DNA of 45,020 nucleotides, counting the filler, from Catajapyx aquilonaris (Eukaryota), in the NCBI GenBank assembly GCA_000934665.2. It is 2 parts of 2 records of this genome, joined end to end, with 100 filler letters (N's around TTAATTAATTAA, not from the genome) between each part and the next. Parts side by side here need not be neighbours in the genome. Positions count along the whole stretch, not along the records: positions 21,373 to 45,020 come from JYFJ02006091.1; 1 more part is not named here. One strand, given 5' to 3'. Of the stretch, positions 1-45,020 are shown piece by piece. The notes beneath the pieces are model-generated. The model ran no database searches. It had not been told where the DNA came from and saw nothing but the letters and a program-made list of their open reading frames with translations. The position numbers and the translations under genes are program-made. Positions within the stretch are counted from its first letter, which is position 1. Each line of letters opens with the position of its first letter.

Positions 1-67
1 CAGAAAATCTTCTGTTTGTCATGGAAAAACGGCTGTTGTGTCCCAGTATCACTGTCTGGTGTGGTTT

Positions 68-582
68 TGTGTTAAAAATTTATGCTGCACATCATGAGTA
101 ACCCTGATTGTATCACTCTGCTATGGTAATAATAAATACCGAATTCATGGACGTACTAATGAGATAAGCCGCATAAAGGTAACAGAGACACCCATTTTTA
201 AGTACCTGTGTTAACTTTAGGCCCGCTGCAAATGAGGAAATGTGGGAGGGAGGCAACTTGCACGCACATATCCAAGTATTCATGTTGCCGCTAGAGGGTA
301 CAAGTGTAGCGGCCCAACCCAGCCCATGCCAGCATGCCCAGATCAGCTCCAAATTTCTTGCCTGCAAGAAATCTGCACATGCTCACTGCCCCAGGAGAGC
401 GCATGCGCTGTGCCATCATGGGTGGGTGGGCAGGCAATAAGTTGCTTCCAAATTTCATCATTTGCGCCGGCCCTTATGCAGCTTATCTTCTTACTAGGCA
501 ATATAAATCTGGATTGATTACATTCTATGTAGAGTGCTTAAATCAGGGTTTCTCATGATGTGCAGCATGAATTTTTAACACA
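68..582. mobile_element. Fold-back/MITE-like element with imperfect long inverted repeats
   Basis: gtgttaaaaatttatgctgcacatcatgagtaaccctgatt (~70-110) is the reverse complement of aatcagggtttctcatgatgtgcagcatgaatttttaacac (~541-579). Inner IR gagataagccgcataaagg / cccttatgcagcttatct. True ends not determined. Confidence 0.55.
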
Positions 583-1016
583 AAATTGCAATAATTTTGT
601 TGCTAATCAAGGTGACTACATTTACGGTACACATTTTGCACCTAAAATGTTTTTATATTTTGCAAATATCGAAAAAGGGTTTTCCAGATTTTGCGAAAAT
701 GCCAAGTAAACATTGCCCTTGTCATTTTAAGTGCCATTCAAAAGAGATCGTGTGGGGTGATTAATGAGAAATACTCGTATAAGTATCAATATTTTTGATG
801 CCATCTTTGATTTAAAATTTTTGGATTTCATAAGAATGAGCATGGCAATCATATAGATCAGTGGTTCCCAACCTTTTCCGGGTCGCGACCCCTTTTATGA
901 TAGTCAAGTCATAGACCTTAGAGCAGCGGTTCCCAAAGTGTGGGGCGCGAGAGGATTTCTGGTGGGGCGTGGAAGAATTTAATTTTTTTTTCCTTTCTTT
1001 TTGCTGTTTACCCAGT

Positions 1017-1334
1017 AGGCTGTGGGTCCCTTCAGGGGGTGTGGAATACCACCATTTCGCTCCATTTTTCTGAATTACCTTCAATCTCCGGTGCAAGGAA
1101 TCAGGACGTAGGGTAAGGATAGGGATTTTTGGGGAGGGAACAGGGGTGCAGGTGCAATATATGTCTCAATAATGGGCCATGTGCAGTCCCCCAGGAGGTT
1201 AGGTTGCCAGACACCTTGGTGCAGTTCAGAGACCCTCCCGACACAGGTGAAAGGGAACTCCCAGGCGAGGATCGAACCAGGGACCTTTCACTCAGCAAGC
1301 CGAGACGTTACCATCTCGGCCACCACACCTCCCC
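1017..1334 (-). mobile_element. tRNA-derived SINE, family A copy 1
   Basis: Minus-strand head GGGGAGGTGTGGTGGCCGAGATGG (A box) ... GGTTCGATCC (B box); body homologous to 3623-3870 and 20660-20994. Confidence 0.8.
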
Positions 1335-1425
1335 AAAATTTTTCATTATAAGTATGAAGATCTGAAATGAGCACACACTTCATTATGAGAAATAGGTCAG
1401 TTAATAAAATTATATTCCATTTATA

Positions 1426-1854
1426 CAGGGTGGACCAACTTCAAGTGTCGTTTTATAACTGCTATTAATAGAAGCGCTTTACGATTGACGTAGCAGCGAC
1501 GTGTAAAATGGCCCACTTCGGCGCCATCGAAAATATTAGCTGCCAATTGGCGTCGCTGCACCAACTTCAAGTGTCGTTTTATAACCGCGATTAATAGCAG
1601 TGATTTTGCGATGACGTAGCAGCGACGTGTAAAATGTCCCACTTCGGCGCCATCGAAAATATTAGCTGCCAATTGGCAGCTAAAATGCTGTAAAATGTCC
1701 CACTTCGGCGCCATCGAAAATATTAGCTGCCAATTGGCAGCTAATATTTTCGATGGCGCCGAAGTGGGCCATTTTACACGTCGCTGCTACGTCATCGCAA
1801 AATCACTGCTATTAATCGCGGTTATAAAACGACACTTGAAGTTGGTCCACCCTG
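1426..1854. mobile_element. Tc1/mariner-type MITE (CAGGGTG ends), palindromic with internal duplications
   Basis: TA-CAGGGTGGACCAACTTCAAGTGTCG...CGACACTTGAAGTTGGTCCACCCTG-TA; mirror-image ORFs on both strands reflect the palindrome. Confidence 0.85.
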
Positions 1855-1905
1855 TATATTTTAAAAGTAGTAGGCCTAATAATAATGATGATGATAAGAG
1901 TTATA

Positions 1906-2285
1906 CAGGGTGTTTGTTACTAGTCCAGCGAGAGGCCGTCAGCGTATTCCTTGAGCCAAAAGAAGTCGAAAAAGTAAGGGGGAGAAATGTCAAGCAGAGA
2001 GCAACCTTTAATATGACCTTGACCAGAAACATTGGTCAATGGTTGCCGAAGGAGCAGGATATGAGCGTTAATAACGCGACGGTTGGGATTTGTAAGGTCA
2101 CCTCTTTCACACATGTGATTATCACCGCTCATATCCTGCAACTTCGGCAACCTCCGTCTAATGTTTCTGGTCGTCTACCTGGTTAATGGTTGGTCCCTCG
2201 ACATTTCTCCCCCCTACATTTTCGACTTGTTTTGACCCAAGGAATACGCTGACGGAGGCATGCTGGACTAGTAAGAAACACCCTG
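1906..2285. mobile_element. Tc1/mariner-type MITE
   Basis: TA-CAGGGTGTTTGTTACTAGTCCAGC...GCTGGACTAGTAAGAAACACCCTG-TA; ~85-bp imperfect TIRs. Confidence 0.85.
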
Positions 2286-3088
2286 TATATATTCCCCCCC
2301 CCCCCCTCCCCAAAGTGAGGTGGGTCGCAAAAATTTGTTGTTGTAAATAGTGTGTCGCAGTTCAGAAAAGTTTGGGAAGCGCTGCCTTAGAGCGCGGAGG
2401 AGACGCTGCATCCCCATGTGAAAGAGAGAATCACCATTTGATGGAATTGTAAGCCAGGTTAGCAGATGGTGTACGAGCGTCTGAGCCGCCAACTGGCGAC
2501 CAGGCTTGTAACTATTTGCTCAGGAGGGTACCTCGTTTCTGCTTTTAACCCTCCACCCCGATTTGCCCCAGGGGCAAGCCAGCCAGCCCCTGTTACTGTC
2601 CCTTTACCCTCCAACCCACGGGTTAAAAGCGACAACGAGGTACCCTCCTGAGAAAATAGTTACACTCCTGGTCGCCAGTTGGCGGGTCAGACGCCTGCAC
2701 GCCATCTGCTAACCCGGCCTGACCCGGCTTACAACTCCATCAATTGGTATTCTCTCTTTTACATGGGATGCGACGTCTCCTTCACGCTCTAAGGTCTATG
2801 AGTCAAGTAACCCACAAGTTGGGAACCACTGATATAGATTATAGAGCATAAATTTGCCTTTCAAAGGCACCTATCATATAATTATGAGATTTGACCTGAT
2901 CTTCTAGGAGATATGGCCATTTAACCCAGATATGCCGAGTGTCCCCTAGAGGGGACACTTGCACAGTTGTTACATTTTAATTTTTTTGCACTGGTTCTTC
3001 TGCTGCTAAAGAGCTGGCAGTAGTCAAGTGTGCTTCAGGAGAGTCTCAGCTAACGCGTCATCTTTCATGTAAACAAATGCCCTGAGTA

Positions 3089-3240
3089 CAGGGTGTCCCG
3101 TAAAGTCTGGACCTTGGAATTTTCTCATAGTACAGTGTAACCATAATAACAGTGTATAGTGACTATGTAAACGTGTTACTAGGCCTATCGACATTCTGAG
3201 AGCCAGACGATTCTTAAAAAATTATTTCTGGAACACCCTG
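3089..3240. mobile_element. Short mariner-type MITE remnant
   Basis: TA-CAGGGTGTCCC...GGAACACCCTG-TA. Confidence 0.5.
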
Positions 3241-3622
3241 TAGATGATTTACATTCAAAAGGACCACCATGAATTAAAATGATTAATTCTGGCTCGAAGT
3301 TGTTATTCGTTAATATCACTCCTACATCGAATTTTGGACAAAAGAAAAAAAAGAGAAAAAGCCTCAAAAACAACAAGAAACTTCGTCCTCAACAGGTGAA
3401 ATAAGTTTCTATGAGCAGAGAGTATATCTTCGTTATTGTCCACCCTGTGTCATTTACTTATAGCACTATAGCACTTATAGCACTAGTCCCTGAATCTAGT
3501 CTCCCCCTAGTTTTAAGTAGTCAGATGTTCACTATAGAAGAATGCTTTGTACCTGATTCGAAGAAGCATCCCATTTTTCCCGTAATTTTGAAGGACAAAA
3601 TAGTGTGTCTTAGATTCAAGTG

Positions 3623-3870
3623 TTTTTTTTAATGTTACCCCATGATAAGGTCAGAGGCCCTCTTAGGGAGGTGGAATACCACCATTTGCCATCAATTTTC
3701 TGTATTTTTCTTCGATCACCGTGCGTGGATTAAAGGACATGAGGTAGGGAAAGGGTTTTTTGGAGAGGAGACGCAGGTGCAGGTGCAATGTCGGACAATG
3801 GGTCATGTGCAGTCTCCCTGGAGGTTAGGTTCCCAGACACCTCTGAGGTGCAGGTCAGAGACCCTCCCCT
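3623..3870 (-). mobile_element. SINE family A copy 2 (head missing)
   Basis: Homologous to 1017-1334 and 20660-20994 (ggtggaataccaccattt...gaggttagg); A-rich tail at 3623-3632. Confidence 0.75.
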
Positions 3871-4053
3871 AGATTTAAGTAGATGGCGTAATAGTTTCGA
3901 GTTGAACAATTGTTCTATTAGGATTATTGTTTTGGTTAGTTAACCAAGAAAGGAGCAGATGGCACAAGTTGTATTACTTTCTAATGCTCTGGTCACTGGC
4001 TTATGCTGACTGGAAATACTGACCTTGAGAAAACAATCCATATTAACTAGAGT

Positions 4054-4211
4054 AGTATTGGTCATATATCGAGGCAACCGCCAGCGACATTTTCCGAAGC
4101 GGCAGAAGAAGGAGTCTTGCTCGCCCGGCTTGTAGCATGCTTATCTTCCATTCCTTCTTCTGCCGCTTTGGAAAATGTCGCTGGCAGTTGCCTCGATATA
4201 TGACCAATACT
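4054..4211. mobile_element. Small hairpin MITE
   Basis: agtattggtcatatatcgaggcaaccgccagcgacattttcc...ggaaaatgtcgctggcagttgcctcgatatatgaccaatact; ~60-bp arms. Confidence 0.75.
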
Positions 4212-4617
4212 GTACCAGAAAGAATGCAAACATGTTGGTGGGACCCTTTCCATCTGGAAGATGGTCTGGTCATAATATAGTCTTGATTCCACCATTGTGG
4301 CAGGAAAAACCTTCCCAGATCCAGTCCCTATAAATAAGAGATTTCTGGAACTTGTTCACATGACATTTCATCTACGCCAAATGGGAAGTAATGGTGAACT
4401 GCAGCACTGCTTTTGCAATTGGCAAAAATGCTTAACACCATGAAAAATACTTAGCCTAAATTGATGCAACATTTTGTGTTTATATTTTTTTTTAAATTTC
4501 TAATGGTAGTAAAGTGAAAAATCCACCCAGAAGCTGCATTACTTTATCTTCGAACACTTGACTTTTGCCTAAACAATTTTTTTGCACCGCCATTACATTT
4601 ACAGTGTGTTCCAAGTA

Positions 4618-5604
4618 CAGTGAAACTCGGTGAAACCTGTGTATTGTGGAATCGCATGGGACCCCAAAAATATTCCGTAATGGATAGGTTTCAGCTACAT
4701 TCAGATCAAGGACATTACTGGTATTTTTTGCAGATGAGAAAGAGAGGAAAATGGGAGAGAAAAAATAAGCACCTTACCTCAATATGGTGCAAAATCAGTC
4801 CATACAGTAGCATTTTTGTGGAATAGTCTGTTTTTCCTAGCATACTGCACATATAAAAATGGCAGTTTCATTGCAGTTGAAAATGTCCTCCTTGGAATAC
4901 CCCAAACAAATGCTTCCCACCTTCTCGTTCTACTTTTCTACTGTGAGATTCATGACACTTGCATCACTGTTTTCCATGAAATTATGTGCCTGTTGCTGAA
5001 ACTTTCCAGCCTTTGAGCTTTGAAGCACTAAATTTTTCCATACCAAGTTTTTGGGCTATTAATTTTGCTGCTCTATTGGACCATCAGCCCAGACATGGGA
5101 AATACGTGAGCCTGTGTCAACCCGTTCCTCTTCCCCGACATTTTAAAACTGGACTGAACCATGAACTAAACTTGAAGGCAGGGCACCTACGAATCACGAG
5201 TCACAATCTTCTTGGCCCTCCGTCTCTCCGTTTTCCAACCAAAAATAGTCCCCTTGCACCAATACCGTAAAGGCCCTGGGCTGCTAGAAATTCCAGCAAT
5301 TATGAGACACAGTATGGTGTTGGATGGTCCAGAAAGGGTTACTCAGAGGCCTCCTGGGAGGGCCCAGAGTGAACCCGGCTGTAGTTTCTATTTTTGTGAC
5401 TAGCAGGAGATAATGTGAACCTTTTGATTTCCGTTATGAACAGAGATTTTCTCTGAATGGAGCCAAAAATCCCTTCTGTTTCCACGTTGGACAGGTGTCG
5501 TAATATCTGTCAAAAAACACATTGCATGCCCTATGCATATGCACGTTCCCAGAAAAAATTCCGCAATGGATAGGTGTCCGCTATACCCAGGGCAGGTTTC
5601 ACTG
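4618..5604. mobile_element. pogo/Tigger-like non-autonomous element
   Basis: TA-CAGTGAAAC...GTTTCACTG-TA; subterminal repeats ttccg(t/c)aatggatagg. Confidence 0.6.
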
Positions 5605-5734
5605 TATTGGGATCCTTTTAGTTATTGGGAATGAGAATAATAAATATTGAGCACCTCGATCAGGGTCCAAAAAGCTGCACACAAATAGCAGCTTTGGTTT
5701 TTGACTTGTTGTGGGCCAACAAGTACACTGCTCT

Positions 5735-5897
5735 GCTGTCCCAAGGAGAAACACCCTAACTGCAAGGCTAGTAAGGGTGAAGGTCACATGCATGCCTTGC
5801 ACTAATTCCCCCTGATTCAGGAGGGATTTAATGCAGGATATGCCTGTGACTTTCACCCTTACTAGTTTTGCAGTTAGGGTGTTTCTTGGGATGGCAG
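5735..5897. repeat. Imperfect ~160-bp palindrome (fold-back remnant)
   Basis: gaaacaccctaactgcaaggctagtaagggtgaaggtcac...gtgactttcacccttactagttttgcagttagggtgtttc. Confidence 0.7.
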
Positions 5898-6112
5898 TGC
5901 TGTCCTTATGGCATACTTAAGACACACCCTGCATGTGATGCCAGTCCTATTAGGATTCCTTCATGAGCAGTTCTGTGACAAGAAATTTGTATCCAAAATT
6001 AGTTGTTTGACAACTCATTGTCACATTCCTGGAACACTTGAAAATAATATACTGTGGGTTCCAAAGAGGTGTACTTTAAAATATTTGTGCATTTCAGGAA
6101 CTCATGCATATA

Positions 6113-6569
6113 CAGGGTGAAGGGAAACTCACGCCAAATCACCAGGTAGACTGAAATAGTACTCGCAAAACTAATATAGGGATGTGCAATTAGTTTCGGG
6201 TGCCATAGAGTAGTTAATGCATACGGCGCCTTTGAAGTTTCGTGATGTCACATCCCTTCCGCCAGCTTAAAGGAAGCAAAAGTCAGTTCGAGGGCCTCCA
6301 GCCCCTTGCCTTGATCCCCTAACCAAGCCCCTAACACATCGTTCATGTGCAATAGGTGATCAAATCCCGTCAAAGTAAGAATCTGGGTATGACACCCGTG
6401 CACTTGTCGTTTTTACCTCGTATGTTACCATCCGGCCCTCTACGCTTTAAAGGCGCCATACCCATTAACTATACGCACCAGTGCCCAAAACTAATTGCAC
6501 ATCTCTATATTAGTTTTGCGAGTACTATCAGTCTACCTGGCGATTGGGCGCGAGTTTTCCTTCGCCCTG
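6113..6569. mobile_element. Tc1/mariner-type MITE
   Basis: TA-CAGGGTGAAGGGAAACTCACGCC...GGCGCGAGTTTTCCTTCGCCCTG-TA; ~120-bp imperfect TIRs. Confidence 0.85.
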
Positions 6570-9500
6570 TATATCACTCGAACTTTGTGGATTGTTGGCA
6601 TTTACAAGATTCATTCAACTAAAAGTGAGCCAGTTTATCTGAATGCAGACATGATTTTGAGTAGGTTCAAGAGTGAATATTTTTTATACCTCTCAATTCT
6701 TTACACATAGACCAGATTTTATTGACATTAGAGTGGCAGGGGTGCCAGAATACATTCTTGAATGGGATTCTAGGAAGTCATTTCACTCCCACCTGCACCT
6801 GCACTCCTTCTACTATTCCTGCAATCTTCCTTAGCTCATGGTATCCAGGCATGAACCAGACATACCAAAGATCCAAGAGCACTAAGCAAATAAATGTACT
6901 GTAAAAGTAGCCCTATATGGGATGTGCATTACAGTAGAACCCCAATTATTTGCCCTCTGAATATCCGTCTCCTGGGCATATCTGACCATCCCGCTCCTAT
7001 AGACATAGCATCCTGCTTCAACATCTATGGACATTTTGTGGCTCAAGTAGTAGAGAGCCAAAGCTAGGATGTTATCATGTTGTCTTTGAAACAGAAAGAT
7101 ATAACAGACTTTTTTCACCAGCATATGTGCTCTCATCAAATTGTATGAAACCCTAGAGTATTTCATGTTTTTACATGTTTTTTTGTGTTTCACTAAAGTT
7201 TTTTTTTTTTGCTCTTATTATCAGACAAAATTTTGTGTTTATTATTATAGTACAAGTTGGGGACAGCTGGTAAACGACAATGAAAAAACATGAACATGAA
7301 ATGTGAGAGAAGTCTACTAATCAAACTTGATTTGTCACTGTTTACTTAATTGGTGTACTGATCTCAACACTCTACTAGTACAAGCCATATTCAACTGTGA
7401 TATTGAGTAAGTACCCTACCTCAGCCACCACTGTGATTCGCCATGTTGATAACAAAATACTCCAGCCCCAGGACACTTCAGTTTTTTTTTTTTTTTTTTT
7501 GTGGGCTTTATCATGGGTGGAGAGATCAAATACTGCAGCTATCCCTAAGGTAATGGTGATACCCAACTTCACACCAAATAAACTTGGCTGGAGGACTTGG
7601 GCTCTTTCATCTACATCTTTCATCTACAAGTGTAACTATGTTCTCATAAATCAGCAAATATGCAAAATCCCTAGTTCAATAAAATGTTGATATGTGTATC
7701 TACCAAGAGCTTAGATAAGAAAGTAGTAGAATGCAAAAGCGATAGCTGACAACCGATATGCACCGCCTTCGTCTGGTCAGCATCTTCAGGATTGAGCCAA
7801 ATGGACTTTTGAAACTATGATAATCTAATCAGCACTGATATTGTATCAGTCGATGATGGATTTTTAACCAAGAAGGGAAAGAATGTTCGTGTCACCAACA
7901 CACTCAAGAGCCTCCCTATATGCAGAAAATAACATGACACTATCTCATGTAAAGTCGTGGACCAATTTGTTTTTATGCCACTTTTTGCATAGAAACAGGT
8001 AGGATATTAGCAGACAGATGGATGGTGTTCAAATGAGGGGGAAACTGAGCTGGCAAAACCGCAATTTCAATTGATGCTCCTACTCCTACCATTTGACATT
8101 TCACACTTATCTGATTTACCCTACACATGTCAACTCCATAAAATAGCCCCTCCTCAGTCCACCACAAATTATTCCAATTTAGCTAACTTTATATGCTGGA
8201 AGACTTGTGGACATTTTTAACTAGTTGGGCATACTTATAATAAGTAGTGAACCATTCAATAATATCATTGCTATATACGCATGAAATGTTTACAACTACT
8301 ATAGCCTACTAATTGTCATGATGATACAAGAGCTTGCAGGCCACATTAGCAACCAAACAGCTTGTTAGGAAACAGAGTCAGACAATTGCAGGGTATCATT
8401 ACTCCTGTCATGTGGGTCACATGTGGGGAAGCGATTCACTGGCCTTCAATCTCCACCCAGTTTCCCAATTCAACGGTTGTCACCATCACATTGACTATGC
8501 TTCATCAACCGAGTAGACAATGACTGACAGTGGAATAAATGCTTCTGCACCTGCGGTAGTGGGAACCATGCACGTCACAAAGTGCTTCCATTCCCCTTCA
8601 GAGATGCACTCTGACCTTCAGAGTGTCCACCTGAGGGCAAGTACTTTCTATAAAAATATCCCCAGGAGTTAGGAAAGTGTCTGTGACCTTGATGTATGTC
8701 ACACATGATCATGCAAGAGTGTGAAAAGAAGCAGCTTATATTCCACTATCATAGTATCTTGTCAATTTTGTCACGAGGAATTTAGGAGGAGGGATAGCTG
8801 ACTGGTGGAGTGGAAACTGGGGGTAGTGGTGAGGAGGGGTGTTAATAGTAGGTCTCCTAGAGGGGGGGTTGAGTGCAGGTGAGAAGGATGTGTGGCAGGT
8901 AACATCGCCAAAGAGGGGTACGTGGTCTAGCGGTTTACTACAGCTCGGACTACACGTCAAGGAGGTGCTCCAAAGGTTAGTGCTGCATACCGAAGCTATA
9001 CCAGTACGTATGACATTGTCTCACTGTCGGCAATGCTACTTGTTGCACATGCGCAAATAGTTAGGAGGTTTTTCGTGTCCGCGAAACTAATCACTCTTTT
9101 CGTGCGGTGTAATACGGTAAGACTGTAACTGCAGCAATTGCTTTCTATTTATACAGTCCTATTCTCATCCCGGATTCCCCGTATAGCCGGTTGTTCTGAA
9201 GTTTTATTCTGGAATGAAATGATGCTGGGTCGGCGCTTTATCGTAATTTGGTTTCATAACCAATATTTCGGAGTTATTACGCATCTTGGCTCGCCGGACG
9301 TGCAATTTTAAAGAGTAACTAAGAATTTAATATGCAATACGCGTGGAATGTCACAATATTTCGAAACTATAGATTCGGCTGAAGCATCAATCCGTAGCGT
9401 ATCGGTACTGGATTAATAACTGATTTTGGGCCGGGTTTGTACTGCGGGTAGCCATTGATATATTTCGAGTGACTGAAAGCTACACCGAGTTGAGTTTTTA

Positions 9501-10491
9501 TACCATTACACTGTTATAAACTTATGCCGAGCCCACAATATCCTGCATTTCACTTGTCATTCGATAAAATGCTGTATGCCAAGTTAAATAATCCTGGTGT
9601 TACATGAACCAAATTTATTGTCTCAGCGATTCCGGTACTTGATGGCCAAGTTTTGTCAGCATCAACAACATATCTGACTCCTGGTATACGGATAAAGTAA
9701 ATGAACTAGAACGCTGAAGGTCGTTATTATTCCATCAGTATCCCCAAAATAGTCACGTAAGGCAATGCATGAATATTAAGTGTCTCCTATTCCGGCATGA
9801 GTCTTTTTTATGCAATCATTACCTTCCTGGCGAAGAGCACCCAATTTATTTGCGCACAAACCCAATCAATTGTCTTGCATAAGATACGTAGAGTATAGCA
9901 CTATAGACTTATCCAGGCTGTTTGTGCTATCTATATTATTGTGCCACCTCACCTGATGGGATGAACTACTAGGAAAAATATTCGAGCCTTATGTCCCAAG
10001 AAGTGATTACAGGCCAACTAGAACGCATTGTCATGCGGGGATTTGAGGTCACCGAGAGTCATTTTCTGATAGTCTCTCGAAAGTTGATGGGCTGCGGAGT
10101 GTCGGGATTTATCTGCCAAGGAAACACTGACGTCAACACAATAGAATCAACAAGTCGTATCGCATGGGGATTTCAAGTGTTGATCCCGAAGTTTGATCTC
10201 GAACCAAAACATATAGATTATGTGGCCGACTTCAACGCTTCCCGATAATTTTACTTTACTTCCCAACAGCTTAACTAACAGGCACTGTTTTGTAAGTAGG
10301 ATATTTCTCTGAATATATACATATATGATTAATTAAACAAACGCATGATTGTTCGGTTCTGAATAGTGCGCCTTAATGGAATGCAGCTAGTTTTAAAACA
10401 ACTTGGAAACTTAATACTGACTCGCGAATAGATATTAACCAGACACTGAGTATGTCCTAACTTTTTGTTACTCTACAGGACTAATTGAAGC

Positions 10492-13400
10492 ATGAGGCAG
10501 TGGCGAGATGGCTTGGCACTGCTTCTGGCCATAACAACTATTACATCAGTGATTACCATCCAGGATGCATTGGCCACCGATCTCTCGGACGTAGAAAAAC
10601 AAGGTGTGTTGTCTTTATGCAGTAAACTGGGTGGGGCATTGCCAGTGCCGGATCTACGAAATTTCGGAGGGGGGGGGGGGAGCAGAAACCTTTCCTGCCG
10701 CCCCCCACCCCACCCCCGCGGGTTGAAAGTTTGGTTTCATTTTTCTGACATTGATCTTCTGCACTTCAGGCAGTGGCGCATGCAAAATGTTCTTTTGGGG
10801 GGAGCTGGCAGGCGAGGGAGCCCGCCGCAGGCGAAAATTTTTGTGTGTTCAAGGTCACACAAGCTGAGGGTGCTAAATTTCTTTCTGCCAGAAAGAAATA
10901 TCATCTTCAGCGTTGTTTTGCATTTGTGGGAAAGAGTCCCTAAGATGCACTACAGTTTTGACTACCAGTCCAAATAATATACTGTTTGCAGATATTTTCG
11001 TAATGAACGCACGTCTTGTCATTGTCCCGGACAATACACAGGAGAAGGGTTAGCTTGAAAGCTTTCTGCAGGACAAGAAGGTTAATAACTATTTCAGATC
11101 TGTATATTGCACTTGAAAGGAGTTCTGCTTAATAGGTGGCTGTAGTTTTGTCGTTACAAGTTCACAAACAATTCCAGTGTTGTCAATAACGTACATTAGC
11201 GGGTTTTCAATCATTACAGAGCCGTGCTTCCCAATCTTTTTCGGATAGATGCGTAAAATTCGCGACCACCACTTCCAATTCAACCCTACCCCTTTCCTTT
11301 GGTGGTAGTTAATTACAATAATCGCTAAATTAACACATCTCGTTTACGGGCAAATTTTCTAAAGAGATAGAATCAATCTGCACAAACAACTACGTAGTTA
11401 ACCTTCCTCGCGACTCCAAAGGGGTCGCGACCGCAAAACGGAAAAGAACACAACAGCGGCGGATTTCCAATTAGGCACAGTAGGCACTGGCCTAGGGGCG
11501 GCAGCGAGTTGCAATAAATATATTTCTCAAATACAATAATAGGAAATTAAGGCGAGATCACTAAGAAAAGCGATTTTTTGAGAGCTTGCAAGCTCTCAAA
11601 AAATCGCTTTCCTATTATTGTATTTGAGAAATATATTTATTGCAACTCGCGGCAACAGGACCAAGAGGGCGGTTGCCGCGAGTTGCAATAAATAATATTT
11701 CTCAAATACAATTACGAAATTAAGGCAAGATCACAAAGAAAATCGAATTTTTGAGAGCTTGATTTACCACTAGAGGCAGAAAAGGTAATTGCCGAAGGGC
11801 GGCCGCCCTCTGGTCGGCCATAACTTTCAATATAAGATTTTAAGATAAAATAACATTAAATGAAGGAGAGAACACAATTTAAAAATTTGCATTTTTAAGC
11901 GTCAGGCCGGGGGGCGTATCTCACGTGCCTAAGGGCGGCCGGGGGGTAGCCTAAATCCGGAGCTGCACACAGAACAGTGCAATAATGTGCATGTGACAAG
12001 TTCATTTCCAGGGACAAGACATGCCGCCCCCACCTTCTTGCCGCCCGGGGCAGGTGCCCCCGTTTGCCTCCCCCCCTCCCCCCCAGATCCGGCCCTGGGC
12101 ATTGCCCAAAGGCCTGTTTACAAACAAGCGACTCAGCGCAAAATTGAGCGATAAGAAACAACTGTAAATATCCAAAGCCGGCGGATTCTCTATTAGCGAT
12201 GAATATCAAATGTGAGCGACGGAATAATCAGCTTTGCGACAATCGAACGGTATGTCGCAGCATGGCTCAATTTGTTGCGGCGTCGCTTATTTGTAGGCAC
12301 ACCAACAATGAGGCGGATTAAATGTGATGAAGTAGTCGGTATCTCTATCGCTCATACCACGGTTGCTCATACGAATTGCCAGTGGGAGATCTTGATACGT
12401 ACTGTACACGAAAGTGAAGTGCACATGAGCTATATAGTACCTAGCTAGGGCTAGTGAGTAACCATCACGTTTTATCCCCCACCCTATATTCTTGTTGGTA
12501 TTTAGGCTACTTGGGCAATGTGTCGACATTTATTTGATTGTCGCGGTTTCGATATCATCTTACGTATGCCTGTGTCTTTTTTGCAGCCCAAGATTATTTA
12601 GACAGTTATAGGAAGAGAATTGTTGTTTATTACCAGAATTATTCTGAAGCGCTTTGGGAATACGAACTACAGTTAGACCATCCAGACAAAAAACAGATAG
12701 CGGTAAGTCATAATACTCATAAGCAATGGCTTTTTTGTCATCGGGTAGTACAAGTAGGCTACTAAATATAACCTGTTGCAAGATACATTATTGTAAGTGA
12801 GGTTCTCTGCACGTGTGACATAGTATTTCAGTACAAATTGAACATTTTTATTTGACAGTAAAAATGGAAACTGGGACGATATTAATTCAGATATTGCAGA
12901 GGTTATGTTGCTACAGGAACTACGCCTATCTATAGAAGAACAGGCGAGGCAAGTGAAGCTCGCCTATAAAGTTATGGTTGACACTCAAGTCGAAGTCTTT
13001 GTTATCGAATCGTGGTGATTGATATCCACCAATCAGCGCGGGGCGAACATTGCTAAGGACGAGCGCGACTCGTTTTGATTTGTGGATCCCAACACTAAAT
13101 GTCAGTCAGCATTTGCTAGCGTGAAAAAATAAATATCGGTGAAGTTCCGTGGGCTACCCTTCCCTCCAGTAACAAAGCTCTGCAATTTTAATGTCGTTTT
13201 AGGGGAAAATTACATCTTGTTCCCCAACTATATTGGCAATCGCTGGTGCTCAATATTGGATGCTAATATTCTTAACAGTTTTTAAATGAAAAGTGACATT
13301 TTCAGCTAAAAGCTACGGAAGATTTAGCTGCTACCCAAAAGGAAGGATGGAAATTATGGTTTGGAAACTCATCTGTAGATTGGCAAGATTTCACTAACGT

Positions 13401-15994
13401 TGATCTGAAACGAAGTTTCCAACTTCTCTCTGTCTTGGGCGAAGCTGCTTTAGATACTGCCGACTTAGAACAGGTAAATATTGCAGTCTCTTCTGTGCAG
13501 GTTCATTGTATTGTAATGAAGCGAAGTTATTTTTCGTTCTCTAGCTCAATCAGATCATCGCTCATATGGTCACCGTATATAGCAATGCCACCACATGTTT
13601 TCCAGATGAGAAAACCTGCAACAAAACACTGACTGGTATGCTGAATTTTACGTTGTTAATTATTTCATTAATAATAACTAATAAAATGTTCATTTGGTGT
13701 CAGATCTCGAAAATGAAATGGCTACATCGCGTAATTATGAAGACTTGATGTCCATATGGGAAGACTGGCGAACTGCCACAGGGAAGCAGATCAGAAGCAA
13801 TTTTACAGAGTACGTCACACTAACCAACAAAGCAGCAAAGAATAACAACAATAATGGTATGGTTGTATGGTGCAGCAATCCTTCCCAACATCGAGACACT
13901 AAATTAACTGATGGCACATCAATATTTAGATTTGAAAGACGCTTCAGACATGTGGTTATGGCGCTACAATGACACTGACTTCGCCAATAAGTTGGCCCAA
14001 GAATGGGAAAAGGTGAAACCGTTATATGAACGGTTGCATGCTTACGTCAGATGCAAGCTTCGCAAGGTATATAGTGAGATTAAGGGTCAACGGCCACCAC
14101 TTCCTGCGCATGTCCTCGGTAAGTTTGTCCAGTTTCTACTTGTGCATCATGTCATGATAATTTGACCGTAACTGTAACTCGACTTTTTGTGTTAAAGAAG
14201 TTAAATCAAAGTTGCTTTGTAACTTATCATTTTTATTATAAAAAATAGTATGACCTACATCAATATTTATTTCAGGAAATATGTGGGCACAGGATTGGCA
14301 GAATTTGTATGACATTGTAGTTCCATATAGTGGTGATTCCTACTCAGTCAATATTACTTTTGACACAAGCGTAAGTTCATTAGTAAAGATTTTTTTCTAG
14401 TAAGCCCACTGCTGACATTGTCATATTTTATCTGCATGTCGTCATTTATAATGTAGGTGTGGAACGTTCAGGACTTCTTCAATACAGCCAATAAGTTCTT
14501 TAAGGACCTCAGTTTTCCATTTCTTGAGCCAGTAAACTTAACTCTAAAATTGAGTCCAAAGAAAGGTGAAGAAATGGTATGCCATGCTTCAGCCTGGGAC
14601 ATGTTTACAGATTCTGAATACAGGTCAGTTTAGTATATGGGTAGCCTGTAACTATTCAAGTGGGCATGAAGAAACGACGAGCTAATAATCCATACACATT
14701 TCACTTTATTCCAGAATTAAAATGTGTGGTGGAGTGTCTTTGGAAGATTTTATAACCGCGCACCATGAAATGGGCCACGTCGAGTACTATAGTCAATACA
14801 AGAGTCAACCGATTCCATTTAGGGAAGGCGCCAATCCAGGTACAGTGAAAAAAAAGGTGGACATTCTTTATTGCCTTAGAGCAAAAATAATAATGGCACG
14901 TGTCCCATCTAGGATTTCACGAGGCTATTGGAGACACCATTGTCCTATCTGTGCTGCATCCAGATTACCTGAAAGATTTAAAGTTGCTTCCAGAAAATTT
15001 TCAATCATCTCAGGAGTCCGAACTTAATTTACTAATGCAAAAGGCATTGCAAAAGGTACCCAATATGACTTACATTTGACAAAATCAGCAGTTAGATGGT
15101 ATTCTCTGTCCTGTCTAATTCCTGTCGTTTTCCACAGGTGGCATTCTTACCTTTCGCCTACGTCGTGGATCTGTGGCGATGGGGTGTATTTAGTAACTCT
15201 ATCAAAGAGAGTGAATATAACAGGAAGTGGTGGGAGTTAAGGTAAGTAAATAATTAATAGTAGCATAGTTAACAGTGCTGAAACCTCGGCTGAAACGTAT
15301 GGATTTCATGTCAATTGTGTGTTGCTCAATTACAGTTATGATTATCAAGGAATCCAGCCTGATGGTGCTCGAGGGGAAGACAACTTCGATCCTGGAGCAA
15401 AATATCACGTGGCAGCAGGTGTACCCTATATCAGGTATTACTTGCATTTCCAACAGTACTTTACTAGTGAAAATAACGGATTCAATTACATTTTAGCTAC
15501 TTTGTGAGTACCATCCTCCAATTCCAATTTCACCAGGCACTTTGTCCGACCAAACCTCTACACAACTGCACAATTTACAACCATAACGATGCAGCAGGAA
15601 TCCTTTTAAAGTAAGCATTCATTTCTCCAATGATCTGTCGATGCAAATAACCAAACGGATCTGTCCTCTTTCAAGGAAGATGATGCAGAAAGGAGCCTCA
15701 GAACCATGGCAGGACATCCTTCTTAATTTCACAGGAACGAGGGAGTTGAACGCATCGGTCATGGTGGAATATTTTGCCCCCCTTGAGGACTTCCTAAACA
15801 AAGCGATCACAGACTGCAAAGAACCTATTGGCTGGGGACCAGACAAGGAGCAAAACCAAACCGTACCTATTGTTGTAGGTGCAGTCTTGGGAGGTATGGT
15901 AGCACTGGTACTAATTGCCTATGTGATTGGACGAAGGCGCCGAAACGTTCAGCAAGCAAAAGAAACTTCGACATCCACATTGGTGAAGGCGTAA
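10492..15994 (+). CDS. Ace: Angiotensin-converting enzyme-like peptidyl-dipeptidase (peptidase M2), single domain, signal peptide plus C-terminal TM, 14 coding exons
   Basis: GT-AG exons: 10492-10603, 12587-12702, 13306-13473, 13545-13635, 13704-13856, 13930-14118, 14276-14370, 14457-14623, 14715-14839, 14913-15055, 15138-15241, 15336-15434, 15497-15610, 15676-15994. M2 motifs [76 protein letters not shown] at ~16368. Confidence 0.93.
10643..12097. mobile_element. Non-autonomous hAT-like element in first coding intron of the ACE gene, with a nested hAT-like insert (~11454-11965)
   Basis: TIRs CAGTGCCGGATCT / AGATCCGGCCCTG; 8-bp TSD GGCATTGC (10635-10642, 12098-12105). Inner element CAGCGGCGGATTT...AAATCCGGAGCTG contains a long palindrome at ~11505-11650. 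Confidence 0.8.
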
Positions 15995-16080
15995 ATTTTT
16001 CCAATATCATCGTAGTCTTTCTCCACTTTGCACAGAGACGACTGGAGCTGCAGGTGTGGCTCATTTGACAAATTGCTACT

Positions 16081-16156
16081 GTGACCTCGTAGCTCAGTTG
16101 GAAGAGCAACAGCTCAACATAGCTGGAGGTCCCAGGTTCGACTCCTGGCGAGGCAC
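16081..16156 (+). pseudogene. tRNA-like sequence (pseudo-tRNA or tailless SINE head) in the ACE 3' UTR
   Basis: TAGCTCAGTTGGAAGAGC (D arm/A box), CCAGG-TTCGACT-CCTGG (T arm/B box), CCTCG/CGAGG acceptor pairing. Anticodon arm (CAGCT-CAACAT-AGCTG) is non-canonical. Confidence 0.7.
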
Positions 16157-17761
16157 TACTGGCACACTCATGAATTTATTACGCAAATGTTGCCCACATT
16201 TACAGAAATGTCGTCCTCTGCAAAAGTAACAGAAAGCCTGCTGAACTTCCTACAACCTGTGATTGTCGTTGTTTACTGTACATCATGTAAGGACTAATTA
16301 TATTAAAATCTGAGCTGTTACTTGTACACTTCGGCTCAGCTTCATTTGTTTTATTCCTCTCAGTCTAATAAAATACAGTGCTTCCTCTTTATACTGGTGT
16401 CTTGGACATTTAAGGACCTGAAAGGCAGAACGTTCATATAGGCCTACATTTTGGTAGAGATTAAGCTCGGTTATGTAATTATTATTATCATCTTTGACTC
16501 TTACTTTCTGATGTCAGGCCATGAGTCTTCTTTTGGAGTAATATTACAGCTCCTTAAAGCTAAGTATCTGAGACAATAGGATCCCAGAAGGGATCAAATA
16601 ATCTTCAAACTTAACATTCATACAAGTTATTTCCAAATAATTCCAATGTGACTTACGTTTTATTTTTGAGATCGCGTATGCAGAATTTCATAAGAATCGC
16701 TGGAGGATCATCAGCCTTGCATGATTTCAAGCTGACAAATATTGCAGGCCTATGTAAATGTTATTTCGCTCTGAGCTAGTTGTAGAAAGGGTCCCCCAAC
16801 TGTAACTTTCAGCGCATTCCTTTTAAAACATTCATGTATGCATCAAAACTTAATTACTTATGTTAATTGTATTAAGGCAATTTACCAAGTATTATGAGTA
16901 AAATCGTTGATAAGGTACAGTATAAGATTTTATACAACGTATAACCTGCGCTGACACGTTGGCCACCAAGTCCGAATCTAACTTCTTCCTTTTTTTCATT
17001 GTGGGGATATATCTAAGACAATTTTTTTGTTCGTCCGCTTCCTGTAAGTAACATATGAAAACAACAGCAGTTACCAATGTTGACAAGGAATTCTACAATG
17101 TGTTTGAGGTCAATTGCGCTATTATCGCTTTGATAACTGTCGTGTGACAAAAAGCTCACAGATGGAACATAAAGTAACTTAGTAATAAAAACTTAAAGAC
17201 ATCTATATTATTAATACCGACTGTTCCTCAAAATTTTGCCCGCATATTATACATTTGCAAACCACTTTTGATTTTTGGAAACAGTGCCCAGGGACTTTGT
17301 CAGATTTAAAAAAAAAACGACGATTCTCACGCCTTCTAATTGCACCGTTTATTAATTCATATTAAACCTTTGGATTATACCGGATTAAACTCATTATTTA
17401 TATGATAATTTGCGCCCAATCTGTTCGTAATGAAGTAGTCAACTCCCGCCCAACAGATGGCAGAGTGAGCGTAGCAGCTAGGTGCTGCCACCTGGCCATC
17501 CGGATTCTGAACTGAGAGTTCAACAGGTGTTTGCCATCAGTTCTGTCGAATTCTGTTCTGATTTTTCCAACATTTGTGAGTCCTTTCTTCTCTTCAACAC
17601 ACCGAGACCAGACCCAGATTGGCCCCCCGAGGTTGTGCAGAACCCTGAAGGACAACCGAGGAGTCGACAATGGAGCCAGCACCACATCTTTTCAGGCACT
17701 TTGTTGGCCTGTTAGTTACATTTTAACCTCTTAGAACATGTGTATGGGCAAGAGCTTGGTA

Positions 17762-18498
17762 TGGGTGATTCTCCAAAAACTTACCATTTTCAAAGCAAGA
17801 ATAAATGAATTTCAAAACTTGTTTTTAAAATCTGGAAAAATTCTCACTTACTCTATATGAGGTCACAAATCAGGGAAAAATATGGAGAACTAATTCTGAT
17901 ATTCTAATGCCAGGAGAGTGAATATTTCCAGGAGTTCGGGAGCCAGAAGAATGACCTATGCATGCAATAGGATTAATATCACGGTCCAGAACAAACGTTG
18001 TCTATGGAGATTTCGGTGGGTTCAAGAAGACCCTTCATTCCATGGAATCACAGTTATTTCAAAACATTTAAGCTATTATGTGACATAGAAAAATGAGCCA
18101 GGAGTGTGAACTTTTTATTTCTGGGAAAACTCGGGACACACTTTGGAGTGATGCAGCAAGGTCATGTCAAATGAATAAATCGTTTTAAAAATGTTGTTTT
18201 ATACCTTCAACTATGTACAATTTAATTATAGTATTGAACCTTGTCTAATGTTAATAATAAAATTGTAAGAAAATATAGCATGCTTTAAAATGAGGTCGGG
18301 ACATGCCAAGAATAGTGATTTTAGGCCCTTTGACTTTTTTTGCAGTAAAACTTAATTTAATATTTTTCCTTGTTTTCGTGGGGATGGCTAGGTGTCAACT
18401 GCTTCTCCAAATGTTTAAAAAATCAAATCTCTCAGTCAAGCCATTTTTGAGTTATTATGCTGGGACATGGTATTGGTAAGTTTTTGGAGAATCACCCA
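17762..18498. mobile_element. TA-flanked non-autonomous DNA transposon
   Basis: TA-TGGGTGATTCTCCAAAAACTTACCA...TGGTAAGTTTTTGGAGAATCACCCA-TA; perfect 25-bp TIR. Confidence 0.8.
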
Positions 18499-19573
18499 TA
18501 TACAGGGTTAAATGCATTTAACAAGGTGGTTGCATGATGTGGAATATTGTTGTGCACCGTTATGTTCACTGTTTAGACTAATTATAGCAATTGGGACATT
18601 TCCAGGGCAGGCGCAACATGACTTGTTGCAGGTTTGGTTAATAATGCAGTCAGTCATTTACTAGTTTTGTTGTGTTCTCCAGTGATTTGTTGGGTGCCAC
18701 TTGTGCCTGTTGGCATGAATTTAAATGTAAGAGGAGTAGATTAAGTGATAAATCATAAGGAATATTTAGGTGAAAGAACATATACACAGGAAGTAAAATA
18801 ATTTTGAGCTATGCATTAACTTAAGTGAACGTCAACATTAATAGTCTGGATGCCAAGGGTATGAACTTTGCATTTTGTGACAAAAGTATGAAACTCGGTA
18901 CACTCGTTCTTTGGACACTTCTGAGCATATCTAGACATGGGGCCATGATAATGGGCTGAGCCCGACAGGGGTCACTTTTGCAGGGTTGCCATATTTACCA
19001 GGTGCAGTATCCTTAGGACCTAGTATTCGGTGATAAAAACATGAAACTCAACACAATTGGTCTTTGGACACATCTGACGAACATGTCTGGAAGTGGGGCC
19101 ACTATGGGTGACCCTCCTGTGGGTCACTTGCGGGGTTGCCAGATCTAACGGGGGCAACATACCTCTATACGTAGACAATATACATAGACAATATACATAG
19201 GGAGCTTGCATTCGGGATGTTGTTTATCAGTGGTGCCAACTCCATGGACGTTTATGAACAAATTAAAATAATTATGGTTTTTAAAACTAGGTCCTGCCTG
19301 TCACACCCGTGGGAAGAGTTGGTAAGCAGGATTATTCAACACAGAACCCGGGGATAGGCCGAGAACGTCAAAAGAAAGTGTCGGATAGAATGAAACCCGT
19401 TTGTGATCATCTAATACAAACACTGACAAGTTCCATGGCTATTTATAATACAAGGAAGATATGAGCAGTTAGAAATACGTGATCGGAAAGCGTGCATATA
19501 ATTTAGATACATGTGTGAATGCATGTGAGTATGTATATAGAGGCAGTAGAAGTTGTGAATTTCTGTTAATACA

Positions 19574-19642
<69 letters not shown>
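19574..19642. repeat. (TTA)n microsatellite
   Basis: About 22 ATT units. Confidence 0.95.
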
Positions 19643-20003
19643 TAATTCAAAAGGTATTGGTATGTTGAAGTAGGCAAATGCATATTTCCCAGCCAATGCA
19701 AAGGTGGGATTGCAGATCGGTCGCAGGGTAGGGAATCACAGATATGTAGATGCACGGAGGAACGGGTGAGGGTGGGGGGTATGCATAGGATTGGCATCAT
19801 CACTGGCTATACGAAGTGTTTGAAAATATGGTGGGCGCTGTAGGCCGCAGGCCTAGAAAAAAGCGAGCGAAGTGAGTGGTTTTCTCCGCCTTTCTATCCA
19901 CATTTACTATAAAGACAATAAATACAACCGTTGTCTTTTGGCACCCTGCTAATTAACTCATCCTTTCCTTATTTGTGATTATTGTCAACAAAGGTGACTC
20001 AGT

Positions 20004-20468
20004 TCAGTAGCATTTCTTAGTGCAGCTGCACTTGCGTATTATCTCAATCTCCTTGATGTGTACCGGGTGCCGTTGTTGCAAATGAGCCTGACGTTCTGCC
20101 GATTTTTATCCTGGTCTTGCAGCAGTTGTCTCCACTGGTGCAGGTGGCTATCTTGATTGGCTTGTGACTGCAGCAACCATTCTCCTTGAAGTAGTCCCGG
20201 TACTGCTCCTTACGGGACGTTGGGGCTGTAGCAACATGCACCGTGTGAAGCGATATATTTCAGATAACTTGCATTGAGTGGTGACCTACCTTGGTCGCAG
20301 TGCTGCCCGCTCCATCCAGGCTGGCACCTGCAGATGTAGTCGCAGTTGTCCCTCCTGGAAAAGCTCTTCCCTTGTTTGCAACTGTGCTGCTTGAAAGAGT
20401 AAGTCCCACCAACTGCAGCCGTAGCCATCGACAACGGAGCAATGCCACGGCCTTCTCATCCGCCTCTA
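20004..20468 (-). pseudogene. slit: Frameshifted fragment of the 3' end of slit (last EGF exon plus cystine-knot exon)
   Basis: Exon 20290-20468 ...KQHSCKQGK..DYICRCQPGWSGQHCDQ; 64-bp GT-AG intron; exon 20004-20225 APTSRKEQYRDYFKENGCCSHKPIKIATC..NCC / RQNVRLICNNGTRY / IKEIEIIRKCSCTKKCY*. Matches the recalled Drosophila Slit C-terminus (CRKEQVREYY...RKCGCTKKCY) but needs at least 2 frameshifts. Confidence 0.85.
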
Positions 20469-20659
20469 CTGCAATAGGTCAGGATCACATTGGTGTCTGG
20501 CTTGGTCTGGAGGGGTTCAAGCTCCACATAATTATGACGTATTGTGTGTTAAACTCAAGCTACTCAGATACTCGCAGCGTTTCCCTGCAATTAAGTGGAT
20601 GGCGATGGTCAGCTCTGGATAAACACACCTCACAGCAATGGCTTACCAATGTGGATCAT

Positions 20660-20994
20660 TAATACCTCGTGATAAGCCAGAGGACCTCTTAGGGGGGTGG
20701 AACACCACCATATTTCATTCAAATTTAGTATTTTTATTTAAACTCCATGCAGAGAAGAAAGGACATGAGGTAGGGATGGGGATTTTTCGGGGAGGAGACA
20801 CGGGTGCAAGTGCAATGTTTGAAAAGGGGTCATGTACAGTCTCCCAGGAGGTTAGGTTGCCAGAAGCCTTAAAGGCGCAGGGGTCAGAGACCCTCCTGAC
20901 GCAGGCGAAAGGGAACTCCCAGGCAGGGATCGAACCCGGGACCCCTCACTCAGCAAGCCGCCGTCGTTACCAACTCTTGGCCACCATGCCTCCC
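20660..20994 (-). mobile_element. SINE family A copy 3 (full length)
   Basis: Head GGGAGGCATGGTGGCCAAGAGTTGG...GGTTCGATCCC; body and tail match the other copies. Confidence 0.8.
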
Positions 20995-21272
20995 ATTTAA
21001 GGAACGATATTCATAAGCAGTAATAAATATGAACACCACTGGAAAGGTTCACCTTCATCTCTTAACCCTTTGATGGCGGAGTTTTTGAGGGATTGCATTA
21101 CCCCAGGGCCTGAGTTTTTTTTCCCCCTTTTCCGGAAATTTTGTGACCTCACCGATTTTCTTCAAATTCGGTGCATAGGTAGCCCACCCCAAGGGATGAA
21201 AAACGCACCTATGGTTCCCTGCTCGAAATGACCCTGTGACCCATATTGGAGGGGGTCAGAGGTCAAATTTTG

Positions 21273-21372
21273 NNNNNNNNNNNNNNNNNNNNNNNNNNNN
21301 NNNNNNNNNNNNNNNNTTAATTAATTAANNNNNNNNNNNNNNNNNNNNNNNNNNNNNNNNNNNNNNNNNNNN
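21273..21372. other. Assembly gap/linker (N44-TTAATTAATTAA-N44)
   Basis: 100-bp spacer with a six-frame stop linker in the middle. Confidence 0.95.
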
Positions 21373-21584
21373 ATCCAGTCCACTGGGACCCTCTTGTCCT
21401 CCCTCACTACCACTATCTCACACTTGATGAAGGACTCGTCCCACACCAGGTCCTCCAGTAATGAGACGAGCAGGGGATATTCCATATCTGGTTCTGATAA
21501 TGCGACAATGGAATGTGCATAAGGCACAACAGAGAGTAATGCAATTATTATCGCACACGACTGCATTGTTCCGCTAGACTGCAT
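21373..21584 (-). CDS. 5' end of a secreted/membrane protein gene truncated by the gap (family not recognised)
   Basis: MQSCAIIIALLSVVPYAHS is signal-peptide-like; ORF stays open into the gap; TATAAA on minus at ~21659-21664. Confidence 0.5.
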
Positions 21585-24406
21585 GAGGATGACTGTTGTG
21601 TCTGAATGCGTAGCCTGTTATGATGAAACTGTGCTAGAAACGCGTGGTACGCTGTCAATTTATATAGCCTACTCTAGACGTATTACTTCGCACTTCTGCA
21701 CTTGGCAATAGATCATTCGTGAGAGCACAGTCTGAGTAGCTGCCCTTTAATTTGCTTTGTAGTGATCTTGTCGTTAGGTTGTTATATAATATTTGCATGC
21801 TGATGCCTCCATTTTCTGCTGTCCCTGACTGCTTTTGACCTTTGTAATGCCCCTGAGAAGGTCAAGCAGCACAGTTCATACTGTAGATATACGCAATGTT
21901 CATGTTCTCACTCTTCATAGTCCGCAATCGAAGACTGTGCTAAGAACGTGTCGTACCCTGTTAATATTTATATTGCACATTACTTGGCAGTTATGCCCTA
22001 GCCTAGATCTCTGGTCACAACACAGAAGTAGCTGCCCTAATTTGCTTTGCAGCTACCTTGTCCTTAACTCGTAAAATATTTGAAGGCTGCTGACTCCAAC
22101 GTTTATTAATATTTATCTGCTTGTGACCTTCGAAATATTTCAAAGAGTCCGCTAGTTCGGACAAGGCTGTTGATATTCTCTTACAAGACGCCGCACTGAC
22201 CAAAGTGCGGAATATATTATTGAAGAACGGAATTATACAGGGTGATCGCGCATTACGCCAAGGTAGCCTCATACAATCAGTATGTGCAAAAGTAATGATT
22301 GTAGGTTAATTTCTCATCGGTTTTAACCTAGGGGAACCCTTGAAATCATAATCGTGTCTCAGATAACTCCAACATAAAAATTATTAATTCTTATTATTAA
22401 TTACATTAATTATTAACGACTCAAAATTATTACAATCATTTACGTACCGCTATACTATGCGACATATTTTGTCAATGGAAATGAGAATTCATCGCTTTTT
22501 CCGGTGTTCTTTAGGTCATTCGTATAATTCATAATGATAATGACCTTTACTTGAACTTTGTTTTTAACCAAAGTCCTCGAAGTAATTCGTCATTCCTAAT
22601 CAAGTTGGCCGAAATGTTGCTAGACCATCTCGAATTTTGGTGAAAAATATTACATCGCTACACATCCGATGTGTACAGCCGGTTGTCATGTGTCGCACCA
22701 AAAACCGAGATAGACTCGGCCAACTTCTTCGCCATAACGCTTCATATCAAGCTGCAGCCAAAGTCCGTAATACCGCTTCCGAAATTTTGGAAGGGTCAAT
22801 AAATTAAGCCATTGCTCCTACTGACGCTTGCTTTCAATTAAAAATGGTATGGGTGGTTAGTCAATTGCAGCTAAACATAATAATTTATTGTGTGACTCAA
22901 CTATACTTGAATAGGTACATTGCTCGACACAGCAGTTACGATGCAGAAATTCAGTACCCACTCTTTTGATATAATTACTGTTGATTCCGTGATAAAATAT
23001 TTGCAATAAAAATATCTCGACTTAACCAAGCTGGTCACCCTCGCAAAAAAAATTAGGTGGGAAATTGTGCGTTGCCCAATAAAGTATACACCCTTCATTT
23101 CTCATCTGAAAGAAAAGTTTGTAACTGACAAAAAAGTGCATATTATAATTATGTAGGTCCGTACGTAGCTGTGAAAATATTTATTTTTCACATGGAAATT
23201 TTGAGCAGGGTTTTGGAAAACACAATGTTAGCACACATTACTATTTTCCATATACGTATAGAGTAGGCTAAGCGCGACCTTGGAAGTGCGGGTGACCTTT
23301 CATTTCTCCGGTCATTGCCAGCATATGCCAAGCGCAAATTGAAAATGGGCGAATACCCTTCAATAAGGAATAAGTATAGCCTATAGAGTATACAGGTCGT
23401 ACAGTACTGTGGCATACACGTTGGTGGTATACTAAAACCCAACACGGACGGAACTTGCTGCTCTGTAATTTGCTACAAAGGTGTCTTGTCATCAGCCTGT
23501 TAAATTTTAAGGAGGTGCTGTCTCCATAACTGCTGTTGACGTCTGGAATAACCTTGACAAGGTCAAGGGGAAGGTATATGGGGCCCAGAGTAGCAAGGCT
23601 AATAATATGTGTTCAAATATTATCATGGCAATTAGGAAATACAATATTTTGTTAAAAATGCTAGTTATTTCATTTGCTCAGGATGTGTACCACAAGTTAG
23701 ACAGATGCCATAATAGCTGCAGCGAGTAGTTCACGGCTGTGTATATAACCATTTTCTGTGTATAGGCTACAATATGTAGTTAATTTGCATTGTAGTGACC
23801 TTGTCGCTGGCTTGTTATATTTTTGTAGGCTGTTACCTCCATTTTCTGCTGTCACTGACTGCTTTGACCTTTGTCATGACCCTAAGAAGGTCAAGCAGCA
23901 CAGTTTATACTGTATTGATATATAGGCCTACACACTTTTCAGAGTCCGCACTCGTAATAGTCCGCAATGGAAGATGACTATTTTTTTTTTACGGATGCTT
24001 GTGTGCAAAACCATTATGATACATCCCCCCCCCCCCCACCATTGAACTAAAAGGAAAAATTCCGACTAAAATACAGATAACTCATTCATTTGAAACACAT
24101 GATGCATCTTTCATTCCCAATATTTGATAGGCCTGTATTAGCCCGCAGTACGCATGGAACCACTGTGCAAATAGTCAGCATCCTGTCACTTGATAATGAA
24201 ACTCGTTAAAAATCAACCGCATACTCTATGTTGAAAGTTCACCTGAAAAATTAATGTATTGGTTGAAACTTCCCTGTATTTATATTAGCCTTTTGCTATA
24301 CTGTATAGGCTATTGGTGTCGTGCAATCTTGCAAGTTTAGGGTCCCCTCTATGGGCCAGTGTTCAAACAAGAGGTTAGAAATAGGAGTGTCCTTTCAGAT
24401 GCCCGA

Positions 24407-24788
24407 TGCCTATTATTTCAAGTTAGATGGGGTCATGCCAGGCCCAGCAAAATTTTTAGCTGGTCAAAGAGATTATAAAAGTCCGACAAGTGAGTGTAAG
24501 GTCGGCCTAATATTAGCCGCTTTTTGATAGCCATTATAAGCAACTAAACAAATGATACTGCTTGAATATGCAGCTTAGTGTCAATAATAATGAGCCACAG
24601 TGCAGTGGCCTAACACATATTTTGGATCGCCAATGATACAAAAATTATTTTGTAGCCTACTTACCTGACCCTCTAACACACGTCAGCTGGCCGAACTTAC
24701 ACTCACTTGTGGGACTTTTATAGTCTCTTTGACCAGCTAAAAATTTCCTACGTCTGGCCTGACCCCATCTAACTTGAAATAATAGGCA
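24407..24788. mobile_element. MITE with ~100-bp imperfect TIRs
   Basis: tgcctattatttcaagttagatggggtca...tgaccccatctaacttgaaataataggca. Confidence 0.8.
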
Positions 24789-25067
24789 GAGATGGAAGGC
24801 TGCTGTTTTAACCACTACACCAGAGATTGGCTCCAATTAGTATTAAATATGTGCTGTAAAATATTAACTGGAGTCAAATTATCTTGCATGAAATTTAGTA
24901 TTTTAGCTGGTAAAAAATAAATTATGTTCATGTATATTAGTCTTTATTATATATTTTAGTTGTTTTCGCCCTAAGTAAACGTTATATCATGTTTATTTTT
25001 TCTATACTTCGTGAAATTCAGATAAAATAGTCATTTTGTCGCATTCTGTGCTTGACCACTTTCAATA

Positions 25068-26073
25068 TTACTTCTGGCAGCACTCATCGTTCTCCGTGTT
25101 AGAAAATTTATATGCGTTGGGAACCTTCTCATTCGCATCGGCGATCAGTTGTTGAAGTGTCTTCTTGTCAACTGGGGCTCCCCTCTTCCAGAAGATCATT
25201 ATCATATCTGTGGGCTCTGAAAGGAATGATATTTATTTACGGTGAAATGGTAACAACTGCACACTTGACAATGACATGTGGACCTGCACAGCCTATTTCC
25301 TTCAGACAACTTCTCCAAGTTGAAGTACCTTTTGCGACCATTACTTATTAGAATTATTTCTTTTTGTTTTTGATATTTGACGACTTAAGACGCGATTAAT
25401 GCAGATATTTTCATCCCTAACATTGATCTGACTTTTGATGATAACATTTGATTCAGACATGTGACATTATAGGTAACAATCATGCTTTACCTTTTTGGGA
25501 GTAGCTCTCGGGAATGCAGGCGTACCACACGATGTAAGTGTCGCCACTCAGGAGGATCTTGGCGTAGTAGGTCTGGTCGAATGGCACCGATCCCCTCTGG
25601 TCCAGGGTGGCATCCACATTAAACTTGGTTGAGTCCTCACGCTGGGCTTGGAATATGGTTTGGACATGAATCAGAGTGGCGTTTTTCATCCGAGGTGACC
25701 CAGAGTCACAGTAGCGAGACTGCATTTCGAGGGCACCGGTGGAGGCATCGATGTCTTGCATCGTGATGATACAGCACTTGATCCTTGGGGACACTTCGGA
25801 TATCCTGACTTGTTTCCACTCACCCACCAGCTACGGAATAAAATATGCAGGAAATGTTTATTTAAAATGAGCCAGAGGTGGATACAATTCACCTCCAAAT
25901 GAATTCGTTTAATTCCACCAGAATAAAAAGTCAAATTCCGTCAATCCACAACAATCAGCGTGCTGTACCTTGTCAGTGTTGACAGATTTGAGTCCTGCTG
26001 GGTCGCTGCATCCAGAATTACCCAGGACAAAAGCCAGGTTAGAAAGAATCAGGAGCTGAGCAAAGGTCGCCAT
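25068..26073 (-). CDS. Secreted lipocalin/calycin-like protein, ~197 aa, 3 coding exons
   Basis: Exons 25969-26073 (MATFAQLLILSNLAFVLGNSGC..DK), 25491-25830 (LVGEWKQV...GDTYIVWYAC), 25068-25216 (MIMIFWKR...DECCQK*) with consistent phases. GxW, YxxxYxC and WxR motifs plus N- and C-terminal Cys. Non-coding exon ~26217-26285; TATAAA at ~26312-26317. Confidence 0.75.
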
Positions 26074-26975
26074 CTCTGCAGGTTGAAAATAATGATTAAA
26101 TTGACTGAATTTGAAATCTTCACATTAACTTGGAATATATTCCCATCTATTTTCAAGTCAATTACTGAATAACTGCGATGAGCATGGTACAGTTCAAAAT
26201 GAGATCCTCACATTACCTTTAACACTGCAGCAGATTGTGGTCAGGAAGGTGGAGTAGGAGTCACTTGAACACTGGATCAGATGTGATTAAATACAGAGAT
26301 GTCGACCTCTATTTATACTATGAAATTCTGGGCATATGCAGCTGCAATTTTGAATGATGCAATGTCCTTGCGTTTGAATTGTGGGGACGTTTTATGTCAT
26401 CTTAATGAGTATCGGGCTAAATTTGTTGGCAGCATTATTTGGCCATTAATTACACACGCGCATTACAGGTTCATTTTAGAAATATGAAAGGTTGTGCATG
26501 CAACTCTGATGGGAAGCGGTGCATGAGCTATATGTACTGTATAAAGAGTCAGTTTCATGCAAGAACTTATCTGAACTGACCATCCTGCTTATATTACATC
26601 CTGGTCACAGTTTTACAGTGGAAGGTGTTTCTCATAGTCTCAGTTTAAAAAAAATAATTACCTCCCGCTTTTGATATTTACTACAGTATTATCCATCCAA
26701 CACTGTGAATATCCGCATTTGAAATTTACATTTTGCGATTTCCACTTGGTAAGTTTCACTAGACATTAGGCGATAAAAAATATTAGTTAACTCTTTAATT
26801 TTTAAATAAAATTACAAATGATTGCACATATTTAGGTTCGCATACAGTTAGATAAATCTGACTTTTAATAATAATTAATCAATTTGCAACTCGGGTTACA
26901 AAGATTCAGGTACCATTCAAAAGCGTCGATGTGTTTCTGTACACACTGATATCATTAATAATTCCAGTTTAAAAA

Positions 26976-27272
26976 GGGAGACGGAGTGGCGCCGCGGTAA
27001 CGCGTGCGCCCACGGAAGTTAAGGTCCCGGGTTCAATCCCCACCCGGGGTTCCCACCTTCTTTCGTGCAGAGTTGGGCCATCTTTGGCTTCGTTTCGGGT
27101 GGCAATTTCCGATAGACTAAGCCACCCGGGGGAGTTCACAAAATGACCAATTAACGACAGCGCACATGCACTTTGCACATCCCATCCTAACTACCTTGGA
27201 GTATACTAATAAGATTATTCTTAACTCGCTCCAAAAAAAACAAATACCAATGGTGGTAATCCACCACCCCCT
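26976..27272 (+). mobile_element. tRNA-derived SINE, family B
   Basis: A box TGGCGCCGCGG, B box GGTTCAATCCC; 3' part TGGTGGTAATCCACCACCCCCTA resembles the family A tail. Confidence 0.7.
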
Positions 27273-27713
27273 ATATTTATTTATTTATTTTATTTATACT
27301 ACCCCATTATTGGAGCAGAGCTCCTATAGGGGGACACACCATTAGCCATTACACAAGGACATAAATCGTCTTACATGGCAAAAAAAATTGTGGATGTCAA
27401 AAATAAACTGTTTAGTTGGTTCTGCAAACAACAAGTACATCTGATTTGGTGGGCAACGTGCGACATCTTCCAAATAGTTCGTACGAGGGGTGTGAAAAAT
27501 GGGGCATTCAAACAACAAATGATGGTAGGTAAAGTTTAGACCCAAATTGCACCAATCACACACCTGCTCAGGGGGAAACGCAATTTTATGACCTACCACA
27601 TAAACAGACCTTGAGTTGTTTTTCAGGTTGAGCCAGAGCCTTAAATGGGGTAGGAGAAGATTGAACAAAAAATAGTTTTCCATCATTGGCAAATCCTTAC
27701 AAGTTGACCCATA
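27273..27713 (-). mobile_element. 3' end of a non-LTR retrotransposon (ORF2 C-terminal CCHC knuckle, short 3' UTR, (TAAA)n tail), interrupted by the Polinton
   Basis: Minus frame ...CDWCNLGLNFTYHHLLFECP...FMSLCNG* (stop 27342); hairpin GGAG-CTCTG-CTCC; TAAA-repeat tail at 27273-27297. Confidence 0.8.
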
Positions 27714-28720
27714 AGAGAGATAGGGGGCCGTTCGTCCCGCCGGTGGGCGTGGCTTAGAACAAGAGGGGGGGGGGACAATGGGAGGGGGGGGGAACAATAG
27801 GGTGAGGGGAGCCCCCCTCATGGGGGGGTCGTAGACGAGGGGAGAGAAGAACAATGGGGCTCGTGCCACCCACGCGTAGGGGGCTGAATAAACAGGGGGG
27901 CAGGTGTAGGAGGGGGGCCCCCTCATGGGGGCCGTATAAACAGACGAGGGGGGCTGTTTGAACAGGGGTGCATAATTAATTAGCATTCAATTACGGTTAA
28001 TTACGGTCAATTACATGCAATTGCAGTCCACGTGGAGTAGAGGGGGGCTGTATAGACAGGGGGCTGTTTGAACAGGGGTGCATAATTATTTAATTAATTA
28101 GCATTCAATTACATTCAATTACATGCAATTGCAGTCCACGTGGAGTAGAGGGGGCTGTTTGAACAGGGGTGCATAATTAATTACATTCAATTACACAAAA
28201 TTACATGCAATTACATGCAATTACACTCAATTACACTCCACGTGGAGCAGAGGGGCAGGTGGAATGCGGTGGAATGCGGTAGAATGCGGTAGAATGCGGT
28301 AAAATTCACCTGTTCGTAGACGCGTCTTGCACACTGGTAATGGATGCCCTTAGAAATAATTAGTAGCAGCTAGTAGAAATTATTAGTAGCAATTAGTAGC
28401 AACTAATAGCAGCTAGTAGCAATTAGTAGCAACTAATAGCAGCTAGTAACAGCTAGTAGCAACTAATAGCAGCTAGTAGCAGCTAGTAGCAACTAATAGC
28501 AGCTAGTAGCAGCTAGTAGCAGCTAGTAGAAATTATTAGTAGCAACTAGTAGAAATTAGTAGCAACAAGTGGCAATTGAACCGATGATGATAATAGTTCG
28601 TAATCATTCGTAATCATTCGTAATACAGTAACAAATTGTTATAACCGCCACATATTTTTACAACTTACAACTGAAGTACGGTAATGAGAGTTTTGAGGGT
28701 TCGCACATGTCTGAAAATAA
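27714..28720 (+). repeat. Left terminal inverted repeat
   Basis: 28032-28720 is the reverse complement of 44508-45020. The outer end at 27714 is inferred from the AG-dinucleotide terminus and the LINE junction. Confidence 0.85.
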
Positions 28721-29559
28721 ATAGCAATTGCACATTAACCCGCTATATTGCGTTAGTAATAATATATTACTTGCGTACATATTACCCTATTTTACACTAT
28801 TTACACTATTTACACATTATGAAATAATATTGTAGACCGGTATATATTATTACAAGGCATGAGAGGGTTTTGGGTTTTTACCACGGGTCTTTCAAAAATA
28901 AAACCCTAACCCTCCGCAACCCTCCGCATCCCCTCTCACCTGGTCGAGGGGCCCTCGCGACAATTTATTCTGTCAGAGATTAATTACCTAAGAGGGGAGT
29001 TGAACTCAGCTTGAAAAGGTGGAAAAAAGGTGCAGTGAAAATAAAAATATGGGTAAGTGCAATACTGTAGGCTAATATTATTGCGCAAGTTCCTTCGAGT
29101 CTTGAATCTCATGCTGCATAACCGCTCTGACACCCTGCATAAGACGCTAAGTGGTGCTATGACTCGGTTTTGTTCCGTTTTGGTGGCAAAATATTATTAA
29201 TAGGGTTGGTTTTTAACGGTTTTTAAAAAGGAGGGCCGCACTTGTCCCTTACTAGACATAATTATATCGTCAGCAATCTGGTACCAATCCACAGCAATTA
29301 GCAGCAGTCAAGCCGACAATATCGGACACTAGCTGAATGCTCGCGAATGTTCGAGAATGTTCCGGAATGTTCCGGAATATTCTGGTGGGTTCTAAATGTT
29401 TCTAGATGTTTCTAGATGTTTCTACGGGTCTTTTTTAAAACCAACCCTTGTAGCTGGTCGAGGGGTCCCGGCGAAAATATTACCGGTATGCAGAACTTTC
29501 TAGATGGTTCTAGACTTAATTCCCAAACAAAAGCCCGGCCCCCACACGTAAATGGCCCT

Positions 29560-29706
29560 CCTCCTACTTTTACGTCATGTCACGTGATACCATATCGATA
29601 CCATATCATAAACATATCGATACGATATATCGATATATCGCGTGATGCCCCACCTGGTGGCAAAAAACCGTATAAAAGAAGCAGCGGGTCGGTAAAATCT
29701 TCAGTC
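29560..29706 (+). promoter_or_regulatory. Putative Pol II promoter for pPolB: E-box, 3x DRE, TATA, Inr
   Basis: CACGTG 29581; TATCGATA at 29593, 29615, 29628; TATAAAAG 29671; TCAGT 29701. Confidence 0.65.
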
Positions 29707-30524
29707 TGGCTCGGGCTTGCTCGAGCTCAAGACTCCCTCTCCCGCCTAGGGAGGACTTGGGGTCGGGCTCTGCCCCTTCCCTGCCCCTTCCCTGCCCCTT
29801 CCTTACCCTGGTCGACCCTGCCGATTCAGCGGGCTTGTCCTGCTACTACGGGGAAGACCGGACCCACCCCACCCACACCACTCCACTCCACCCCACTCCG
29901 ACGTTGACCCTGCCGATTCAGCGGGCTTGTCCTGCTACTACAGGGAAGACCGGAGCTCCTAGTCCTACTAGCCAAACTACTCGAGCTGTCCTTGGACCTG
30001 ACTCTTTTTTTCCTCGTTCATTATTTTCTTGACCGCACGGGGTGTTTGGGAGAATATCCCACCCCCGTCCCTGACCTCCCTGACCTCCCTGACCTCCCTG
30101 ACCTCCCTTCCCCACCCCTGCCATGCCATGCCATCCCATCCCATCCCATCCCACCGCACCGCACCGCACCGCACCGCACCGCCCTCCACTCCAACAGGGG
30201 GCTGAGTCGGACTAAGGCAGACTAAGGCAGGCTAAGTCGGAAATAAATCGGAATAAATCGGAAGAATAAGTGGGAATAAGTTGTCGCCAGATGGCGATGC
30301 AAGCTATTATGCTCATATTCTTGTCCATATTCTTGACCATATTCTCTCTACATTTTTGTTTGTTTTTGTGAGAGAATAGTGGTTATAGAATAGAGCATAG
30401 GCTACTCTCTGCATAGTGTGCCTTTTTCTAATTGTGGGTGTGGGTGTGGGTGTGGGCGCGCGTGGGTGTGCACGGAGCGGTACGGAGCTGCACGGAGAAG
30501 TAAAAAAATATATATATATAAAAA

Positions 30525-33500
30525 ATGCGCGAGTTCAGTGTGAATGGAGAGCCTGTGAGCAAGGGCAGCAACATGCTGTTGCACATGTTCCGGGCATGTT
30601 TCTCTCAAGCAGACGTGGAGTATGCCCTGAGTCGATTCCATGTGTTGGACCGCTACGTGACGACTCTTGCCGTAGAACGACTGGGAGAGCTGAATGTCGA
30701 TCCCTCAACAATACGCGACGACGGGTTCCAGGCGATGCTGGCTGGTGCTGCGTATGTGGAACGAGGGCAGCGAGTGGAGCGAGTGGAGCGAGTGGAGCGA
30801 GTGGAGCGAGTGGAGCGAGTGGAGCGAGTGGAGCGAGTGGAGCGAGTGGAGCGAGTGGAGCGAGTGGAGCAATCGACTGAATCGAGGGAACAGTCTAGCA
30901 GTATACCAGAAGCTCCTCTTCAACAACTTTGGTCGACAACCGCGGCAGCCACTCCTAAGGTTGGTACCGTTGTAAACGATTATGTACGCGATTATGTACG
31001 GGATTATGTAAGCGATTATGTACGCGATTATATACACGATCACGTACACGATCACGCACACGAAGCTATGCCAGCTGCGGCACACCCTATTCTCCCTTCC
31101 CCCAATTACCTACAGACGGGCGCTGCTCACGATGGTCAACCGTTCTGTCCCCATATCCGTGGTGGTGGTCAACCGGCCGCCGCTGTCCGTAAGGCCCGCC
31201 GTCGTTCTAGTACTGCTAGTACTGCTAGTACTGCTAGTACTTCGAGTACTGCTAGGAGTGCTAGGAGAGCTAGACCAACCGTCGATATACAAGAGCGAGT
31301 ACAAGAGCGAGTGCAGGAGCTCCGCCGTCCTCATCCAGCAGAGCAACCAGCAGAGCAACAAGCACAGCAACAAGCCCCCGCTGACAACTTTCCCGGTGAA
31401 GTGAACCTATCTTCTTCTTCTGCTGCTGCTGCTGTTGCTGCTCCCCCTGTCCATTCTCTCACAATCCCCCCAGCCCGCCCCCCCGCCCGCCCCCCAGCCC
31501 GCCCCCCAGCCCGCCCCTCCTCTGCCTCCAAGGCGCGCTCCAATGCGCGCTCCAATGTTTCTGCATTTGTCATGCCCTTTAAAAAAAGAAAGTTTAACCC
31601 CATTGAAGAAAGCACCGCTTCCTTAGTTCCTTCCTTAGTTCCTCCCTTTGCCCATCCTGAGCCAGCTATTCGGCCTATTACCGCTACTGCAACCATACGA
31701 GTAGACCCGGCCAATGACTCGCCTCAGGTCCCCCCAACCGTTGGCGTGCAAGATGGCGTGCAAGATGGCGTGCAAGATGAGTTGGCACCCCGAGTGTCAC
31801 CTCCGTCACCACCCCCGTCACCAGGTGGCAGCAGGAGGTTTAAACTAATGGGCGAGAAAGTAAGATTCTTAAAAAGGTATAACACCCATGCTGCGGAAAT
31901 TTCTCTCCGCATTGACGCAGCCCCCGAGCACACCCCCCTTCTGGATTGGATAAGGGGTGTTACTGAGGATATTATTACCTACGTCAAATCTCGCAATAAT
32001 ATTAAGGAACAAGACTTCATTCAGATGGAGCTGACACGAGGCAGTGGATCCGATACCGAGAATGTTTATATTCACCCTAGAAGAGCCTCGCAACTAGATG
32101 CAAATGCCATACTCTTCCAGGTGGAAGCAGCGGCACAGTCAGAGAGGGGGTCTAATGTAATATCTCCAAGTGGAGGAACCCTGCATGTTAATGTAATTCA
32201 TGTCTCGGCAACAGCAGGGAGAGGGCACCAGAATTATAAGAAATTTAGGGGGATGAAGTTTGAACAGAGGTGTAGGACGCAAAAATCTTTTGTCTATATA
32301 CACAACAAAGACAATCTCTGTCTTCCTCGTGCACTCGTCGTGGCTATTGCCGATGTTGCCAGAAATGAACGTCGTATTCCGCAGAGTGAATTCCGTGCAA
32401 TTTGTGACACATCCAGGCAGAAGGTAGAAGCGGAGAAACTGACCAGAGAAGCAGGAGTAGCTGTTCCTGAGGGTGGATGTGCTCTGGAGGAGATCATACT
32501 ATACCAGCACCATCTGGTGGACTATAGGATATGTGTCTTTTGCGATGAGTCGAAAGAATGGGTGTACAATGGTCCAGAGTCGACCGTGGAGCAACCCAGG
32601 AAGCCTCTCTACTTGTACTGGTCGACAGAGCGCCACCATTTTTGTCCAAGCTTCTCTGCTGCTGCCATGTTGCTGGCTGAAGCTTTTTGTGAGACTTGCA
32701 TGAAACGGACAAAGGGGACTCATCGTTGCAAAGGGATTTGCAATGCATGCCAGCGCAGCCCCAGCTGTTCGGATGTCTCCGAGGGTGCCCCGCAGAAAAT
32801 TTCTTGCAAATCCTGCGCCAGAGATTTTTACGGCAAGGATTGTTTTGAGCGTCACCTGGTGAGCAGTGGTACTGCCCCTTCTTTGTGTGAAAAACTCTTT
32901 GTCTGCGTAAAATGTTCCTCGTTGGTCGACATGCGAAAGAGGGGTGGCATTCGTGGCAAGGCCAAGCATGTCTGTGGAGAAAGGTATTGTCGAGTGTGCA
33001 AGAAGATGGTGGGAAAATCCCACCTTTGTTTTGTACAACCATACACGACCCCAGCCCACCTCGAGAAATACCTGCCTAAACATTTGCAGAGGGTAGTCAG
33101 GGTACAGGAGCCCAAAAACAAGAAACCCAGGTTAGAGAAGCCAGTCAAGCCAGCCAAGCCAGTCAAGCCACGGGCAGATTTTGTGTTTGTCTTTTTCGAC
33201 ATCGAGACTACACAAGACCGCAATCACCCGGGACTAGACCATGCTTGGGAACACGAGGTGAATATGATCGTTTCTGAACAGGTGTGTTCCACCTGCCTGG
33301 ACGTGAAGGAGCTAGTATGGTGCAACATGTGCGGGGTAAGAAAAAACGTGTTTTATGGCTCTACTTCCCTCCATGCCTTTGTAGAATATGTGCGGGGTAT
33401 GAGAAATGCTAGAGAAGTTGTAGTTATTACTCACAACCTCAAGGGTTTTGACGGCCAATTTATTCTTAAAGAACTCGTGACGGTGCAAGGTAGAGAACCT

Positions 33501-36041
33501 ACTATTATTGCTAATGGCCTGAAGATTATGTATATAAGGGATGGGCACATAACATATAAAGACAGTGCCAATTTCTTACCCATGCCCCTTGCAAAACTGC
33601 CCGAGGTTTTTGGGTTCACGGAGCTCAAGAAAGGATATTTTCCCTATCTGGCAAATAGGACGGATAACCAGGATTATGTGGGGCCCCTGCCAGACGTGCC
33701 ATATTATGACATAGATTCCATGAGTGTCGAAGGAAGAGAGAAGTTTCTGACCTGGTATGCGGATGAGAAGGAAAAGCTGGGGGATTCCGGTTTCATCCTT
33801 AAGGATCAGCTGATTGACTATTGCTCGTCAGATGTCGCCATATTGAAAACGGGCTGTCTGCGATTCAGGGAAATTTTTCTATCTGAAAACGGCATCGATC
33901 CCTTGATTGAAGCTGTAACTCTTCCCCAGGCCTGCCACCTAACTTTTAGGCGTAATATGATGCCGCATGGTACGATTGGTGTGATTCCCTCAGGGGGCTA
34001 TCGGCATGATAAGCAATCGGGCATTGCACTGAAGTGGTTGCACTGGGAAGATTATAATATTAAGAAGAAGGGGTCGGCACTTGGACCATTTGGACCATCC
34101 TTAATAACTAGCGCAACCAGCGAACCCAGTGTATCCAGTGCATCCAGTGCGTCCAGCTCATCCAGCGGGTCCAGTGCATCCAGCTCATCCAGCGGGTCCA
34201 GCGCAATGAACGCCGGTGAAAAAGTGGCCTTGACCTTCCAAGGGAATGGATCGGAAACCCGCATAGGGAGATACAAGGTGGATGGGTACTTGCGAGATGG
34301 TGAAGTCACGCACGTATATGAGTTTTACGGATGCTATTTTCACGGGTGCCCCACGTGCTTCTCCAATAGCAGAGTGTCTCTGGAGGATGACCCATTTTCC
34401 ACCATGGACGTCAGATACCAACGTACCATGCAGAGGGAGGCTACCATAAAGAGGTGGGGGAATGTTGAATTTCACGTCATGTGGGAGTGCAAGTTCAGAG
34501 CACAGATGCGAGTCAACCCAGAGCTCCGCGCATTTATTTCAACCCTGCCTGATAACATGGAGCCGATCAATCCCAGGGATAGTCTGATGGGTGGCAGAAC
34601 CGAGGCCTACAAACTATTTTTTGAACCTGGGGAAGGGGAGAGAGTAGATTATGCTGACGTCACATCCCTCTATCCCTGGGTCTGTAAATACGGCGTATTC
34701 CCTGTTGGTCACCCGGAAGTAATTACCAGAGACTTCCCCCCTCTGGATTCATATGAAGGGGTGGTGAAATGTAAAGTTTTGCCACCGACTGGTCTGGACA
34801 AACCGGTGTTGGGGAGCAAGATCGGTGGCAAACTAGTCTTTACACTATGCAGAAAGTGCGCAAAACACCTGCAGCAGACAACTTGCACCCACACAGACAA
34901 CGAGAGAGCCCTAATTGGCACCTGGGTGTCACTGGAACTCCGAAAGGCCCAAGAGATGGGGTATGACATCATCGAGTTCTACGAGGTGTGGAAATACAAC
35001 GTAACCAGCTACGCTCCGTCTGACAGCAGCACCGTGAGCCCATCCGTGAGCCCATCCGTGAGCCCAGCCGTGAGCCCATCCAAGAGCCCAGCTAAGAGCC
35101 CTACTGATAATCTGGGACTTTTTGGGTCTTACATAAACACCTTCATAAAAATGAAGCAGGAGGCATCAGGCTGGCCTAAATGGTGTAAAACCGACGAGGA
35201 CAAGGCGCAGTACATTCGCGATTATGAGATCCGAGAGGGGGTGACACTCGAATGCAGCAGAATTTGTAATAATCCTGGTCTGAGAGCACTCGCAAAATTG
35301 ATGTTAAATAGTTTTTGGGGTAGATACGCTCTGAATCCTGCGAAAGCGCGCACCAGAGTTGTGCATACTGCCCAACATCTATGGGAGATTCTCCTCGAGC
35401 CGGGGTGTGAGGTAACCTCTCTTATACCGGCGGGTGACACAATGTATGTCACGAGCAAGCCCTTAGATGGCGTGTCCTCATGCCATCCAACAACAAACGT
35501 CATTCTAGGGGCCTTTACCACCGCTCAGGCTCGCCTAAAGCTGTACGAGTATTTGCACGAGTTGAAAGACCGCACTCTTTATTGCGACACTGACAGCGTT
35601 ATATATGTGACCCGCCCCGGTGAGAGGCTTTTGCCTACCGGCGATTATTTAGGCGAACTTACAAACGAGCTTGAAGCCTATGGACCTGGGGCATCCATAA
35701 CCCTCTTCTGCTCTGGCGGGCCCAAGAACTATGGATACGTTGTTAAAAACGGCCTGGGGGAAGAGTCGGTGGGCCTTAAAGCCAAAGGAATCAGGCAGAA
35801 TTATAGGACCTCTCAGCAGGTCAAACTGGAGACCCTGAAAGGCATGGTTTTAGGAGAGGGGCCATCTTCATGTCTCATTCGCGACCCGAGGAAAATTGAG
35901 AGGTTGCAAGACCACTCTGTGGTATCAAGGGCCGTCGAAAAGACCTATAAAATCGTATACGACAAGAGAGTCAGACAAGGTCACGACTCCCGTCCGTATG
36001 GGTTCAGAGCAGAGAGTGAGCAGACAGTGACCAGGCAGTGA
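30525..36041 (+). CDS. polB: Protein-primed family B DNA polymerase polyprotein (low-complexity N-term, TP/vOTU-like region, Zn-finger region, exonuclease, inserted nuclease-like domain, polymerase)
   Basis: NKDNLCLPRAL; Exo FFDIET, HNLKGFDG, YCSSDV; VDGY..YEFYGCYFHGC insert; Pol motifs DVTSLYP, KLMLNSFWG, YCDTDS; 1838 aa uninterrupted. Exact start uncertain. Confidence 0.96.
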   Translation: MREFSVNGEPVSKGSNMLLHMFRACFSQADVEYALSRFHVLDRYVTTLAVERLGELNVDPSTIRDDGFQAMLAGAAYVERGQRVERVERVERVERVERVERVERVERVERVERVEQSTESREQSSSIPEAPLQQLWSTTAAATPKVGTVVNDYVRDYVRDYVSDYVRDYIHDHVHDHAHEAMPAAAHPILPSPNYLQTGAAHDGQPFCPHIRGGGQPAAAVRKARRRSSTASTASTASTSSTARSARRARPTVDIQERVQERVQELRRPHPAEQPAEQQAQQQAPADNFPGEVNLSSSSAAAAVAAPPVHSLTIPPARPPARPPARPPARPSSASKARSNARSNVSAFVMPFKKRKFNPIEESTASLVPSLVPPFAHPEPAIRPITATATIRVDPANDSPQVPPTVGVQDGVQDGVQDELAPRVSPPSPPPSPGGSRRFKLMGEKVRFLKRYNTHAAEISLRIDAAPEHTPLLDWIRGVTEDIITYVKSRNNIKEQDFIQMELTRGSGSDTENVYIHPRRASQLDANAILFQVEAAAQSERGSNVISPSGGTLHVNVIHVSATAGRGHQNYKKFRGMKFEQRCRTQKSFVYIHNKDNLCLPRALVVAIADVARNERRIPQSEFRAICDTSRQKVEAEKLTREAGVAVPEGGCALEEIILYQHHLVDYRICVFCDESKEWVYNGPESTVEQPRKPLYLYWSTERHHFCPSFSAAAMLLAEAFCETCMKRTKGTHRCKGICNACQRSPSCSDVSEGAPQKISCKSCARDFYGKDCFERHLVSSGTAPSLCEKLFVCVKCSSLVDMRKRGGIRGKAKHVCGERYCRVCKKMVGKSHLCFVQPYTTPAHLEKYLPKHLQRVVRVQEPKNKKPRLEKPVKPAKPVKPRADFVFVFFDIETTQDRNHPGLDHAWEHEVNMIVSEQVCSTCLDVKELVWCNMCGVRKNVFYGSTSLHAFVEYVRGMRNAREVVVITHNLKGFDGQFILKELVTVQGREPTIIANGLKIMYIRDGHITYKDSANFLPMPLAKLPEVFGFTELKKGYFPYLANRTDNQDYVGPLPDVPYYDIDSMSVEGREKFLTWYADEKEKLGDSGFILKDQLIDYCSSDVAILKTGCLRFREIFLSENGIDPLIEAVTLPQACHLTFRRNMMPHGTIGVIPSGGYRHDKQSGIALKWLHWEDYNIKKKGSALGPFGPSLITSATSEPSVSSASSASSSSSGSSASSSSSGSSAMNAGEKVALTFQGNGSETRIGRYKVDGYLRDGEVTHVYEFYGCYFHGCPTCFSNSRVSLEDDPFSTMDVRYQRTMQREATIKRWGNVEFHVMWECKFRAQMRVNPELRAFISTLPDNMEPINPRDSLMGGRTEAYKLFFEPGEGERVDYADVTSLYPWVCKYGVFPVGHPEVITRDFPPLDSYEGVVKCKVLPPTGLDKPVLGSKIGGKLVFTLCRKCAKHLQQTTCTHTDNERALIGTWVSLELRKAQEMGYDIIEFYEVWKYNVTSYAPSDSSTVSPSVSPSVSPAVSPSKSPAKSPTDNLGLFGSYINTFIKMKQEASGWPKWCKTDEDKAQYIRDYEIREGVTLECSRICNNPGLRALAKLMLNSFWGRYALNPAKARTRVVHTAQHLWEILLEPGCEVTSLIPAGDTMYVTSKPLDGVSSCHPTTNVILGAFTTAQARLKLYEYLHELKDRTLYCDTDSVIYVTRPGERLLPTGDYLGELTNELEAYGPGASITLFCSGGPKNYGYVVKNGLGEESVGLKAKGIRQNYRTSQQVKLETLKGMVLGEGPSSCLIRDPRKIERLQDHSVVSRAVEKTYKIVYDKRVRQGHDSRPYGFRAESEQTVTRQ

Positions 36042-36332
36042 CTCACCCCCAGACTTTGTTTTATAACCAATATTGTACCAAATTACCAAATCAAATGCCA
36101 AATTATTATGTGAAATCATTTATTTATGCATTTATTTATGCATTTATTTATGCATTTATGGTGTATATATTGCAAAAAGTGTGCACTTCCCCACTTCACC
36201 CTATGTATATATTTTGTGTAAAATTGTAATCAAATACAGTTCAAGTTCAGACACGGTCAGACACGGTCAGACACGGCCAGACACGACCAGACACCGTCAG
36301 ACACTGTCAGACACTGTCAGTAACTGCCAGAC

Positions 36333-37001
36333 ATGGGGGAGGAATCGTACGAGTCTTCTTTCGTCTCCTTTCAACACCCGTTCACAGCCATTGTTTCAGA
36401 ACCAACAGGTTGTGGAAAATCCGTCTTTGTGGAGAACCTCATTCGCCAAGGGGACCTACTTTTCAGCTTAAAATTTGGACGCATAATATGGTGTTATGGT
36501 GAGTGGCAAAATCGCTATGCTGATATGCAAAGTCAACTAGGTGTTACGTTTCACGAGGGGGTTGTCGATATGAAGAGTTTTGACGGTTCAGAACCCGCAC
36601 TGATAATTTTAGATGACTTGATGCATGAAGCCGATTCATCGGTGGGCAAGCTTTTCACGAAAGGAAGTCACCATCGCAATCTGAGCGTCATTTTCATAAC
36701 TCAAAACATCTTTCACCAAGGTAGACATTTTCGCGACATGTCCCTCAACACTCACTATCTAATTTTGTTCAAAAATCCGCGTGATCAGTCTCAGATAGTG
36801 TACCTTGCGCGACAACTTTACCCTGAACACCCTCGTTTTTTCGTCGGTGCTTATGCAGATGCGACCAGTAGACCTCATGGCTACATAGTTGTAGATCTGA
36901 AGCAAAATACTCCCGATGTGTTGCGCGTGCGCACAAGCATTTTTACTCACGAGCAGGAAAATGGAGGCGTCATTGTTTACGCTCCCTCGAGGAGGGTTTA
37001 A
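36333..37001 (+). CDS. A32/FtsK-like DNA packaging ATPase (Walker A altered)
   Basis: HPFTAIVSEPTGCGKS, LIILDDLM (Walker B), FTKGSHHRNLSVIFITQN, LFKNPRD. Confidence 0.92.
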   Translation: MGEESYESSFVSFQHPFTAIVSEPTGCGKSVFVENLIRQGDLLFSLKFGRIIWCYGEWQNRYADMQSQLGVTFHEGVVDMKSFDGSEPALIILDDLMHEADSSVGKLFTKGSHHRNLSVIFITQNIFHQGRHFRDMSLNTHYLILFKNPRDQSQIVYLARQLYPEHPRFFVGAYADATSRPHGYIVVDLKQNTPDVLRVRTSIFTHEQENGGVIVYAPSRRV

Positions 37002-37018
37002 TACGGCAAGAAGGAAGG

Positions 37019-37077
37019 TATAAAAGCGAATATAAAAGCGAATATAAAAGACTGTAGGGCTGTTTCAAAAGTTAGTT
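37019..37077 (+). promoter_or_regulatory. Putative promoter of the structural/integrase cassette
   Basis: TATAAAAG x3 (37019, 37031, 37043); TTAGTT Inr-like at 37072, 29 bp after the last TATA. Confidence 0.6.
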
Positions 37078-37251
37078 GTCGGATAGTGATTGTGAAGGGC
37101 GCACCGTGGGTTTGCGTGGGTCTCTCTGTGCTCGCACCGTTCTCGCACCGTTCTCGCACCGTGCTCAAACAGTGCTCACACCGTGCTCAAACCGTGCTCA
37201 CACCGTGCTCAAACCGTTCAGACCCTTCAGATCATTCAGATCATTCAGACT

Positions 37252-37584
37252 ATGTCATCCTCCCTCCATCACCACAAGGACCTCCTCAAGATTATTTCCA
37301 AGGCGAACCCAAAGGTCAGGAAGGTCATATTTGAAAACGCCGACGGAAAATTGGTGAATTGTGTTTGCGAGATCGTTGCAAACGCGCTGCAGGGCACGGT
37401 ACCAATCTCTCATTCGCTTAAAAAGAAGCTCTCCCCGCACAAGAAGTCACTTCGCTTGCTGAGCAACAAGCGGATTGGTTGGAAAAAGCGGCGTCGCATT
37501 TTAACACAGAAAGGAGGATTATTTGCCGCAGCTGCTCCACTCATTGCAGCCGTATTGCACGCAATATTCGGAAAAATACTCTAA
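37252..37584 (+). CDS. Conserved small basic Polinton protein (110 aa) with C-terminal QKGG plus amphipathic tail
   Basis: CVCEIVANALQGTVPI...KKRRRILTQKGGLFAAAAPLIAAVL; first ATG after the promoter. Confidence 0.8.
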   Translation: MSSSLHHHKDLLKIISKANPKVRKVIFENADGKLVNCVCEIVANALQGTVPISHSLKKKLSPHKKSLRLLSNKRIGWKKRRRILTQKGGLFAAAAPLIAAVLHAIFGKIL

Positions 37585-37607
37585 CTGCTATAACTACTAC
37601 AACTACC

Positions 37608-38291
37608 ATGATTCGCGGAGTGAGAAAGATGGTTCTTGTCCCGATAGAAACGTTACAAAAGCTGCGTGAGTCATCTGTTCCGGTAAGCCTCTCCCTCCCC
37701 CCACCCATAGGACCAGAGCACCAGCTAACTTCCAATGTTGCCAGGCTAGAAAAAGACATGCAAAATGCTCTTGAGAGAAATGATTTGCATGATACCGATA
37801 GATGGCAGAAATACCTGCGAGCATTGCACAGTTATGCCGCTACGGCTCGTAGTGCATCAGCCGCATCGGCCCCCCGACATCCAAGCGGAGATCCCCCAAT
37901 GGCCGACGTGAGGCACCTGGCTATGCAGTCGGTGCCTCAGAATTTGCATAGCAAGGGAGAAAGGTTGTTAAAGTTTTTGGAATCGACAGGAAAAGTTCGT
38001 TGGAACGAAAGAGGCGAGGTAACTCTGGACGATGGTTTCATACCTGGAACCAACATTACCGACCTGATGTATGATGTATTAGTATCGAGAAAAAATTTTC
38101 AGCCCTCGGGATGGCAGGATTTTGCCGATTTTCTTGCAAAACACAATGTTTCCCATACATTCATCGCCAACTCGCAGCGACTCGATTACATTAAAAGCCG
38201 CCAAGGGGGGACTACTCCAGTCAGAACACCCAGAAAGCGAGGCAAGAAGCAGCATCAACAACAAGGTTCCGGCAAGTGGATAGAGTTCTAA
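37608..38291 (+). CDS. Conserved Polinton protein of unknown function (227 aa)
   Basis: KMVLVP...WNERGEV...GTNITDLM...PSGWQDF...QGSGKWIEF pattern typical of an ORF next to the integrase in Polintons; ACCATG start. Confidence 0.78.
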   Translation: MIRGVRKMVLVPIETLQKLRESSVPVSLSLPPPIGPEHQLTSNVARLEKDMQNALERNDLHDTDRWQKYLRALHSYAATARSASAASAPRHPSGDPPMADVRHLAMQSVPQNLHSKGERLLKFLESTGKVRWNERGEVTLDDGFIPGTNITDLMYDVLVSRKNFQPSGWQDFADFLAKHNVSHTFIANSQRLDYIKSRQGGTTPVRTPRKRGKKQHQQQGSGKWIEF

Positions 38292-38434
38292 CCACGTTTT
38301 AACCTAAGTTCTAGCTCTGTTCTAGCTCAGTACTTACCTTGTTCTAGCTCAGTTGAGTCAGTTCTAACCTTGTTCTAACCTTGTTCTAGCTCAGTCCTAA
38401 CCTGGTTCTAACCTGCTTCTAGCCTGCTTCTAGT

Positions 38435-39538
38435 ATGGCAGAGCTGTTATCGGGGGTGTACTATGACGTGACAAATCCTGCAGGACTAGCTAGCAAGAAG
38501 AAGTTATGGGAGGAGGTTAAGGACCGGGTCGGGAGAGAGGAATTCGAAGAGTGGCTCGAGGGTCAGCGCACCTACACTCTGCACAAACCGGCCAGGAAAA
38601 AGTTTAGGAGGAACAGGATTGTCGTTTACACGATCGATCAACAATGGCAGGCGGATTTGGTTGATTTAAGAAGCCTTAAAAGTCACAATGACGGGTACTC
38701 TTACATCCTGATGGTTGTTGACTGTTTCTCAAAATACGCGTTTGCAGTGCCGTTGAAAACAAAGACGGGACCAGAGATCACTAGAGCATTCGCCAAGATA
38801 TTCGCAGAGTCGGGTCGCAAACCGTACAAGTTAAATACAGACGCAGGAGGCGAATTTACCGGGAGGACGGTCCAGATCTTTCTTGGGGAAAATGGTATTA
38901 CTTTCTTTGTGGCCCGCAACGAGGCTGTGAAAGCGAGCATTGTCGAGAGGCTAAATCGCACTATAAAGACCCGCATGTGGAGGTACTTCACCTACAAAAA
39001 TACGCACCGGTACATTGATGTGTTGCCCGATCTGATTAATGCTTACAATAATTCATACCATTCTTCAATTAAAATGCGACCCGTGGACGTCACTCACGAT
39101 AATACGAAGGAGGTGTGGTATAACTTATACGGTGATTTAATTGGGAGGAGAGTAGGAGCAGTAGGAGCAGTAGGAGCAGTAGGAGCAGTAGGAGGGTATA
39201 AATACAGCATTGGGGATGCTGTGCGGATTAGTCGCAACAAAGCGACGTTTGAAAAAGGATTCGAGCAAAACTGGAGCGATGAAGTGTTTCACATTGTACG
39301 AATTGAGAGAAGAGATCCGCCAGTGTATTAGATCAGTGACCAGAACGGTGAAACTATTGTCGGCACTTTTTATGAAGCTGAACTGCAGAAGGTGCGGCCC
39401 GATTCAGTCTACCTCATCGAAAAGGTCCTCTCCTCCCGAAGAGACAAGTCAGGAGGGAAGGAATACCTGGTAAAGTGGAGAGGATATCCAAAGTCGTTCA
39501 ATAGCTGGGTGCCGGAGGCAGACATCGTGGAGCCATGA
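38435..39538 (+). CDS. int: Retroviral-like (DDE) integrase with C-terminal chromodomain, interrupted by in-frame TAG at 39329-39331
   Basis: WQADL, VDCFSK, TDAGGEF, VERLNRT. After the TAG the frame continues ISDQNGETIVGTFYEAEL...YLIEKVL...EYLVKWRGYPKSFNSWV to TGA 39536-39538. Confidence 0.93.
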
Positions 39539-40407
39539 ATCGGGACTTTTACATGACCTTGCCTTCAAACAGCTCAATGGGCTACTTTCCGGCCAATACT
39601 CTCACCCGGTTCATAACCAAGTTGCCACAGCAGATTTCACTATCGGGAGAATGGGAGGTCGGTTTGGTGGAAGTATCGTACCCCACCTCCATATACAATA
39701 TCACGCCCGAATTTAATAAGATATACTATAATTACGGAACAAAGAAAGGCGGAGGAAACGTTGCCACCATTCCTCCTGGGCGATACCAGCACGTTACGGA
39801 CCTTATTTCCGCCATTAATGAGGTGAATGGCCTGCCAGAGAAAGCCTACATAAACTTGCTGACGGACAAAGGTACCTCACGCGTCACGAGTGCCATTCCG
39901 CAGGATCACCACATGACATTTAGTCCTGAGCTACGTGAAATTCTAGGCTTCGACGAGGTGCCTCCCCCAAATAGCGTGACCCTAGTGAGTGAACCTCTGA
40001 CGCAGGTGCGAAAAATGTATACGTTTGACTTGTCCAAGGATGCTTCTACTGCTCCCAAAAAAACCATGACCCAAGTGACCGAACAGCGAGCTCTGAAGAA
40101 GGTACGAGGAAGGGACACGATTGTCTTGAACAAGCACATGCCCAGATCGCTCTTCATTTATTCCGACATTGTTGAACCACAGTTGGTGGGTGACACGTCA
40201 GCGCCTCTGTTGCGAATCGTTGGGGTAGACATAAAACCGCACAAGAACCAAGTCGTTGAAACGTTTTCGAGCCCCCATTACGTGAGGGTGCTGAAGAGGG
40301 ACTTTGACACGATCGAGATTGACATAAGGGGAGACACTGGCTCCCCAGTGCCATTTGGCGAGGGGAGGACGATAGTGAAGCTTCACTTCAAGAAAGCTCC
40401 GATTTGA
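39535..40407 (+). CDS. Minor capsid protein (penton-like)
   Basis: FYMTLPSNSS..FPANTLTRF..LSGEWEVGL at the N-terminus; FIYSDIVEPQLVGD..PLLR..IEIDIRGDTG..VKLHFK at the C-terminus. Confidence 0.88.
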   Translation: MNRDFYMTLPSNSSMGYFPANTLTRFITKLPQQISLSGEWEVGLVEVSYPTSIYNITPEFNKIYYNYGTKKGGGNVATIPPGRYQHVTDLISAINEVNGLPEKAYINLLTDKGTSRVTSAIPQDHHMTFSPELREILGFDEVPPPNSVTLVSEPLTQVRKMYTFDLSKDASTAPKKTMTQVTEQRALKKVRGRDTIVLNKHMPRSLFIYSDIVEPQLVGDTSAPLLRIVGVDIKPHKNQVVETFSSPHYVRVLKRDFDTIEIDIRGDTGSPVPFGEGRTIVKLHFKKAPI

Positions 40408-40538
40408 GCTCCGATTTGAGCTCCGATTTGAACTCCGATTTGAACTCCGATTTGAACTCCGACTTGAGCCCCGACTTGAACTCTGATTTGAGCCCCGATT
40501 TGAGCCCCGATTTGACCGATTTGAGCCCCGCAACAAGA

Positions 40539-41141
40539 ATGAACCCCGCTTCTGGACTTCAGGGAAGACTCCCGCTTACCTATGTGCAGGATTATTACTT
40601 AAAACAAGTGGGTGCCGGACCCGTCTTCATCGGATCTAGATACCAGAAGGGCCACGATCTCGGAAGCTTCTTTAGTGGGTTATTCAGAGCTGCGATGCCA
40701 ATTTTATCTAAGGGGTTTCGGGCCTTTGGGAATCAGGCGTTGACTAGTGGGGCGAGTCTTTTAGGTGACGTCATAACTGGCGTACCAGTGAAAGCGGCGG
40801 CTAATGCCAGATTCAGAGAGGCGGGCCAGGCATTGGGAACAAAACTGAAGCGAAAATTGGATGACATGCAAACAGGTTCGGGGAAAAAAAGGCGATATGT
40901 ACGGCTTGCAACCAAAAAACACCCTCATTCATTCCGTAGAGCTCGCGGTGCGAGGGTAGTCGGTAGAAAGCCTTCCGTAAAGCTGGGTCGAAAGCGTTCC
41001 GTAAAGCTCGGTCGAAAGCGTTCCGCAAAGCTCGGTCGAAAGCGTTCCGTAAAGCTCGGTCGAAAGCGTTCCGTAAAGCGTTCCGTAAAGAGTTCCGTAA
41101 AGCGTTCCGTAAATCGTAAGCACAACGATATTTTTGGCTGA
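40539..41141 (+). CDS. pX/pVI-like core/membrane-active precursor with basic repeat tail (200 aa)
   Basis: DYYLKQVGAG..YQKGHDLGSFFSGLFR amphipathic segment; QTGSG; KR-rich tail ending DIFG. Confidence 0.8.
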   Translation: MNPASGLQGRLPLTYVQDYYLKQVGAGPVFIGSRYQKGHDLGSFFSGLFRAAMPILSKGFRAFGNQALTSGASLLGDVITGVPVKAAANARFREAGQALGTKLKRKLDDMQTGSGKKRRYVRLATKKHPHSFRRARGARVVGRKPSVKLGRKRSVKLGRKRSAKLGRKRSVKLGRKRSVKRSVKSSVKRSVNRKHNDIFG

Positions 41142-41194
41142 AATCTTTGAGTAAGAGCCAAAGTAAGAGCTAAAGTAAGAGGCGAGTTCAGAGC

Positions 41195-42502
41195 ATGGCG
41201 TTCCTCCACAACGAGTCATTCGAAGCTACGAAAAGTGAGTTAGATCTGTTTGCCCTCCCTCCAACGCAAACAGCTATTGATCATGGAATGTGGGTTCAAT
41301 ATAAGCCAATTTCTTCCATATCAAACTCGGGACCAATCGAATTTGTAGTGTCGGGTTCTGGAGATTATTATCTCGACCTAGCGCACACACAATTGCACAT
41401 GCGGGTGCAGATTCGCAACAAGAACGGGACTAACCTGGTGGCGGATGCGAAGGTCGGTCCAGTGAACAACTGGATGCACAGTCTCATTAGCCAGATCGAG
41501 GTGTATCTCAACCAGAAACTGGTGACACCGGCTGCCAATACTTACCCTTATCGCGCCTATCTGCAAACTCTGCTATCCTACGACCAACAGGCAAAGAGTA
41601 GCCACCTGTCTTGTGCATTGTGGGACGCTGACACACCGGGAGAATGCGAATCCATTGACGCTGTAAACAAGGGTTTCACGGGACGGCAAAAGCACACCGC
41701 GACTTCCAAGCAAGTGGACTTGTACGGTCCTTTGTTTTGCGAGGTATTTAACATGGAGAGGCACATGCTTAACGAAGTTGAACTCAAGCTAAAGCTAATT
41801 AGGTCTAAAGACGTATTTTCCCTCATGGGGGACGCCGACACTTACGAGGTTCACGTAGTGGACGTCACGCTACATGTTAGAAAGGTGAAAATCTCCCCGA
41901 AAATCCTGCTGGCTCACAGCGCAGTGTTGGAGAGGGCGACCGCCAAATACCCTATGACCAGATGCGAAACGAAAGCCATAACCATTCCAGCCCATGTGAC
42001 CGGTAAGGTTTTAGATAACATTTTCTTGGGGCGAAACCCCAAACGGGTTGTAATCGGCTTGGTGGATAATACGGCTTTTAATGGAACCATTACTTCCAAC
42101 CCATTCGATTTCAAGCATTTCAAGCTCAACAGTCTTTCTCTCTACCTTAACGGCGAGTCCATCCCCTCGAAGCCGCTCCAACCTGACTTCGGATCGGGTC
42201 TGTACGTACAGTGCTATAACACACTGTTCTCGGGGACAGGAATTCATTACAACAACGAGGGCAATGGCATAACTAGGGACGATTACGCCAAGGGTTACAC
42301 TCTGTATGCTTTCGACATGACTCCCGACTTAACAGGCAGTAATGCGACACACTGGAATGCAATTAAGCAGGGTAGCCTTCGAGTGGAGCTGGGATTTGCA
42401 GAACCCCTGCCGAACGCGGTTAACTGCATCATTTACGCGGAATTTGACTCGCTGCTTCAAATAGATAAGGCTCGCAACGTTACTCTCGAGATGACAGCCT
42501 AA
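41195..42502 (+). CDS. Major capsid protein (double jelly-roll, hexon-like), 435 aa
   Basis: KSELDLFALPPTQT, PIEF, YLDLAHT, YPYRAY, NPFDFKHF, GYTLYAFD, IYAEFD; size and position fit. Confidence 0.93.
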   Translation: MAFLHNESFEATKSELDLFALPPTQTAIDHGMWVQYKPISSISNSGPIEFVVSGSGDYYLDLAHTQLHMRVQIRNKNGTNLVADAKVGPVNNWMHSLISQIEVYLNQKLVTPAANTYPYRAYLQTLLSYDQQAKSSHLSCALWDADTPGECESIDAVNKGFTGRQKHTATSKQVDLYGPLFCEVFNMERHMLNEVELKLKLIRSKDVFSLMGDADTYEVHVVDVTLHVRKVKISPKILLAHSAVLERATAKYPMTRCETKAITIPAHVTGKVLDNIFLGRNPKRVVIGLVDNTAFNGTITSNPFDFKHFKLNSLSLYLNGESIPSKPLQPDFGSGLYVQCYNTLFSGTGIHYNNEGNGITRDDYAKGYTLYAFDMTPDLTGSNATHWNAIKQGSLRVELGFAEPLPNAVNCIIYAEFDSLLQIDKARNVTLEMTA

Positions 42503-42509
42503 TGCCGCC

Positions 42510-43031
42510 ATGAACGGTTCACAAATTATCAGCCTTCTGAAACCGCCTCTCTCGCATATTTTTCGCGGGGTTTACTCTGCAGACACTCTCCCCCGTAATG
42601 TAAGTCTACCATGCGCCTTAATTGTTAACAGCGATAAAGCCTCGGAACCAGGCACCCATTGGCTGGCAATATATGTAGACGCAAGTGGTGATGGCGAATA
42701 TTTTGATAGCTATGGGCTTTTTCCGATCTCCATCGACTTTGTGCGATTTTTAAATGCAAACTGCAAAGTGTGGAGGTACAATTCGCAGTGTCTGCAAAAT
42801 TTAGACTCTAGCGTATGCGGCCATTACTGCATGATGTATTTGCACCACAGGGCGAAAGGTGATACCTCGGCGGAGTTTTTATCCCAGTTTTCACATCAGC
42901 TGCAGAAAAACGATTGCAAAATGCTACAAATGTTTGAAAAAGTTTTTGGATGCATGGGAAATGTATGCAAAGATATGACGGTAGAACCATGCCAGAGCTG
43001 CATACCCGGTCAAAGGTACAAGTGCAAGTAA
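42510..43031 (+). CDS. Adenain-like cysteine maturation protease
   Basis: PGTHW (His), YFDSYG (Asp), LQ..SSVCGHYC (Gln/Cys); GCCGCCATG Kozak; AATAAA at ~43042. Confidence 0.94.
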   Translation: MNGSQIISLLKPPLSHIFRGVYSADTLPRNVSLPCALIVNSDKASEPGTHWLAIYVDASGDGEYFDSYGLFPISIDFVRFLNANCKVWRYNSQCLQNLDSSVCGHYCMMYLHHRAKGDTSAEFLSQFSHQLQKNDCKMLQMFEKVFGCMGNVCKDMTVEPCQSCIPGQRYKCK

Positions 43032-43063
43032 AAACCCGCAAAATAAAAACCCGTAAAAACGGC

Positions 43064-43124
43064 ACTTCCTTGTGGGCGGGGCTTTCCGCTATATAAAGCC
43101 AGCGCTGGATGGGAGTCTCTCAGT
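43064..43124 (+). promoter_or_regulatory. Putative promoter of the AlkB-like gene
   Basis: ACTTCC, GGGCGGGG, GGGGCTTTCC (43078-43087), TATATAAAG 43090, TCAGT 43120. Confidence 0.6.
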
Positions 43125-43274
43125 AGTCAGTACTCTCACAACCTTCTCACAACCTTCTCACAACTCTCTGGACCGCTCTGGACCGCTCTGGACCGCTCTG
43201 AACCACTGGCGGAAAGTGGGCTCTCCCAGGGCTCTCCCAGGGCTCTCCCTCTCTCGCTCTCCCATTGTCTTGAA

Positions 43275-43306
<32 letters not shown>

Positions 43307-43413
43307 AACCTCTCTACATCTGGCCTATACATCTGTCTTACATCTGTCTTACATCTGTCTTACATCTGTCTTACGTCATCTGCTCCTCATCTTCTCCACA
43401 CCCACTCCCATCA

Positions 43414-44316
43414 ATGTATGGGCTCACAGCTTTAAATCCACATGACCGTAGAAATGGCCTTCCAAGGGACATTCCAAGGGACATTCCAAGGGACATTCCA
43501 AGGGACATTCCAAGAAACATTCCTAGGGACATGACTCACATGACGCACATGACTGAGATGAGTGAGATGAGTGAGATGAGTGAGATGAGTGACATGACTG
43601 ACATCCCTCCCTCCAAGAGGCGTTATTGCTCTACCACTGCGGAGGAGGAGGAGGACTGCGAGACGGAGGAAACGGATCAGGAGCTGGTGATGTTTGCAGA
43701 TGGGGTGCAAGCACGCAGCCCCCTGCATTGGCGCAAAATTCTGGATTTGGATTTGGACGTGTCAAGTTGCAGGCTTCTAACCAACGACTCGGCCACCGGG
43801 CTTTTCGAATTCTTAGAGAATAACGTGGAATACCTTTCCCCGGAAGACTCTATGGTGCAGATTCGAGGGGAGTGGCGCAAAATACCACGAGAAGTGACGG
43901 CATTTGGAGAATCCGACGATCTCTCCATCGCCTTCTCAGGTTCGATTTTATCTGCGCAAGAATGGCCACGAGTACTAGAACAGCTGAGTAACGTCTTGTG
44001 GGTGCAATCAACATATCGATTCAACTTTGTGACGGTGAATCGTCTCTCCACGGGAAAGTGCAGCATTGGACTACACAAAGAGGTTCAAGGGAGCCCGTCC
44101 GAGGCGTTTGCAGTTGTCACCTTGGGATCCCGACGCTCTGTCGTGCTGATGTCAGAAGATGGCAGAAAATTCCACCTGGACCCCTTGCGTATGAAATCAG
44201 GGGTAGGTCATTGTATCCTTGTGAAACCACCCACTGCAAGCAAATGGTTCATTGAGGTTCCAAAAGATAACTTTTCTCGTGGAGTTTCGCTTGTATTAAT
44301 TTTTCAGCGTGTGTAA
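43414..44316 (+). CDS. ALKBH2-like 2OG-Fe(II) dioxygenase homolog, catalytic ligands degenerate (~300 aa)
   Basis: LFEFLENNVEY..VQIRGEWRKIPR..FSG..W..VL..FNFVTVNR..IGLHKE..VTLGSRR..PPT..W parallels recalled ALKBH2. First ATG after Inr is 43414; AATAAA at ~44452 and ~44477. Confidence 0.85.
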   Translation: MYGLTALNPHDRRNGLPRDIPRDIPRDIPRDIPRNIPRDMTHMTHMTEMSEMSEMSEMSDMTDIPPSKRRYCSTTAEEEEDCETEETDQELVMFADGVQARSPLHWRKILDLDLDVSSCRLLTNDSATGLFEFLENNVEYLSPEDSMVQIRGEWRKIPREVTAFGESDDLSIAFSGSILSAQEWPRVLEQLSNVLWVQSTYRFNFVTVNRLSTGKCSIGLHKEVQGSPSEAFAVVTLGSRRSVVLMSEDGRKFHLDPLRMKSGVGHCILVKPPTASKWFIEVPKDNFSRGVSLVLIFQRV

Positions 44317-44338
44317 GTCTTAATATATACAGTACGTA

Positions 44339-44342
<4 letters not shown>

Positions 44343-44379
<37 letters not shown>
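44343..44379. repeat. (TA)n microsatellite
   Basis: About 18 TA units in the 3' UTR region of the AlkB-like gene. Confidence 0.95.
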
Positions 44380-44381
<2 letters not shown>

Positions 44382-44507
44382 GGCTTTGTGAAATTCGGTT
44401 TGTGTAAAAAACAAAAAATACTGTATGTTAAAATAATTATTATAATTATCCAATAAAATTCAATTTTTAAAAAAGCAATAAAAGTGTCTTTATTATTTTT
44501 ATTTTTA

Positions 44508-45020
44508 TTATTTTCAGACATGTGCGAACCCTCAAACCCTCATGCTTTTTCAGTTGTAAGTTGCAAGATATGCGACGGGTATACTAATTATTTGTTACTG
44601 TATGTATTACGAATGATTACGAACTATTATCATCATCGGTTCAATTGCTACTAATTGCTACTAATTATTTCTAGTGGCATCCATTACCAGTGGGCAAGGC
44701 GTGTACGAACAGGTGAATTTTACCGCATTCTACCGCATTCTACCGCATTCTACCGCATTCCACCGCATTCCACCTGTCCCTCTGCTCCACGTGGAGTGTA
44801 ATTGAGTGTAATTGCATGTAATTGCATGTAATTTTGTGTAATTGAATGTAATTAATTATGCACCCCTGTTCAAACAGCCCCCTCTACTCCACGTGGACTG
44901 CAATTGCATGTAATTGAATGTAATTGAATGTAATTGAATGTAATTGAATGCTAATTAATTAAATAATTATGCACCCCTGTTCAAACAGCCCCCTGTCTAT
45001 ACAGCCCCCCTCTACTCCAC
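44508..45020 (-). repeat. Right terminal inverted repeat (truncated by window)
   Basis: Reverse complement of 28032-28720. Confidence 0.93.

Follow-up and report, generated by a model that had tools for sequence, protein, structure and literature searches.

A conserved ALKBH2-derived protein, probably a pseudo-enzyme, carried by a Polinton/Maverick element of Catajapyx aquilonaris

In this work we describe an ALKBH2-derived gene in the window, by which we mean the whole stretch of 45,020 nucleotides that was analysed. It is accessory cargo in a Polinton/Maverick that looks intact, positioned on the inner side of the right terminal repeat and close to it. Its product is a descendant of metazoan ALKBH2 which has kept the whole fold and lost the chemistry. 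The window copy and its relatives form a small, undescribed clade of ALKBH2-derived proteins that, judged by their sequences, appear to be pseudo-enzymes. We are confident of the core claim, that this is a conserved non-catalytic Polinton protein derived from ALKBH2. The explanation that accounts best for the whole of our observations is probably that of a pseudo-enzyme kept as cargo by selection, which putatively binds without oxidising.

The element is delimited and populated by the following features.

27949..28614, no strand: left terminal inverted repeat, found by arm comparison, outer limit open
30525..36041, plus strand: protein-primed family B DNA polymerase of 1838 aa (Pfam PF03175, E 7.7e-34)
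36333..37001, plus strand: packaging ATPase candidate (Pox_A32 E 0.011, Adeno_IVa2 E 0.019, both under the Pfam cut-offs)
38435..39331, plus strand: rve-type integrase (Pfam PF00665, E 1.1e-13, 51.7 bits, cut-off 32.6)
41195..42502, plus strand: capsid protein candidate (DJR-like_dom E 0.085, under the Pfam cut-off)
42510..43031, plus strand: adenovirus-type cysteine protease candidate directly upstream of the gene (Peptidase_C5 E 0.0048, under the cut-off)
44606..45020, no strand: right terminal inverted repeat, found by arm comparison, running off the window end

At 117.8 bits the polymerase match exceeds its cut-off of 25.8, and the polymerase domain begins at about residue 959. Two stretches of the arms pair with each other, 28088-28305 with 44727-44944 (218 nt, 96% complementarity) and 28032-28136 with 44916-45020 (105 nt, 97%). 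The order of the ATPase, capsid and protease candidates, whose Pfam matches lie below cut-off, is compatible with a Polinton, and all core ORFs are open. Three unassigned ORFs of the element gave no match at E<=1 among PDB sequences, apart from one of E 0.7 at chance level. The ALKBH2-like gene is the last gene of the element and its stop codon lies 290 nt internal to the right terminal inverted repeat. The original prediction that it is Polinton cargo is upheld: the element has the polymerase and the integrase, and its inverted terminal repeats enclose the gene. A host gene outside the element was considered and rejected, because the ALKBH2-like gene is flanked by the protease gene on one side and by the right terminal repeat on the other. 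In the literature searched, no Polinton is reported to carry an AlkB-family gene.

The gene itself has the layout given below.

43414..44316, plus strand: ORF of the ALKBH2-derived pseudo-dioxygenase, an open frame of 300 codons and a stop
43414..43695, plus strand: N-terminal tail, residues 1-94, acidic (pI 4.5) and of low complexity
43726..44313, plus strand: ALKBH2-type double-stranded beta-helix domain, residues 105-300 (phmmer, AlphaFold2, Foldseek)
43855..43896, plus strand: remodelled hairpin VQIRGEWRKIPREV, residues 148-161, equivalent to human ALKBH2 99-112
44074..44082, plus strand: H221-K222-E223 replacing the His-X-Asp metal motif (alignment)
44251..44253, plus strand: I280 replacing the second metal-binding His, human H236 (alignment)
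44287..44307, plus strand: S292-L-V-L-I-F-Q298 replacing R-x-N-x-T-x-R of the 2-oxoglutarate-binding strand (alignment)

The tail of the window copy carries the in-frame repeats PRDI (five times) and (E/H)M(S/T) (nine times), PPSKRR at residue 65 (43606-43623) and the acidic patch EEEED. In the domain, VQIRGEWRKIPR starts at residue 148, FSG is at residue 174, NRL at 209, IGLHKE at 218, KWFIEVP at 277 and SLVLIFQ at 292-298. Tandem repeats have a period that is a multiple of 3 in 23 of 26 cases within ORFs versus 7 of 23 outside, and the leader of this gene has periods of 11, 10, 11, 4 and 11, which become 12, 9 and 18 past the ATG. Candidate expression signals flank the frame.

43090..43097, plus strand: TATA box TATATAAA, putative promoter of the gene itself (pattern search)
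43120..43131, plus strand: two TCAGT initiator-like motifs, at 43120 and 43127, read in the sequence
43122..43413, plus strand: putative 5' leader of 292 nt with no ATG, packed with tandem repeats
44452..44482, plus strand: two AATAAA polyadenylation-type signals, at 44452 and 44477

The TATA box lies 48 nt past an AATAAA at 43042, which is itself downstream of the protease gene. The TCAGT motifs, which we take to be the arthropod-type initiator, are 30 and 37 nt from the start of the TATA box, and the two downstream AATAAA signals are 136 and 161 nt from the stop codon. The original prediction had described an open frame with the quoted motifs, an NLS-like PPSKRR with an acidic patch, and a TATA/Inr and polyA signals belonging to the gene. 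The 300-residue frame and all of the motifs were located, and matching expression and NLS-like signals are present at the level of sequence alone. Among the sequencing runs listed, four carry the words of the gene, none of them RNA; all are DNA from one sample and one study and silent on expression, and in a fifth run almost all of these words are missing.

The descent from ALKBH2 can be seen both in sequence and in predicted structure. Among PDB sequences, phmmer aligns residues 105-284 with human ALKBH2 (3h8o_A, E 1e-18) and reaches merely E 0.21 with ALKBH3; in the alignment H221/K222/E223 stand opposite H/R/D and WFIEVP opposite WYHSLP. An AlphaFold2 model of the domain (pLDDT 94.8, pTM 0.90) matches ALKBH2-dsDNA complexes in Foldseek, with a TM of 0.91, an rmsd of 1.4 across 200 columns and 28% identity for 3rzj_A. 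The assignment to ALKBH2 made in the original prediction is thus supported by both methods. No Pfam family, 2OG-FeII_Oxy_2 (PF13532) included, gave a match up to E 10 for the window domain or for P0002, the relative discussed below, in a search where the HMMER filters drop most weak matches. In the tree, the window copy and P0002 form a clade (SH-aLRT 99) whose stem is long (0.75). The rows closest to it are the ALKBH2 proteins of Tribolium, Strigamia and Dalotia, and the nearest named relatives are arthropod ALKBH2. The terminal branch of the window copy is 2.4 times longer than that of P0002 (0.78 vs 0.32).

The members of the clade that we found are the window copy, one cluster of three near-identical proteins, L003, P0003 and P0004. 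P0002 is the only full-length relative found, and it aligns with the window copy without gaps to the last residue (90/194 identities, 46%). Its motifs are HKE, WYLEFP and AIAIIFQ, and its N-terminal tail is acidic too (pI 4.6), but without repeats. P0004 carries HKE and P0003 carries RKE, both being partial, and three partial relatives in all have the replacements within their covered parts. F102R, K104E, H106R, K111E, Q112V, D166C and E175Q (human ALKBH2 numbering) are common to four of four members over the covered parts, E223 is likewise kept in all four, and H221 in three of four. In P0003 the position of H171 is an Arg, so this stacking and metal-binding His is not universal in the clade. 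Word-indexed protein searches returned nothing further than P0002, P0003 and P0004. No relative turned up in a viral contig collection either, whether the scan started from the protein, from the alignment of the clade, from the capsid candidate or from the ORF that lies upstream in the relative. The contigs that carry the relatives measure 1.1 to 2.6 kb; on the two analysed for context, around L001 and L002, we recognised no gene of a Polinton. The ORF upstream of the relatives has no Pfam match, and tblastn finds nothing corresponding to it in the window (best E 4.8). As a side observation, an Atlas lead connects this ORF with arthropod hypothetical proteins, with Maelstrom at 0.89.

For the analysis of catalytic positions we aligned the window domain and three relatives with 107 other ALKBH2-like proteins. 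The H171 column holds His in 94 of these 107 and the D173 column Asp in 91. At H236, His is found in 82 of the 83 others with a residue there and Ile or Leu in the clade; Arg is found at R248 in 80 of the others and at R254 in 83. The window copy reads H, E, I, S and Q at the five columns, and its Fe(II) triad is incomplete (H221, E223 and I280 for H171, D173 and H236). Its replacements are D173E, H236I, R248S, R254Q, Y161L and T252I, the last four being S292, Q298, L211 and I296, with V294 at N250. P0002 has A, Q, F, A and I at R248, R254, Y161, N250 and T252. At the positions holding the co-substrate, Tyr, Asn and Thr have given way mostly to aliphatic residues, and the lesion-recognition network (Y122, E175, which is now Gln, and N231), which reads the amino group of 1-methyladenine or 3-methylcytosine, has been replaced. 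The alterations that had been claimed in HxD...H, in both Arg and in NRY are all confirmed in this alignment (HKE, I280, S292/Q298, NRL). The claim that loss is concentrated at catalytic sites also agrees with our count over the 48 positions where conservation among the 107 reaches 75% or more: the window copy keeps 2 of 8 cofactor positions versus 28 of 40 other conserved positions (Fisher p 0.04), or 2 of 11 versus 28 of 37 when Y122, E175 and N231 are added (p 0.001). The kept positions outside the cofactor set include R110, F124-S125-G126, W134, N154-F155, N159-R160 and H171.

Whether these losses amount to a dead enzyme, as was proposed, depends on which of them are considered. Some 2OG oxygenases use His-X-Glu, and the Asp-to-Glu exchange by itself would not show inactivity. 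A review (PMC12295762) reports just a slight decrease in ABH2 activity for H236A. What argues for a dead enzyme is therefore the loss of H236, R248, R254, Y161, N250 and T252 taken together, and it is in this combined form that the claim stands.

The most conserved stretch of the clade is the hairpin at residues 148-161. Following the roles given for ALKBH2 in PMC12295762, the intercalating finger Phe102 has become Arg151 and Arg110 is kept as Arg159. The view that the substrate-recognition lid is retained holds for the scaffold and for FSG, but the lid is remodelled, with five hairpin positions changed (F102R, K104E, H106R, K111E and Q112V). The window copy keeps the equivalents of V99, R110, S125 and I168 in the wall of the base pocket, and those of F124 and H171, which stack on the flipped-out base and hold it. 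The loops that contact the complementary strand are lost: RKK is DNF in the window copy and DNF or DQF in the clade, G204/K205 are deleted, and the strand-clamping R198 is lost as well. As the Y122 and E175 contacts and the strand-clamping loops are gone, binding of dsDNA in the manner of ALKBH2 is unlikely. There are new clade-specific cysteines at the positions of D166 (Cys216) and L223 (Cys267). The net charge of the domain is 0 in the window copy and +6 in P0002, with a median of +7 over 84 other ALKBH2-like domains. Given this charge and the long branch, the window copy may be under relaxed constraint and a poorer candidate for DNA binding.

Because the pocket walls and stacking residues persist, the hairpin is the most conserved part with Arg in place of the Phe finger, and the clamp loops are lost, we tentatively infer that the protein works by binding without oxidising, although we would not yet count on it. 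It could grip either one of the strands or just one flipped-out nucleotide, in DNA or in RNA. Its site of action may be the nucleus, as the KRR motif would suggest, and the acidic disordered tail could recruit or repel other factors. The same hairpin might instead form, with the acidic tail, a new protein surface directed against a factor of the host, for instance in repair, replication or silencing, the fold being just a scaffold for a decoy or adaptor. The five hairpin changes fixed in the clade, with the two Lys-to-Glu reversals K104E and K111E, would suit such a surface, as would the change of RKK to DNF or DQF, the deletion of the G204/K205 loop, the net charge of 0 of the window domain and the acidic tails of both lineages (pI 4.5 and 4.6). 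We nevertheless think a protein-binding decoy unlikely, as V148, R159, F174, S175, I218 and H221 are conserved without an obvious role in a protein interface, the P0002 domain is basic (+6) like true ALKBH2, and no partner is known.

The relatives also speak to the age of the catalytic losses. Between the window copy and L002, over 194 gapless codons, pS is 0.84 (saturated) and pN 0.395, with identities of 53, 67 and 30% at the three codon positions. L002 and L003 differ by 8 synonymous and 5 non-synonymous changes over 95 domain codons, an omega of 0.185 that rests on 13 changes only; L003 has a 1-base gap in the N-terminal region. Decay of the ligands in this copy alone was rejected, since P0002 has the same replacements at 46% identity without gaps and pS is 0.84 against a pN of 0.395. 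Two checks attached to the original prediction, shared ligand loss and dN/dS below 1, came out in its favour: the losses are found in P0002 at all positions and in P0003 and P0004 at the covered ones, P0002 being the only relative to cover the C-terminal ligands, and the substitution rates point to constraint, in a small sample. The same replacements in a relative at 46% identity, and a protein kept while synonymous sites have become saturated, suggest that activity was lost long ago and that selection has maintained the dead state since, which is what we would expect of a pseudo-enzyme.

The clade may have been functional and the window copy be a neutrally drifting relic in an endogenised element, open by chance. 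Sibling copies in the same genome are indeed decaying: they show at least 31 changed codons, among those listed 21 non-synonymous and 10 synonymous, which is near-neutral, and one has a stop at codon 198. The long terminal branch (0.78 vs 0.32) and the loss of net positive charge would fit a relic too. A high-depth fragment of this genome over 44020-44092 has two changes, both read as synonymous (codons 211 and 213). For the window copy, drift seems improbable to us, as its 300-codon frame is open, it aligns with P0002 without gaps to the final residue, it keeps all clade-specific signature residues, the core ORFs of the element are all open, its terminal repeats agree at 96-97% and the repeat expansions (periods 12, 9 and 18) are in frame. 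That the protein is still an oxygenase or another enzyme, with a non-canonical metal site of H221, E223 and a new ligand, Cys216 or Cys267 for example, and with something else than 2-oxoglutarate as co-substrate, is very hard to believe: H221 and E223 are kept in three and four of four members, the two new cysteines are conserved and H236A reduces ABH2 activity just slightly (PMC12295762), but Y161, R248, N250, T252 and R254 are all replaced (R254 by Gln, the other four by residues that are aliphatic or small), and P0003 has Arg at H171.

Returning to a selected pseudo-enzyme that binds, a more specific version can be drawn, which in its entirety we regard as speculative and rather doubtful. 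A Polinton lineage, probably an arthropod one, would have acquired the ALKBH2 of its host, which then became the first AlkB-family pseudo-enzyme known, a base-flipping 'reader' that grips an alkylated or methylated nucleotide flipped out of one strand and leaves the mark in place. The element might use such a reader to tag or protect its own DNA during replication, or to stop direct-reversal repair or silencing by the host there, with the acidic tail of the protein serving as effector arm. If this is true, there would be a natural reader form of a DNA-repair enzyme, with the fold and the flipped-base pocket but with Fe(II)/2-oxoglutarate binding given up under selection, in a family whose proteins have so far been studied as enzymes. 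The gene is also a new sort of accessory gene for Polintons/Mavericks, whose cargo catalogue is still young, and a hint that these virus-like elements engage the DNA-damage or base-modification pathways of the host. In practice the clade is a ready source of a naturally stabilised apo-ALKBH2 scaffold, on which to study what part of lesion recognition does not need catalysis.

Several known systems resemble the protein in part. Viral AlkB-type dioxygenases, such as the AlkB/ALKBH2-like proteins of giant viruses and the replicase domains of plant RNA viruses, are likewise virus-borne AlkB folds, and the best BFVD match to the window model is a Yasminevirus 'alkB-like 2-like' protein (TM 0.85, E 1.3e-19, 24% identity). 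They are annotated as dioxygenases, by annotation only, whereas the window clade is without the ligands and the window copy lies in a Polinton. Pseudo-enzymes exist in the 2OG-oxygenase superfamily, for example JmjC proteins without metal ligands, where the concept is the same (fold kept, ligands lost, protein kept for binding) but the family is another. We know of no described AlkB-family pseudo-enzyme, and the literature titles listed held nothing relevant to one. Polinton-like viruses carry Tet-like dioxygenases (bioRxiv 10.64898/2026.06.19.733378 and 10.64898/2026.10.13.758929), likewise 2OG-superfamily cargo of small eukaryotic dsDNA viruses; they are of Tet/JBP and not AlkB type, and the accessible parts of these sources present them as base-modifying enzymes rather than inactive proteins. 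The closest comparison is ALKBH2 itself, the Fe(II)/2-oxoglutarate DNA demethylase represented by human ABH2 and the arthropod ALKBH2-like proteins, with which the window copy shares the fold over about 200 residues and 28 of 40 conserved non-cofactor positions. It differs from ALKBH2 in D173E and H236I (Ile or Leu in the clade), in the loss of both 2OG-binding Arg and of Y161, N250 and T252, in lacking the lesion network, the Phe102 finger (here Arg) and the RKK and G204/K205 loops, and in having an acidic, repeat-rich tail and a mobile element as its carrier.

The gene is an intact ALKBH2-derived gene within a Polinton. Its plus-strand reading frame starts with an ATG at 43414, stays open up to the TAA at 44314-44316 and encodes 300 residues. 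The motifs quoted in the original prediction are all found at the positions it gave, and the promoter-like and polyA-like signals it claimed are also present, as sequence signals only:

43090, TATATAAA, candidate promoter element upstream of the reading frame, from a pattern search
43120 and 43127, two TCAGT motifs, candidate promoter elements
residue 65, PPSKRR
residue 148, VQIRGEWRKIPR
residue 174, FSG
44074-44082, plus strand, HKE motif
residue 209, NRL
44251-44253, plus strand, isoleucine replacing the second histidine
residues 292-298, SLVLIFQ
44452 and 44477, AATAAA after the stop codon, candidate polyA signals

There is no ATG in the 292 nt between 43122 and the start codon. When all PDB chain sequences were searched with phmmer, 12 human ALKBH2 entries matched residues 105-284 at E 1e-18 to 4e-17, and ALKBH3 reached only E 0.2-0.4 in the same run. 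Pfam gives no match for the domain even at E 10. From an alignment of 111 sequences, AlphaFold2 models residues 95-300 with a mean pLDDT of 94.8 and a pTM of 0.90. With this predicted structure, Foldseek ranks ALKBH2-dsDNA complexes first (3rzj_A, TM 0.91, rmsd 1.4 over 200 columns, 28% identity), then ALKBH3, then ALKBH6 and E. coli AlkB; in a viral structure library the top match (TM 0.85) is to an 'alkB-like 2-like' protein of a giant virus. A quick maximum-likelihood tree of 86 rows, each with at least 175 domain residues, joins the window protein to P0002, the one full-length relative found; the pair has SH-aLRT 99 and its stem, at 0.75, is long. Measured by path length, the beetle, centipede and rove-beetle ALKBH2 are nearest to this pair, and its grouping with insect sequences has 61% support only.

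The cofactor and lesion-recognition residues of the window protein have been selectively replaced. We aligned its domain with 107 further ALKBH2-like proteins in addition to the three closest relatives, all taken from the best 150 of 292 matches at E <=0.001 when 1.84 billion representatives were scanned in full with HMMER; four matches to the N-terminal repeats alone were left out and the next 110 by E-value were used. Residue numbers are those of human ALKBH2, from a phmmer alignment to PDB ALKBH2 anchored on residues named in PMC12295762.

Catalytic positions in the 107 other proteins and in the window protein
H171: H in 94 of the 107; window H
D173: D in 91 of the 107; window E
H236: H in 82 of the 83 that are not gapped at this position; window I
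R248: R in 80 of the 107; window S
R254: R in 83 of the 107; window Q

Other residues that hold 2-oxoglutarate are also changed (Y161 to L, N250 to V, T252 to I). According to PMC12295762, the amino group on the flipped base is surrounded by a hydrogen-bond network of D173, E175, Y122, N231 and R254, and the window protein is changed at all five. The claim that loss is concentrated at catalytic sites holds up: across 48 positions, each at least 75% conserved among the 107, the window protein keeps 2 of 8 cofactor positions against 28 of 40 others (p 0.04), and 2 of 11 against 28 of 37 when Y122, E175 and N231 are added to the cofactor class (p 0.001). The Asp-to-Glu change by itself is no evidence of inactivity, and the introduction of PMC12295762 states that H236A reduces ABH2 activity only slightly. 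The case for a dead enzyme comes from the combined loss, at the 2-oxoglutarate site above all.

Among ALKBH2-like proteins with no relation to the clade, two deviate as well, P0101 at three of the five catalytic positions (N for the second histidine, L and K for the two arginines) and P0106 at four (Q, L, H and V). Catalysis may have been lost more than once among ALKBH2-like proteins, or these two may be pseudogenes.

Relatives are very few in the protein searches. Among the matches listed they are P0002, whose cluster has two further near-identical members, the fragments P0003 and P0004, and the partial locus L003. P0002 shares 90 of 194 residues with window residues 107-300 without a gap, and its counterparts of the ligand motifs read HKE, WYLEFP and AIAIIFQ, so the five classical positions are altered in the same sense in a diverged relative. 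The metal motif is HKE in P0004 and RKE in P0003; the C-terminal ligands are covered by one relative only. Across the clade 21 positions are invariant yet rare (<=10%) among the other 107 sequences, including F102R, K104E, H106R, K111E, Q112V, D166C, D173E, E175Q, L223C, R241D, K243F, T252I and R254Q.

Purifying selection has acted on the protein over the long term, as estimated from two pairwise comparisons in all. Between the window and L002, a relative's nucleotide locus, pS is 0.84 (saturated) and pN 0.395 over 194 codons, with identities of 53, 67 and 30% at codon positions 1, 2 and 3. Between L002 and L003 the counts are small: of 13 changes in 95 domain codons, 8 are synonymous and 5 non-synonymous, giving an omega of 0.185, and omega is 0.52 in the linker. 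The relative thus shares the losses rather than keeping the ligands, dN/dS is not near 1, and the pseudo-enzyme reading stands. Upstream of the gene in the relative lies an ORF (L001 3-476, L002 1-267) that has no Pfam match; its language-model features are like those of hypothetical proteins from arthropods (0.95) and, to a lesser degree, Maelstrom-domain proteins (0.89), which is a lead only.

Copies within the same genome were compared using contigs from four DNA runs of one sample, aligned to 43060-44520. The contig pieces listed come from one or more siblings that are about 90 to 97% like the window gene, with indels of 3, 3 and 6 nt, all in frame. Leaving aside a cluster at 44230-44236 that holds a 2-nt insertion without a placeable frame, the differences listed change at least 31 codons, 21 non-synonymously (one a stop at codon 198) and 10 synonymously; none touches H221, E223, I280 or S292. 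The siblings look neutral, as is expected for endogenous copies. The fragment 44020-44092 (73 nt), which encodes FNFVTVNRLSTGKCSIGLHKEVQG, the gene's best-conserved motif, has roughly ten-fold greater summed contig depth than its surroundings in these runs. It differs from the window twice, both times synonymously, and its flanks are diverged and unaligned, their 30-letter loose ends reading in frame as the window protein with conservative changes. This suggests a second family of the gene in the genome, more abundant and more divergent. Repeat arrays vary from copy to copy: in one sibling contig 43122 connects to 43424, and 43466 to 43599, so that the repeat-filled leader is missing or replaced, as are 44 in-frame codons (132 nt) from the N-terminal repeats.

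The gene is the final one ahead of the right inverted repeat of the Polinton, whose parts are:

27949-28614 paired with 44606-45020 (window end), inverted repeats, up to 218 nt at 96%
same strand as the gene, protein-primed polymerase (PF03175, E 7.7e-34)
same strand, rve integrase (E 1.1e-13)
same strand, candidate A32/IVa2 ATPase, weak match below Pfam's cut-off
same strand, candidate double jelly-roll capsid domain, weak match below Pfam's cut-off
same strand, candidate adenovirus protease, weak match below Pfam's cut-off

The terminal repeats are composed of tandem units (about 108 nt, plus several 10-nt periods) and therefore pair in several registers. Short tandem repeats occur throughout the element (73 TRF rows in 26000-45020). 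Among 53 tabulated rows in 28782-44379, minus four straddling an ORF end, periods are multiples of 3 in 23 of 26 rows within ORFs and in 7 of 23 elsewhere (p 4e-5 by Fisher's test, from overlapping and so non-independent rows). Minisatellite expansion that preserves frame within viral genes is unusual. The polymerase ORF has 1838 codons; its Pfam match begins at residue 959, and the N-terminal 950 or so residues (30525-33400) are rich in repeats. Lying after the left terminal repeat and ahead of the polymerase gene, the 163-codon ORF 29416-29907 has no Pfam match, carries two period-11 tandem repeats (29586-29628 and 29770-29802) and may be non-coding. Outside the Polinton, a unit of about 380 nt at 24407-24788, with inverted ends of 50-58 nt that are 88-95% complementary, resembles a miniature inverted-repeat element.

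A literature search on Polintons and AlkB found no AlkB gene in a Polinton, judging from the titles listed; the listing for Polintons and 2OG-Fe proteins likewise shows none, and a search on Maverick and ALKBH2 found nothing. The available text of two adintovirus/dioxygenase papers mentions Tet-like dioxygenases alone (bioRxiv 10.64898/2026.06.19.733378, 10.64898/2026.10.13.758929). Among the matches listed for AlkB and pseudoenzyme, none was relevant by title.

We infer that the window protein acts non-catalytically, via binding. The DNA-contacting parts of ALKBH2 compare as follows:

V99, R110, S125 and I168, pocket walls, kept in the clade
F124 and H171, stacking residues, kept in the clade
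residues 99-112, intercalating hairpin, the clade's most conserved stretch, in which five changes are fixed, among them Arg in place of the Phe102 finger
basic RKK loop gripping the complementary strand, DNF or DQF in the clade
G204/K205 of the long loop, deleted in the clade
R198, M or T in the clade

The retained pocket and remodelled hairpin would hold a flipped nucleotide or one strand of nucleic acid, and such binding is the reading we tentatively favour. The main rival, a protein-binding decoy, seems rather unlikely. The N-terminal tail is acidic in both lineages (pI 4.5 in the window protein, 4.6 in P0002), and the net charge of the domain is 0 in the window protein and +6 in P0002, against a median of +7 over 84 other domains. 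Because of its long branch and neutral charge, the window copy itself may be under relaxed constraint. That the protein is still an enzyme, using a new metal site, is very improbable. It has its scaffold in common with ALKBH2 but lacks three features that define the active AlkB/ALKBH2 family: the triad, RxxxxxR and a match to the Pfam model.
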